A DNA stretch of 64,000 nt from Alphaproteobacteria bacterium (lineage in GTDB: Bacteria > Pseudomonadota > Alphaproteobacteria > SP197), in assembly GCA_965228895.1 (NCBI GenBank), contig OZ245842.1:256001-320000 (forward strand), written 5' to 3'. The position numbers and the translations under genes were made by a program. How positions within the stretch are numbered: the first letter of the stretch is position 1; every line of letters starts with the position of its first letter. Of the stretch, positions 1 through 64,000 are shown in pieces. The notes under the pieces were generated by a model. The model was not told the origin of the DNA, did no database searches, and was given only the letters and a program-made list of their open reading frames with translations.

Positions 1-114
1 CCAGGGACCGAAACCCCAGTCGTCGGCAATCCGGTCAGCGGCCATGAAGCCGATGTTGTGGCGATCACGCGCGTGGTCCGGCCCCGGGTTGCCGAGGCCT
101 ACAAGCAGCAACAT
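1..114 (-). CDS. pth: Peptidyl-tRNA hydrolase, 5' part (runs off the window edge)
   Basis: Manual translation gives [27 protein letters not shown], with the Pth GLGNPG and RHNxGF motifs; downstream of rplY. Confidence 0.95.
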
Positions 115-128
115 GGCTCACCTGGACA

Positions 129-265
129 AGATCGGATCGCACCGTGATTCAACCACACAGTGGTTGAATCACGGTGCGTGAATCCGATCGACATTAGATA
201 GAAAGAGCAGATTCACCCATGTCGATGGCATCGCACAGCGATTCAATCGACATGGGATCTGCTCT
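129..265. repeat. Double-hairpin intergenic repeat (CIR/RIME-like), copy 1
   Basis: Two long inverted repeats with GTGAATCCG and AGAGCAGATTCA...GATCTGCTCT arms shared with the copies at 12650, 15174, 17443 and 20886. Confidence 0.85.
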
Positions 266-275
266 GACGGTGGCG

Positions 276-977
276 TCAGGACTCCTCGGCGTCGCCGCCA
301 GCATCCCCGCTGTCGCCTTCGCCTTCGCCCTCGCCCTCGACTGCACCTTCCTCACCTTCCGGAATCTCGCCTTCTTCGCCTTCCTCGCCGGCTTCCTCTT
401 CCTCGGTGATCACCGTCGGCGCGGCGATCGTGGCGATGGTGAAGTCGCGGTCATCGATGGTCGGTATGACGTTATCGGCAAGCTTGACCATGCTGATGTG
501 GACGCTGTCGCCGATATCGAGGCCGGTCAGATCGATCTCGATCGATTCGGGAATGGCGTTGGCCGGACAGTTGACCTCAACCTCGTGGCGCACGACGTTC
601 AGCACGCCGCCGCGAACCAGGCCGGGGCTCTCTTCTTCATTCAAGAACACCACGGGCAAGTTCACTGTTACCGTGGCGTCGGCTTTCACCGCCAGGAAAT
701 CGACATGCAGGATGGCGTCCGTCACCGGATGCACCTGCAGTTCGCGGGGCAACACGTTGATCGTCTTGCCATCGACGGCCAGCTCATAGAGAGAGTTGTA
801 GAAACCGGGCCTACCGACTTCACGGTTCATCAGGTCGCGGTCAAGCTGGATCATGACGTTGTCCTGACCGCTGCCATAGACGACGCCGGGGATCTTGCCG
901 GCACGGCGCGCGGCGCGCGATGCCCCTTTGCCCGGGGTGGTGCGCAGCTCGGCTTCTAGTGTGGCTTGTTCAGCCAT
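276..977 (-). CDS. rplY: 50S ribosomal protein bL25 / general stress protein Ctc
   Basis: GKGASRAARRAGKIPGVVYG and QVHPVTDAILHVDF motifs, acidic tail, prs-rplY-pth order. Confidence 0.97.
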   Translation of the reverse strand: MAEQATLEAELRTTPGKGASRAARRAGKIPGVVYGSGQDNVMIQLDRDLMNREVGRPGFYNSLYELAVDGKTINVLPRELQVHPVTDAILHVDFLAVKADATVTVNLPVVFLNEEESPGLVRGGVLNVVRHEVEVNCPANAIPESIEIDLTGLDIGDSVHISMVKLADNVIPTIDDRDFTIATIAAPTVITEEEEAGEEGEEGEIPEGEEGAVEGEGEGEGDSGDAGGDAEES

Positions 978-1008
978 GGATCATCTCCTCCAAAAACCTT
1001 GGTCGCCG

Positions 1009-1941
1009 TCAGTCGAAAAGGCTCGATACCGAGCTTTCGTCACTGATGCGGCGAATGGCCTCGGCCATCAACGTGGCAACGGAGACCACACGTATCTTAT
1101 CGGCGACCCGGACCGCCTCGGTCGGCAGGATCGAGTCGGTAATGGTCAGGCTGTCCAGTACCGAGGCTTCGATCCGACCGACGGCACCGCCCGACAGCAC
1201 ACCGTGAACGATATGGGCACTGACGCTGGTCGCGCCCGCATCCTTCAGGGCCTGGGCGGCGTTACACAAGGTGCCGCCGGAATCGACGATATCGTCGACC
1301 AAAATACAGCGCCGACCCTCGACATCGCCAATAATGTGCATGACTTCCGAGACGCCGGCGCGTTCGCGGCGCTTATCGACGATTGCCAGGTCCCCGTCAA
1401 GCCGCTTGGCGATCTCGCGGGCCCGGAAAACACCGCCCACATCCGGCGACACGATCATCAGATCACCGCCGTTGAAGTGTTCCATGATGTCCTTCTCGAA
1501 ATCCGGCGCGGCATAGAGATTATCCAGCGGAATATCGAAAAAACCCTGAATCTGGCCCGCATGCAGGTCCATGGTCAGGACCCGGTTGGCACCGGACATG
1601 GTGATCAGGTTGGCCACCAATTTGGCGGAAATCGGCGTTCTCGACCCGACCTTGCGGTCCTGGCGGGCATAGCCGAAATAGGGAATGACGGCGGTGATCC
1701 GGCGTGCCGAGGCGCGGCGTAGCGCATCGATGCAGATCAACAGCTCCATCAGGTGGTCGTTAGCCGGATAGGATGTAGACTGAACGACAAATACATCCTG
1801 GCCGCGAACATTCTCCTGGATCTCGACAAAGATCTCCATGTCGCTGAAGCGGCGGACGCTGGCGTTGGTCAGTTCGACACCCAACGAAGCGGCCATCGCT
1901 TCGGCCAGTGGCCGATTGCTGTTGCAAGCGACAAGTTTCAT
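1009..1941 (-). CDS. prs: Ribose-phosphate pyrophosphokinase
   Basis: [23 protein letters not shown] and [10 protein letters not shown] motifs. Confidence 0.98.
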
Positions 1942-2034
1942 TTGTGCGGAATTCGTTGGTCAGCCCGGGGCGCGCGACTCTTAGCAAAGGGGCCCCAGCC
2001 TGTAAACGCCGTAACGCGGGTTCATGGGGATGGC

Positions 2035-3231
2035 TTATCCCGTCTGCTGCGCTTGTTTGCGCCGCAGATAGCTCGCCACGGTGACCGGCAGGAAGATCAG
2101 CGTCATAACGACCAGGACGTAGGGGAAAGCTTCCAGGCCGCCGAGCGCCATGGCGGTGCCGGTTGCCGGCGGCCCAACAAAGGCGCCGACGTTCCACATC
2201 ACCGTGAACATGGTCGAGGCGCCAGCCAGGGAGGCGCCGCGGAACTGCTCGCCGATCAAGGTCAGGGCCAGGCTGTAGATCGCGCCGGACAAACCGCCCA
2301 GGAAGAAGATATAGGGGCCGGCCCAGAATGGGTCAGCCAGGGCGCTTGGCATGAAGAGATAGGAAACACACGAAACCCCGACCAGGATGATGCTGAGGAA
2401 GCGCCGGTCGATCCGGTCGGCAACCCAGCCGATAGGATACTGCATGATGATGCCGCCCAAGCTCTGCAGGGTCAGGAACATGATGGCGGTATCGGCGTCC
2501 AGTCCGACGACCGGCCCGTAGATAGGCAAGAACGTCCAGACGGCACCGAAGATCAACGCGAAGCATAGATTCAGCAGCATCGGCAGCGGGGCGTGAAACA
2601 ACGACCGGACGACCGAGTGCCAGGCATGGGCATGCGCGCCCCCGTGCTCCTGTTCGCTCGGCGGCACGCTGTCGAGCGCCATGGCGATCGGAATTGTCGA
2701 CACCAGGGTCAGCCCGGCGGCCAGTACGAAAGGCATCCAGCCGTCAATGCCGACGACGGTCAGCACGGTCGGGCCGATCGCCGAACCCAGGCCCAACGCC
2801 ATGCCGTAAAGCGCCATGGTCCGCCCGCGGCTTTTTTCCTCGGCGATCTGGTTGATCCAGGTCTCGCCGGCGATCCACATGATGTGGCCGAACGCGCCTA
2901 TGAAAAGCCGCAGCACGAACCAGATGTCCTCATCGGGCAGCAGCGGGCACAGCAACAGGGCGACGATGCTGGCCAGGATCGAAACGATCATCACCCAGGC
3001 GGCGCTGAAACGGGCGAGCAGCCAGGGCATCAGCGGTGCGACGGCGACAATCGCGATGGCCTGGGCGGCGGCGTTCCAGCCGATCGCCGATTCGCTGGCG
3101 CCCATCTGTTCAAGGCGCAGGGCGAACAATGGCCATGCCAGGCCGTAGATCAGGGCCGTCACGGTCATGCAGGCGATGACCGCAACCATGCCGCGCCGCC
3201 GCTGAGGCGATGTCAGGACCGCGTCGCTCAA
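2035..3231 (-). CDS. MFS transporter (YcaD-like), paralog 2
   Basis: Multi-TM hydrophobic pattern and QYPIGWVADRIDRR motif. Start moved to the TTG at 3231, which overlaps the upstream stop and gives MSDAVLTS matching the paralog's MSDIVLSA. Confidence 0.85.
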   Translation of the reverse strand: MSDAVLTSPQRRRGMVAVIACMTVTALIYGLAWPLFALRLEQMGASESAIGWNAAAQAIAIVAVAPLMPWLLARFSAAWVMIVSILASIVALLLCPLLPDEDIWFVLRLFIGAFGHIMWIAGETWINQIAEEKSRGRTMALYGMALGLGSAIGPTVLTVVGIDGWMPFVLAAGLTLVSTIPIAMALDSVPPSEQEHGGAHAHAWHSVVRSLFHAPLPMLLNLCFALIFGAVWTFLPIYGPVVGLDADTAIMFLTLQSLGGIIMQYPIGWVADRIDRRFLSIILVGVSCVSYLFMPSALADPFWAGPYIFFLGGLSGAIYSLALTLIGEQFRGASLAGASTMFTVMWNVGAFVGPPATGTAMALGGLEAFPYVLVVMTLIFLPVTVASYLRRKQAQQTG

Positions 3232-4388
3232 GGTTCGGGGTGCCGTCGCCCGCGAAGGGCCGTGAAGGCAATGACGACGACATAGGTCGCGACCAGGGTC
3301 CAGGGCAGCGCCGACGATCCCGCGACGTCCATGGCCGCGCCCACGGCAAACGGGCCGGTCACCATGCCGACATTCCACATGACCTGGAATAGCGTGGTCG
3401 CCGAACCCAGATCGATGCCGCGAAAGCGTTCGCCCAGCAGAATCAGGCCCATCGTGTAGAGCCCCATCATGGCGCCGCCCAATACGAACACGTAGGGCCA
3501 GCGCAAAATCGGATCGTGCAAGGCCGTGGGCATCAACATGAACATGACAGCCATGACGACCATGACCAGGATGGCCAACAGGCGCCGGTTCATTTTGTCG
3601 GCCAGCCAGCCGATGGGGTACTGCAGCAATCCGCCCGCACTGAGACAAACCAGCAGCAGGAAGATGTCCTGCAAGGGCAGGCCGACATCAGGGCCATAGA
3701 TCGGCATGAAGCTCGCCAGAGAACCGAAGGTCAGGGCAACCAGAAGGTTGACCACCATCGGCGTCGGCGCCCTTAGAGCCAGGCGCAGCATGGTCTGCGA
3801 CGCCCGCCCGTGGAACGGCGGCGCTACCTTGACCGCGGCGCCAACGGCCAAGGCGCCGGCAACGATCATCACCTCCATGATGATGAAGGGTATCCAGCCC
3901 TCGTGACCGGCCAGATAGAGCACGGCGAAACCCAGCATCGTGCCGGCGGCGCCTGAAATACCATAGAGCGCGAGGATTCTGCCCCGGCTTTCGTCGTTCG
4001 CCACTTCGTTGATCCACGCCTCGCCGGCAATCCACAACAAACCGGTCGCCGCGCCGATCAAAAGCCGCATGACGAGCCAGAACCACGCGTTTTCGTAGAG
4101 TGGGCAGAGCAGCGCGAAGATGAAGGTCAGCGCCAGCATCCATAGCATCAGGACCGCCGGTCCAAAGCGGCGCAGCAGGGCCGGGCCGAACGGCGCGACG
4201 GCGATCAGTGAAATCGCCTGAGCGGCGGTGTTGATGCCGATGACCGTCTCGGAATGGCCCATCTGGTCGAGCCGGGTGGCGAACAGCGGCAGCGACAGGC
4301 TGTAGATGGCCGAGGTCACGCCCATCGCGACGATGGCGGCAAACAGGCTGCGAAAACGCGCCGGGGCTGACAGCACGATATCCGACAT
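3228..4388 (-). CDS. MFS transporter (YcaD-like), paralog 1
   Basis: Hydrophobic helices; WINEVA..SRGRILALY and QYPIGWLADKMNRR motifs. Confidence 0.88.
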   Translation of the reverse strand: MSDIVLSAPARFRSLFAAIVAMGVTSAIYSLSLPLFATRLDQMGHSETVIGINTAAQAISLIAVAPFGPALLRRFGPAVLMLWMLALTFIFALLCPLYENAWFWLVMRLLIGAATGLLWIAGEAWINEVANDESRGRILALYGISGAAGTMLGFAVLYLAGHEGWIPFIIMEVMIVAGALAVGAAVKVAPPFHGRASQTMLRLALRAPTPMVVNLLVALTFGSLASFMPIYGPDVGLPLQDIFLLLVCLSAGGLLQYPIGWLADKMNRRLLAILVMVVMAVMFMLMPTALHDPILRWPYVFVLGGAMMGLYTMGLILLGERFRGIDLGSATTLFQVMWNVGMVTGPFAVGAAMDVAGSSALPWTLVATYVVVIAFTALRGRRHPEP

Positions 4389-4497
4389 CGACGACCCGTC
4401 AGGGAGAGGCTGGAAGGGCTCTTCTAGCAGGCGTGCGGCGCGAACGATACGTCTGACCGCAGGGTGACCGCATGACCCCGGCTGATCTGAACATCCT

Positions 4498-4566
4498 TCA
4501 CATCAGGATACAGCTTGCCATCAGGCCCAGGACCAACAGCATGACAAAGATGATCATGTGGGGCAT
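4498..4566 (-). CDS. Putative 22-aa hydrophobic small protein, MPHMIIFVMLLVLGLMASCILM
   Basis: ATG 1 nt after the M24 peptidase stop; GC3-rich codons; one TM-length hydrophobic stretch. Confidence 0.45.
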   Translation of the reverse strand: MPHMIIFVMLLVLGLMASCILM

Positions 4567-4567
4567 G

Positions 4568-5734
4568 TCAGTTGATGCAGAGGTCCAGGGGCGCTTTGTT
4601 GAGCGGATCGCATCCGGTCTCCGTGACGACAACGGATTCGCCAAGCGCCATCGCCCGGCCGCTGTCGCTGTCCATCAGGATCATGTGCAGGAAAAAGGTC
4701 ATGTGGGGTTCGATGACGACGCTGTTGCCGTGAAAGAACATCGGCCAATCCATCCAGTTGGGCGGAAACGTCGAGCCCATGGAGTAGCCACAGGCATTCA
4801 GCCGGTGTGCCTTGTATCCATGGTCGTCCATGACCCGCGCATGGGCGTCGAAGACATCGCCCATCGGTGCGCCCGGTTTCAAGGTTGCCTCGCAGGCCGC
4901 CAATGCCTCGCGGCAGGCCTCGTGCATGGCGACATGCGCTGGATCAGGTGTGCCGATCAGGATCGTGCACATTTGGGCCGTATGGTAGTGGCGGTAGGCG
5001 GCCGCAAACTCCAGCATAAGCTGGTCGTTGTCGGAGAGGGTGCGCCGTCCGGTGTAGTAACGGCACAGCAGCGCGTTCTCGCCGGAGCCGACGATGGAGT
5101 GGCCCGCTGGATAATCGCCGCCGCCCGAAAAGATAGCACCCTGCATGGCGGCAAGAATGTCGCCTTCTGAGACACCGGCTGCTGCAATCTCGCGTGCCGC
5201 CGCGTGCGCGAGATCGCCAAGCTCGGCCGACTTCTGCATGAACGCAATCTCTGCGGGGCTTTTCACCACACGCAGGCGATTGACCAGATCGGATGCGTCT
5301 TCCAGTCGGCAAAAGCCGTCCAGGGTGGTGCGAAGACGCTCCCAACTGCGGCCCGTCAGACCATAGGACTCCAACTCGATGCCCAGGCGTTTGCCCTGAA
5401 GGCCCATGTTGTCCAGCAGATCCTTCAGTTCGGCGGCCGGATCGGCCCCTTCGCGGTCGACCCAGATACGCACGTCGTCGATGGTCGAAGTATGGCGCGC
5501 CTGGCGCAGATCCGGTGCGCGGGTCAACAGAACAAACTGGCCGTCGGCGGTCAGCACCAGACACTGGAAATAGACGAAGCCCTGCGTGTCGTAGCCGGTC
5601 AGGTAGTACATGCTTTCTTGCCGGAACATCAGCAGGCCGTCGAGGCCTTCGCTCGCCATCCGTTCCAGCGTGCGCTTTTGGCGCGCCTCGTACTCACCAT
5701 GGTCGAAATGCAGGACCATCAGGCCATCCCCCAA
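4568..5734 (-). CDS. M24/Xaa-Pro peptidase (creatinase / ectoine-hydrolase-like fold)
   Basis: Creatinase-type N-domain (MYYLTGYD), LRVVKSPAEI motif, pita-bread C-domain. Confidence 0.85.
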   Translation of the reverse strand: MGDGLMVLHFDHGEYEARQKRTLERMASEGLDGLLMFRQESMYYLTGYDTQGFVYFQCLVLTADGQFVLLTRAPDLRQARHTSTIDDVRIWVDREGADPAAELKDLLDNMGLQGKRLGIELESYGLTGRSWERLRTTLDGFCRLEDASDLVNRLRVVKSPAEIAFMQKSAELGDLAHAAAREIAAAGVSEGDILAAMQGAIFSGGGDYPAGHSIVGSGENALLCRYYTGRRTLSDNDQLMLEFAAAYRHYHTAQMCTILIGTPDPAHVAMHEACREALAACEATLKPGAPMGDVFDAHARVMDDHGYKAHRLNACGYSMGSTFPPNWMDWPMFFHGNSVVIEPHMTFFLHMILMDSDSGRAMALGESVVVTETGCDPLNKAPLDLCIN

Positions 5735-5761
5735 TTTTTGAAGGCCGGTCCCTCGAGCGTA

Positions 5762-6703
5762 CTAGAAAACGTCGAACTGTCCGGCCAGGTAAAGACAGTA
5801 CGCTCCGACGAAGCATAGGCCGGTGGTGCGGCCAATGCGATTGACATAAAGCAGCAGGACAGCCAGCGCGACGGTCATCGCCAGCATGATAATGAGATCA
5901 AGACCGATCATGGTCTCGGCAATGCCGACATTGGTGATCAGCGCGACCACGCCCATGGCGCCCAGCAGATTGAAGATGTTGCTGCCCAGGACATTGCCGA
6001 TGGCGACCAGAGGCTCGCGCCGGCGCGCCGCCGCGGCACAGATCGCGAGCTCCGGCAGTGAGGATCCGATCGCGACAACGGTCAAGCCGATGACTGCCTC
6101 GGGCACACCCAGCTCATGGGCGATGCCGACCGCGCCGACAACCAGGCGGTCGGCGCCGATGATCAGCAGGATCAGGCCGACGATGGCGAAGATGATGGCA
6201 TGGCTTAACGCCATCGTTCCCGGGTCAATTTCCGTCTCGGCGGTCAGGTCGGCGGTATCGGTGCGCCGGGCACGCCGATAGCCGTGGCAGACATAAATGC
6301 CAAGGCACGTGACCATCACCAGCCCGTGCCAAAAGGTGAACTCACCAATCAGGCCAGCGGCGACAAAGGCGGCCGTGACCAACAACACAAGCCACATGTC
6401 ATGGTTGACCTGCGTGCGCTGGACGACAACCGGATAGATGGCGGCGCTAACGCCGACGATCAAAAGAATGTTGGCGATGTTGCTGCCGACCGCGTTGCCA
6501 AGGGCAAGCTGGGGGTGCCCCAGAATGGCCGACTCAACGCTGACCAGGACTTCCGGCGCCGATGTTCCGAACCCGACCAGGACAACGGCCACGATCAGCT
6601 TTGAAACACCAAGTTTCAAAGCCAGGGCGACGCTGCCGCGCACCAGGAGTTCGCCGCCCAAAAACAACAAAATCAGGCCGACGAAGACGAACAAGTATGA
6701 CAT
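5762..6703 (-). CDS. Ca2+/Na+ antiporter (YrbG, CaCA family)
   Basis: Duplicated alpha motifs GTSAPE...GNAVGSNIAN and GSSLPE...GNVLGSNIFN. Confidence 0.93.
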   Translation of the reverse strand: MSYLFVFVGLILLFLGGELLVRGSVALALKLGVSKLIVAVVLVGFGTSAPEVLVSVESAILGHPQLALGNAVGSNIANILLIVGVSAAIYPVVVQRTQVNHDMWLVLLVTAAFVAAGLIGEFTFWHGLVMVTCLGIYVCHGYRRARRTDTADLTAETEIDPGTMALSHAIIFAIVGLILLIIGADRLVVGAVGIAHELGVPEAVIGLTVVAIGSSLPELAICAAAARRREPLVAIGNVLGSNIFNLLGAMGVVALITNVGIAETMIGLDLIIMLAMTVALAVLLLYVNRIGRTTGLCFVGAYCLYLAGQFDVF

Positions 6704-6763
6704 AGAGTTCCAATCGGAAGCCGGGTTACCTATAGCTAGAACGGCAAGGGGCGATTTGAAGAG

Positions 6764-7972
6764 ATGGCGATACCTACGTTGCGTGAATTTCTGAAGCTAG
6801 AAAGTGCCGCAGGCATGGTTCTGATGGCTGCGGCGGTACTCGCTATTGTGGTCGAAAACGTTGGTCTTTCGCACATTTATGACTTGCTCTTGACGACGCC
6901 GGTCGTTGTGTCGGTCGGTACGCTGGATATCGCCAAACCGCTGCTGCTGTGGGTCAACGACGGCCTTATGGCCGTCTTCTTTTTCCTGGTCGGCCTGGAG
7001 TTGAAACGCGAGGTCATGGAGGGCGATTTGTCCTCGCGCGACCAGATCATTCTGCCGGGGGTCGCGGCGATCGGCGGCATGGCAGCGCCGGCCCTGGTCT
7101 ATACCATCTTTAACATCGACGATCCTGAAGCGATGCGCGGTTGGGCCATCCCTGCGGCAACCGACATTGCGTTCGCCCTTGGTATCCTGGCGCTTCTGGG
7201 CAGTCGCGCGCCGGTGACGCTCAAAATCTTCCTTACCGCCTTGGCGATTCTGGACGATCTTGGTGCCATCATCATCATCGCGATGTTCTATACAGCCGAT
7301 CTCTCCGTGCTGTCGCTGGCCATTTCGGCGCTCGGCTTGATGGGCCTGGTCGTCTTGAACCTGTTGGGCGTGACCCGCCTGGCGCCCTACATGCTGATCG
7401 GCCTCTTCGTTTGGGTTTGTGTGCTTAAATCGGGTGTGCACGCGACGCTGGCCGGTGTCGCGCTGGCCATGGCAATCCCGCTCAAGGCTCAGGACGAGCA
7501 GGGCCGCTCGCCACTGCGCCGGCTGGAACACGGCCTGCATCCCTGGGTCGCCTTCGGCATCCTGCCAATATTCGGTTTTGCCAATGCCGGGCTTTATCTC
7601 GGCGACGTCAGTGTCGAGGCGATGTTGGCGCCGATCCCGCTCGGCGTGGCACTCGGCTTGTTTGTCGGCAAACAGATCGGCGTTTTCGGCGGTGCCTGGC
7701 TCACGATCAAGCTGGGCATCGCGCGGCTGCCCGACGGATGCACCTGGCCCATGATGTACGGCGTCTGCCTGCTGACCGGCGTAGGCTTCACCATGAGTCT
7801 CTTTATCGGCGGTTTGGCGTTCAGCGACGTCGCCCATGTCAACATGGTGAAGCTCGGGGTGCTGCTGGGATCGCTCCTGTCCGGTACAGTTGGGTTCGCG
7901 GTTTTGTACGTTGCGGTTAGACGCCGGCGGCCAGGCGTCTCGCACGCCGGCACCGAGCAAACGATGACCTAG
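6764..7972 (+). CDS. nhaA: Na+/H+ antiporter NhaA
   Basis: WVNDGLMAVFF, GWAIPAATDIAFA, ALAILDDLGA and KSGVHATLAG motifs. Confidence 0.97.
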   Translation: MAIPTLREFLKLESAAGMVLMAAAVLAIVVENVGLSHIYDLLLTTPVVVSVGTLDIAKPLLLWVNDGLMAVFFFLVGLELKREVMEGDLSSRDQIILPGVAAIGGMAAPALVYTIFNIDDPEAMRGWAIPAATDIAFALGILALLGSRAPVTLKIFLTALAILDDLGAIIIIAMFYTADLSVLSLAISALGLMGLVVLNLLGVTRLAPYMLIGLFVWVCVLKSGVHATLAGVALAMAIPLKAQDEQGRSPLRRLEHGLHPWVAFGILPIFGFANAGLYLGDVSVEAMLAPIPLGVALGLFVGKQIGVFGGAWLTIKLGIARLPDGCTWPMMYGVCLLTGVGFTMSLFIGGLAFSDVAHVNMVKLGVLLGSLLSGTVGFAVLYVAVRRRRPGVSHAGTEQTMT

Positions 7973-7977
7973 TCGTG

Positions 7978-8757
7978 TCACGCCGATCCCGTTGGGTCGG
8001 GCGCCACGGTGATCGCGGCGACCTGTCGGCCGTAGTCCGGTTCGGTCCGATGCACGCTGCGGCGGTAGCTGAAGAAGCGGTCGCTGTCGGCGCACGTATC
8101 ATCGCCCGTCCAGCTCTCAGAGCGCAGGCCAAGCAGAGACAGCCGCGCCAGCAAGTAGCCGGGAAGATCGAACATGGCATGACCGTCGCGCCGCGCGTCG
8201 GTGAAGAAACGCGCGTTGGCGGAACCGGCGTTGACGAAGCGATCGCGGAACTCCGGCCCCACTTCATAAGAGGCCGGCGCGATGCATGGGCCAATCACCG
8301 CTGCGATATCCGCGCGCTTGGCGCCGAGCGCTTCCATGGCGTAAACGGTGGCTTCTGCGACGCCGGCAAGCGCGCCTTTCCAGCCGGCATGGGCCGCGCC
8401 GACGACCTTGGCCTGGCGGTCGGCAAACAGAATGGGCGCACAGTCGGCCGTCAGAACACCAAGGGCAATGCCCGGTTCGGCCGTTACCATGGCGTCGGCC
8501 TTCTGACCGGCGACATCATCGGGATCGTGCACCGTGATAACCAGATCGCTATGGATCTGATAGAGCGTGCACAACCGGTCGGCGGCAATGCCCAAGGCGT
8601 CGGTTACCCGGCGCCGGTTCTCGGCGACGGCGTCGTGGTCGTCGTCGGAGCCGAAACCGCAATTACGCGTCGCATAAATGCCGGTACTGACGCCGCCGGT
8701 GCGGTCAAAGAAGCCGTGACGCAGCCCGGCTCCATCCAGTGCGCTTGCCGTAATCAC
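7978..8757 (-). CDS. pgeF: Peptidoglycan editing factor / purine nucleoside phosphorylase PgeF (YfiH)
   Basis: QIHS, ADAMVT, TADCAPIL, HAGWKG and FFSYRR motifs. Confidence 0.95.
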   Translation of the reverse strand: MITASALDGAGLRHGFFDRTGGVSTGIYATRNCGFGSDDDHDAVAENRRRVTDALGIAADRLCTLYQIHSDLVITVHDPDDVAGQKADAMVTAEPGIALGVLTADCAPILFADRQAKVVGAAHAGWKGALAGVAEATVYAMEALGAKRADIAAVIGPCIAPASYEVGPEFRDRFVNAGSANARFFTDARRDGHAMFDLPGYLLARLSLLGLRSESWTGDDTCADSDRFFSYRRSVHRTEPDYGRQVAAITVAPDPTGSA

Positions 8758-9815
8758 ACCGTACCCCCGAAGCCGGCTGGCGCAATGGCGCGGTCGCCGG
8801 TGATAGCAAGAACCTTGTAAAGGCGTCCCATGGTGTTGTCGCCGGTAAGGCGTTCAAGGCCGGCGGTGATTTGTGACCTCTGGTCGTCGTTGGCTGTCTC
8901 GGCCAAGGTTGCCGCCCTGGTCTCGATGCCCAGGCGTTTGAGGAATGCGCCTTGATCGACCGGACCAAAGCAGTGTGCGCCCGCATTTACGGCAGCCCCG
9001 ATCAAGGCGCTGAAATCGACGGCGGCGGCAAGGTCGGCTTGACCGGGCGCGGCGAACCGCTCGGCACGGCGATGGTCGCGCACGGCCTGCAGCGTGTCGC
9101 CGCTGCCGGCAAAATCGACAATCACCGCCGCGCCGCCGTCCGTGGTCAGCCTGGCGCCAAGCGATGTCATCGTTGCCTGGCGGACCGGTGAAATCTCCGT
9201 GACGCGTCCGGCAGGTTCGAGCGGCGGCAGATCCCTCCTGGTGTCGTCGGCAGCGAGTACGGGGGAAAACAATCCACCATCGCTCGCGATGAGCCGTTCG
9301 CGCCACCCCGACGCGGTCGCGACGAACTGGCGCACCGGCAGCGCGTCGAAGAACTCGTTGGCGATGACAAAGGCCGGGAGGCCGCTGTCGATGTCCTCCA
9401 ACTTGTCGTGCCAGACCACGTCCTGGCCGGCGAGAGCCGCACGCTGCACTTGGCGCAGATGCGGACTGGTCTCGACCAGATGCACGGTAAAGGCGTCGTG
9501 CGCGGCGGGGACAACCGACATGGCGCGCAGCGCATCGGCCATTAAGGTGCCGCGGCCCGGGCCCAATTCGATCAGCAGAGCACGCTCCGGCGCGCCTGCC
9601 TGCTGCCATGCGTCGATACACCAGAGCCCGAGCAGTTCGCCGAACATTTGGCTGGTCTCCGGCGCGGTGACAAAGTCGCCTTGGCGGCCGAAGGGGTCGC
9701 GATGCATGTAGTAACCGAAATCGGCATGGCCGAGCGCTTCGGCCATGAAGGCATCGACACCGATCGGACCGTCACGGGCGATGCGCTGATGCAGTATGGC
9801 CGCCAGATCGCTCAC
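8754..9815 (-). CDS. SAM-dependent methyltransferase, MidA/NDUFAF7 family
   Basis: GDFVTAPETSQMFGE, ELGPGRGTL and ANEFFDALP motifs; start moved to the GTG overlapping the lgt stop. Confidence 0.92.
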   Translation of the reverse strand: MSDLAAILHQRIARDGPIGVDAFMAEALGHADFGYYMHRDPFGRQGDFVTAPETSQMFGELLGLWCIDAWQQAGAPERALLIELGPGRGTLMADALRAMSVVPAAHDAFTVHLVETSPHLRQVQRAALAGQDVVWHDKLEDIDSGLPAFVIANEFFDALPVRQFVATASGWRERLIASDGGLFSPVLAADDTRRDLPPLEPAGRVTEISPVRQATMTSLGARLTTDGGAAVIVDFAGSGDTLQAVRDHRRAERFAAPGQADLAAAVDFSALIGAAVNAGAHCFGPVDQGAFLKRLGIETRAATLAETANDDQRSQITAGLERLTGDNTMGRLYKVLAITGDRAIAPAGFGGTV

Positions 9816-10669
9816 TTCTTCTTGCGTTTGCTCTTTTGCGTCTGGGGTTTCGCCGGTGCTTTCTGGGCGGGCGCGACGTATGGCTTCGCCCAGATCAGCA
9901 GAGCGAGGCCGATCACGATCATCGGGACTGACAGAAGTTGACCCATGGTGGCGCCGGCAAACAGGAAACCCAGATGGGCATCCGGCTCGCGAAAGAACTC
10001 GACGACGAACCGCGATACGCCATAGCCCGCCAGAAAAAGTCCGCCGATGGCGCCGGGACGCAGCCTGAGCGACGTCGCACGCCATGCCCAGTAGACGACG
10101 AGGCCAAGCACGAGGCCTTCCAGCACGGCTTCATAGAGCTGACTGGGGTGACGCGGTTCCGGTCCGCCGTTGGGGAAGATGACGGCCCACGGTACGTCGG
10201 TGACACGGCCGAACAGCTCACCGTTGATGAAGTTGGCGCAGCGCCCAAGGAAAAGGCCGATCGGCACCACCGAAGCGACGATGTCGCCCAGCGCCAGGAT
10301 CGGGATCTTTTTGATTCGGGCGAAGATGGTGAAGGCCAGAATGACGCCGATAAGACCGCCGTGAAACGCCATGCCGCCTTGCCACACAGCCAGGATCTCG
10401 CCGGGGTTGTTGAGGTAATAGCCGGGTTTGTAGAACAGGACGTAGCCCAGGCGGCCGCCCAGGACGATGCCCAGGGTGATCCACAGCAACAGGTCATCAA
10501 TTGTCTTGCGGTCGATGGCGACCGGCGATTTGCGTGCTAGAACAATGGCATAGGCCCAGCCTAGCAGGATGCCCGCGACATAGGCGAGGGCATACCAGCG
10601 AAGCGCGAAGGGGCCGATCTGGACGAGTGTCGGATCGATCTCGGGAAAGGCGAGGGCAAGTGCGTGCAT
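9812..10669 (-). CDS. lgt: Prolipoprotein diacylglyceryl transferase
   Basis: RWYALAY, GGRLGYVLFY, GGMAFHGG, NFINGEL and HPSQLYE motifs. Confidence 0.97.
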   Translation of the reverse strand: MHALALAFPEIDPTLVQIGPFALRWYALAYVAGILLGWAYAIVLARKSPVAIDRKTIDDLLLWITLGIVLGGRLGYVLFYKPGYYLNNPGEILAVWQGGMAFHGGLIGVILAFTIFARIKKIPILALGDIVASVVPIGLFLGRCANFINGELFGRVTDVPWAVIFPNGGPEPRHPSQLYEAVLEGLVLGLVVYWAWRATSLRLRPGAIGGLFLAGYGVSRFVVEFFREPDAHLGFLFAGATMGQLLSVPMIVIGLALLIWAKPYVAPAQKAPAKPQTQKSKRKKK

Positions 10670-10700
10670 GAGGGTTCCGGAGCGTTTGGTGTCCAGGACC

Positions 10701-10770
10701 TTAGAGCAGATCACCCTGTGTTTGAATCGCTTCGCGATGATTCGCTGATGGCCCAATTCGCCCAGTATTC
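10701..10770. repeat. Degenerate half copy of the double-hairpin repeat
   Basis: TTAGAGCAGATCACCCTGTGTTTGAATCGCTTCGCGATG resembles the TAGAGCAGATCCC...GGAATCGCTGCGCGATG arm. Confidence 0.5.
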
Positions 10771-10867
10771 GGCCATGTGATGCCTGAAGTCACCCGATCG
10801 TGACCGAACGGTTGCGGTCTTGACCGGAACACGCCATATGACGCCCATCAAATCGGGAGAAGGCGCC

Positions 10868-11206
10868 ATGCAAACCGATAACCGGATTCTGGACGATCTC
10901 GCCCGCGTGCTGAGCGGCGCGGTGACGGCGGCGTCGGGTGTACGCGAAGAGGTCGAGGCGCGCCTGCGCCAGCAGCTCGAGGGCGTCTTCGAGCGTATGG
11001 ATCTGGTCAATCGTGAGGATTTCGAGGTCGTCCGCGACATGGCGGCCCTGGCACGCCAGGAGAACGAACGTCTGAGCGCGCGGGTCACCGAGCTCGAAGC
11101 GCGGCTGGAGGCCTTGGAATCGTCGAAAAAGATAGGCGGATCGACCTCCTCCAAACGAAAGAAAACGTCCACAACGGGTACAAAAAAGGCGCAGAAAGCC
11201 AGTTGA
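10868..11206 (+). CDS. ubiK: UbiK/BMFP-family accessory factor
   Basis: MQTDNRILDDLA and DLVNREDFEVVRDMA coiled coil; divergent from lgt. Confidence 0.85.
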   Translation: MQTDNRILDDLARVLSGAVTAASGVREEVEARLRQQLEGVFERMDLVNREDFEVVRDMAALARQENERLSARVTELEARLEALESSKKIGGSTSSKRKKTSTTGTKKAQKAS

Positions 11207-11317
11207 TGGGATAGAAACCGTCTGGCAGGCTGACCATGTGTTGATGCTGCCTGACAGTGCATCCCCTTCACCTCCACCGCGGTAAGGCTTTACCGTGCCT
11301 CGACAAGGAGAGGCGCA

Positions 11318-11824
11318 GTGACGGATTTGTTGGAAGAAGAGGCGACCGGCCCGGACCAGCATCCGCTGGACATGGTCGAGCGGTTTGTCACGGCCAACGC
11401 CTGGGCGTGCGAGCGCCTGGCCGAGAATGAGATCGCCGTCGAGATCGAGGGCCGCTGGTGCGCCTACCGCATGTGGTTCGGCTGGGAAGGCGAGCTTGAT
11501 GCGCTGATGCTGTCCTGCGCCTTCGACCTGAAGGTGCCGGAAGAGAGGCTTTCGGAGATCTGCCGTCTGCTGGCTTATGTGAACGAGCGCCTGTGGGTCG
11601 GCCATTTCGACCTGTTCAGCGGCGAACGTGTGATCACCTATCGGCACGCGCTGTTGCTCGGCGGCCATGACATGCCGACGGACGAGCAACTGGCCGATCT
11701 GATCGACATCACGATCTCGGAATCCGAGCGCTTCTATCCGGCCTTCCAGTATGTGATCGGTGACGGCAAGTCCGCCGAAGAAGCCGTCAGCGCCGCCATC
11801 ATCGACCCGGTCGGCGAAGCCTGA
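11318..11824 (+). CDS. YbjN domain protein
   Basis: NERLWVGHFDL and ERFYPAFQYV motifs; upstream of proC. Confidence 0.85.
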   Translation: MTDLLEEEATGPDQHPLDMVERFVTANAWACERLAENEIAVEIEGRWCAYRMWFGWEGELDALMLSCAFDLKVPEERLSEICRLLAYVNERLWVGHFDLFSGERVITYRHALLLGGHDMPTDEQLADLIDITISESERFYPAFQYVIGDGKSAEEAVSAAIIDPVGEA

Positions 11825-11828
11825 ATCC

Positions 11829-12653
11829 ATGCTCTCCGACGCGTTTCCGGTGCTGCTGGTGGGCTGCGGCAAGATGGGTGGCGCCATGTTGGCGGGATGG
11901 CGCGCGCAGGGTATCGACGCCGATAAGATCGTCGTTGTCGAACCGGCCGAGGCCACGGCGGAAGGGATCGCGACCGACCATGGCGTGATTGTCGTCGGTG
12001 ATGCCGGCGATGTCCCCACCGCGTTTGCGCCTGCGGTCGTCGTGGTCGCGGTCAAACCGCAGGTCATGGCGGAAGCGACCGGCGGACTTCAGCGTTTCGC
12101 TGATGCCGGTGCCTTGGTTCTGTCGATCGCGGCGGGAACGACCATTGAATTTTTTGAGCGGGCCTTGGGCGATGGTGCGTCGATCGTCAGGTCGATGCCG
12201 AACACGCCGGCGGCCGTCGGCCATGGCATCACGGCGCTGGTCGCCAATCCCCACGTCTCCGACGCTCAGCGCGCCGCAGCCGAAGCGCTCGCCGCAACCG
12301 TCGGTGATACCGTGTGGCTGGACGACGAAGCTTTGATGGATCCGGTTACGGCGCTCTCCGGGAGCGGGCCGGCTTATGTCTTCCTGCTCATCGAGATCCT
12401 TGCCAAAGCCGGGGTGGCGAGCGGCCTGCCGCCCGACATCGCGGCGCGTCTGGCCAGCGCCACCGTCGAGGGTGCCGGCGAACTGGCGCGATTGTCGGAC
12501 CAGTCGGCCGAGGACCTACGCCGCGCGGTGACCAGCCCCGGTGGCACGACACACGAAGCCCTTGAAGTGCTCATGGCCGAAGACGGTCTGCAACCGCTGT
12601 TCGATCGCGCCATCGCGGCGGCGACACGGCGTTCGAGGGAGCTCGCCAGCTAG
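11829..12653 (+). CDS. proC: Pyrroline-5-carboxylate reductase
   Basis: GCGKMGGA, RSMPNTP, TALSGSGPAY and VTSPGGTT motifs. Confidence 0.97.
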   Translation: MLSDAFPVLLVGCGKMGGAMLAGWRAQGIDADKIVVVEPAEATAEGIATDHGVIVVGDAGDVPTAFAPAVVVVAVKPQVMAEATGGLQRFADAGALVLSIAAGTTIEFFERALGDGASIVRSMPNTPAAVGHGITALVANPHVSDAQRAAAEALAATVGDTVWLDDEALMDPVTALSGSGPAYVFLLIEILAKAGVASGLPPDIAARLASATVEGAGELARLSDQSAEDLRRAVTSPGGTTHEALEVLMAEDGLQPLFDRAIAAATRRSRELAS

Positions 12654-12762
12654 AGCGGACCGTTGATCGGCGGAATCGCCTCGCGGTTCCGACAAACAAC
12701 GTGAATCCGCCCGCAATCAAAAAGTAGAGCAGATTCATCCAGCGAGATGGGATCTGCTCTAA
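12650..12762. repeat. Double-hairpin repeat, copy 2 (second arm internally shortened)
   Basis: CTAGAGCGG...GTGAATCCGC and TAGAGCAGATTCA...GATCTGCTCTA arms; its first TAG is the proC stop. Confidence 0.85.
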
Positions 12763-12842
12763 CAGTTGTGCGTTGGCATCCAGCGCCTGCGACCCTAGAT
12801 TCAAGAAGACGAGCCGAGACTTGATCTACGGGAGGCGAGGAT

Positions 12843-13469
12843 ATGGTTAAGAAGGCGGACGTACCAAAGACAGCTCTGGCAACGGCGCTCAAGCTTGCCG
12901 GACAGCGCGGGTGGCGCGATCTGACCCTTGCCGATATTGCCGCGGAGGGCGGCATGACGCTCGCCCAGGTGCACGATGCCTATGGCTCGAAGGCCGCGAT
13001 CCTGGAGGCTTTTTCCGATCAGATCGACGATGCCGTTCTGTCCGGCGACCGTGCTGATCTCGCCGCCGAAACCGTTCGCGACCGTCTGTTCGATGTCCTG
13101 ATGCGCCGTTTCGATGCGCTTGCGCCGCACAAGGACGCGGTCAGGGCCATCGTGCGCGACAACGGCGCCGATCCCTGCGCCATGATGGGCAGCGCCTGTC
13201 GCCTGATGCGCTCCATGCGTTGGATGTTGGAGGCAGCGCGGGTCGACACGTCGGGCTTGGCTGGGCGCGTGCGGGTCAAGGGGCTGATGGCGCTCTATGC
13301 CGATGTCATGCGTACATGGCTCAGCGACGACAGCGAGGACATGGGCAAGACCATGGCCTTGCTCGACAAGCGGCTGGGTCAGGTCGACCGTCTTTGCGCG
13401 GCGGCTTGCCGCTTTGGCCCGCGCCGAGCTGGCGACCGTCAGGACGATGCCGCCGAACAGCCGGCATGA
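12843..13469 (+). CDS. TetR-like regulator
   Basis: N-terminal HTH (LTLADIAAEGG); RDRLFDVLMRRFDAL motif. Confidence 0.8.
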   Translation: MVKKADVPKTALATALKLAGQRGWRDLTLADIAAEGGMTLAQVHDAYGSKAAILEAFSDQIDDAVLSGDRADLAAETVRDRLFDVLMRRFDALAPHKDAVRAIVRDNGADPCAMMGSACRLMRSMRWMLEAARVDTSGLAGRVRVKGLMALYADVMRTWLSDDSEDMGKTMALLDKRLGQVDRLCAAACRFGPRRAGDRQDDAAEQPA

Positions 13470-13816
13470 CGGAGTCCGCCGACCAGATCGGCTTTGATGA
13501 CTTTCTGAAGGTCGATATCCGTGTTGGCACGGTGATCGCGGCGGAGCCGTTTCCCGAAGCACGCAAACCGGCGTTCCGGTTGCAGATCGATTTTGGGCCG
13601 CAGATCGGTGTTCGCAAGACGTCGGCCCAGGTCGTCGCCAACTACACGCTGGACGATTTGGTCGGGCGTCAGGTGGCGGCGGTGGTCAACTTTCCGCCAC
13701 GCCAGATCGGCCCGATGATGTCGGAGGTCCTGACCTTGGGTTTCCCCGACGACAACGGCGAGGTCGTGCTGGCCGCCGTCGATCGACCAGTGCCTAACGG
13801 CGGCCGACTCTATTAG
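13466..13816 (+). CDS. csaA: tRNA-binding protein / chaperone CsaA
   Basis: FDDFLKVDIRVG and VVNFPPRQIG..SEVLTLG motifs; ATG overlaps the upstream stop. Confidence 0.93.
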   Translation: MTESADQIGFDDFLKVDIRVGTVIAAEPFPEARKPAFRLQIDFGPQIGVRKTSAQVVANYTLDDLVGRQVAAVVNFPPRQIGPMMSEVLTLGFPDDNGEVVLAAVDRPVPNGGRLY

Positions 13817-13829
13817 CTGACACCCTGGG

Positions 13830-15167
13830 CTAAACCGGAATGACGATCCGCGCCCTTAGGCCGCCCAAGGGCGAATCATCCAGCGTCAACTCACCGCCAT
13901 GACCCCTGGCGATATCACGGGCGATGGTCAGGCCAAGGCCGGTGCCGCCGGTTTCCGGGTTGCGTGAGGCGTCCAGGCGGAAGAAGGCCCGGAACGCTGC
14001 CTCGCGGGACTCCCGGGGGATGCCAGGGCCGTCGTCGTCGACGGTGATCGTGATGGCATCGCCCGTCCGCCGTGCGGCGATCGCGACGTGCTCGGCATAG
14101 CGTTGGGCGTTGTTGACCAGGTTCGTCAGGCAGCGTTTGAAAGCCTGCGGCCTGATTTCGACCTCAAGGTCGCCTTCGGTCTCGGCGTCAACCACACCGT
14201 TGTGGGCGCCGGTCACGACCTCGTTGATCATGGCGCTCAGATCCGTGCTGGCGACCGGTTCCTCGCCCTCGCCGCGGGCGAAGGCCAGATAGGCGTCGAC
14301 CATGCGCTCCATGTCGGCGATATCGGCCTGCAGATCGGCCGCGCCCGCCTTGTCGTTCAGCATCGCGAGCTGCAGTTTCATGCGCGTCAGAGGCGTTCGG
14401 AGGTCATGGCTGACACCGGCCAGCATCTGGGTGCGTTGTGCGATCTGACGCAGGATACGCGCGCGCATCATCAAGAAGGCATGGGCGGCCTGACGCACCT
14501 CGCTGGCGCCCGACGGCTTCAGTTCGACGTCCGTGCGTCCCTTGCCCAGGCTGTCGGCGGCGGCGGCCAGCCGCCGGATCGGTCTTATCTGTTGGCGCAG
14601 AAAATAGGCGGCGATAATAGCCAGGACGACCGACGTACCGACCATCCAGAAAACCAGAAGATCGGTTGTCGAGCTCTCCAGGCGCTTCTCGTGGATGTAA
14701 ACGTCCAGCACACCGCTCTGCAGGCCAACCTTGATCAGCATCATGCGGTTGCCGGCGTCTGTATCGATGATGAAGGGGCGCCCGACCCGTTCGTTCAGGC
14801 TCTCGGCCAGTTGTTCCTCAAGACCGCTTGAACCGATCGGCGGCAGTTCGGCCGGCAGGTGTTCGCCGGGCCGGAAAGAAGCCTCCATGTCCAGGTGGAT
14901 CCGGCTGATGCGGTAGACCAGGCTTTGCTCGTCTTCGGATTCATACGTGTTCATCATCCAGATCAGCGTCGAGATGTCGCCGGCGACGGCGGTCGTCAGA
15001 CGCCGCGTCACCGTGTCCCAATGGCGTTCATAGAAAACCAGGGCAACAACGATCTGCAGGATGATGATCGGGATCAGCACGATCAGCAACGAGCGTCCGA
15101 AGATGCTGCGCGGCAGAAGGCGCTTGACCGGGACGGCCCGGCGTCTGGTACCCAGCGACATGGTCAT
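13830..15167 (-). CDS. EnvZ-like sensor histidine kinase
   Basis: Two TM segments, HAMP domain, SHDLRTPLTR H-box, DDDGPG and GTGLGL boxes. Confidence 0.95.
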   Translation of the reverse strand: MTMSLGTRRRAVPVKRLLPRSIFGRSLLIVLIPIIILQIVVALVFYERHWDTVTRRLTTAVAGDISTLIWMMNTYESEDEQSLVYRISRIHLDMEASFRPGEHLPAELPPIGSSGLEEQLAESLNERVGRPFIIDTDAGNRMMLIKVGLQSGVLDVYIHEKRLESSTTDLLVFWMVGTSVVLAIIAAYFLRQQIRPIRRLAAAADSLGKGRTDVELKPSGASEVRQAAHAFLMMRARILRQIAQRTQMLAGVSHDLRTPLTRMKLQLAMLNDKAGAADLQADIADMERMVDAYLAFARGEGEEPVASTDLSAMINEVVTGAHNGVVDAETEGDLEVEIRPQAFKRCLTNLVNNAQRYAEHVAIAARRTGDAITITVDDDGPGIPRESREAAFRAFFRLDASRNPETGGTGLGLTIARDIARGHGGELTLDDSPLGGLRARIVIPV

Positions 15168-15173
15168 GGGCGT

Positions 15174-15313
15174 CTAGCGCGGATCATGGTTTGGTGGAGC
15201 CGCCTGACGGTTCCACCAAACCATGTGAATCCGCTCTCCATCTATAAACAGAGCAGATTCATCTGCCTTGAGGGAATCGCGACGCGATCCCATCAAAACA
15301 GGATCTACTCTAG
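15174..15313. repeat. Double-hairpin repeat, copy 3
   Basis: CTAG-bounded, two hairpins with GANTC sites; its right end is the response-regulator stop. Confidence 0.88.
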
Positions 15314-15984
15314 GATGTTCTGAGAACATAACCCTCGCCCCAGACCGTTTGAAGAAACCGTGGCGCGCGCGGATCGTCCTCGATCTTACGCCTCAGCCGC
15401 GTCACCTGGACGTCAATGGTTCTCTCACCGGCACCGCTTTGCTGCGACAGTTTGAAGCGCGACAAGGTGACGCCCGGCTGCATGGTGAAAACGCGCAGCA
15501 GGTTGGCCTCGCGACCGGTCAGCGGCACCAGGTCATCGCCGCGCCAGAGTTCCAGGCGTTCGGGATCGAAGCTGAAAGGACCGAAATCGACCGCATCGGT
15601 TGATTCTTCCGCTACCACGGACCGACGCAAGATGCTCTGAATACGCAAGACCAGCTCGCGCGGTTCGAACGGCTTGGGCAAGTAGTCGTCGGCGCCGCTT
15701 TCCAGTCCCGCGATGCGGTCGTCGGTGGCATCCATGGCGGTCAGCATCAAGATCGGCGTGCCCACGGCCTTTCGGATACGGCGGGTGAAGGCCATGCCAT
15801 CCTCGCCTGGCATCATGACGTCAACAATCAAGAGATCGAAGGCAAGGCTTGTCAGCTTGGCCTCCGCGTCCGCCGCGTCTTCGGCCGTACTGACCAGGAA
15901 GTTTTGATCGGCCAAATACTTGCGCAACAGCTCCCGAAGCCGGCGGTCGTCGTCGATGACCAGGATATGGGGCTGTTCGGGCAT
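15310..15984 (-). CDS. OmpR-family response regulator (PetR-like)
   Basis: Receiver domain (DVMMPGEDG, ADDYLPKPF) plus winged helix (RLRRKIE..P, TVWGEGY). Confidence 0.95.
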   Translation of the reverse strand: MPEQPHILVIDDDRRLRELLRKYLADQNFLVSTAEDAADAEAKLTSLAFDLLIVDVMMPGEDGMAFTRRIRKAVGTPILMLTAMDATDDRIAGLESGADDYLPKPFEPRELVLRIQSILRRSVVAEESTDAVDFGPFSFDPERLELWRGDDLVPLTGREANLLRVFTMQPGVTLSRFKLSQQSGAGERTIDVQVTRLRRKIEDDPRAPRFLQTVWGEGYVLRTS

Positions 15985-15988
15985 GGAC

Positions 15989-16474
15989 TCAACGGTTGCG
16001 CTTCAGCCGGGCACGATCTTCTTCGTCGACCATGCCGGTCAAGACGCGCCGGTATCCGGCCACCGCGTCGGCGCCTGCTTCGCGATACGCCCGGGCAATA
16101 CGCTCCCGCTGATCTTCGCTTAACCGCCACTCCAGCTCGGCGCCGGCCTGGGTCAGATAGAGCAGGCGCTGGCGTCGGTCGCGGGTGCCCTGGCGCTGCT
16201 CGACATAGCCTTTCTCGATCAACTGGCGCAGGACGCGCGCCAAGCTCTGCTTGGTGATCTTAAGGATCGCCAAGAGTTCTTTGACCGTGATACCGGGATT
16301 GCGCCCGACAAAATAGATCACGCGGTGATGGGCGCGGCCAAAGCCCAACTCGGCCAGGATCGAATCGGGTCGTGCGGTGAAGTCGCGATAGGCAAAGAAC
16401 AGCATTTCCATGCCTTCGCGCAGATCCTCGTCGCGCAGAAACAGCGGGTTGGGACCGGAATTTAAGTCAGCCAT
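15989..16474 (-). CDS. MarR-family regulator (PetP-like)
   Basis: LFFAYRDFT, FGRAHHR and ITKQSLARVL motifs. Confidence 0.92.
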   Translation of the reverse strand: MADLNSGPNPLFLRDEDLREGMEMLFFAYRDFTARPDSILAELGFGRAHHRVIYFVGRNPGITVKELLAILKITKQSLARVLRQLIEKGYVEQRQGTRDRRQRLLYLTQAGAELEWRLSEDQRERIARAYREAGADAVAGYRRVLTGMVDEEDRARLKRNR

Positions 16475-16561
16475 ATTGACGTATATTCCCGTTGATGCTA
16501 ATCAAGATAGCCGAACGAGGGCGACTCGGGGAAAGCCCCAGTCCAATGTGAAGGAAAGATC

Positions 16562-17446
16562 ATGGCCGATTTTGTCCCCTTTGATGACCGCGACGGCAAG
16601 ATTTGGCTCGATGGCAAGCTGATCGACTGGCGCGACGCCAAAATTCATGTGCTGACCCACGGGCTGCATTATGCCAGTGCCGTGTTCGAAGGCGAACGCT
16701 GCTATGGCGGCAGCATTTTCAAGGTGCGTGAGCATGGCGAACGCCTGCACGCCTCGGCCCAGATGGTCGGCTACGATATCCCCTATTCGGTCGAGGCCCT
16801 GGAGCAGGCGCGCTATGACGTCTTAAAGGCGAACGACATCAGCGATGGCTATGTTCGGCCCGTGGCCTGGCGCGGCAGCGAAATGATGGGCGTCGCAGCG
16901 CACCACAACACGATCCACGTGGCGATCGCGGCGTGGCCGTGGCCGAGCTACTTTTCCGATGAGGCACGCCAGCGCGGCATCAAGCTTGCCATCTCCGACT
17001 GGCGCCGTCCGGCGCCCGACACCGCGCCGACCCAAGCCAAAGCGTCTGGCCTCTACATGATCTGCACGATGTCGAAGCATCAGGCCGAGGCAGAAGGTTT
17101 CGACGATGCCTTGATGTTCGACTATCGCGGCCTGATCGCCGAGGCGACTGGCGCCAATATCTTCATGGCTCAGGAAGGCAAACTGCACACGCCGATCCCC
17201 GACTGTTTCTTGGACGGCATCACCCGGCGCACCGTGATGGACCTGGCCCAGCGGCGCGGCATCGAGGTGATCGAGCGCCATATGGAACCGGAAGAGATCG
17301 CGAAGTCAGACGAGATTTTCCTGACCGGCACCGCGGCCGAAGTGACTCCGGTCGGCCAGGTCGGCGACAACCACTTCCAAGTCGGTTCGATCACCAACCA
17401 GCTGATGGATGACTATGCCGCAGAAGTGCGCAAGGCGCCCGCCTAG
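16562..17446 (+). CDS. ilvE: Branched-chain amino acid aminotransferase
   Basis: THGLHYASAVFEG, AKASGLY, EATGANIF and LDGITR motifs. Confidence 0.96.
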   Translation: MADFVPFDDRDGKIWLDGKLIDWRDAKIHVLTHGLHYASAVFEGERCYGGSIFKVREHGERLHASAQMVGYDIPYSVEALEQARYDVLKANDISDGYVRPVAWRGSEMMGVAAHHNTIHVAIAAWPWPSYFSDEARQRGIKLAISDWRRPAPDTAPTQAKASGLYMICTMSKHQAEAEGFDDALMFDYRGLIAEATGANIFMAQEGKLHTPIPDCFLDGITRRTVMDLAQRRGIEVIERHMEPEEIAKSDEIFLTGTAAEVTPVGQVGDNHFQVGSITNQLMDDYAAEVRKAPA

Positions 17447-17582
17447 AGCAGATCCCGTTTTGATGGAATCGCTGCGCGATGCCATCAAGAAGGGTGAATC
17501 TGCTCTACTCTTAGATTAAGAGCGGATTCACGTGGTTAGGTGGAGCCGCGCAACGGTTCCACCTAACCACGATCCGCTCTAA
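17443..17582. repeat. Double-hairpin repeat, copy 4
   Basis: CTAGAGCAGATCCC...GAATCTGCTCTA and AGAGCGGATTCACGTG...GATCCGCTCTA arms; its first TAG is the ilvE stop. Confidence 0.9.
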
Positions 17583-17609
17583 GCCGCCTGACAACCGCAG
17601 TAAACTGAT

Positions 17610-18251
17610 CTAGGCCGTCGGCCTCTCGCCGATCAAGTTGTCGAGGTCGGAACGTTCGGTGTAGTGGACGGCACGCCAGCCGAACCGCCGCGCCGCCGCG
17701 ACGTTCTTCTCGCTGTCGTCGATCAACAGGACGTCAGGTCCGGCGGTCTCCCCCAGTTCGTCCGTGATCATTTTCCAGAACTGCGTATCCGGTTTGCGCA
17801 CGCCCATGGCCGATGAGGCGAACATCCTGTCGAAGCGTCGGCTAAGACCCAACTCGTTCCAGAGAAAGTCGGCGCGATGGCGATCCTGGTTGGTTGCCAG
17901 CACCAAACGGCACTGAGAGCCGAGGCTGGCGATTTCCTCGATCAGGTTGTGATCGAGATTGCTGTCGTTGGCAAACCAGAAGGCCAGGAAATCCTCCACG
18001 GTACCGCCATAGTTCCAGCGCTCCAGATAGGGCGGCAGCACGTCGTAGAGGTCGGCATCGCCGATGATGCAGGCATCCCAATCATCGCGGAAGAACGTCG
18101 CGACCTCGTCCTGGCCGATGCCGAAATCGCGCGCGACCGCTTCCTGCCAGTCGTAACTGCCATCGGTCATGCCGTGAACCAGGACACCGTCGACATCGAA
18201 GGCGATGGCCCTGGGCAGGTTGTCAGCCGCCGGCATCGCCATTGCCGTCAT
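17610..18251 (-). CDS. HAD-superfamily hydrolase
   Basis: FDVDGVL motif I, TNQ, KP and IDDSEKN motifs. Confidence 0.88.
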   Translation of the reverse strand: MTAMAMPAADNLPRAIAFDVDGVLVHGMTDGSYDWQEAVARDFGIGQDEVATFFRDDWDACIIGDADLYDVLPPYLERWNYGGTVEDFLAFWFANDSNLDHNLIEEIASLGSQCRLVLATNQDRHRADFLWNELGLSRRFDRMFASSAMGVRKPDTQFWKMITDELGETAGPDVLLIDDSEKNVAAARRFGWRAVHYTERSDLDNLIGERPTA

Positions 18252-18699
18252 CCTGTCGCCAGCGCGCGGCGGCCTGGTCGTCGCTGGTGCGGGCCTCAAC
18301 CCAGCGTTCGCCGCCGTCGGTATCCTCGACCTTCCAGAACGGCGCCTTGGTCTTCAGCCAGTCGATCAGAAACGCGCATGATTCCAGTGCCGCCTGTCGG
18401 TGCGCCGAGGCGGTGACGACCAGCACAATCCGATCACCCGGTTCCAACCGGCCGTAACGATGCACAATCAAGCTGGCGTCGAGCGGCCATCGGGCATGGG
18501 CCTCGCGCTCGACCTCCTCGAGCTGGCGCTCGGTCATGCCGGGATAGTGTTCGAGCGTCATGGCGCTGACGTTGTCGCCATCGGCGATATCACGGACCAG
18601 CCCAATAAAGCTCGCGACGCCGCCGATCGACGTCTTGCCGTCGGTCAGCGCGGCGATCTCCGCACCGGGATCGAAGTCTTCGGCCTGGACGCGGATCAT
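18223..18699 (-). CDS. moaE: Molybdopterin synthase large subunit
   Basis: LEHYPGMTE, HRYG and LKTKAPFWK motifs. Confidence 0.96.
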   Translation of the reverse strand: MIRVQAEDFDPGAEIAALTDGKTSIGGVASFIGLVRDIADGDNVSAMTLEHYPGMTERQLEEVEREAHARWPLDASLIVHRYGRLEPGDRIVLVVTASAHRQAALESCAFLIDWLKTKAPFWKVEDTDGGERWVEARTSDDQAAARWRQDDGNGDAGG

Positions 18700-18706
18700 G
18701 GCCGTG

Positions 18707-18958
18707 TCAGCCGCCGGTCACCGGCGGGAACAGCGCGACCTCGTCCTTGTCGCAGACGGGGTCGCCGTGTTGCGCGTAGTTCTGGTTGACGGCGATACGC
18801 ACGATGGCCGGATCGGCCAGGGCCTCGGCATAGCTGTCGCCGCGTCCGCGCAGCCATTCAAGCAGTTCGCCGGCGGTCCCGACGTCGTCGGGCAACGTGA
18901 CGTCCTCGCCCGGAATGCCGATGCGCTGCCGCAGCCAGGCAAAGTACAAAATCTTCAT
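18707..18958 (-). CDS. moaD: Molybdopterin synthase sulfur carrier
   Basis: YFAWLR start and C-terminal PPVTGG. Confidence 0.96.
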   Translation of the reverse strand: MKILYFAWLRQRIGIPGEDVTLPDDVGTAGELLEWLRGRGDSYAEALADPAIVRIAVNQNYAQHGDPVCDKDEVALFPPVTGG

Positions 18959-20211
18959 CCGATAACCTCACTAAAGGGCAAAACGTCAATCATGCTTCCC
19001 GGCTCCAACTGGGTCATGTCCTCGGGCAGTTCGGCCAGGCCGTCGGTCTCGACCAGGGAACTCATGATACCCGCGCCTTCGCGCGGAAAGGCATGGGCCT
19101 CAAGCTGGCCGTCACCGGCGCGTGTCAGGCGAACACGGACGAATTCACGCCGATTGGCCTTTTTCTTGCGGCCAAAACCGGCGCGGACCGCGAACAGCAG
19201 CGGGTCGACGGCGGTGCCGCCGGCCAGCCGAAGAACGAGCGGCCGTCCGAAGCGAAGGAAGGTCACAATCGCAGCAGCCGGGTTGCCTGGCAGGCCGATG
19301 AACGGCGTCTGTTTCAACTGGCCCAGCATCAAGGGCCGGCCCGGTTTGATCGCCATGTGCCAGGCATGCAGAGTGCCCAGGTTCTCGATGGTCGCGCGAA
19401 TGTGGTCTTCCTCACCGACCGATACACCGCCGGACGTCAGCAACACATCGTGACCGGCGGCGGCTTCGGTCAGGGCACGCTCGGTCTCAGGCCCTTCGTC
19501 GGCGAGGATGCCAAGATCGGTCACGCGGCAGCCTAGCCCGCGCAACAGCCCGGCGACGGCATAGCGATTGGCATCGTAGATCGCGCCCTTAGGCAAGGGC
19601 GTGCCGGGCTCCGTCACCTCGTCGCCGGTGGAGAAGACGGCGACGTCGAGCGGCCTGTAGCAGCGCAAATGAGCAACGCCGACCGAGGCGGCGAGGCCGA
19701 CGTCTTGCGGCCTTAGCCGTGCGCCGTGCGCCAGAATCCGCGAGCCCGCCGTCACGTCCTCGCCGGCGCGGCGGCGATTGGCGCCGGGTTTGATGCCGGG
19801 CATCAAGACGACCCGGTCGCCGTCCTCGCGTGTATCCTCCTGCATCATCACGGTGTCGGGTCCGTCGGGCATGGGCGCGCCGGTAAAGATCCGGATCGCC
19901 TCGCCGCGTTGGGCTGGCCGGTCCAGCGGGTGGCCGGCTGCCGCGCGCCCACCGATTGGCAAGATCGTCTCGCCGTCGGGATTGAGATCATCGTGGAAGA
20001 CGGCGTAGCCATCGACGGCAGAATTGTCATGCGGCGGAACGTCCATGTCGGACGTGATGTCGCCGGCCAGGATGCGGCCCGTTGCCTCGGCCAGCGGTAC
20101 GTCTTCGGGCTCGGTCAAGGGTGTCGCGAGGTCCTCGATCAAAGCCAGCGCCTCGGCCATGGTCATGAGCTCGCGGCCGTGGGCAAAACAATCGTCAGTC
20201 AGTTGCGCCAT
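18955..20211 (-). CDS. moeA: Molybdopterin molybdotransferase
   Basis: NSAVDGYA, IFTGAPMP, STGDE, SGGVSVG and GLPGNP motifs. Confidence 0.96.
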   Translation of the reverse strand: MAQLTDDCFAHGRELMTMAEALALIEDLATPLTEPEDVPLAEATGRILAGDITSDMDVPPHDNSAVDGYAVFHDDLNPDGETILPIGGRAAAGHPLDRPAQRGEAIRIFTGAPMPDGPDTVMMQEDTREDGDRVVLMPGIKPGANRRRAGEDVTAGSRILAHGARLRPQDVGLAASVGVAHLRCYRPLDVAVFSTGDEVTEPGTPLPKGAIYDANRYAVAGLLRGLGCRVTDLGILADEGPETERALTEAAAGHDVLLTSGGVSVGEEDHIRATIENLGTLHAWHMAIKPGRPLMLGQLKQTPFIGLPGNPAAAIVTFLRFGRPLVLRLAGGTAVDPLLFAVRAGFGRKKKANRREFVRVRLTRAGDGQLEAHAFPREGAGIMSSLVETDGLAELPEDMTQLEPGSMIDVLPFSEVIG

Positions 20212-20241
20212 GAAAAGCGTCTCATCCGTTGGCTGTTCTGG

Positions 20242-20838
20242 CTACGAGGCCGTGTTCGTCGAGGTCGTGTCCTGAACCTCGGGGTCGGCGACCGCCGGAC
20301 GTTTGAGGCCCGAGCGCAGATAGACCCAGCCGGTGATCAGCGTCAAAACGGCGGCGACCCAGAACAAGACCTGGCCGACCACATAGGTGTCGACGACTTC
20401 GCCAAACGTGGGGCCGCCCGGTCCCAGAATCAACAAACCCAGCGCCACCATCTGAACCGTCGTTTTCCACTTCGCCAGCCGCGTCACCGGCAACGCGACG
20501 CCGTGTTCGGCGAGGTACTCGCGCAGGCCCGACACCAGAAGCTCGCGGCATATGATCAGGATCGCGGGCACCAGGGGCGCATCACCGGTCCACACCAGGG
20601 TAACGATCAACGCGCCGACCAGAAGTTTGTCGGCGATCGGATCGAACAATCGGCCCAGGGGTGAGGCCACGCGAAATCGCCTGGCGATCCAGCCGTCGGC
20701 AAAGTCGGTCACGGCCGCCAGAACAAACAAGAAGAACGCGAGCCAGCGTGCCATCTGGCTGTCCCAGAAGAACAGCGCCACGATGACCGGGATAATCACG
20801 ATCCGGCCAAAAGTCAGGATGTTGGGCAGACGTTTCAT
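20242..20838 (-). CDS. pgsA: CDP-diacylglycerol--glycerol-3-phosphate phosphatidyltransferase
   Basis: LPNILT and DFADGWIARR..GRLFDPIADK motifs. Confidence 0.96.
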   Translation of the reverse strand: MKRLPNILTFGRIVIIPVIVALFFWDSQMARWLAFFLFVLAAVTDFADGWIARRFRVASPLGRLFDPIADKLLVGALIVTLVWTGDAPLVPAILIICRELLVSGLREYLAEHGVALPVTRLAKWKTTVQMVALGLLILGPGGPTFGEVVDTYVVGQVLFWVAAVLTLITGWVYLRSGLKRPAVADPEVQDTTSTNTAS

Positions 20839-20885
20839 CGTAATCCGGGCTTGCCGAAGGCGGGCCGGTTATAGCACGGCGGGCG

Positions 20886-21024
20886 CTAGAGCAGATCCCG
20901 TTTTGATGGAATCGCGCTGCGATGCCATCAGAACGGGTGAATCTGCTCTACTCAGAAATAGAGAGCGGATTCACGTGATTAGGTGGAACCGTTCATCGGT
21001 TCCACCTAATCACGACCCGCTCTA
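20886..21024. repeat. Double-hairpin repeat, copy 5
   Basis: Closely similar to copy 4; its right end CTA is the uvrC stop. Confidence 0.9.
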
Positions 21025-22947
21025 CGGGTGAAAGTGGTCGTAGATCCGCTGCGCGACCCGGCGATCGATGCCATCGACCCGTTCCAGATCGGTCAGCCCG
21101 GCCTCCGAGACCGCCTTGGCTGAGCCGAAATGGTGCAGCAGTGCCTTTTTCCGCTTGGCGCCGATGCCGGCGATCTCGTCCAAGAGCGAGCGCCCGATCG
21201 CCTTGCCGCGCTTCTGGCGGTGCGCGCCGATGGCGAAGCGGTGGGCCTCGTCGCGGATCCGCTGCATGAAATAGAGCACGGGATCGCGCTCCGGCAGCAT
21301 GAACGGCTGACGATCGGTCATGAAGAACCGTTCGCGCCCGGCATCGCGGTCCGGGCCCTTGGCGACACCCATGACGGCGACACCGGACACGCCCAGTTCC
21401 TCGAAGACTTCCTCGGCACAGCCAAGCTGACCCTGGCCGCCGTCGACGACAATCAGGTCGGGCCATGTGTCTTCCTGGCGGTCGGGGTCCTCTTTCAGGA
21501 GGCGCTGGAAACGGCGGGTCAGAACCTCGCGCATCATGGCGTAGTCGTCGCCGCCGATACCGTCGCGCTGGGCGGCTTCGCCCTTGATGGTGAACTTGCG
21601 GTACTGGTTTTTGATGAACCCCTCCGGCCCGGCGACGATCATCGCGCCAACCGGCTGGGCGCCCTGGATGTGACTGTTGTCGTAGACCTCGATGCGGCTG
21701 GGCGCGGTGTCCAGGCCAAAGCGTTCGGCGACGCCTTCCAGCAGAGTCCGTTGGGTGGCGCTTTCGGCAAGCCGGCGACCGAGTGCGTCACGGGCGTTGG
21801 CGCGCGCGTGGTCCATCAGTTCCCGGCGCGTGCCGCGCTGCGGCTTGACGAGCTGGACCTTGCGCTCGGCGCGCGCTGAGAGCGCTTCCTCGATCAACGC
21901 TTTTTCGTCCGGCTCTTCGCTGACCAGAACCAACTTGGGGACCTCCTTGTCCTCGTAGAACTGGCTCAAGAACGCGGCCAGCACTTCCGGTCCGCTCTGG
22001 TCCTTGGTACGCACCGGATAAAACGCCCGGTTGCCGTAGTTGCGGCCGTTGCGCACGAAGAACACCTGAACGCAGGCTTGGCCGCCCTGCTGGTAGAGCG
22101 CGACGACATCGGCCTCGCTGATGGTCGAGACGTTGATGCCCTGGTGCGCCTGGATGTGATTCAAGGCGCGGATGCGGTCGCGATAACCGGCCGCACGCTC
22201 GAAGGCCAATTCGGCGCTGGCCTCCTCCATGCGTTCGACGAAGCTGTCCTGGACCTCGCGTGTGCGCCCGCGCAGGAAGGCGCGGACCTCGTCGACGATA
22301 TGCTGGTAGTCCGACAGTGCGATCTTGTCGACGCAGGGCGCCGTGCAGCGTTTGATCTGATACTGCAGGCAGGGCCGGGTGCGGTTGGCGAACACGTGAT
22401 CGCTGCAGCTCCTCAAGGGAAACGCACGCTGCAAGGCGACCAGGGTCTGGTTGACCGATCCGGCCGAAGCAAACGGACCAAAGTACTCGCCCTTTTTGCG
22501 CCTTGCGCCCCGATGTTTGACGATCTGCGGCCAGTCATGGTCGGCGCGCAACAGGATATAGGGGAACGACTTGTCGTCGCGCAGGGTGACGTTGAAGCGG
22601 GGCTTCAGCTTCTTGATCAGGTTGGCTTCCAGCAGCAGCGCGTCGGCTTCGGTATGGGTGGTGACGACCTCCATACGCGCGGTCAGGGCGACCATGCGGT
22701 GCAGCCGGGGATCGAGCCGCCCGGGCTGGGTGTAGGCGGTGACCCGTTTCTTCAGGTTGCGCGCCTTGCCGACATAGAGCACTTCGCCCTTGGCGCTCAG
22801 CATGCGGTAGACGCCGGCGGCGGACGGCATGGTCTTCAGCGCCGCCTGAATCGCCTCGGCGCCACGCGCGCCGGTATCGCGCGCGTCTTCCGTCGCCGGG
22901 CCCGCGGTCTCCGGGGCTGGCCGTTCGTCTCTGTCCGCCTTTGCCAT
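21022..22947 (-). CDS. uvrC: Excinuclease ABC subunit C
   Basis: GIY-YIG (GVYRM..LYVGKA), [16 protein letters not shown] and HhH motifs. Confidence 0.98.
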
Positions 22948-23038
22948 GGTGGGATCTTAGATGATGCGGCGGCGGCACAAAATCAAAGAGCCCGGCGGAC
23001 GATCCACCGGGCTCCCTGTCAAACTCCTGACAGCGGGG

Positions 23039-23698
23039 TCAGTCTTTGGGCTGCGGTACGATGCGCAGGTAGGGCTTCGGCGCTTTCCAGCCGCCCGGGA
23101 ACCGTTCCTTGGCCTCGTCGTCCTTGACCGCCGGTACGATGATGACGTCGCCGCCCTGCTGCCAGTTCGCGGGTGTCGCGACCTTGTGCTTGGCCGTCAA
23201 CTGGCAGGAATCGAGCAGGCGCAGGATCTCGTCGAAGTTGCGGCCCGTGCTCATGGGATAGGTCAGCATCGCCTTGATCTGCTTGTCGGGGCCGATCACG
23301 AAGACCGAGCGTACGGTCGCGTTGTCGACCGGCGTGCGGCCTTCCGACGTGCCGCCGGTATCGGCCGGCAGCATGTTGTAGGCCTTGGCGACGGCAAGCG
23401 TGGGGTCGCCGATCAAGGGGTAGTTGACCGCATGCCCCTGGGTTTCCTCGATATCCTTCGACCACTCCTCGTGGTTCGACACCGGATCGACGCTAAGGCC
23501 GATAATCTTGCAGTTGCGCCTGTCGAACTCTTTCTTCATGCCGGCGACATAACCGAGCTCGGTGGTGCAGACCGGCGTGAAGTCCTTGGGATGCGAGAAC
23601 AGAATGCACCAGCCGTCGCCGATCCAGTCGTGGAAGCTGATGCTGCCCTCCGTCGTATCGGCCGTGAAATCGGGTGCCGTGCTGTTGATGCTAAGCAT
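23039..23698 (-). CDS. 1-Cys peroxiredoxin (Prx6 family)
   Basis: HPKDFTPVCTTE and GRNFDEILR motifs; ATG with RBS at 23698. Confidence 0.95.
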   Translation of the reverse strand: MLSINSTAPDFTADTTEGSISFHDWIGDGWCILFSHPKDFTPVCTTELGYVAGMKKEFDRRNCKIIGLSVDPVSNHEEWSKDIEETQGHAVNYPLIGDPTLAVAKAYNMLPADTGGTSEGRTPVDNATVRSVFVIGPDKQIKAMLTYPMSTGRNFDEILRLLDSCQLTAKHKVATPANWQQGGDVIIVPAVKDDEAKERFPGGWKAPKPYLRIVPQPKD

Positions 23699-23825
23699 GG
23701 ATGAGTCTCCCCCTATAGGTTGCTGAACGATGCGGGTTCCAGCGTCGCCGTTGTGGCTCGGCGAATCAATGTGGACTCCGCATATGGGTTGGAACCTTGC
23801 CGTGTTGAAGATGCGGAAACAAATG

Positions 23826-23856
23826 AAAGGGGCCGGTCCGCGACGCGAACCGGCCC
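23826..23856 (-). terminator. Probable intrinsic terminator after fhs
   Basis: GGGGCCGG...CCGGCCCC stem followed by Ts on the minus strand. Confidence 0.55.
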
Positions 23857-23882
23857 CGATCAAGCAGGTTTGATGCGGTGGC

Positions 23883-25565
23883 TCAGAACAGACCGGAAAT
23901 ACGCCCGCTGTCGTCGACGTCGATTTTGTCGGCGGCGGGTACGCGGGGCAGGCCCGGCATGGTCATGATGGCGCCGGTGATGACGACCAGGAATTCGGCC
24001 CCGGCCGACAGCCGGACCTCACGGATCGGCACGTTGAAGCCGGAGGGCGCCGCCTTCAGTGTCGGATCGGTCGAGAAGCTGTACTGGGTCTTGGCCATGC
24101 AGATCGGGAAGTTGCGCGCCGGCGTCTCGTCGAGTTCACGAAACTGCTTGCGGATGGTGTCGTCGGCCTGGATGTCGTCGGCGCCATAGATCTCCTGCGC
24201 GATCGTGCGGACCTTATCCAGAAGCGGCAAATCGTCGGCATAGAGCGGCTTGAAGTCGCTGGGCGTGGTGTCGATCATGTCGACGACGGCCCGCGCCACG
24301 TCTTCGGCGCCGGCGCCGCCATCGGCCCAATGATTGGCCTCGACGCAACTGATGCCCTCGGCTGCGGAGAGTTCCAGCAGTTTGGCCATCTCCGCATCGG
24401 TGTCGGTGATGAACCGGTTGACCGACACGATGGCGGGAACGCCGAACTTGCGGACGTTCTCGATATGACGGCGAAGGTTGGCGAAACCGGCTTCGACAGC
24501 CGCAACATTCTCGTCCTTCAGGTCGTCCTTGGCGACGCCACCGTGCATCTTGAGCGCGCGAATGGTGGCGACGATGACAGCGCAGTCGGGCTTCAGGCCG
24601 GCCTTGCGGCACTTGATGTCGAAGAACTTTTCGGCACCGAGGTCGGCGCCAAAGCCGGCTTCGGTGACGACATAGTCGGCCAGCTTCAAGGCCGTGGTCG
24701 TGGCCAGTACGCTGTTGCAACCATGGGCGATGTTGGCGAACGGGCCGCCATGGACAAAGGCCGGGTTGTTCTCCAACGTCTGCACCAGGTTGGGTTTGAT
24801 GGCGTCTTTCAAGAGCGCAGCCATGGCGCCCTCGGCATTGAGCTCTGCGGCGGTCACCGGCTTGCGCTCGCGGGTATAGCCGACGACGATCTGGCCCAGG
24901 CGGCGCTTCAGGTCGTGCAGGTCGGTCGCCAGGCAAAAGATCGCCATGACCTCCGAGGCCACGGTGATGTCGAACCCGTCCTCGCGCGCGAAACCGTTGG
25001 CGACGCCGCCCAGGCTGTTGACGATCTGACGCAGCGCCCGGTCGTTCATGTCAACGACGCGGCGCCAGGCAACACGGCGGGTGTCGATGCCCAAGGCGTT
25101 GCCCCAATAGATGTGGTTGTCGATCATCGCCGCCAGCAGGTTGTTGGCGACGCCGATGGCGTGGAAATCCCCGGTGAAGTGAAGGTTGATGTCTTCCATC
25201 GGGACGACCTGGGCATAACCGCCGCCCGCGGCGCCGCCCTTCATGCCGAAGGAGGGGCCAAGCGATGGTTCGCGCAGGCAGATCAGAGTCTTTTTGCCGA
25301 TGCGATTCAGCGCATCGCCCAGGCCGACGGTGGTTGTCGTCTTGCCTTCGCCCGCCGGGGTCGGCGTGATCGCGGTGACCAGGATCAGTTTGCCGTCCGG
25401 CCGGTCCTTGATCTCGCTGATGTAGTCCAGCGAGATTTTCGCCTTGGTGTGGCCATAGGGTTCCAGGAATTCTGGGTCGATGCCTAGGCGGTCCTTGGCC
25501 AACTCCATGATTGGTTTGATCGTGGCGGCTTGGGCAATTTCAATATCGGATTTCGGCGTGGCCAT
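23883..25565 (-). CDS. fhs: Formate--tetrahydrofolate ligase
   Basis: [33 protein letters not shown] and [10 protein letters not shown] motifs. Confidence 0.98.
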
Positions 25566-25676
25566 CGGCGGTTCCCCTGTTGGCGCGGCATTATCGGGAA
25601 GTAGGTGGAAGGGACTTTAGCGGCGGCCGTGCGGCGGTCGCGCAAGGAATCGACGTATCGTGTCGCGCCCGGTCCT

Positions 25677-25706
25677 AATTGGTGGAATTGGTTCCAAATT
25701 GGCTTA
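25677..25706. promoter_or_regulatory. Triple AATTGG repeat; candidate FadR/GntR operator upstream of fhs
   Basis: AATTGGTGGAATTGGTTCCAAATTGGCT matches the motifs at 36292 and 36369. Confidence 0.6.
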
Positions 25707-25782
25707 GCGCATGGTCCTCAGATTCGCCCTGCAGGTCAAGCCATGCTGGCCCAAATCCGGCCTATTTTCACAGTGCTTTGAG

Positions 25783-25819
25783 CAAAGAAAAGGGCGGTGG
25801 ACCGAAGCCCACCGCCCTT
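25783..25819 (-). terminator. Intrinsic terminator of the amt / small-protein unit
   Basis: AAGGGCGGTGG...CCACCGCCCTT stem with a T-tract on the minus strand. Confidence 0.7.
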
Positions 25820-25841
25820 GATCGTTTTGATCGACGCCGGG

Positions 25842-26078
25842 CTACTTCTCGACCATGGCGTCGTACGTACCGCGATGATCCAGCGCCTTGTCCAGCCCGA
25901 CTTCGCGGTAGTAGGTCAAGGCCCGGTCGTACTCATCGTTTTCGGATCGGATCTGCCAGATGTGCCAGATGATCCAGACCAGAACACCGACGATCACCAG
26001 GATCCCTTCGATGCCCGGGAACGGGTAGATGGCGCCCAGGTTGGCGATATCACCCCAGCTTTCGACATTGGTCGACAT
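25842..26078 (-). CDS. Small single-TM hypothetical protein downstream of amt
   Basis: RBS AGAGGAGG, one TM helix (GILVIVGVLVWIIWHIW), 19 bp after amt. Confidence 0.8.
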   Translation of the reverse strand: MSTNVESWGDIANLGAIYPFPGIEGILVIVGVLVWIIWHIWQIRSENDEYDRALTYYREVGLDKALDHRGTYDAMVEK

Positions 26079-26097
26079 GCTCTTCCTCCTCTAAGGC

Positions 26098-27561
26098 TCA
26101 GTCGCCCTGACCACGGGCCAGTTCACGGTCGATATCCTCCTGGGCCGTATCGCGGTAAGTGAAATACGGGAAGGCATCGCCATAGTCGTGGGTGTCGAGA
26201 CCGGCGAGTTCGACCTCGCGCGGCACACGCAACCAGCCCAGCGAGTCCAGGATCTTCGACACAACCCAACATGGGATGAAGCCGAGCACCCAGAACATGA
26301 TGATGGCGCCGATGAAGTTACCCAGCGGGTTGATGATCGCGATGCCTTCGGGGGTGCTGCCGAACAGGCCCTGGACTTCGCCCATGACGTTGGACGGGTA
26401 GCCCCAAAGCATGAAGCCGGCGATGACCGTGCCGAGGAAACCGGCATAGCCATGCACCGCGACCGCGCCGACCGCATCGTCGATCTTGAACCGACGCTCG
26501 ACCCAATAGTGCATCTTGTAGGCGAACCAGACACCGACCATCGCGATCAACATGGCTTCGATCGGATGATAGAGGTCGTTGCCCGCCGACGCACAAATGA
26601 TGCCCGCCAGACCACCCGAATAACTCCAGAACGGATCGCCGCGGCTCACCATGTAACCCGCGAGCAGACCGCCGGACAGCGACATCAGGAAGTTGAACGT
26701 GATCGCCGACAAGGTTGTCGGTGTCAGATAGATGTTCGTAGCGGTGAAGTACGGTTCAGCGCCCTCAAGGCCTAGAACAGCGCCATTGAAGTCGATGATC
26801 GGGATGTTGCAGGCCGCGTAGAAACCCCAGAAGCCCGTATAGATCAGGAACAGGCCGACCGTGACGAGCCACGGATTGTTCTTCGGGAAATCGCGCGGCG
26901 TGCCGTCCGCGGCGAACTTGCCGAGACGTGGGCCGAGCACCACCAAGATGGCGAGCGCCGAGCCGCCGGCAATGCCGTGCACCACCGATGACGCGTAGGC
27001 GTCGTGGTAGCCCAAGAGCTGCACCATCCAACCGTTGTAGGACCAGCCCCAGGCCGCGTCGATGATCCACGTTACCGAGCCGACCAAGACAGCCAGGATC
27101 AGGAATCCCTGGGTCTTGATGCGCTCGATCACCGCGCCGGACACGATCGAGGCCGTGGTCCACGAGAACAGCAGGAAGGCCGCCCAGAACACACCGTTGA
27201 TTCGCGACCACCAGCCGTGATCATCCACGGTCAAGCTACCGGTCTGAACTGTGATCTCCCCACCCAGGTGGGTACCCATCATTTCCGACCAGGGCAGGGC
27301 CCAAGGCGCTTCACTGAATCCGCCCATGAACGGGAAGTACGGAAACGCGAAATAGATCCACCAGCCGAAGAAGAAGAACGTGATGGTCACCAGCGGGATG
27401 AGCATCGTGTTCTTCATCAACGTGTGCTGGACGTTCTTGCGGCGCGAGGCGCCGACCTCATAGACACAGAATCCGACATGGATCAGGAACATCATCACGA
27501 CCGTGACCCAATAGTAGAATTCCGTGAAGATGACGGTAAGTGAGTCTAAACCGTCAGTCAT
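26098..27561 (-). CDS. Divergent Amt-family ammonium/methylammonium transporter
   Basis: SIVSGAVIER, VVHG, GPRLGKF and DDAVGAVAVHG (twin His) motifs. Confidence 0.92.
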   Translation of the reverse strand: MTDGLDSLTVIFTEFYYWVTVVMMFLIHVGFCVYEVGASRRKNVQHTLMKNTMLIPLVTITFFFFGWWIYFAFPYFPFMGGFSEAPWALPWSEMMGTHLGGEITVQTGSLTVDDHGWWSRINGVFWAAFLLFSWTTASIVSGAVIERIKTQGFLILAVLVGSVTWIIDAAWGWSYNGWMVQLLGYHDAYASSVVHGIAGGSALAILVVLGPRLGKFAADGTPRDFPKNNPWLVTVGLFLIYTGFWGFYAACNIPIIDFNGAVLGLEGAEPYFTATNIYLTPTTLSAITFNFLMSLSGGLLAGYMVSRGDPFWSYSGGLAGIICASAGNDLYHPIEAMLIAMVGVWFAYKMHYWVERRFKIDDAVGAVAVHGYAGFLGTVIAGFMLWGYPSNVMGEVQGLFGSTPEGIAIINPLGNFIGAIIMFWVLGFIPCWVVSKILDSLGWLRVPREVELAGLDTHDYGDAFPYFTYRDTAQEDIDRELARGQGD

Positions 27562-27662
27562 TCCCCAGATCCCCCTCGTTTAGTAGCGCATAGTCTCCCA
27601 TCTCGCGGTGTTGTCATGGCCCGCTTCGATGTCGCGCAAAGTCTAGGGAGTTTTTAACCGGC

Positions 27663-27678
27663 TGCAACTGTGTTGCCA
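27663..27678 (-). promoter_or_regulatory. Sigma-54 (-24/-12) promoter candidate for amt
   Basis: Minus strand reads TGGCAACACAGTTGCA with correct GG-N10-GC spacing; near-IHF site TATCAACTGTTTC at 27684-27696. Confidence 0.6.
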
Positions 27679-27782
27679 TCGGTTATCAACTGTTTCACCT
27701 TGGGAAACTTTTTGAAGATGTTTGACGTGATGGCAGCCGGTGTTAGAAAACGACCTTGTTTCAAGGGTTTGGTGCAATTTTG

Positions 27783-28358
27783 ATGGTCGAAGACAACAGC
27801 CTGACTGACGCTGGCGCGGCGCTCAGACGCCATTTTTTGGGGTGGCAGTGCCGCATCCGCCAGCATGCCATGCGCCGCGACGCCGGCCGTCCGTCCGATG
27901 GCATGCGCCCGGAACTGCAGCGTATCGACGGCGACGGGCTGGGCCGTATCACCGTGGTGATCTGTGAAGCCGACCCGGATGCGACGACGGATCAGTTCCG
28001 CCACATCGTGCAGCGCACCATGGATCCGCAGGAGCGCTTCAAGAAAGGCGTTCAGTTCCTGTCATCGGCCTATTTCCAGAAGGGCGATACGTTTTGCGAC
28101 GCCCTGCTCGCCCTGTTCGGCGCCGATACGGCGGTGGCGGCAATCCTGGATGACGAGCGGTGCGTGCTGGCCTTTCAACAGTTCAGCCAGAGCTATCGTC
28201 TGCCTTGCCGAGTCGAGCGGCTTGAGCAGGAGGATCGTTTGGCGCAGGCATTGTTGTGGCACAACAGGATGTTCAATCCGAACATCCCGCCTGATGTGTT
28301 ACCCGTCGCCTTTTGGCCGATATGGGATGAGGGAACGGCGTTTCCGCCGGCCGATTGA
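27783..28358 (+). CDS. Hypothetical protein divergent from amt
   Basis: Coding-like GC3 pattern; FLGWQCRIRQHAMR N-terminal motif; family not recognised. Confidence 0.75.
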   Translation: MVEDNSLTDAGAALRRHFLGWQCRIRQHAMRRDAGRPSDGMRPELQRIDGDGLGRITVVICEADPDATTDQFRHIVQRTMDPQERFKKGVQFLSSAYFQKGDTFCDALLALFGADTAVAAILDDERCVLAFQQFSQSYRLPCRVERLEQEDRLAQALLWHNRMFNPNIPPDVLPVAFWPIWDEGTAFPPAD

Positions 28359-28369
28359 CGATCGCGCGA

Positions 28370-29062
28370 TCAGAACTGGTATCTGACGGTCACTATCAAA
28401 TCATGAGACGTGATGCGGTCGGAACTAAAGCTCTCGCCGCCGGCCAAGGTGCCGCTGTCGAAGCCGCCTAGGTAGAGAAACCGGTAGGCGGTGCCAAGAT
28501 CCCACTGGTCGCTGAGCAGGTAGTCGATTCCCAAGGTGGCACCAAGGGCCAGGTTGTCGTCGTCGGTCGTCACATTGGTCGTCGCGTTGGTCGCGATCAC
28601 CGTGCGATCGACATCCGATGTGTTTCGCGCCCATCCCATCATGGCGCCGACAAAAGGCCGCCAATCGCTTTCGCCGCGAAACTCGTAGGCCAGACCGAGC
28701 AGCACCGTTGTCGACGACAGATTGTTCTCGTAACCGACCGTCGCTGGCCCGTTGACGGCGCGCAGGTCGATGTCCTGACGGAACCGGTAGCCGACCTCCA
28801 GTTCGGCGCGCAGCGGCACGTCGCCAAATCGGTAGCCGAAGGAGCCTGCCGCACCGGCGGTCGTGTCGTCGTCATGGTTGATCAGCAGGGTGCCAGCCAA
28901 ACCTGACGCGGTGATCTTGCGCACGTTGGTGTAGCCACCAAAAGCGCTAACGCCGATGTAGAAGCCGGCGTCGTCGCCGACAGCCCGGTCCGGCAGCCAC
29001 ACGCCAAGAGTCGCAAGGCACGCGGCGATTGCCATGGCCTTGCGGAGTTTGCCCCCGATCAT
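28370..29062 (-). CDS. Outer-membrane beta-barrel (OmpA/opacity-like)
   Basis: Signal peptide, alternating beta-strands, RAELE motif, C-terminal RYQF; start uncertain. Confidence 0.85.
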   Translation of the reverse strand: MIGGKLRKAMAIAACLATLGVWLPDRAVGDDAGFYIGVSAFGGYTNVRKITASGLAGTLLINHDDDTTAGAAGSFGYRFGDVPLRAELEVGYRFRQDIDLRAVNGPATVGYENNLSSTTVLLGLAYEFRGESDWRPFVGAMMGWARNTSDVDRTVIATNATTNVTTDDDNLALGATLGIDYLLSDQWDLGTAYRFLYLGGFDSGTLAGGESFSSDRITSHDLIVTVRYQF

Positions 29063-29402
29063 CGCGAATCCGCCCCCCTGGCCCCGCATAGATAAGCACC
29101 AGCTATCGGCAATATCGGTTCGACGTCAAAGGCTAATGTTCAATAGTCGACAAATGCCACGCTCTGGAGACCATCGGTGCGCAAAACCAAAACGGGTCGA
29201 TCGAAGCCCTTCATGCCAGCAGAATCATCCGTCATACTCTCTCTGGGCACACCGAGTCTTTCCGTGTGCTGGTGCAGGACCGTTTGGGCCATTGGCAATC
29301 CGAAACGTCAATCTTGTGCCGCATTTGCTGGATAGAGACCGATCGGTGCCCCACGTCTTGTTGGACGTGGTGATCATCGGACTCTGGGACGGGGGAAGAA
29401 AA

Positions 29403-29564
29403 ATGATTGATCATTATCGTAAGTTATTTTTTGCTTTGATCGCAGCGATGGCGCTGGGACTTGGTGTTGCCGCGTGCGACGACGGCGGTTCCGGTGACAG
29501 CGGGTCGAGTGATAGCGAGACTTCCAGCGGTGACTCCGGAAGCAGCGACGCTGGCAGTAGTTAA
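29403..29564 (+). CDS. 53-aa lipoprotein with a Ser/Gly/Asp low-complexity body
   Basis: MIDHYRKLFFALIAAMALGLGVAAC lipobox, purine-rich RBS, own terminator. Confidence 0.7.
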   Translation: MIDHYRKLFFALIAAMALGLGVAACDDGGSGDSGSSDSETSSGDSGSSDAGSS

Positions 29565-29607
29565 CGACAGCGGCGTTTGATCCGCCGCTTTCTTGAGCCA
29601 GAGAAGC

Positions 29608-29646
29608 AAAAAGGCTCCGGACGTCGCACCGTCCGGAGCCTTTTTC
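29608..29646. terminator. Bidirectional intrinsic terminator
   Basis: AAAAAGGCTCCGGACG...CGTCCGGAGCCTTTTT between convergent genes. Confidence 0.85.
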
Positions 29647-29668
29647 GTAATGGTCTGGTGACCGTTAT

Positions 29669-30058
29669 CTAGAACTTTCGATAGGCCTTGTTGAGATCGC
29701 GCATGGGATGGCGATCCGACATCTGGAACTTGATCAACAGTTCCCGCGCGATCATGTCGCGGTCCTGCTGGTTGTCAGGCAGCTCCATGTCATCGGGCAG
29801 GCGAATCCAGCCGTTGGCGTTGCGATCAAACACCGCCGGGCTGCCCTCTTCGTAGCCCATGTGGACGTCCTCCAACCAATTGAGGTCGTCCCAGCCCATG
29901 ATCTCGATGTAGTCCTTCAGGAACGGCGTGAGCCTTTCATAGTCGGGCAGCAGATTGACATCGTAGCGATAGCCGATGTGCTGGCCGATGACCTTCTCGC
30001 GTTCCGTGTCGAGACCGTCGGTCTTCAGAAAATGGTCGATATCCTTGACGTCGCTCAT
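29669..30058 (-). CDS. Hypothetical protein, last gene of the mgs/glx-like operon
   Basis: ATG with a GGAG RBS 13 bp after the mgsC-like stop; 129-aa acidic soluble protein. Confidence 0.8.
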   Translation of the reverse strand: MSDVKDIDHFLKTDGLDTEREKVIGQHIGYRYDVNLLPDYERLTPFLKDYIEIMGWDDLNWLEDVHMGYEEGSPAVFDRNANGWIRLPDDMELPDNQQDRDMIARELLIKFQMSDRHPMRDLNKAYRKF

Positions 30059-30071
30059 CGAGGCATCTCCC

Positions 30072-31445
30072 TTAGAGGTGGTGATAGTCGGCGACGCCGA
30101 CCGTGTGGTTGGTGCCGGCCAGGGGCACGCCCGCCATGGCGGACGCTTCCATGGTGAGAGCCGCCAGATCTTCCGGCTCCAGGCTGTGCACATTGGTCTT
30201 GCCGCAGGCGCGCGCCATCATCTGACACTCGATGGTGAGGGTGTGCAGGATGTTATAGACGCGCTCGGCCGCATCGTCGGGGTTGAGGCGCTTCCTGAGC
30301 TCCTCGTCCTGGGTCGCAACGCCCACCGGACAACGGCCGGTATGGCAGTGATAGCAGTAGCCGGCGGGAACCCCGATGGTGCCTTCGTAGTCGGCCTCCG
30401 GGATATCCTTGTTGCAGTTCAGCGCCATCATCGCCGTGGTGCCGATTGCAACGGCATCGGCGCCCAGCGCAATCGCCTTGGCCAGATCGCCGCCGTTACG
30501 GACACCGCCGGCGTAGATCAGCGTGATCTCGCCGCGCTTGCCCAGATCGTCGATCGCACGACGCGCCTGACGGATCGCCGCGATACCCGGCACGCCGGTC
30601 TCCTCGGTCGCCAGGTGCGGGCCGGCGCCGGTCGAGCCTTCCATGCCATCGATATAAATGGAGTCGGGATCGCACTTCACGGCCATACGCACGTCGTCAT
30701 ACACGCGCGCCGCGCCCAGCTTGAGCTGGATCGGGATCTGGTGATCGGTGGCTTCGCGGATCTCCTGGATTTTCAGCGCCAGATCGTCCGGACCCAGCCA
30801 GTCGGGGTGACGGGCCGGCGAACGCTGGTCGATGCCGGCCGGCAACGAGCGCATTTCGGCGACCTGGTCGGTCACCTTCTGGCCCATCAAATGGCCGCCC
30901 AGGCCGACCTTGCAGCCCTGGCCGATGAAAAACTCGCAGCCGTCGGCCAGCAGCAGATGGTGCGGGTTGAAGCCATAGCGGGACTGGATGCACTGATAGA
31001 ACCACTTCTCGGAGAAGCGGCGCTCGTCGGGGATCATGCCGCCTTCACCCGAACACGTCGCCGAGCCCGCCATGGTGGCGCCACGCGCCAGCGCGGTCTT
31101 GGCTTCGTAGCTCAGCGCGCCGAAGCTCATGCCGGTGATATAGACCGGTATATCGAGCTCGATCGGGCGCTTGGCGCGTGGGCCGATGACCGTCTTGGTA
31201 TCGCACTTCTCGCGATACCCTTCGATCACGAAGCGGGTCAGTGTGCCCGGCAGGAACGTCAAGTCGTCCCATGTCGGAATCTGCTTGAACAGCGCCATGC
31301 CGCGCATGCGGTAACGGCCCAGTTCGGCCTTGATGTGGATGTCGTCGACGACACGCGGCGTGAACAGGAAGTTCTCGCCCAGGATATCCTTGTTGCGGGT
31401 CGCGCCCGGTGCGTGCTCGGTGACGTCTTCTTTTGCTTTCGCCAT
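30072..31445 (-). CDS. FMN-binding glutamate-synthase-family subunit (N-methylglutamate synthase C / GlxD-like)
   Basis: MSFGALS, SGEGG, GQGCKVGLGGHL and CYHCHTGRCPVGVATQ (Fe-S) motifs. Confidence 0.88.
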   Translation of the reverse strand: MAKAKEDVTEHAPGATRNKDILGENFLFTPRVVDDIHIKAELGRYRMRGMALFKQIPTWDDLTFLPGTLTRFVIEGYREKCDTKTVIGPRAKRPIELDIPVYITGMSFGALSYEAKTALARGATMAGSATCSGEGGMIPDERRFSEKWFYQCIQSRYGFNPHHLLLADGCEFFIGQGCKVGLGGHLMGQKVTDQVAEMRSLPAGIDQRSPARHPDWLGPDDLALKIQEIREATDHQIPIQLKLGAARVYDDVRMAVKCDPDSIYIDGMEGSTGAGPHLATEETGVPGIAAIRQARRAIDDLGKRGEITLIYAGGVRNGGDLAKAIALGADAVAIGTTAMMALNCNKDIPEADYEGTIGVPAGYCYHCHTGRCPVGVATQDEELRKRLNPDDAAERVYNILHTLTIECQMMARACGKTNVHSLEPEDLAALTMEASAMAGVPLAGTNHTVGVADYHHL

Positions 31446-31470
31446 GTTCTAACTCCTGAGAAGACCGCCC

Positions 31471-32319
31471 CTAAAGGACGATCTTCTTCTCCGACGGCTC
31501 GAGGTTGTCGTAGTTCCAAAGCTGCTTGCCGGCCACGATCTTGGTCAGGTTCTCGACGCCGTTCGGCGCCTCCATGCCGTACATCTTCAGCTTGCGCTCC
31601 AGCCATGCCTTGTCGAGTTCGGTCATCTCGCCTTCGACCGCGTCAACGCCGAGGCCTTCGATCTTGCCGCCGACAAAGATCGTGCCGTCATACATGGAGT
31701 CGCCGAGGTTCTTGCCGGCATCACCCAAAACGACCATCCGACCGCGCTGCATCATGAAGCCGGAGAACGCACCGGTGCGTCCGCCAACGATGATGGTGCC
31801 GCCCTTCTGGTCGATACCCGTGCGCGAGCCGACATCGCCCTTGCAGACGAGATCGCCGCCGCGGATCGCGGCGCCGAAGGTGGAGCCGGCGTTCTTTTCG
31901 ATGACGACCGTGCCGGCCATCATGTTCTCCGCGCACGACCAGCCGACGCGGCCGGTGACACGCACGTTCGGCCCGTCGATCAGGCCGACGCCGAAGTAAC
32001 CCAGGCTGCCTTCGAAGGTCAGGTTCAATCGGCTCAGGATGCCGACGCCCAGCGAGTGGCGAGCCAGCGGGTTCTTGATCACGATCGAACCATAGCCTTC
32101 CGCCATCAGCGTCCGGATCTTCAGGTTGATCTCGGAGATTTCCATCTCGGCTGCGTCGACTTCGGCGCGTTTGTTGAAGTCGACATCCGGCGCCTCGGGA
32201 TAGAGCAGGTTGTCGGACTCTTCGAGATCGAAGAACCGCTGCTGCGTGCGTCCGGTCAGCTGCTCGGTATGCAGCCCCATTTCATGGCTGACATGATCGT
32301 CTGTTTCTAGCTTCGCCAT
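31471..32319 (-). CDS. GXGXG beta-helix subunit (MgsB / GlxC-like)
   Basis: GXGXG repeats (GWSCAENMMAG, GSRTGIDQKGG, GDSMYDG). Confidence 0.88.
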   Translation of the reverse strand: MAKLETDDHVSHEMGLHTEQLTGRTQQRFFDLEESDNLLYPEAPDVDFNKRAEVDAAEMEISEINLKIRTLMAEGYGSIVIKNPLARHSLGVGILSRLNLTFEGSLGYFGVGLIDGPNVRVTGRVGWSCAENMMAGTVVIEKNAGSTFGAAIRGGDLVCKGDVGSRTGIDQKGGTIIVGGRTGAFSGFMMQRGRMVVLGDAGKNLGDSMYDGTIFVGGKIEGLGVDAVEGEMTELDKAWLERKLKMYGMEAPNGVENLTKIVAGKQLWNYDNLEPSEKKIVL

Positions 32320-33242
32320 ACCCGAACCTCCCGGTCATAGGGGTCAATGGTGTCGATTTCCTGGGGCAGCACCTGGCGGATGGCGACCTCTTCCGACGCC
32401 ATGGCGACGAGGTCGTCGCTTTCGTAGAGCACCATCGGCTTGGCGGCCATGACGTCCTTGGCCATGCCCAGGCTGTCGTTGGTCGCGACCAGATAGGTGA
32501 ACACGCCGTCCAACTCGTCGACCGACTGGTTCATCGCGGTTTCCAGGTCGATGCCGGATTCCAGCTTGTCGGCCAGATAGACCGCGATCAGCTCGCTGTC
32601 GCAGTTCGACTGGAAGCGGAACGATTTACGCTCCATCTCGCGGCGCATGATCCAGTAGTTGGTCAGCTGGCCGTTATGAACGACGGAGATGTCGTTATAG
32701 GGATAGGCCCAATAGGGATGGGCGGAACGGATATCGACGTCCGATTCCGTCGCCATGCGGGTGTGGCCGATCGCATGCGTGCCCTTGAAGCCCTGCAGCT
32801 TGTACTGATCGGCGACCGTCGTCGCGTCACCCAGATCCTTGATCAGCTCCAGCGCGTTGCCGAGCGACAGGATTTCGGTGCCTTCGACGTCCTCGACGAA
32901 GTCAGCCATCTTGCGCATGTCGCCATCGAAGGTGAAGCGATAGCGGAAGGCGTACTCGGTGGCATCGACCATCTCGGTCACGTTGACACCCAGGTCCTTC
33001 AGGCGCTTGTCGACTTCGGCGCGCCGCTGCTTGACCTCGTCGTGGATCTGGAAGCCTTTTGCGAGGTCTTCCTGTTCGGCGACCATGAACCGCATGACAT
33101 ACTCGTTGCTGCCGGCCGAGCCATAGACCGCGAAACCCGTCGAATCCGGGCCGCGGTGCTTCAGCGACTGCAGCATGGCGGTCATCTCGGTGCCGATATC
33201 ACCCGCGCCGTTGCGGTGAATAATTCCGGCGATACCACACAT
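32307..33242 (-). CDS. Class II (Ntn) glutamine amidotransferase subunit (MgsA / GlxB-like)
   Basis: N-terminal MCGIAG; HRGPDS, GHTRMATES and VHNG motifs. Confidence 0.9.
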   Translation of the reverse strand: MCGIAGIIHRNGAGDIGTEMTAMLQSLKHRGPDSTGFAVYGSAGSNEYVMRFMVAEQEDLAKGFQIHDEVKQRRAEVDKRLKDLGVNVTEMVDATEYAFRYRFTFDGDMRKMADFVEDVEGTEILSLGNALELIKDLGDATTVADQYKLQGFKGTHAIGHTRMATESDVDIRSAHPYWAYPYNDISVVHNGQLTNYWIMRREMERKSFRFQSNCDSELIAVYLADKLESGIDLETAMNQSVDELDGVFTYLVATNDSLGMAKDVMAAKPMVLYESDDLVAMASEEVAIRQVLPQEIDTIDPYDREVRVWRS

Positions 33243-33320
33243 GGGTGTCGTCCTCCTTCTACGTTAAAGACGGCAACGGCGGCGGCGCCCATGGCCGCCG
33301 CCGTTGGTTCATCAGCCTTG

Positions 33321-34796
33321 TTAGGGCAGGCAATCCCAATAGGTCTCCAGGTCCCACTCGGTGACGGTGGCCATGAAGTTTTCCCATTCGTTGGTCTTGT
33401 AGTGCTTGTAGACCTTGTACATGTCGCCGGGCATGGCCGACTTGATGACGTCGTCGTTGTCGAGGGCTTTGAGTGCGTCGCCCAAAGACATCGGCAGCTT
33501 CTTAACGATCTTGCCTTCGTCCATGGCCTCGTAAATGTTCCGCTCTTCCGGTTCACCCGGATCGAGCTTCTTGGTGATGCCGTGGTCGAACGCCTGGATG
33601 ATGGCCGAGGCCATCAGGTAGGGGTTCACCATCGAGTCGACGGCACGGTACTCGAACCGGCCGGGTGCCGAGACGCGCATGCCGGTCGTGCGGTTCTGAT
33701 AACCCCAGTCGGCGAAGACCGGTGCCCAGAAACCGGTATCCCACAGACGGCGATAGCTGTTGACGGTCGGGCAGCCGATGGCGGTCAGGGCGTCGAGATG
33801 AGCCATGACGCCGCCGATCGCTTTGAGGCCGACCGGACCTGGCTTCTGCTTGTCCTTGCCCGACGGCAGGAACAGGTTGGTGCCGCCCTTGCGATAGCTG
33901 AAGTTCTCCTTCAGGCCCGGCAGGCTGTTGCCGTTGCCCAGTGAATTGACCTCGTCCTTACCGCCGGTCCACAGCGAGACGTTGTGATGGCAGCCATTGG
34001 CCGAGACACCCATGAACGGCTTCGACATGAAGCAGGCGATCAGGTTGTTTTCGCGCGCGACCTGGGCGCAGATCTGGCGATAGGTGCTCAACCGGTCGGC
34101 GGTCCTGAGCGCGTCGTCAAACTGGAAGTTCAGCTCAAGCTGGCCGGGCGCGTCCTCATGGTCGCCCTGGATCATGTCCAGGCCCATGGCGCGGCTGTAC
34201 TCGATCACCTTCATGAAGACCGGGCGCAGGCTCTCGAACTGATCGATGTGGTAGCAGTTCGGCTTGGAGAAACCGCCGTTCGGCAGGCCGTCCTCACCCT
34301 TCTTCAGCCACATCATTTCCGGCTCGGTGCCGTGGCGCAGATGCATGCCCTTGTGCTTCTTCTGGAAGTCGTCGTGGATGCGGCGCAGGTTGCCGCGGCA
34401 ATCGCCGGTAAAGAAGCCGCCGGGATCCTTCTTCTCTTCCCGGTTACGGAAACAGGTGACGTAGACGCGGGCAACGCGCTTGTCCCAGGGCAGCTGCACG
34501 AAAGTCTCGGGGTCGGGAATGCCGACCAGCTCCGAAGACTCCGGCCCGTAACCGATGTAGTGGCCGTAGCGATCGACATAGAGGTTGGCGACCGAGCCGT
34601 AGACCAACTGGAAACCCTTCTCGGCGATGGTCTCCCAGTGGTCCGCCGGCACGCCCTTGCCGACGATGCGGCCGGTGACCGAGATGAACTGGTAATAGAT
34701 ATAGTCGATGCCGAGCTGGTTGATCTTCTCGCGCACCTGTTTGACCTGAGTCGCGCGACCTCTTTTCCTTACATATTCCTCGATGGCCATGGCCAT
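33321..34796 (-). CDS. Glutamine-synthetase-family ligase (GlnT / gamma-glutamylmethylamide synthetase candidate)
   Basis: EPE, DHEDAPGQLE, KPF...NGCHHN, PTVNSYRRL and RFEYR motifs; adjacent to mgs-like genes. Confidence 0.85.
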   Translation of the reverse strand: MAMAIEEYVRKRGRATQVKQVREKINQLGIDYIYYQFISVTGRIVGKGVPADHWETIAEKGFQLVYGSVANLYVDRYGHYIGYGPESSELVGIPDPETFVQLPWDKRVARVYVTCFRNREEKKDPGGFFTGDCRGNLRRIHDDFQKKHKGMHLRHGTEPEMMWLKKGEDGLPNGGFSKPNCYHIDQFESLRPVFMKVIEYSRAMGLDMIQGDHEDAPGQLELNFQFDDALRTADRLSTYRQICAQVARENNLIACFMSKPFMGVSANGCHHNVSLWTGGKDEVNSLGNGNSLPGLKENFSYRKGGTNLFLPSGKDKQKPGPVGLKAIGGVMAHLDALTAIGCPTVNSYRRLWDTGFWAPVFADWGYQNRTTGMRVSAPGRFEYRAVDSMVNPYLMASAIIQAFDHGITKKLDPGEPEERNIYEAMDEGKIVKKLPMSLGDALKALDNDDVIKSAMPGDMYKVYKHYKTNEWENFMATVTEWDLETYWDCLP

Positions 34797-34909
34797 GGGT
34801 ACGTCTCCCCCTATGTTGCCTCAGTCAGTGTTGCCGGCCGCCGACATGGCGACGGATCGTTGGGAGCTTGGCGTGCCGCGCGACAACGAGTCAACGCGGC
34901 GCCGCGCGA

Positions 34910-36247
34910 TCAGCTCCAAGGAAACGGGCTGTGTGAAACCGGATGCAGTTTGCCCTCTGCATAACGTGAAAAACGGAACGGCTCGAGCAGCGCGCTCTTG
35001 TCGCCGACGACCTCACCGGCGACCAATTTTCCGATGCCGATCATCTTATAGCCGTGGTTCGAATCGGCGATGATGTGAACGTTGTCGCAGAACGTGTCGA
35101 TGACCGGAAAGCTGTCCGGCGTGAAGCAGCCCAGACCGCCGGACGGTTCTGTCTTCCATTTACCGATCTGGCCGGAAAAACGCTCCTGACAGGCAGCCAG
35201 CGCCGAACACCACATGTGGGCGAAGTCGTCGCCGACAATGAAGTCCGGGGAGTCCGGGCCATACGGGTCGACAGCGACCTCGTCGACCGGCGTCTCGACC
35301 TTGTAGGGCATGGCGCCGCCCTGAATGCCGTCGAAGTGGAAATCGGGCTTGTAGTAAATGCCCCACATCTCCTCGGTGATGACCGAGCCGTCGACATCGG
35401 AGTGCAGCGGCACATCGGTATCGACGTGGATCACCGGCGGCATGCCGCCATCGTTGGTCTTCTGAAAGTCCGGATCGACGCCCAGCACGCCTTCTTCCAG
35501 GCACCAGTATTTCCACATGCCGATGCCGTCATGCATCGTGCCGTCGGCGCCCTTGATCGAGACTTCCTTGGGCAGCTCCAGCATGTCCCAGATGTGTTTG
35601 ACCCAGGGACCGACACCGACGATGACCGCGTCGGTCTCGATGTCGCCCTTGTCGGTCTTAACCTTCGAGACGGCGGCGCCGCTGCGCTCGAACCCGGTGA
35701 CCTCGCAGCCGGTGATGATGCGGACATCTTCCGACTCCGCTTTGGTCGCCAGGCCATAAATCGACGACGTGTTGTTGGCGTAGCCGCCCTTCTTTTCGTG
35801 CAGCACCGAGGTGATGCCCGGCGCGCGCCAGTCACTCAGGATGTTTTTCATATAGGCCAGGCATTCATCCTGACCTTCAATGAAACTCGACTCGTAGCCG
35901 ATGGCCTGCTGCTGTGAATAGATCTGCGCGACATCCTCGTGCATCGACTCGCAGGAGATCTGCATGTAGCCGACCGGGTGGTAGTGGTAGGCCTCCGGGT
36001 CGCTCTCCCAGACCTCGACGCACTGCGCCATCAACTCGCGCATGGCCGGCTGGAAGTAGTTGTTGCGCACGACTCCGCACGCGATGCCGCTGGCGCCCGC
36101 CGCGATACCGGTTTTGTCCAGGACGACGATGTCCTTGCCGCTGCCTTTGCCGCGCGCCTTCAGCTCCAGCGCAAGGTGGTAGGCTGTGCTCAGACCGTGG
36201 ATACCGGCGCCAATGATTACGTATTTGGAACTGGTGGGAAACGCCAT
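34910..36247 (-). CDS. FAD-dependent oxidoreductase (DAO / sarcosine oxidase family)
   Basis: IIGAGIHG dinucleotide fold; ASGIACGVVRNNY, FTPDSFPVI and HGYK motifs. Confidence 0.88.
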   Translation of the reverse strand: MAFPTSSKYVIIGAGIHGLSTAYHLALELKARGKGSGKDIVVLDKTGIAAGASGIACGVVRNNYFQPAMRELMAQCVEVWESDPEAYHYHPVGYMQISCESMHEDVAQIYSQQQAIGYESSFIEGQDECLAYMKNILSDWRAPGITSVLHEKKGGYANNTSSIYGLATKAESEDVRIITGCEVTGFERSGAAVSKVKTDKGDIETDAVIVGVGPWVKHIWDMLELPKEVSIKGADGTMHDGIGMWKYWCLEEGVLGVDPDFQKTNDGGMPPVIHVDTDVPLHSDVDGSVITEEMWGIYYKPDFHFDGIQGGAMPYKVETPVDEVAVDPYGPDSPDFIVGDDFAHMWCSALAACQERFSGQIGKWKTEPSGGLGCFTPDSFPVIDTFCDNVHIIADSNHGYKMIGIGKLVAGEVVGDKSALLEPFRFSRYAEGKLHPVSHSPFPWS

Positions 36248-36291
36248 GCTCGTCGACCCTTCGTTAGAGGACTCTGGTGCGTTTGACGACC

Positions 36292-36399
36292 ATTGGTCCA
36301 AATTGGCTAGATTGGCGGTTCGCCGCGGTGGAGCTTGACGTGGCCGCCATTTGCCCCGACCATGTGGTAATCCAATTCTAGTCCAATTGAACCAATTTG
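36292..36399. promoter_or_regulatory. Two inverted arrays of ATTGG repeats; candidate FadR operators
   Basis: ATTGGTCCAAATTGGCTAGATTGG and, inverted, CCAATTCTAGTCCAATTGAACCAATT in the divergent intergenic region. Confidence 0.65.
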
Positions 36400-36425
36400 C
36401 GCTAGCTAAGTCCGGTGGGAAAACG

Positions 36426-37166
36426 ATGTCAAGTGAAAGCGCGCCGTTCCGCCATGAGCTGACCGCCAACCGCGTTGAAGGCGCCCGCGAATTGCCCCTG
36501 CCGAGCTCGAAAAGCGCGGCGGCAATCGCCTCTCAATTGCGCCAGGCGATTTTGGACGGTGTCTACGTCAACGGCGAGCGCTTGCCGGCCGAGCGTCAGT
36601 TGGCGACGGCCCTGGCCAGCTCGCGCACCACGGTGCGCGAGGCGCTGCGCATCCTCGAGCACAGCAAGTTCGTCACCCGCCGGGTCGGCAGCGGCACGTT
36701 CGTGACCTTCCGGCCGGAGGCTGCGGAAGAAGACGTGGCCGAGGTCACCAGCCCGCTTGAACTGGTCGATGTGCGCCTCGCGGTCGAGCCCCACATGGTC
36801 AGGCTCGCCACCCTGCATGCGACGTTGCGCGACCTCGACCGCATCCGCGAGACGCTCGAGGCGCTCGATGATGCCGGCGAAAGCTCCGAAGCGTTCACCA
36901 AATGGGACCGCACGTTCCACCAGCTGGTCGCCGAGGCCACCCACAACCCGTTGATGATCTCGATCTACCGCCAGATCAACCATGTGCGCGGCCACCGCCA
37001 GTGGAACGCGATGAAGGACAAGGTGCTGACCGCCGAAAGTATCGACGCCTACAACCGCCAGCATCGGGCCCTCTTCGAGGCCCTGAAGGCGCGCGATGCA
37101 GACGCAGCGGTCGCGGTCGTCAACGAACATCTTGTTTCGGCGCGCCAGCAGCTCAGCGTCACCTGA
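36426..37166 (+). CDS. GntR/FadR-family regulator (FCD domain)
   Basis: GERLPAERQLA..SRTTVREAL..GSGTFV HTH; FH..VAEATHN motif. Confidence 0.93.
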   Translation: MSSESAPFRHELTANRVEGARELPLPSSKSAAAIASQLRQAILDGVYVNGERLPAERQLATALASSRTTVREALRILEHSKFVTRRVGSGTFVTFRPEAAEEDVAEVTSPLELVDVRLAVEPHMVRLATLHATLRDLDRIRETLEALDDAGESSEAFTKWDRTFHQLVAEATHNPLMISIYRQINHVRGHRQWNAMKDKVLTAESIDAYNRQHRALFEALKARDADAAVAVVNEHLVSARQQLSVT

Positions 37167-37259
37167 CCACCGTTCAGTCCACCGCGAATGGGGCTTGGCC
37201 ATAGGGCCGGCCAATGTACGATCTGAACGATTTCAGGCGCTTAGGACGACGGACACGGG

Positions 37260-37382
37260 CTATCAACACAATCTGTGGGTAACTCTGTAGACAGATGACC
37301 TGACATCATGGCGCGAGCGCAGGAATCCCGCTTGCGTGACGAGCTTGCCTAAAATTTAGGCATAATTGTCAACTCGTTGATT
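37260..37382. promoter_or_regulatory. DARS-like element: three DnaA-box-like 9-mers, Fis-like palindrome, IHF consensus
   Basis: CTATCAACA-caatc-TGTGGGTAA-ctc-TGTAGACAG; GCCTAAAATTTAGGC at 37347-37361; AATCAACGAGTTG on the minus strand at 37370-37382. Confidence 0.55.
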
Positions 37383-37582
37383 TAAAAGAATTAATCCGTA
37401 AATCATTGTGACGGTGGCTTGACCGACCAGCGACGGACCGCTTGACAGGCCGCACCAGTCGGCGGGTTGGAGCGCCTGTGCACAAGAGGCCGTTCAATGG
37501 CTCGATTGTGGCCTGAAACCCTTCGCTCTTGGCGATTTCGAACCACTTTTGGGCGGTTCGTGGCCGGGCCCGTCCCAAACGG

Positions 37583-37948
37583 CTAGGCGCCCGATTCGCG
37601 GTGGCGTGTCAGCTCGACCCCTGCCGCCGCCGCGTCGGCGATGGCAGCGGGCTTTTCGACACGGATCTGGACGGCGGTGACGCCCGGCTCGGCCAGGCAG
37701 GCTTCCGCCAAGCGATCGGCGAAGGTCTCGACCAGATCGATATGGCCGGCGTCCAGGATCGCCCGCGCATGGTCGACCGGGCGCCGGTAATCGACGACCT
37801 CACCGATATCGTCCTGCTCCGGGGGCTGGTCCTCGACGTCCAGGGTAATCGTGACAATCAGGTCTTGTGCCGTTTCACGCTCGTGATCCAGCACGCCGAT
37901 CGATGCGGTCAGTCTGAGGTCGCGCACGAAGATGCGGCGGGTGCCCAT
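37583..37948 (-). CDS. folB: Dihydroneopterin aldolase
   Basis: IGVLDHE...Q, VDY, LVETFA and RVEKP motifs. Confidence 0.92.
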   Translation of the reverse strand: MGTRRIFVRDLRLTASIGVLDHERETAQDLIVTITLDVEDQPPEQDDIGEVVDYRRPVDHARAILDAGHIDLVETFADRLAEACLAEPGVTAVQIRVEKPAAIADAAAAGVELTRHRESGA

Positions 37949-37951
37949 GGT

Positions 37952-38731
37952 TCAGCCCTCCAGGGGCCAGCCGCCCTTAAGGTGCGCCCAAGCCAGGTGC
38001 TGGCCGCCGTCGAGCGCGATGATCTGGCCGGTCATCGCGGGCGCATCGACGATGAAGCGCACGGCGTCAGCGATCTCCTGGGGCGTGGTGCCGCGCTGCA
38101 GGGGCTGGAGGCGTTCGGACTCCGCGAACTGTTCGTCGGTCTGGTTTGGGCTGGGCAGCGTGAAACCGGGACCGATGGCGTTGACCCGGATGTCGGGCGC
38201 CAGCGACAGCGCCCAAGCCTTCGTCATGCCATGCAGGGCCATCTTGCTGGTCGTGTAAGACGTGAAGAACGGCGTCGGGCTCAAGACCCGCTGGTCCAGG
38301 ATGTTGATGATGTTGGCCTTGGCCTCCGGTGGTCTCTGGTTGGCAAAGGCCTGGGCCAGAAACACCGGGGCACGCAGGTTGATGTCCATGTTGCGCTGCC
38401 AGGTCTCGCGCGTGATGGTGCCGATCTCGTCGCGGTCGAAGATTGCAGCGTTGTTGACCAGAAGGGTGAGCGGCCCGATGGCCTCGGCGGCGCGCGGCAC
38501 CAGGCTGTCGACCGCGTCGGGGTCGGTGAAATCGGCCTGAAGCGCGACGGCGGTGCCGCCGCTGGCGGTAATCTCGGCGGCCAGTTCCTCCGCACCACCG
38601 ACCGATGTGCTGTAGTGCAGCGCGACGGCCCAGCCGTGGGCCGCGAGATCGCGGGCGACGGCATGACCGATGCGTTTGCCGGCGCCGGTTACCAGGGCAG
38701 CGCCCGGCGTGCTTGTTGGTGTTTCTGTCAT
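37952..38731 (-). CDS. SDR oxidoreductase, pteridine-reductase/FolM-like
   Basis: TGAGKRIG, NNAA and YTTSK motifs; adjacent to folB. Confidence 0.88.
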   Translation of the reverse strand: MTETPTSTPGAALVTGAGKRIGHAVARDLAAHGWAVALHYSTSVGGAEELAAEITASGGTAVALQADFTDPDAVDSLVPRAAEAIGPLTLLVNNAAIFDRDEIGTITRETWQRNMDINLRAPVFLAQAFANQRPPEAKANIINILDQRVLSPTPFFTSYTTSKMALHGMTKAWALSLAPDIRVNAIGPGFTLPSPNQTDEQFAESERLQPLQRGTTPQEIADAVRFIVDAPAMTGQIIALDGGQHLAWAHLKGGWPLEG

Positions 38732-38780
38732 GGCGGGTACGGATAACGGCCAAGCCGCGCCGCGTCCAAGGGTTTCGCGG

Positions 38781-40433
38781 CTACCCTTCCTTAGGTGCCA
38801 GTTCGGCGCACAGGCGTTTAAGCTGCTCGGAGGCGTCGTTCTGGTCGAGCATGACCTCGATCAGGGCCGGCCGGTCGTCCAGGCCGAAGGCGGTTTGCAG
38901 GGCGGCTTCCAGCTCACCTTCGGTGCGCACCCTGACCCCCCAGCCGCCGCCGAACACCTCCGGCAGGCGATGGTTCTCCCAGCCCTGGATGTCGTTATAG
39001 GGGCCTTCGTGGATCAGTCTTTCGGCGGTATAGCCGTTGTTGTTCATCACGAAGATGATGGGGTTCAGGTTGTGGCGGATGATCGTGCTGAGCTCCTGCA
39101 CCGTCATCTGAAACGCGCCGTCGCCGATGAAACTCATGATCCGCCGGTTGGGCGCGGCAAGCTGGGCACCGAGCGTCGCGGGCAACGTGAAGCCGATCGA
39201 GAGATAGAAGGCCTGGCCCAGGAAACCGACATCGCGGTGCATGACCAGATCGGCCGCGCTGAACAGGGCATCGCCCGCGTCAGCAATGACGATGACATCG
39301 TCGCTGATCAGGTCGTTCATGCGCGAATAGAAACGCCTCACCGTGATGTCGGCGTCCGGTTTGACTGTGATCGCATGGTCGAGCGCATCGGACGCGGGGA
39401 TGAAGGGTCCGGATCTCAGCCCATTGTCGGGCATGCGTGCAGCAAGACCGCTGACGAGATCACCAAGCGCGACGGGCTCATAGAAGTGGTGGCGGATGCG
39501 CACGCGCCCGGAGTTGGCGTTCACCAGGCGGTCATCGTCGAGACGCGCGGTGTAGACGCCCAAATCCATCTCGCTCATCCAGGCGCCCAGGCACAGCAGG
39601 AGATCCGCGTCCTCGACGACGCTGCGCACCTCGGGCCGGCTCGCGACGCCCTCGTAGACTCCGACCGCCTGGGGATCGAGCTCGGAGATGACGGTCTTGC
39701 CGAGCAAGGTGGTGGCGACCGGCATGCCCGACTTGGCGACCAGTTCGTCGAACGCGTCGAGCAACTCATAGCGATGCAATTCGACGCCGGCCAGGATCAC
39801 AGGACGTTCGGCGGCGCTCAGCAGTTCCATGGCTTCGTCGGTCGCCTCGGCAAGGCTGGCCGGATCGCTTTCCGGCGCCGGCGGCGGCGTGAACGGGCCG
39901 GGCGCCCGGCACGGCAGATCGACCACATCGACCGGGATCTCGATCGAAACCGGCCGTTTCTGTGACAAGCACGCATGCAACACCGCGTCGATCTCGTCCG
40001 GCGCGGTTTCCGCGTCGCTCAGGTTGGCCGTCGCCACGGTGATGTGGCCGAACACGGCGTCCATGGTGGCGATGTCGCCGACGCTGTGATGCAGCAACAT
40101 GGCGGGATTGCGTAGATCGAGCCGCGGTCCGCCGGTAACGACGACCAGCGGTACCTGTTCCGCATAAGCGCCGGCAACCGCGTTGACCGCGCTGAAGCTG
40201 CCAACGCCATAGGTCACGCAAAGGGCGCCGATGCCATTCATACGGGCATAGGCGTCAGCCGCGTAGCCGGCGTTCAGCTCGTTGCACGTGCCGATCAGCT
40301 CAACGCCACCTTCCAGGATGCGGTCCATAAAGGTCAGCACATAATCGCCGGGCACACCGAAAACGTGGTCGATGCCCGCCTGCTTCAGGCGCTCGACGAG
40401 GTAGCGGCCGACTGTCATGGACGTGTCGTTCAT
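38781..40433 (-). CDS. TPP-dependent 2-oxoacid decarboxylase (Pdc/IpdC family)
   Basis: FGVPGDY, CNELNAGYAADAYAR, LLHH and GDGAFQM...NN motifs. Confidence 0.92.
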   Translation of the reverse strand: MNDTSMTVGRYLVERLKQAGIDHVFGVPGDYVLTFMDRILEGGVELIGTCNELNAGYAADAYARMNGIGALCVTYGVGSFSAVNAVAGAYAEQVPLVVVTGGPRLDLRNPAMLLHHSVGDIATMDAVFGHITVATANLSDAETAPDEIDAVLHACLSQKRPVSIEIPVDVVDLPCRAPGPFTPPPAPESDPASLAEATDEAMELLSAAERPVILAGVELHRYELLDAFDELVAKSGMPVATTLLGKTVISELDPQAVGVYEGVASRPEVRSVVEDADLLLCLGAWMSEMDLGVYTARLDDDRLVNANSGRVRIRHHFYEPVALGDLVSGLAARMPDNGLRSGPFIPASDALDHAITVKPDADITVRRFYSRMNDLISDDVIVIADAGDALFSAADLVMHRDVGFLGQAFYLSIGFTLPATLGAQLAAPNRRIMSFIGDGAFQMTVQELSTIIRHNLNPIIFVMNNNGYTAERLIHEGPYNDIQGWENHRLPEVFGGGWGVRVRTEGELEAALQTAFGLDDRPALIEVMLDQNDASEQLKRLCAELAPKEG

Positions 40434-40473
40434 CGTGACTCAACCCGTGTTGTGCCCACGCGTGGTTCGACCC

Positions 40474-42579
40474 TTAGGGCCCCTTCCGGCTCTTGCGCTT
40501 GCGACGGGGCTTGCGGTCATAGGCCGCCTGCGGGTTGTCCTTCAACCCGAGGTCGCTGGCTTCCAGGCGGCGGATCTCGTCGCGTAGCCTTGCGGCTTCC
40601 TCGAACTCCAGATCGGCGGCGGCGGTGCGCATCTGGGTCTCCAGTTCGGCCAGCACGGTCTTCAGGTCCTTGCCTTCCAGCTCCGCGGCACCGGCGACAC
40701 CGGTATCGACCGTGACGTAGTCGGCCTCGTAGACGCCCTGCATGATGTCGCCGATTTCCTTGCGGATCGATTCCGGCGTGATGCCGTGTTCGGTGTTCCA
40801 CGCTTCCTGTTTCTCGCGCCTGCGGTTGGTCTCGCCGATTGCCTTTTCCAAGGACTCCGTCATGTGGTCGGCATAGAGGATGACGCGGCCTTCGACGTTG
40901 CGCGCGGCGCGGCCGATGGTCTGGACCAGCGAGGTCTCCGACCGCAGGAAACCCTCCTTGTCCGCGTCCAGGATGGCGACCAGCGCGCATTCGGGAATGT
41001 CGAGGCCCTCGCGTAACAGGTTGATGCCGATCAGGACATCGAAGACGCCCAGGCGCAGGTCGCGGATAATCTCGATGCGCTCCAGCGTGTCGATATCCGA
41101 ATGCAGATAACGCACGCGAATGCCGGCTTCGTGCAGGTATTCGGTCAGGGCTTCGGCCATGCGTTTGGTGAGCGTCGTCACCAGCACCCGCTGGCCCTTG
41201 GCGGCGACCGCCTTGGCCTCGCCGATCAGATCGTCGACCTGGGTCGACGCGGGGCGGATGATGCACGGCGGGTCGATCAGGCCGGTCGGGCGAATAACCT
41301 GTTCGACGAAAACGCCACCGGTGCGCTGCATCTCCCACTTGCCGGGCGTCGCCGAGACATAGACGGTCTGCGGCCGCATGGCGTTCCATTCCTCGAACTT
41401 CAGCGGCCGGTTGTCGACGCAGCTCGGCAGACGGAAACCAAATTCGGACAGAGTCGATTTGCGGTTGAAGTCGCCGCGGAACATGCCGCCGACCTGGGGC
41501 ACGGCGACGTGGCTTTCGTCGACGAACAGCAGCGCGTTGTCGGGCAGGTATTCCATCAGGGTTGGCGGCGGTTCGCCCGGTGCGCGTCCGGTCAGATAGC
41601 GCGAGTAGTTCTCGATGCCCGCACACGATCCCGTCGCTTCCAGCATCTCCATGTCGAAGGTCGTGCGCTGCTCCAGGCGCTCGGCTTCCAGGAACTTGCC
41701 CTCGTCGCGGAACAGGGCGACCCGCTCCTTCATCTCCGCCTTGATCGACTTGATCGCCTGGTGGAGCGTCGGTTTGGGCGTCACGTAATGGCTGTTGGGA
41801 TAGATCGCGATGCGCGGCAGGCTCGCCATCTTCTCGCCGGTCAGGGGATCGAACTCGACGATTTCCTCGATCTCGTCGCCGAAGAAACCGATACGCCAGG
41901 CCCGGTCTTCCAGATGGGAGGCGAAGATTTCGACGCTGTCGCCGCGCACCCGGAAGGCGCCGCGCGCGAAGTTGCCGTCGTTGCGCCGGTACTGCAGTTC
42001 GACGAACTGCTTCAGCAGCGCATTGCGCTCGATGGCGAGGCCCGGCTCCAGGCTGATCGACATCTGGGCATAGGTCTCGACATCGCCGATGCCGTAGATG
42101 CAGGAGACGCTGGCGACGATCACGGTGTCGTCACGCTCCAGGATCGCCCGGGTCGCGGCGTGGCGCATCCGGTCGATCTGTTCGTTGATCGACGATTCCT
42201 TCTCGATATAGGTGTCGGAGCGCGGGACGTAGGCTTCCGGCTGGTAGTAGTCGTAGTAGGAGACGAAGTACTCTGCCGCGTTGTCGGCAAACAGGCTCTT
42301 CATCTCGCCGTAGAGCTGGGCAGCCAGCGTCTTGTTGGGCGCCAGGATCAGCGCCGGGCGCCCGGTCTTCTGGATCACCTGGGCCATGGTGAAGGTCTTG
42401 CCCGAGCCCGTCACGCCCAGCAGCACCTGGTCGCGCTCGCCGCGCGCCAGGCCCTCGACCAGTTCCTCGATGGCATTCGGCTGATCGCCGGCCGGCACGA
42501 AGTCGGTCGTCAGCGAAAATGGTGACGGCTCAACGGGTGCCGTGGGGTCGTTGCGGCGGTCGAGATGGGCAATGGTCAT
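40474..42579 (-). CDS. uvrB: Excinuclease ABC subunit B
   Basis: [26 protein letters not shown] and QTIGRAARN motifs. Confidence 0.98.
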
Positions 42580-42746
42580 GGGGCTTAAGATAGGCGCGCC
42601 GAGGGGTCGGGACCAGGGGTGTTACGAAGCAGTGATTGGTCCTGACATTTTGTGCCCGGAACAGCCTTCTCTTTCATAGACAACGGGGCCAATGCCGGGG
42701 CAGGTTCCGCATCCTGATTCGGGTCCGGCTGGAGGCTGGGAACGCC

Positions 42747-43907
42747 ATGGATTTTGCCCTGACTGACGAGCAGCGGATGATCGTCGACACCGTCCGACGG
42801 TTCGTCGACGAGGAACTCGTGCCCCATGAGGACGAGGTCGAGCGCGACAACGCGGTTCGGCCCGAACTGATCGACCAGATCAAGGCCAAGGCGATCGAGA
42901 CCGGGCTTTATGCCGCCAACATGCCGGAGGAGTTCGGCGGCGGCGGGCTTGACGCGCTGACCGTGGCGCTGATGGAAAAGGAACTGGGGCGCACAAGTTT
43001 CGCCCTGCAGTACATCGTCGCCAGGCCCAGCAACATCCTGCGCGCCTGCACCGGCGATCAGGTCGAGCGTTATCTCAAGGCGACCATCCGCGGCGAGCGC
43101 ACGGAATGCCTGGCGCTGACCGAACCGAACGCCGGGTCGGACCTGCGCTCCATGCAGACGCGGGCCGAGCGCGACGGCGAGCACTTCGTCGTCAACGGCA
43201 GCAAACACTTCATCAGCTACGCGGACGTTGCGGATTACGCGATCCTGTTCGCGGTCACCGGCACCGAGGAGACGGCCAAGGGCACGAGGAAGAAGATCAC
43301 CAGCTTCATGGTCGACAAGGGCACGCCCGGCTATGAGGTCACGACCGGCTCCAACAGCGTATCACACCGGGGCTTCCACCACTGCGTGCTCTCGTTCGAC
43401 GACTGCCGGCTCCACGAAAGCCAGATGCTGGGCGAGGAGCACAAGGGTTTCGATGTCGCCAACAAATGGCTCGGCGCGACACGCCTGACCGTCGCCGCCC
43501 AATGCCTGGGCCGGGCCGAGCGGGTGCTGGATATGGCGGCAGAGTGGGCGGCCAGCCGCAAACAGTTCGGCCAGGCGATCGGCAAGTTCCAGGGCACGTC
43601 GTTCAAGCTGGCGGACATGGCGACCGAACTGGAAGCCGCCGAGCTTCTGGTCATGAAGGCCGCCTGGAAGGAAGCCAACGGCGAGGTGCGCGACCAGGAT
43701 TTCGCCATGGCGAAAGTCGCGGCGACCGAGATGCTCGGCCGCGTCACCGACCACGCCGTCCAGATCTTCGGCGGCATGGGCCTGATGGAGGAACTGCCGA
43801 TCGAGCGTTTCTGGCGCGATGCCCGGGTCGAACGCATTTGGGACGGGACCAGCGAGATCCAGCGCCATATCATCTCGCGCGCACTGCTCAGGCCCTACGA
43901 AAACTGA
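42747..43907 (+). CDS. Acyl-CoA dehydrogenase
   Basis: [22 protein letters not shown] and [10 protein letters not shown] motifs. Confidence 0.95.
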
Positions 43908-43924
43908 ACATTGAGGAGAAGACC

Positions 43925-44710
43925 ATGAGCGACTTCGTCAAGATCCACAAAACCGGACCGATTTGGGAGTTGACGTTCGACCGTCCCAAGGCCAACGCGA
44001 TCAGCGCCGAAGCAAGCCGGGAGCTCTCGGCGGCCTTTGTTGCCTTCCGCGACGATAACGAGGCGCGGGTCGCGATCCTGACCGGCGGCGGCCAGAAGTT
44101 CTTCTCGGCCGGCTGGGATCTGAAGGCCGCGGCATCAGGCGAAGGTCTTGACGACGATCAGGGCGAGGGCGGTTTTGCCGGCCTGACGGAACTGTGGTCG
44201 CTCGACAAACCGGTGATCGCAGCGGTCAACGGTTATGCAGCCGGCGGCGGATTCGAGCTGGCGCTGGCCGCCGACATGATCGTCGCCGCCGACCACGCGC
44301 TCTTCATGCTGCCGGAGGCGACGCTCGGAATCATCGCCGATGGTGGCGGTTTCATCCGCCTGCCGCGCCGCATCCCGCGCGCCATCGCCAACGAGATGCT
44401 GATGACCGGCCGGCGCATGGATGCCGAGGAGGCTCTGCGCTGGGGTCTGGTCAACCGTGTCGTGCCGCAGGCTGAGCTGATGGCCGCGGCCCGCGAACTG
44501 GCGCAGCAGGTTTGCCAGTGCGCGCCGTTGTCACTGCGCGGTACCAAGGCCTCGATCAACGCGATCGAAGCCATGACCGTCGAGGACGCCTATGCCCACA
44601 TCCGCGCCGGCAAGGTCGAAGCCTACAACGCGATCTTCACCTCCGAGGACTCGAAGGAGGGACCGCTGGCCTTCTCCGAGGGCCGCGACCCCGTCTGGAA
44701 GGGGCGTTAG
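43925..44710 (+). CDS. Crotonase-family enoyl-CoA hydratase (carnitinyl-CoA dehydratase CaiD-like)
   Basis: [19 protein letters not shown] and GGGFELALA motifs; ATG with GAGGAG RBS. Confidence 0.88.
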
Positions 44711-44721
44711 CAACACGAACT

Positions 44722-44845
44722 CCCCTCACCCAGCTTCGGCTAAGGCGCTGACGCGCCCAAGCCTACGCATCCCTCTCCCTCAAGGGGCGAGGGAAACAGC
44801 GCTGGGCTCCCTCTCCCCGTCGAGGGAGAGGGCCGGGGTGAGGGG
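44722..44845. repeat. REP-like palindromic element, CCCCTCACCC family, copy A
   Basis: Termini CCCCTCACCC / GGGTGAGGGG; internal CCCTCTCCC..GGGAGAGGG hairpins. Confidence 0.8.
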
Positions 44846-44917
44846 GCTTTGCGCTTGCGCTGTACCGTTGCCGGTGCGAGAACCGGCGACGGCTCTTTTC
44901 CTGCTTTGAGGACCTGA

Positions 44918-46123
<1,206 letters not shown>

Positions 46124-46201
46124 TCGTCATAGGGTGTGATTTGAGCCCTAGCAAAAGTACGCCATCTAGGCGGGACACCCTAGATAACGTAAGGTATTGG
46201 G

Positions 46202-47197
46202 ATGCTGATTAAGCTGAAACGCGGCTGGGAACTGCCAGAATCCGCTGCAACGCCTGAATCCGTCTATATGGACCGGCGCACGCTGGCCAAGGCGATTGCC
46301 GCCGGACCAATCATTGCCGGCGCCGCGTCGTTGCCTTTGTCAGGCGCAGAGGCGGCGGTTCTGGACGATGTTCAGGCGCAGATCGCCGACGATCCGACGG
46401 CCGATCTCTACCCCGCGCCGCGCAACGAGATGTACGACGCCGGTCGGCCGATCACCGACGAGGAGATCAACTCGACCTACAACAACTTCTACGAGTTCGG
46501 CAGCCACAAGCAGATCTGGCAGCGCGTCGACGACTTTCAGCGCCGGCCCTGGGCGATCACCTTTGACGGGCTGGTCGAGGAAGAAAGGACCGTCGATATC
46601 GATACCCTGATCCGCGCCATGTCTCTGGAAGAGCGCGTTTACCGCCATCGCTGCGTCGAGGCCTGGTCCATGGTGGTGCCGTGGACCGGCTTTCCCATGA
46701 AGGATCTGGTGGCCTATGCGCGTCCGCTGGGCTCGGCCAAGTACGTGGTCATGCAGACCTTCCACGACCCCGACGTCGCGCCGGGCCAGAAGCAGTCCTG
46801 GTATCCCTGGCCCTATACCGAGGGCGTGACCATCGAGGAGGCGGAGAACGAGTTGTCCTTCATGGTGACCGGCGCTTACGGCAAGCCGATGGCCAACCAG
46901 TTCGGCGCGCCGATCCGCCTGCATCTGCCCTGGAAGTACGGCTTCAAGTCGGTCAAGTCGATCGTGCGGGTGAGTTTCACCGAGGAACGTCCGGTGACGT
47001 TCTGGCAGGAGCTCATCGAGGACGAGTATGGCTTCTGGGCCAATGTGAACCCGGAGGTCGACCATCCGCGCTGGAGCCAGGCAAGCGAGCGTGTGCTGGG
47101 CACGGATGAGCGCATCGATACGCAACTGCACAACGGTTACGCGATGCATGTCGCCCACCTGTACGAAGGCTTGGAAGACGAACCGCTCTATATGTAG
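46202..47197 (+). CDS. msrP: Protein-methionine-sulfoxide reductase catalytic subunit
   Basis: Tat RR signal; YNNFYEFG, RCVEAWSM and PWKYGFKS motifs. Confidence 0.95.
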   Translation: MLIKLKRGWELPESAATPESVYMDRRTLAKAIAAGPIIAGAASLPLSGAEAAVLDDVQAQIADDPTADLYPAPRNEMYDAGRPITDEEINSTYNNFYEFGSHKQIWQRVDDFQRRPWAITFDGLVEEERTVDIDTLIRAMSLEERVYRHRCVEAWSMVVPWTGFPMKDLVAYARPLGSAKYVVMQTFHDPDVAPGQKQSWYPWPYTEGVTIEEAENELSFMVTGAYGKPMANQFGAPIRLHLPWKYGFKSVKSIVRVSFTEERPVTFWQELIEDEYGFWANVNPEVDHPRWSQASERVLGTDERIDTQLHNGYAMHVAHLYEGLEDEPLYM

Positions 47198-47222
47198 GTG
47201 GTGTCCTGTTCGTTAGTGCGAA

Positions 47223-47303
47223 CCGTTGCCAGCCCGCGCCCCCTCCCGGCCACCCATGGCAGCATCCTCGGGGTGGCCGGGAGGGGGTGCGGGCTGGCGG
47301 TGG
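47223..47303. repeat. Long GC-rich inverted repeat after msrP
   Basis: ~30-bp stem GCCAGCCCGCGCCCCCTCCCGGCCACCC / GGGTGGCCGGGAGGGGGTGCGGGCTGGC. Confidence 0.7.
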
Positions 47304-47312
47304 CAGCTAAAC

Positions 47313-47477
47313 AAAAAAAGGCCCGGATCCGAGGATCCGGGCCAGTTTATTAAGGGAGGCTTCACGTCTGGGAGACGTCGGGACCTCAAGAGATCCCGTC
47401 CAGGCAAAACCTGGAATGACACGCTTTCGATCGGGGGGCATCCGTCTCGAAGGGCAGAGAACACTCCGCCTGTGTCA
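47313..47477 (-). ncRNA. AbcR/alpha-r15-like sRNA, copy 2
   Basis: Own promoter TTGTGC-N17-TACATT, UCCC loop, CCUCCC tract, Rho-independent terminator; paralog of 47576-47750. Confidence 0.72.
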
Positions 47478-47575
47478 GGGGTAAATGTAGGAAGCGATGA
47501 TGCACCGCACAATGAACAGATGGGCAACCCAGCCATGCGCAAAGAGTGCGGCTGACGTCATCATGCGGTCATAAG

Positions 47576-47750
47576 AAAAACGGGCCGGATTTTGCAATCC
47601 GGCCCGAGGGTCGTTAGGGAGGCTTCACGTCTGGGAGACGCCGGGATCTCTATGGATCCCGTCCAGGTAAAACCTGGAATGACACGCTTTATCGATCGGG
47701 GGGCATCCGTCGATCCAACTGCCGCCTTGGGCGCCAGTCTGACCGTGTCA
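47576..47750 (-). ncRNA. AbcR/alpha-r15-like sRNA, copy 1
   Basis: Directly downstream of lsrB/vtlR; promoter TTGGCA-N18-TAAATT; same hairpins with compensatory changes; terminator. Confidence 0.75.
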
Positions 47751-47796
47751 CCAATTAATTTAGTAATCGGTTATGCAATGTGCCAATTACGGTTAA

Positions 47797-47822
47797 GCAA
47801 CCCAGATATGCAAAAATTGCAT
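47797..47822. promoter_or_regulatory. LysR (LsrB/VtlR) binding-site candidate
   Basis: GCAACCCAGATATGC, repeated as GCAACCCAGCCATGC at 47524-47538, plus the palindrome ATGC-N7-GCAT. Confidence 0.6.
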
Positions 47823-47850
47823 GACAAGTTAACATATTGATTTGTAAGCA

Positions 47851-48741
47851 CTAAAACTGACTTGTCGCAACCTTTTCGAGCAGAAAGTCGCGAAATGCCG
47901 TGATGCGCTTCGAATTGCGCTGTTCTTCGGGATAGACGAAGTAAGCCTCGGCGGTCGGCAGCGGGGCGTCCACCTCGATCCGCACCTTGCGGTCCGATCC
48001 TTCCAGAACATAGTCGGGCAGGATGGCGATGCCCAGACCGCTTTCGACCGCACGTCGCATGCCCAGCATGCTGTTGACGGTCAAAGCCGGCCGGCGCTGC
48101 GGGCGACCGTTGCCGTACGAATGCGGCAGCCAGTCCGGGTTGACGACACCGGCCAGCGGCCCGTGGTCATAGACGATCAGCCGGTGTTTCTCGAGATCCT
48201 GGAGCGTGCGCGGCCGGCCCCATTCCTTCAGGTAGCTGGGCGCCGCATAGAAGTGGAAGTGGATGGTTTTCAGGTGGCGCAGGATCAGGTCGGGTTGCTG
48301 AGGCCGGGACATGCGGATGGCCACGTCGGCCTCGCGCATCGAAAGATCCAGCTCGCCGTCCTCGACCCGGATGCTGATCGAGATCTCCGGATAGCGGTCC
48401 ATGAACTCGACAATGCGCGGCAACAGCCAGATGGTCGAAAAGCCGGTCGTCGCGGTCACCGTCAAATGCCCGTCCGGCCGGTCCTTGCTGTCTGACAGGC
48501 GCGCCTCGGCCATGGCGATGCGCGCGAACACCTCACGCGCGGTGCGATAGAGCAGTTCGCCTTGCTCGGTGACGATCAGACCCCGCGCATGACGATGGAA
48601 CAGCGTCACCTGGAGGTTCTCCTCCAATGCGCTGATCTGCCGGCTGACCGCCGACTGGCTGAGGTTCAACTGCTCGCCGGCTTTCGTAAAGCTGCCGGCT
48701 TCGGCCACGTGATAGAACACACGCAGCTTGTCCCAATCCAT
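47851..48741 (-). CDS. LysR-family regulator (LsrB/VtlR orthologue)
   Basis: MDWDKLRVF..AEAGSFT..LSQSAVSRQI and DLSMREADVAIR motifs; downstream of trxB. Confidence 0.92.
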   Translation of the reverse strand: MDWDKLRVFYHVAEAGSFTKAGEQLNLSQSAVSRQISALEENLQVTLFHRHARGLIVTEQGELLYRTAREVFARIAMAEARLSDSKDRPDGHLTVTATTGFSTIWLLPRIVEFMDRYPEISISIRVEDGELDLSMREADVAIRMSRPQQPDLILRHLKTIHFHFYAAPSYLKEWGRPRTLQDLEKHRLIVYDHGPLAGVVNPDWLPHSYGNGRPQRRPALTVNSMLGMRRAVESGLGIAILPDYVLEGSDRKVRIEVDAPLPTAEAYFVYPEEQRNSKRITAFRDFLLEKVATSQF

Positions 48742-48796
48742 ATCCGCTACCGCCTCATGCCCCTGGCGGGGCCGTCAGACGTCCGTTGGTGGACGT

Positions 48797-49765
48797 CTAT
48801 TCGGCCGCCACCTGCTCGGCGCTTTCCAGCGCCGCTATGAACTTTTCGGCCTCCAGGGCCGCCATGCAACCGGTTCCCGCCGCCGTCACTGCCTGGCGAT
48901 AGATCTTATCCTGAACGTCGCCAGCGGCATAAACACCGGGAATGTTGGTCGCCGTGCTGTCGGCCGCGGTAATCAGATAGCCCTCCGCGTCCATATCCAG
49001 CACGCCCTTGAACATCTCCGTATTCGGGCTGTGACCGATCGCGATGAAGACACCGTCGAGCGCGATGTCACGCGTGTCGCCCGACTTCACATTGCGTACG
49101 CGAATGCCGGTCACCCCGAACGGATCTTCTTCGCCCAGCACCTCGTCGAGCACCGTATCCCACAGGATTTCGACCTTGGGATGGCGGAACAAACGGTCCT
49201 GAAGGATCTTTTCGGCGCGCAGTTCGTCGCGGCGGTGGAGCAACGTCACCTTGGACGCGTGATTGGTAAGATAGAGAGCTTCTTCCACAGCCGTGTTACC
49301 GCCGCCGACCACCGCGACTTCCTTGTCACGGAAGAAGAAGCCGTCACATGTCGCGCAAGCCGAGACGCCGAAACCCTGGAACCGGGTTTCGCTGTCCAGA
49401 CCGAGCCATTTCGCCTGGGCGCCGGTCGAGACGATGACGGCGTCGCCGGTATAGGTATCTCCGGAGTCACCGGTCGCCTTGAACGGCCGGGTCGTGAAGT
49501 CGACGGCGGTCACGATGTCATGGATCAGTTTCGTGCCGACATGAGCGGCCTGTTCGGTCATCTGCTCCATCAGCCAGGGACCCTGGATGACGTCGGCGAA
49601 ACCGGGATAGTTTTCCACATCTGTCGTGATCGTCATCTGGCCGCCGGGCTGGATGCCGTGGACCAACAAGGGCTCAAGTCCCGCGCGCGCGGCATAGATC
49701 GCAGCGGTCAAGCCGGCCGGGCCCGAGCCCAGGATCAAGACCTTGGCGTGATGGGTTTCAGCCAT
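48797..49765 (-). CDS. trxB: Thioredoxin reductase
   Basis: GSGPAG, CATCDG and GGGNTAVEEA motifs. Confidence 0.98.
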   Translation of the reverse strand: MAETHHAKVLILGSGPAGLTAAIYAARAGLEPLLVHGIQPGGQMTITTDVENYPGFADVIQGPWLMEQMTEQAAHVGTKLIHDIVTAVDFTTRPFKATGDSGDTYTGDAVIVSTGAQAKWLGLDSETRFQGFGVSACATCDGFFFRDKEVAVVGGGNTAVEEALYLTNHASKVTLLHRRDELRAEKILQDRLFRHPKVEILWDTVLDEVLGEEDPFGVTGIRVRNVKSGDTRDIALDGVFIAIGHSPNTEMFKGVLDMDAEGYLITAADSTATNIPGVYAAGDVQDKIYRQAVTAAGTGCMAALEAEKFIAALESAEQVAAE

Positions 49766-49867
49766 CTGCGATATCCTCCGATCGGCGCCTTCAATGTCGG
49801 ACCTTATGTAGACGTTTGTCCCCTTCGGTAAAAGGGGACAGCCTCAAAAAGGGTGGCAGTGCCTCCA

Positions 49868-50005
49868 TAGATGGGATCGAGCCGCAAACGATCCACAGCG
49901 TGGTTCAATCGGCGTACGTAAAACCGATCTGAATCAACCAGGTAGAACCAATTCACCCGTATTGATGTCACCACATTGCGATTCGACCAGTTTGCGGTCT
50001 TTTCT
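49868..50005. repeat. Heavily degenerate copy of the double-hairpin repeat
   Basis: Colinear similarity to copy 1 (agatgggatcg...gtggttcaatc...attcaccc...gcgattc) with broken stems. Confidence 0.5.
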
Positions 50006-50098
50006 GGCACCACAAGGTGCTCCCACCTTTGCGACCTTGCCCTTGGCGACCCGAATGATGATGCTAGACTCATGAAAGTAGAAACCTTTGAGCGCCCG

Positions 50099-50428
50099 AT
50101 GTCCGAGAGAACCGCAAAGTTCCACATTGGCGACATCGTTCACCACCGCGTGTTCCCGTTTCGCGGCGTGATCTTCGATGTCGACCCGGTGTTCGCCAAC
50201 ACCGAGGAATGGTGGTTGTCGATTCCCGAAGACGTCAGGCCGTCCAAGGACCAGCCCTACTATCATCTGTTGGCCGAAAACGAGCAGACCAGCTACGTCG
50301 CCTACGTGTCGGAGCAGAACCTGGTGCTCGACGACAGCCAGGCGCCGGTTTCCCACCCCCAGGTCAACGACATCTTCGCGGGCATCGTGAACGGCCGTTA
50401 CGTGCCGCGCCATAACGCGGCGAACTGA
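50099..50428 (+). CDS. hspQ: Heat shock protein HspQ (YccV)
   Basis: AKFHIGDIVHH..FRGVIFDVDP, QPYYHLLAE and YVSEQNL motifs. Confidence 0.93.
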   Translation: MSERTAKFHIGDIVHHRVFPFRGVIFDVDPVFANTEEWWLSIPEDVRPSKDQPYYHLLAENEQTSYVAYVSEQNLVLDDSQAPVSHPQVNDIFAGIVNGRYVPRHNAAN

Positions 50429-50434
50429 CCCCCT

Positions 50435-51400
50435 CTAAAAACGAACGCCCCGTTCGACCAGCTTGGCGCGGATCGTCTCGGCGACCGCCGCCGTATCGTC
50501 GAGCGGGGCGGGCGCCCAGTCCTCGAGCACACCGTTGAATGGACGCACGTATCCGCCGGCCACCATCATCTCGTGGAAGGCGCGAAATTTCGCCGAACCG
50601 CCTGGCAGATCGACGACATAGACCGGTTTGCCGCTGGCGGTAGCCTCGGTGACCATGTTGACGGAATCGCCGGTGACGACGATGGCATCCGCCAGCCCCA
50701 GCCAGCCGGGATAGGGATTGTCGCCGGTGCCGTCCCACACGGTGGTGCGGTCCATCGGTAAGCCGGCGGCGAGCGCGCGCGCCTGGGTGTCGCCGGTGCG
50801 CCTGGACGTGGTGACCAGCAGGCTGCCCGGAAGCTTGGCGAGGTTGCCGGCGAGCGCCTCGGCCTCGGCGGTGCCAAACGCATAGACGCGGTTCGCGCCG
50901 CCAACCAGGACGACGGTCACCGGGCGGGAAAGGGATGCAGCGAGGTCGGCGAAGCGGGCGGATTCGCGCGCCAGCACCTCGGCCGTCAGACCGTGAAGCG
51001 AGCCGGTTGTGCTGATCACGTTCGACCCCTCCAGCCGGTCATGGCGCGGCGCGACCACCAGGTCGAAATGGTGCGGCGCCATCACGGGGTTCTGCACCTG
51101 AACCGTGAACGTCTTGCCGCCGGATGCGCGTCGGATCGCTTTTGCCGGTGCCGCCGACTTGCGGCCCGACGCGATCAACAGGTCCGGCCAGGGCGGCGCC
51201 AACGGGTCGCCGTCCGGCCCAGGTGCGGAGAGCGGTGCGAACCAAAACTGGGGCGGCAGCCAGCGCCAGGGTGCGCGGACCTTGATGCGTTTTGTCTCGA
51301 AGGGCAGGCCGACACGTTCGGCCAGGCCGATGCATTGTTTTTCCGTGCCGATGATGCCGTCGGTAACGACCCAGGCGTGGGCTGTGTGCGGCTCGGACAA
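50435..51400 (-). CDS. ELM1/GtrOC1-family putative glycosyltransferase
   Basis: PWPDLLI, DLVVAPRHD, TTSRRT and VTGDSVNMVTEA motifs. Confidence 0.88.
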   Translation of the reverse strand: MSEPHTAHAWVVTDGIIGTEKQCIGLAERVGLPFETKRIKVRAPWRWLPPQFWFAPLSAPGPDGDPLAPPWPDLLIASGRKSAAPAKAIRRASGGKTFTVQVQNPVMAPHHFDLVVAPRHDRLEGSNVISTTGSLHGLTAEVLARESARFADLAASLSRPVTVVLVGGANRVYAFGTAEAEALAGNLAKLPGSLLVTTSRRTGDTQARALAAGLPMDRTTVWDGTGDNPYPGWLGLADAIVVTGDSVNMVTEATASGKPVYVVDLPGGSAKFRAFHEMMVAGGYVRPFNGVLEDWAPAPLDDTAAVAETIRAKLVERGVRF

Positions 51401-51402
51401 AC

Positions 51403-54400
51403 TCAGTACGGCATCGCCGAATAGGACTGCAGCGGCGCCACGTCCAAGGCGTCGTCGCGCAGCGCGGCGATGGCCTGAACCATGGCCCGCGCGCCGGCGA
51501 TGGTGGTGGCGTAGGGCAGGCGTTTGATCAACGCGGTCCGCCGCAAGCTGAAGCTGTCGGCGATCGACTTGGCGCCTTCGGTCGTGTTGATCAAGAGATC
51601 GATCCGGTCGTCGGTCAGCCAGTCGACGATATGGGGCGGTCCTTCCAGCACCTTGTTGATCGTCTGGACCTCAAGGCCGGCTTCAGTAAGGGTCCGGGCC
51701 GTGCCGCGTGTCGCCACCAGGGTGAACCCGAGGTCAACCAATTGCCGCGACAGCGCGATGGCGGCCGCCTTGTCGTGGTCTCTGACCGAAATGAAGACCT
51801 GGCCGGACTGGGGTAGCGTGCTGCCCGCCGCCAACTGGGCCTTGGCAAAGGCGTGGGCGAAGTCGCGGTCGAGGCCCATGACCTCGCCGGTCGACTTCAT
51901 CTCCGGACCCAGGATGATATCGACATCGGGGAAGCGAGCGAACGGGAAGACCGCTTCCTTCACCGCCACGTGGTCGGGCGTGTGTTCTCTGAGCTTGAAG
52001 TCCTTCAGCTTCTCGCCCGCCATGATGCGCGCGGCGATCTTGGCGATCGGCACGCCGATGGTCTTGGCGACAAAGGGCACGGTGCGGCTCGCGCGCGGGT
52101 TGACCTCCAGCAGATAGATCTCGCCGTCCTTGGTCGCGAACTGCACGTTCATCAGGCCGACGACGCCGAGTGCCTTGGCCAATGCCACGGTCTGACGGCG
52201 CATCTCCTCGACCAGGTCGCCGTTCAGCGAATGGGGCGGCAGCGAGCATGCGGAATCGCCGGAATGAACACCGGCTTCCTCGATGTGCTGTAGGATGCCG
52301 GCGACGAACACATCCTCGCCGTCGGCCAGCGCATCAACATCGACCTCGATGGCGTCATCCAGGAACCGGTCGATCAGGATTGGATTGCCGCCAGACGATG
52401 CCACCGCCTGATCCAGGTAGCGCTCCAGGCCGTCGTCGCCATAGACGATTTCCATGGCGCGGCCGCCGAGCACGTAGGACGGGCGCACGACAACCGGATA
52501 GCCGATGCGATCGGTCACCGCCCGCGCTTCGTCCAGCGTCATGCAGGTGCCGTTCTCCGGCTGTTTCAGGTCGAGATCGTTGAGCAGAACCTGGAAACGT
52601 TTGCGGTCCTCGGCCCGATCGATCGCGTCGGGCGACGTGCCGATGATCGGGATGCCGCTCTCTTCAAGCGCCTTGGCCAGCTTCAGCGGCGTCTGGCCGC
52701 CGAACTGGACGATGACGCCCTTCAGGGTGCCGCGACTCATCTCGACCCGCGCGATCTCGATCACGTCCTCGGCGGTCAGCGGCTCGAAATAGAGCCGGTC
52801 CGATGTGTCGTAGTCGGTCGATACGGTCTCGGGATTGCAGTTGACCATGATGGTCTCGATGCCCGCTTCCTCAAGGCCGTAGCAGGCGTGGACGCAGCAG
52901 TAGTCGAACTCGATGCCCTGACCGATCCGGTTGGGGCCACCGCCCAGGATCATCACCTTGTCGCGGTCGCTGGGTGCGGCCTCGCATTCCGGCTCGTTGA
53001 TCCCGTCGCCCTCGTAACAGCCGTACATATAGGAAGTCTGGCTGGAGAACTCGGCGGCACACGTGTCGATGCGCTTATAGACCGGCCACACCTTGGCCTC
53101 GTGCCGACGCCGGCGCACCTCGGTCTCGTCGAGGCCGGCAAGTTCTGCCAGCCGGGCGTCGGAGAACCCGAGCTTCTTCAGACGCAGCAGGCCAATGCGG
53201 TCCGTCGGCAAACCGTTTTCGCGGATGTCCGCTTCGGCATCGACGATGTCGCGCATCTGCTCGAGATACCAGGGATCGAAATGGGTGATGGCGTTGATCT
53301 CGTCGTCGCTCAGCCCGTGGCGCATGGCCTGGGCAATCGCCAGCAAACGGTCCGGTGTCGGCTTGGCGAGCGTGCCGATGATGCCGTCCTTCGACGTGTC
53401 GTCGAAGGTGATTTCGTTGAGGCCGGTCAAGCCGGTCTCCATGGACCGCAGCGCCTTCTGCAAGGACTCGGCAAAACAGCGGCCGATCGACATGGCTTCG
53501 CCGACCGACTTCATGGATGTCGTCAACAATGGTTCGGTGCCGGCGAACTTCTCGAACGTGAAGCGCGGCATCTTGGTGACGATGTAGTCGATGCTGGGTT
53601 CGAAGGACGCCGGCGTCACGCCGGTGATGTCGTTCTGGATCTCATCCAGCGTGTACCCGATGGCGAGCTTGGCGGCGACCTTGGCGATCGGGAAGCCGGT
53701 CGCCTTCGACGCCAGGGCCGACGAACGCGACACCCGGGGGTTCATCTCGATCACGATCAGACGCCCGTCCGCCGGGTTGACGGCGAACTGCACGTTCGAC
53801 CCGCCGGTGTCGACGCCGATCTCGCGCAGCACCGCGAGCGAGGCGTTGCGCATGATCTGGTATTCCTTGTCGGTCAGGGTCAGCGCCGGCGCGACGGTGA
53901 TGGAGTCGCCGGTGTGGACGCCCATGGGATCGACGTTCTCGATCGAGCAGACGATGATGCAGTTGTCGGCGCGGTCGCGCACGACCTCCATCTCGTATTC
54001 TTTCCAGCCGACGATCGATTCCTCGACCAGCACCTCGTTGGTCGGGCTCGCCTCGATGCCGCGGCGCACGATGTCGTAAAACTGATCGCGGTTGTAGGCG
54101 ATGCCGCCACCGGTGCCGCCCAGGGTAAAGCTGGGCCGGATGATGGCGGGCAAGCCGATCGCTTCGAGCGCCTCGGTCGCTTCTTCAATGTTATGGGCCA
54201 GCCGGCTCTCGGCGCATTCCAGGCCGATGCGGCCCATGGCGTCGCGGAAGAGCTCGCGGTCCTCGGCCATGTCGATGGCCTCGCGCGTCGCGCCGATCAT
54301 CTCGACGCCGTGCTCCTTCAAGACGCCGTCGCGCGCGAGCGTCAGCGCCGTGTTCAGCCCGGTCTGGCCGCCCATGGTCGGCAGCAGCGCGTCCGGCTTT

Positions 54401-54642
54401 TCCTTGGCGATAACGCGCGCCACCAACTCCGGCGTGATCGGCTCTATATACGTCGCATCCGCCAGGCCGGGGTCGGTCATGATGGTGGCGGGGTTGGAGT
54501 TTACCAGGATGACCCGGTAGCCCTCCTCCTTCAGCGCCTTGCACGCCTGGGCGCCCGAATAGTCGAACTCGCACGCCTGGCCGATGATGATGGGCCCGGC
54601 GCCGATGATCAGGATCGACTCGATGTCCGTGCGCTTAGGCAT
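51403..54642 (-). CDS. carB: Carbamoyl-phosphate synthase large subunit
   Basis: [17 protein letters not shown], duplicated ATP-grasp domains, MGS domain. Confidence 0.99.
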
Positions 54643-54667
54643 CAGGTGAGAACCTTGTTTCTATAGA

Positions 54668-54783
54668 CCCCTCACCCTGCCCCTCTCCCTCAAGGGGAGA
54701 GGGGACGCGGTGGCCGCTTTGCCGCCCTCTCCCCTCGAGGGAGAGGGAGGGACCCGTCGCTTCAGCGGCGGGAGGGTGAGGGG
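54668..54783. repeat. REP-like palindromic element, CCCCTCACCC family, copy B
   Basis: Same termini and internal CCCTCTCCC hairpins as copy A; abuts the DUF559 gene. Confidence 0.8.
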
Positions 54784-54794
54784 GCTTGGCGCGA

Positions 54795-55144
54795 CTACTG
54801 ATCACGAGCCCGCTCTTCGACGGTTTGTTCGATGACGGTCAGCGCGCCTTCGATGTTCTTCAAGATGTCCATGTTCCAAAGGCGCAAGACCCGGTAACCC
54901 CGCTCACGAAAGTAAGCATCTCTCTCCTGGTCGCGCGCGCTACCGGCGTGCTGACCGCCATCCGCCTCGACGATCAGTTTGGCGTCAAAGCAGACGAAAT
55001 CCACGACATAGGGACCAAGCGGAACCTGTCGGCGAAACTTGTGCCCACTCAGGTCACGATTGTGCAGATGGCGCCACAAGCGCGTCTCCGCGTCCGTCTG
55101 ACGCTTGCGCAGAGGTTGGGCCGCTTGCGTTCGCTTGGGTCGGT

Positions 55145-55148
<4 letters not shown>
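54795..55148 (-). CDS. DUF559 (Vsr-like) endonuclease domain protein
   Basis: LRKRQTDAETRLW, KFRRQVP.GPYVVDF, VEADGGQH and RD..F...GYRVLR motifs; GTG overlaps the carA TGA. Confidence 0.9.
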
Positions 55149-56299
<1,151 letters not shown>

Positions 56300-56498
56300 T
56301 CGTTCCTGTAACCACGCGGGAGGACCGCCGTGCCCAACGGCGGATCGCGCAGGGTATAAGCAAATCCCGTGCCGAGGTCAAGCCTTCCAGATTTTGTTTT
56401 TTTGTTCTATTTCATGTATTTAGAGAAATGACGTGATTCGACACACAGGCGCGTGCTGTTTATGATAGCCGCCTTCTTCTGGGAGCCCCGTCAAGGGC

Positions 56499-56957
56499 AT
56501 GACACTACGACAAGAGATTACCGACGCTTTGAAACACGCGGTCAAAGCGAAGGACAAATGCACGACATCGACACTCCGGCTGGTGCAGGCGGCTCTTAAG
56601 GACCGTGACATCGCCGCGCGTGGCGCCGGTTCGTCGAACGGTGTGCCCGATGATCAGGTCCTCGACCTGCTCGCCAAGATGGTGCGCCAGCGCCAGGAAG
56701 CCGCCGAGCAGTTCCGCAAGGGACAGCGGCCCGAGCTTGCCGAACAGGAGGAGGCCGAGATCGAAGTCATCCGCCGGTTCATGCCGAAGCAGCTGGACGA
56801 GGCCGAGACCACCGCGGTCATCGACAAGGTCATCGCCGCGACCGAGGCCAAGGGCCTGAAGGACATGGGTCGAGTCATGGCGATGTTGAAAGAGAACTAT
56901 CCCGGTCAGATCGACGCCGGCAAAGCGAGCGCGCTGGTCAAACAGCGCTTGAGCTGA
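56499..56957 (+). CDS. GatB/YqeY domain protein
   Basis: STLRL..ALKDRDI and KDMGRVM motifs. Confidence 0.92.
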   Translation: MTLRQEITDALKHAVKAKDKCTTSTLRLVQAALKDRDIAARGAGSSNGVPDDQVLDLLAKMVRQRQEAAEQFRKGQRPELAEQEEAEIEVIRRFMPKQLDEAETTAVIDKVIAATEAKGLKDMGRVMAMLKENYPGQIDAGKASALVKQRLS

Positions 56958-56972
56958 GGCGGCGCGGCTCCC

Positions 56973-58862
56973 GTGACGATCCCGCCGCAATTCCTTGATG
57001 AGATCCGCGCCCGCGTGCCGCTGGCCGATGTTGTCGCCCGGTCGGTCAAGCTGACCCGGCGTGGCCGCGAGCACGTCGGCCTGTGTCCCTTCCATAAAGA
57101 GAAGACGCCATCGTTCACGGTCGTCGAGGACAAGGGTTTCTTCCACTGCTTCGGCTGTGGTGCCCATGGTGATGTGATCGGCTGGCTGATGCGCACCGAG
57201 AACCTGGCGTTTCCGGAGGCCGTCGAGCGGCTTTCCGGATTGGCCGGGCTCGAAATGCCGCGCCAAAGCCCGGAAGATCAGGAACGCGCCAAGCGCGCGG
57301 CGACACTGCACGATGTCCTGGAAACCGCGTGCCGCTGGTTCGAGGCCGAACTTGCCGGTACGGGCGGCGCGGATGCGCGCGCTTACTTAAGAGACCGTGG
57401 TCTCAAGCGCGCGACGGTCGAACGCTTCCGCCTGGGCTTGGCGCCCGATGGCCGCGACCGGCTTATCCGTCATTTAAAGGATAAGGACATCAAACCCGAG
57501 CTGATCGATCAGGCCGGGCTTCTGACCGGCGGCGACGATGGGCGCGCCGCCATCGACAAGTTCCGCCATCGCCTGATGTTCCCGATAACCGATCGTGGTG
57601 GCCGGGTTGTCGCCTTTGGCGGCCGGGCGCTGGGCGACCATCCGGCGAAATACATGAACTCGCCGGAGACCGCGTTGTTTCATAAAGGCCGCATGCTCTA
57701 TGGTTTCGCCCAGGCGCGCAAAGCGGCCCACGAAGCGGGAACCGTGTTCGTGGCCGAGGGCTACATGGACGTCATCGCGCTGGCCCAGGCCGGTTTCGAA
57801 AACGCGGTGGCGCCGCTGGGCACCGCGCTCACGGAATCCCAGCTGATGCTGCTTTGGAAGCTCGCCGACGAGCCGGTCCTGTGTTTCGACGGCGACACGG
57901 CGGGCCTGCGCGCCGCCATGCGCGCGGTCGATCGCGCTCTACCGATGTTGGAGCCGGGGCGCTCGTTGCGCTTTGCCCTGTTGCCGCCGGGCGAGGATCC
58001 CGACAGCCTGATTCAGGCACGCGGTCGCGCCGCCATGGCGCAGGTCGAGCAGGCGGCGGTGCCCCTGATTGAGATGTTATGGCGCGCCCAATGCGAGGGC
58101 CGGCGCTTCGAAACGCCTGAGAAACGGGCGGGGCTGGAGCGCGATTTGAATCGAGCGGTGGCCCAGATCGGCAACCAAAGCGTGCAGTTCCACTACAAGA
58201 ATGCCATCAGAGAGCGTCTGCGCATGGCGTTTCGGCCGCCTCGCGGTGGTGCGCGGCGCCAGGAAACCGGCCGATCGTCCCGTCGCTATGACACGCGACC
58301 GGGCCTGCCGCAGCGCCCCGGCATGCCCGAACTGCAGCCGTCCGATCCCCTGGGGGCGGGCGCTAAGGGTGTGAATCTAAGGGCAGAACGGCTTTTGGTC
58401 GGGTTGCCGCTGGTGCATCCGCCGCTGATCGAACGGGTCGCCGATCGGCTGATGGAGATTCATCTGGAGACGCCGGGTTTTGACGACGTCCGCCGCGCCC
58501 TGCTTGATGTCGCGGCGACTCACGAGACGCTTGACAGCGAGGTCCTGCGTCGCCACCTGTCTGACCACGGATTGGTGGACATCGTGGACCGTATCGCAGG
58601 CGAGCGTGGGGCGCGGGTGACCAGTCCTTTGGCGTGCTTTGAGACGGTGGACGAGGCCGAGAGATTGTGGCAACACACCTTCGACCTTCACCAACAACAG
58701 CATTGGGATGCGGAACTTGCGGCCGACGTGGCCGCTTTTGCTGACAACCCAAGCGACGAAACGTGGCAGCGCCTCAAGGCGCGGCAGGAGCATAAACAGG
58801 CAACCGAGGCGCGGGTGACAGAGATAGATCCCGCACTCGCGTCGGCCGGAGAACGATCCTGA
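56973..58862 (+). CDS. dnaG: DNA primase
   Basis: CPFH..CFGC zinc finger, KYMNSPET, EGYMD and TOPRIM FDGD motifs. Confidence 0.98.
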   Translation: MTIPPQFLDEIRARVPLADVVARSVKLTRRGREHVGLCPFHKEKTPSFTVVEDKGFFHCFGCGAHGDVIGWLMRTENLAFPEAVERLSGLAGLEMPRQSPEDQERAKRAATLHDVLETACRWFEAELAGTGGADARAYLRDRGLKRATVERFRLGLAPDGRDRLIRHLKDKDIKPELIDQAGLLTGGDDGRAAIDKFRHRLMFPITDRGGRVVAFGGRALGDHPAKYMNSPETALFHKGRMLYGFAQARKAAHEAGTVFVAEGYMDVIALAQAGFENAVAPLGTALTESQLMLLWKLADEPVLCFDGDTAGLRAAMRAVDRALPMLEPGRSLRFALLPPGEDPDSLIQARGRAAMAQVEQAAVPLIEMLWRAQCEGRRFETPEKRAGLERDLNRAVAQIGNQSVQFHYKNAIRERLRMAFRPPRGGARRQETGRSSRRYDTRPGLPQRPGMPELQPSDPLGAGAKGVNLRAERLLVGLPLVHPPLIERVADRLMEIHLETPGFDDVRRALLDVAATHETLDSEVLRRHLSDHGLVDIVDRIAGERGARVTSPLACFETVDEAERLWQHTFDLHQQQHWDAELAADVAAFADNPSDETWQRLKARQEHKQATEARVTEIDPALASAGERS

Positions 58863-58949
58863 GCGGCGGCAGGGCAGGCGGCCGACGAGACAAAGGGGCG
58901 GTCCGCGGGTGCGATGAACCGGCCGCGGACTCTAAGGAGAAAAACAAGC

Positions 58950-61046
<2,097 letters not shown>

Positions 61047-61162
61047 CAACCGACCACGGTTCGCTGTCGAGACGGTCGCTACGTTCGCGGCAGCGCGACG
61101 CCGCGTCACATCACATCGATAGATGTCGCTGGGTCTGATAGCGACGCCCCTGCGGTGATTGC

Positions 61163-61858
61163 CTAGAGGCTAACGAGACTGCAATCCGCGTCGCCTTGTG
61201 GTTCGCCGGGCCGGTCGAAGTGTTGGGGAAAGACTTGCGCCAGGTAGCGCAGGCAATCGTCGCGCGCCATCTCGCGTGTCACTTCCTTGGGATAGAGCAG
61301 CATGTTCAGCCAAAGGCCGTCGACGATCGATTCAAGGCTGCGCGTCAGTGACTCCGCATCAAGGTGTTCATACTCGCCGTCGGCGATGAGGTCGCTGCAG
61401 ATCCGCCATAGCTCCTCGGCACGTTCGTCGTCGTAGCGGTAGCGCATCTTCAGATAGTTGGGCCGATACTTGGCTTGGCCCCAGAAGGCGAACCACACGG
61501 CGAGTTTCTTTGCCGTGCAGATCTTGGGATCGAAATCGGCCCCGACAAGGGCCGCCAACTGGCGCGCCGGTTCGGGGCCGGCATCGTCCACGGCTTTGCG
61601 CCAGCACGTGTAGTGTTCGGTCGCCAGAAAACCGAGGGTCTCGATATAGAGGTCTTCTTTGCTCTTGAAGTGAAAGTTGACGATGCCGTGCGACAGCTTG
61701 GCGGTCTTTGTCACCGTCTCCAGCGTCGTTCCCGAGAAGCCCCGCTTGGAGATCGAATCAAGGGTGGCGTTGATCAGTTGTTGGCGCCGCGCTTCCCGTG
61801 TCGCGGTCCGACCGGGCCCTGATTTCTTGGCTGCACGAACTTCCGGCATCACACCCAC
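61163..61858 (-). CDS. TetR-family regulator with BetI-type C-terminal domain
   Basis: RRQQLINAT..GIVNFHFKSK HTH; WFAFWG and DGLWL motifs; alternative ATG at 61849. Confidence 0.9.
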   Translation of the reverse strand: MGVMPEVRAAKKSGPGRTATREARRQQLINATLDSISKRGFSGTTLETVTKTAKLSHGIVNFHFKSKEDLYIETLGFLATEHYTCWRKAVDDAGPEPARQLAALVGADFDPKICTAKKLAVWFAFWGQAKYRPNYLKMRYRYDDERAEELWRICSDLIADGEYEHLDAESLTRSLESIVDGLWLNMLLYPKEVTREMARDDCLRYLAQVFPQHFDRPGEPQGDADCSLVSL

Positions 61859-62019
61859 CTGATAACGCGAGACGGTTTGCCCATCTGGCTGCGCCCGCCC
61901 ATGGCCGCGTTTCTGCAGACTGAGGGCCGACTGGACGGTGTAAGACCGTCGTTTATTGGGACCGCAGGCGATTGTCCAAGCAAATGATTGTCCCTTGGGA
62001 TGACGGTTCGACGACCCGG

Positions 62020-63009
62020 TTAGCCCTCGTTGAGTTGCGCCTGGGTCGTGCTGTCGTCGTGACGATGGGCCTCGCCATAGCCTTCAGGTGGCCAAGCTAG
62101 GCAGCGGTCTTCCGCATCGCCGGTCAGGAAACCGCCGGCGCCGCCATCCGGCCCGCCCCAGCGATCGGACTGGCCGTTGTCGCGGTAGTTATAGAACAGA
62201 TACTCGGTCTCCAGATCATAGCCGTGGGCGATTGCGTCCTCCGTCAGATTGCCGTTTTCGTCGACCCACGCGACACCGTTCGCGTCGACGAAGTAGTCGT
62301 CGGCATCCACGCCGACGAGAAAGTCGTTGCAGGTATCACCGTGGCCGAAGTCACGGTTGTCGAGTGTGCGGCCGATACGGGCGTTGCACTCTGGCGTGAT
62401 GTCGTTCATGCCGTAGAACGACGACTCCATGAAGGGCGAGCCGTCCCATTCGATAAGATGGCCGTCCTCGTCGGTCGCGAAGTGGCCGCCGGCGGTGTGC
62501 AGCATCAGCCACCAGCCTTCGGCCTCTTCCTCAGCGACCGTCCTGATGTAGTCGCGATACCATTCGACGTAGTAGCCGTAAGATTCCCAGGGCCAGTCGA
62601 CGACGCCGGTCAAGGCCTGGCAGTCATAGTCATCTTCGGCGCACGTGCCGCCGCGCTCGCCTTCGGTGTTGTAGTAGGCCCAGCAGATCGTCGACTGGCC
62701 GAGGTCGGTGTTGTCGTACCGTTTCTGCAGATCATAGAGATGGGCGTGGATGACGGGATAACGAATGCTGTCGAGAAGCTGCTGCGACGGCTCAAGTGTC
62801 AGAAGCCCGTTTTCCGAATCGATGATCAGCGTGATCTCACCGTTGACGTTCGGATCGCCGTTCGGCACCCAGCCGGGTTCGTAGCTGTTGGGCGCGCCGC
62901 AGACCTGGAAGGTGTAGGTCAACAATTCGGCTTTGGCGGTTGCCGGCAGCGACATCGCGACGGCAGTGAGGGTGGCCAAGCCGAGCGTTCTGAAAGTCGT
63001 CGCGATCAT
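62020..63009 (-). CDS. Secreted acidic protein with a possible divergent CHRD-like domain
   Basis: Signal peptide (AKA cleavage); GDPNVNGEITL, IHAHL, WLMLHT and GGAGGFL segments; AGGAG RBS. Confidence 0.75.
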   Translation of the reverse strand: MIATTFRTLGLATLTAVAMSLPATAKAELLTYTFQVCGAPNSYEPGWVPNGDPNVNGEITLIIDSENGLLTLEPSQQLLDSIRYPVIHAHLYDLQKRYDNTDLGQSTICWAYYNTEGERGGTCAEDDYDCQALTGVVDWPWESYGYYVEWYRDYIRTVAEEEAEGWWLMLHTAGGHFATDEDGHLIEWDGSPFMESSFYGMNDITPECNARIGRTLDNRDFGHGDTCNDFLVGVDADDYFVDANGVAWVDENGNLTEDAIAHGYDLETEYLFYNYRDNGQSDRWGGPDGGAGGFLTGDAEDRCLAWPPEGYGEAHRHDDSTTQAQLNEG

Positions 63010-63119
63010 TGTTGTCTCCTGCGTGCTGAGCTGTGTCGGCACCCATCGAAACCACGCGTCGGGACAAGCTGGATGGCATCGAAGTGGGGTGCTGCGAGAC
63101 GTTTCCAGTAAGCAATATT

Positions 63120-63133
63120 TGACTGTCCAGTCA
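63120..63133. promoter_or_regulatory. Palindromic operator candidate TGACTG-TC-CAGTCA
   Basis: Perfect 6-bp inverted repeat between divergent secreted-protein genes; weaker variants at 61928 and 63164. Confidence 0.55.
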
Positions 63134-63272
63134 GTCAGATCAAGTCTAAAGTCAAATCACTACCGACTGACCGGTGCCGGAGCACGCTTGGTCGAGGGAC
63201 GCCGATGGTGTGCTGCTGTGTCGGCGTGAGCCAGCAGTTCGTTGTGGTCTCCGGCAATCATGATGGGGAAAG

Positions 63273-64000
63273 ATGATGAGACCGTTCGTTTCACCCAAGA
63301 CTCTTATCGTGGCGTTCCTACTGCTCGTGCCGGCCGCGTATGCGCCGGGCCAGGCAATTGCCCAGGACGGTTCCACGCTGCTCGACACGGCGACGCGCTT
63401 CACGGCGGATGAGCTGAGTGCATATATCGCCGGCAAAACCCAGGTCTGGGATCAAGGCGGCGCCTACTATGCCGAAGACGGCTCGCTGGAGACGCTGTGG
63501 GCCGGCGATCGCGACAGCGGTACCTGGTCGGTCACCGACGACGGCGCGCTGTGCTGGCACATCGCGAGCTGGGGCACGCTTGAGTGCGAGGCGTACTTCC
63601 ACAACGGCGACGTCATCAGCGCTACCTACGAGGGCGAGACCTTTCTGGCGCCGGAAATCCAGGACGGCAACACCTTGGACGCGCTGCAGGCCGGCGAAGC
63701 AGCGGCGGAGGCGGCGGCAAACGTCGACCCCTACGAGGGCAAGACGCTTCTGACCCCCGATGAGACGACGGCCTTGGTGTCGGGCAAGACCGTGCTATGG
63801 GAACCTGATGGCGCTGCCTACTACGCGCCCGACCAGACGCTGCACACGATCTGGAACGGTGTGCGCCAGACCGGCACCTGGAGCGTCAACGACGAGGGCG
63901 CGGTCTGCTGGCATATCGCCGGCTGGGGGCCAACGCCGTGCGAGTCTTATTACTATGAGGACGGCAACCTAATGGCGATCTTCAATAACAAGGCCTCGGC
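63273..64000 (+). CDS. Secreted protein with tandem DUF995-like repeats (runs off the window edge)
   Basis: Manual translation starts MMRPFVSPKTLIVAFLLLVPAA and contains two repeats of GKTxxW..GxAYY...GTWSV...GAxCWHIAxWG...CE. Confidence 0.8.
   Translation, partial: MMRPFVSPKTLIVAFLLLVPAAYAPGQAIAQDGSTLLDTATRFTADELSAYIAGKTQVWDQGGAYYAEDGSLETLWAGDRDSGTWSVTDDGALCWHIASWGTLECEAYFHNGDVISATYEGETFLAPEIQDGNTLDALQAGEAAAEAAANVDPYEGKTLLTPDETTALVSGKTVLWEPDGAAYYAPDQTLHTIWNGVRQTGTWSVNDEGAVCWHIAGWGPTPCESYYYEDGNLMAIFNNKAS

Follow-up and report, generated by a model that had tools for sequence, protein, structure and literature searches.

A 226-bp non-coding module (37260-37485), present once in its alphaproteobacterial genome, is read here, with a probability of roughly 0.55, as a DARS2-like site on the chromosome for reactivating DnaA, at which NtrC would stand in for Fis. 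The window analyzed is a stretch of 64,000 nucleotides (positions 256001-320000 of a genome that forms a single 5.53-Mb contig, which puts the module at 293.3 kb), and coordinates below are those of the window unless the contig is named. The reading comes from sequence comparison, that is, from the kinds of site present, their rigid spacing and the co-occurrence of the module with an NtrC domain. In the accessible parts of the literature, the recharging of ADP-DnaA is described for E. coli and its close relatives only, and with a DARS-type module present in single copy in roughly two thirds of the sampled alphaproteobacterial families, DnaA recycling would become directly accessible in this class. 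The module also names NtrC as a candidate cofactor, which may do in alphaproteobacteria the replication-timing job done by Fis in E. coli; it predicts a link between nitrogen and replication, and it offers a functional reason for the Fis-like stubs of NtrC described below. The literature covered, which lies largely outside subscription journals, holds no report of an alphaproteobacterial DARS or of NtrC at one; Fujimitsu 2009 may list candidates.

Architecture and conservation of the module

The module opens with a core of three DnaA boxes. Box I, CTATCAACA (37260-37268, plus strand), is opposed to box II, TGTGGGTAA (37274-37282, minus strand), across a 5-bp spacer, and box III, TGTAGACAG (37286-37294, minus strand), follows in tandem with box II after 3 bp, giving a 9-5-9-3-9 layout. 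Against the E. coli consensus TTWTNCACA, boxes I, II and III carry two, one and three mismatches, box II being the best conserved. The original prediction had placed three DnaA-box-like 9-mers here in forward, reverse and reverse orientation, had credited boxes I and III with two or more mismatches each, and had given the 5/3 spacing for E. coli DARS1; all of this is borne out, and E. coli DARS2 has the same 9-5-9-3-9 layout as well.

Beyond the core, at +86 from box I, lies a 17-bp palindrome, TGCCTAAAATTTAGGCA (37346-37362, no strand assigned), which is Fis-like, is a putative NtrC site and stands at +84 to +86 in relatives. A predicted IHF site at +110 (37370-37382, minus strand) matches the consensus exactly, as had been noted from the start, and a distal, fourth DnaA box at +217 (37477-37485, minus strand) has the orientation of boxes II and III, which it roughly mirrors about the IHF site. 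The IHF site sits midway between the core and the distal box, with the palindrome between core and IHF site. In either orientation, the first base of the IHF consensus WATCAA falls at about +120 from box I; with the IHF bend placed relative to its consensus as is generally known, this suggests that the position of the bend is what is conserved. The genome has three genes of the IHF/HU family. The motifs first quoted for this gap are real and make up only part of the module; the distal box, with which the longer module ends in an alignment of family loci, had been missed. A CcrM-type GANTC site (GAATC, 37323-37327), also pointed out earlier, is present but is not a conserved part of the module, occurring in 30 of 119 modules among the matches listed. 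A GC-rich inverted repeat is visible by eye around it (37311-37345), and the alignment holds no conserved structure there. The sequence TTGACA (37442-37447, plus strand), 28 bp before the distal box, is kept within the family only and is followed by no -10 element.

Judged by the E. coli consensus alone, the core in this single genome is not above chance: three sites with at most six mismatches occur genome-wide at the 5/3 spacing, against 0-5 at the other spacings tried. When 28 modules from other families supply the weight matrices, the module is unique in the genome, the core scoring 33.3 bits against 16.2 for the next match and the whole module 86.9 against 27.9. Conservation in relatives had been named as a check, and the arrangement is clearly conserved. 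Half of 20 family loci keep the convergent gap, and all ten of these have the core; in the other ten, the GntR gene and folB abut (seven loci) or a different neighbor is found (three loci). Across the class, a stricter core pattern occurs in 81 of 401 genomes (reversed control, 0) and a looser core-alone pattern in 79 of 150 (reversed control, 1). The palindrome-IHF block stands at +84 to +86 in 28 of 30 loci picked by the core alone, as found with a palindrome-IHF matrix refined on those same rows. With a sequence-only model, 98 of 150 class genomes match strongly (E ≤ 1e-7), most of them in one copy; in G073, G219, G418, G046 and G151 more than one module, whole or partial, was seen, with some cores standing back to back.

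A scan of a species collection with boxes II-III and the palindrome returned at least 122 stretches, assigned by record title to alpha-, beta- and zetaproteobacteria, Nitrospira and Geobacter; Paracoccus and Azospirillum are among the genera in the matches listed. No title among these stretches carries a rhizobial or Caulobacter genus, many titles being unspecific, and viral contigs gave no module match. Counts at fixed offsets used the 119 stretches that were long enough, among the matches listed. Box I, the IHF site and the distal box, none of which belonged to the search pattern, recur at set places. Box I appears with at most two mismatches at offset 0 in 76 of the 119, against 0-13 at other offsets; in 94, the first consensus base of an IHF site lies 33-37 bp from where the palindrome starts, against 3-23 in control windows; and a distal reverse box with at most one mismatch lies between +180 and +235 in 75. 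The distal offsets in these matches cluster near +190, +202 and +214, and helical phasing, which steps of about 12 bp would suggest, is not claimed, the steps amounting to just two or three lineage-linked clusters.

A candidate reactivation site and its rivals

ADP release by E. coli DnaA on boxes I and II depends on a head-to-head contact that needs Gln208 and Leu290, and DARS2 needs an IHF loop that brings Gln68 of Fis to DnaA; the core is treated as the defining unit of a DARS, with conserved spacing, reviews mention DARS-like sequences in many proteobacteria with reference to Fujimitsu 2009, and the occurrence of Fis is described as limited to gammaproteobacteria (accessible portions of PMC4245941, PMC10380432, PMC4585315, PMC11724364, PMC6090056, PMC5343134, which gives no motif, PMC6868365 and PMC5742627, our sources on DARS, datA, DnaA and NtrC). 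By analogy with E. coli, ADP-DnaA would bind boxes I and II of the module head-to-head, with box III in support, and ADP would be released, so that DnaA reloads ATP before initiation. The geometry of the module suggests that IHF would bend the DNA at about +120 and fold the distal box back onto the core, and that an NtrC dimer between core and bend would license the reaction, either by a further bend or by a contact.

The DnaA of this genome keeps Leu290, Phe239 and Lys243 as well as Arg281, Arg285 and Arg334. The position of Gln208 is occupied by Tyr, as in all 15 module-bearing family DnaAs aligned, and the position of Fis Gln68 is Ala in the C-terminus of this NtrC and varies in the stubs. 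Trp288, beside Leu290, is found in 82 of 92 module-bearing genomes (77 by DNA pattern, with one false match dropped, and 5 of 15 by alignment; 5 further module-bearing genomes lie outside the count) versus 4 of 25 module-less genomes (those of 30 for which DnaA was retrieved), and it is lost in all 14 module-less family DnaAs aligned. We do not take Trp288 for a required DARS residue: 10 module-bearing genomes do without it and module-less DnaAs are divergent overall, which leaves a correlation only. Family genomes without dusB-ntrBC and the module have a long-branch DnaA, in which the GW motif after the arginine finger is replaced in two ways.

The cumulative GC-skew minimum of the contig falls at 5.05 Mb, hemE (a name recognized from the sequence) ends at 5.055 Mb and dnaA lies at 4.77 Mb; four presumed parS sites stand at 5.037-5.041 Mb and a presumed dif site at 2.27 Mb. 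With oriC placed near hemE, the module is about 0.75 Mb away, at about 0.29 along one arm, and in 15 genomes the position ranges from 0.01 to 0.76 of an arm and is not conserved (oriC assumed opposite dif, 10 of the 15 genome sizes rounded). Elsewhere on the contig, an isolated cluster of three DnaA-like boxes with an overlapping IHF-like site (contig 5294060-5294140, about 240 kb from oriC) forms a possible datA-like site, and an exact IHF consensus lies upstream of dnaA (contig 4765173-4765185) with several GANTC sites around it. The DARS-like regeneration site of the original prediction holds up in its conserved core, in the IHF site at fixed distance and in not being oriC; it needs qualifying in that the order of sites differs from DARS2 and neither Gln208 nor Gln68 is conserved. 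Along with these three departures, the variable chromosomal position and a datA-like arm speak against the DARS2 reading.

That arm allows an alternative, which we regard as unlikely, in which the module acts as datA does. According to the accessible sources, datA carries out the reaction opposite to that of DARS; here IHF would loop the distal box onto tandem boxes II-III, the site would hydrolyze or titrate ATP-DnaA, and box I and NtrC would only modulate. In E. coli datA, two tandem boxes are indeed separated by 3 bp, with an IHF site and, 162 bp on, a box of the same orientation, and the distance from box III to the distal box is 191 bp here and about 161-191 bp in relatives among the matches listed; Arg281, Arg285, Leu290 and Arg334 of DnaA are kept as well. 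In addition, 8 of 20 weak or odd module matches are reduced copies that persist near uvrC or folB; boxes II-III and the distal box are in place, but box I is missing, as is a palindrome at +83 to +87. A good IHF site is present in 5 of the 8, the NtrC HTH is absent in 2, and a palindrome-like sequence lies a few bases off in one. However, most copies of the module keep box I at the exact DARS spacing, the order of pair and single box is reversed against datA relative to box direction, and the module is usually far from oriC.

Because box I and the palindrome are lost jointly while the pair, the IHF site and the distal box stay, the two resemble a single functional unit that was added to a frame of the datA kind. 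The same joint loss, together with the overlap of both architectures within one element, would fit a two-state switch in which the IHF loop acts as datA without NtrC, and the NtrC-bound form, with box I engaged, acts as DARS. We consider such a switch quite unlikely: just eight reduced copies speak for it, picked from weak matches, and one family, which lacks an NtrC-type HTH, keeps the core, box I and the IHF site around a palindrome that has decayed. We know of no precedent for a two-state switch between datA and DARS.

The surroundings of the module bear on a further possibility. It lies in a 416-bp gap between a GntR/FadR-family regulator gene (36426-37166, plus strand), which ends at the module, and folB (37583-37948, minus strand), convergent genes as first described, with the start of uvrB about 3 kb away, also as first described; a pyruvate/indolepyruvate-decarboxylase-like gene (38781-40433) sits between an SDR gene and uvrB. 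The usual left neighbor in other alphaproteobacteria, uvrC (21022-22947, minus strand), is 14 kb off, no DnaA core remains upstream of it in this genome, and the module has stayed with folB. Among the matches listed, with neighbors named by their best matches in this genome, 57 of 118 loci have uvrC as their left neighbor, facing away from the module; folB (33) or an SDR gene (18) is the right neighbor in 51 of the 118, and priA on the left and hemE on the right account for 10 each. The 14-kb block that separates uvrC from the module carries peroxiredoxin, fhs, amt-like, glutamate-synthase-like and glutamine-synthetase-like genes and ends with the GntR gene; amidotransferase and FAD oxidoreductase genes also lie in it (23039-37166), and the block resembles a cluster for the N-methylglutamate (methylamine) pathway.

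The pairing of NtrC with IHF is familiar from classic promoters, and uvrC starts just left of box I in those 57 loci. The module could then be a transcriptional control region of uvrC, with DnaA, NtrC and IHF acting on a promoter, that was stranded by the insertion or re-used for the nitrogen-linked block, whose amt-, glutamine-synthetase- and glutamate-synthase-like products would suit such re-use. The original prediction had itself named a leftover uvrC promoter as an alternative, and the position upstream of uvrC elsewhere does keep that idea in view, but it fits badly here, where the module is separated from uvrC, and we hold it to be improbable. The module is intact between convergent genes, 14 kb from uvrC, in several genera; searches of the module found no sigma-70 promoter or terminator, and no match to the CtrA or LexA box motifs; extra copies occur elsewhere; and betaproteobacterial loci have other neighbors (priA, hemE and others). 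From locus to locus, uvrC lies anywhere between about 20 and 350 bp away, yet the internal spacing is fixed, which argues for a self-contained site.

The palindrome and its likely binder

In the DARS2-type reading that we prefer, the palindrome is most likely an NtrC site. It had first been described as Fis-type, with a binder that might be unknown; the palindrome is real and canonical Fis is absent, but the binder can now be named with some likelihood. All six HTH_8 matches in this genome lie in frames of 310-523 aa, none of the six being a stand-alone Fis, and one of these proteins is the NtrC equivalog, with GAFTGA. When the genome was scanned with a palindrome matrix built without the module site, that site ranked first (28.9 bits), followed by a pair at the start of dusB-ntrB-ntrC (24.2 and 15.6 bits); a site before glnB-glnA scored 19.9 bits, and the other top sites among the matches listed have no evident nitrogen genes nearby. 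In Caulobacter, strong NtrC ChIP-seq peaks contain near-identical 17-mers, and the motif is reported to resemble that of Fis (North 2023, PMC10274813, accessible text). Among the 51 Caulobacter NtrC peaks in the accessible part of that source, none is listed at uvrC or folB, a comparison made on peak lists, and the flanking sequence given for peak 20 does not match the IHF site. A metagenome scan for the peak-20 motif gave no match, and a crescentin search found no genome of the Caulobacter group among 191.

In raw counts, the module and the NtrC domain go together across the class. A profile of the NtrC C-terminus matches in 123 of 151 class genomes. Of 122 genomes with an NtrC-type HTH, 96 have a strong module and 26 do not, whereas 2 of the 28 genomes that lack the HTH have one. 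With the training genomes, the present genome (G000) and G057 removed, the figures are 85 of 111 versus 1 of 27; G057 is included in the tallies of NtrC profile, module, core and Trp288, and no claim depends on it alone. The core alone, scored without the palindrome, occurs in 77 of 122 HTH-positive versus 2 of 28 HTH-negative genomes, and one fragmented assembly (G072) has a perfect palindrome and no NtrC match. All 33 family genomes are concordant, 17 with module and NtrC domain and 16 with neither. The 16 may form one clade (support 70/91, not rejected; 7 of the 16 tested), and two independent losses, although suggested by the locus data, are not claimed, a single clade not being rejected. 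Mapped onto a DnaA tree of 48 rows, changes of state number at least 12 for the module and 10 for the HTH.

A protein other than NtrC, NtrX or another Fis-type enhancer-binding protein, might bind the palindrome with DnaA and IHF doing the same work, the co-occurrence then reflecting shared genome reduction. Five further HTH_8 matches in this genome supply candidates, the family co-loss removes dusB and ntrB along with ntrC, and module-less genomes have generally divergent DnaA. Of five module-less family genomes checked, three have ispDF about 1.1 kb before ntrY, with no room for dusB-ntrB-ntrC, and in the other two dusB, ntrB and ntrC are absent from the 1.5 kb examined. In an independent-pairs test on the DnaA tree, only two pairs had supported branches, for a p of 0.5, and no pair ran the opposite way. 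Even so, we regard another binder as highly improbable: the five module-less family genomes keep ntrY-ntrX, the best other palindromes stand at NtrC's own operon and at glnBA, and in G205, which has the module, the sole HTH_8 protein is a 94-aa stub of NtrC.

Such stubs are frequent. The NtrC domain sits in a frame of less than 200 aa in 35 of 150 genomes, 28 of which have a strong module, and among 28 such genomes, picked because they have the module, 23 have dusB directly followed by an ORF that matches only the last 50-110 NtrC residues. Stand-alone Fis-like ORFs right behind dusB, in the ntrBC position, were also seen in many small alphaproteobacterial genomes and fall below the NCBIfam Fis cut-offs where scanned. 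Three stubs with Ser replacing the recognition-helix Asn go with Fis-type palindrome variants (the G031 palindrome being imperfect), a possible shift in recognition specificity. Because stub lineages retain just the Fis-like C-terminus, the job would need DNA binding and neither the receiver nor the AAA+ domain; the DNA-binding stub may suffice, and nitrogen gating would be possible, and not required, in lineages with full-length NtrC.

We put forward more tentatively a wider reading, in which NtrC would also have an ancient role as cofactor of replication initiation, at a single two-way DnaA exchange station on the chromosome, datA-like without NtrC and DARS-like with it; this would be why stubs survive behind dusB in the many alphaproteobacterial families from which NtrB and the rest of NtrC have been lost. 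Fis reportedly derives from alphaproteobacterial NtrC, a proposal of Morett and Bork (1998). If the wider reading is true, the cofactor job would explain how Fis arose, and species with full-length NtrC would have a direct link, at the level of DNA, from nitrogen status to initiation.

That the module is a replication origin, a structured RNA or a chance cluster is scarcely credible: DnaA boxes, an IHF site and an AT-rich patch do mark origins too, and the single-genome consensus scan is not above chance, but GC-skew minimum, parS and dif place oriC near hemE (the module lying neither at the minimum, nor opposite dif, nor near parS, which led us to reject identity with oriC), the RNA searches gave no Rfam match, no consensus pairs or structure in 80 copies and no listed RNA holder, and conservation excludes chance.

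Comparison with known sites

Alphaproteobacterial NtrC sites, as given for Caulobacter in the accessible text of PMC10274813, share with the module a 17-bp palindrome of the GCC-N9-GGC type, which in this genome also stands at dusB-ntrBC and glnBA. Unlike them, the module palindrome is single, has no adjacent gene start and is phase-locked with DnaA and IHF sites. Besides the tandem pair, IHF site and far box shared with datA, the module has an opposed box I and a predicted NtrC site, which datA lacks. E. coli DARS1, in the bioD-uvrB spacer, has the same core and likewise neighbors a uvr gene (uvrC in most alphaproteobacterial copies; uvrB here, 3 kb off); unlike the module, it shows no palindrome-IHF block and, as far as the accessible sources describe it, needs neither IHF nor Fis.

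The module has counterparts to the following parts of DARS2, which lies in the rppH-mutH spacer of E. coli (Kasho 2014, PMC4245941; Kasho 2025, PMC11724364; accessible portions): the 9-5-9-3-9 core whose box I is opposed, the IHF site about 95-120 bp away from that box, the Fis-type site and a further DnaA box at about +211. The same spacer contains another 9-5-9-3-9 core, 316 bp past that of DARS2; an IHF-like site accompanies it at +119, a register shared with betaproteobacterial modules. Unlike DARS2, which runs core-IHF-Fis, the module runs core-palindrome-IHF-distal DnaA box, its IHF site lies about one helical turn further out, its distal box is mainly in the opposite orientation, its predicted binder is NtrC or an NtrC stub, and DnaA Gln208 and Fis Gln68 are not conserved. 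The module resembles DARS2 and probably works like it, yet it departs from three features of DARS2 membership: its IHF site does not lie midway between the core and the Fis-type site, stand-alone Fis with Gln68 is absent and NtrC has Ala there, and it does not keep the position relative to oriC that is conserved for DARS1 and DARS2. With the DARS core it shares the opposed three-box 5/3 layout, a spacing held across species and a non-coding locus away from oriC.
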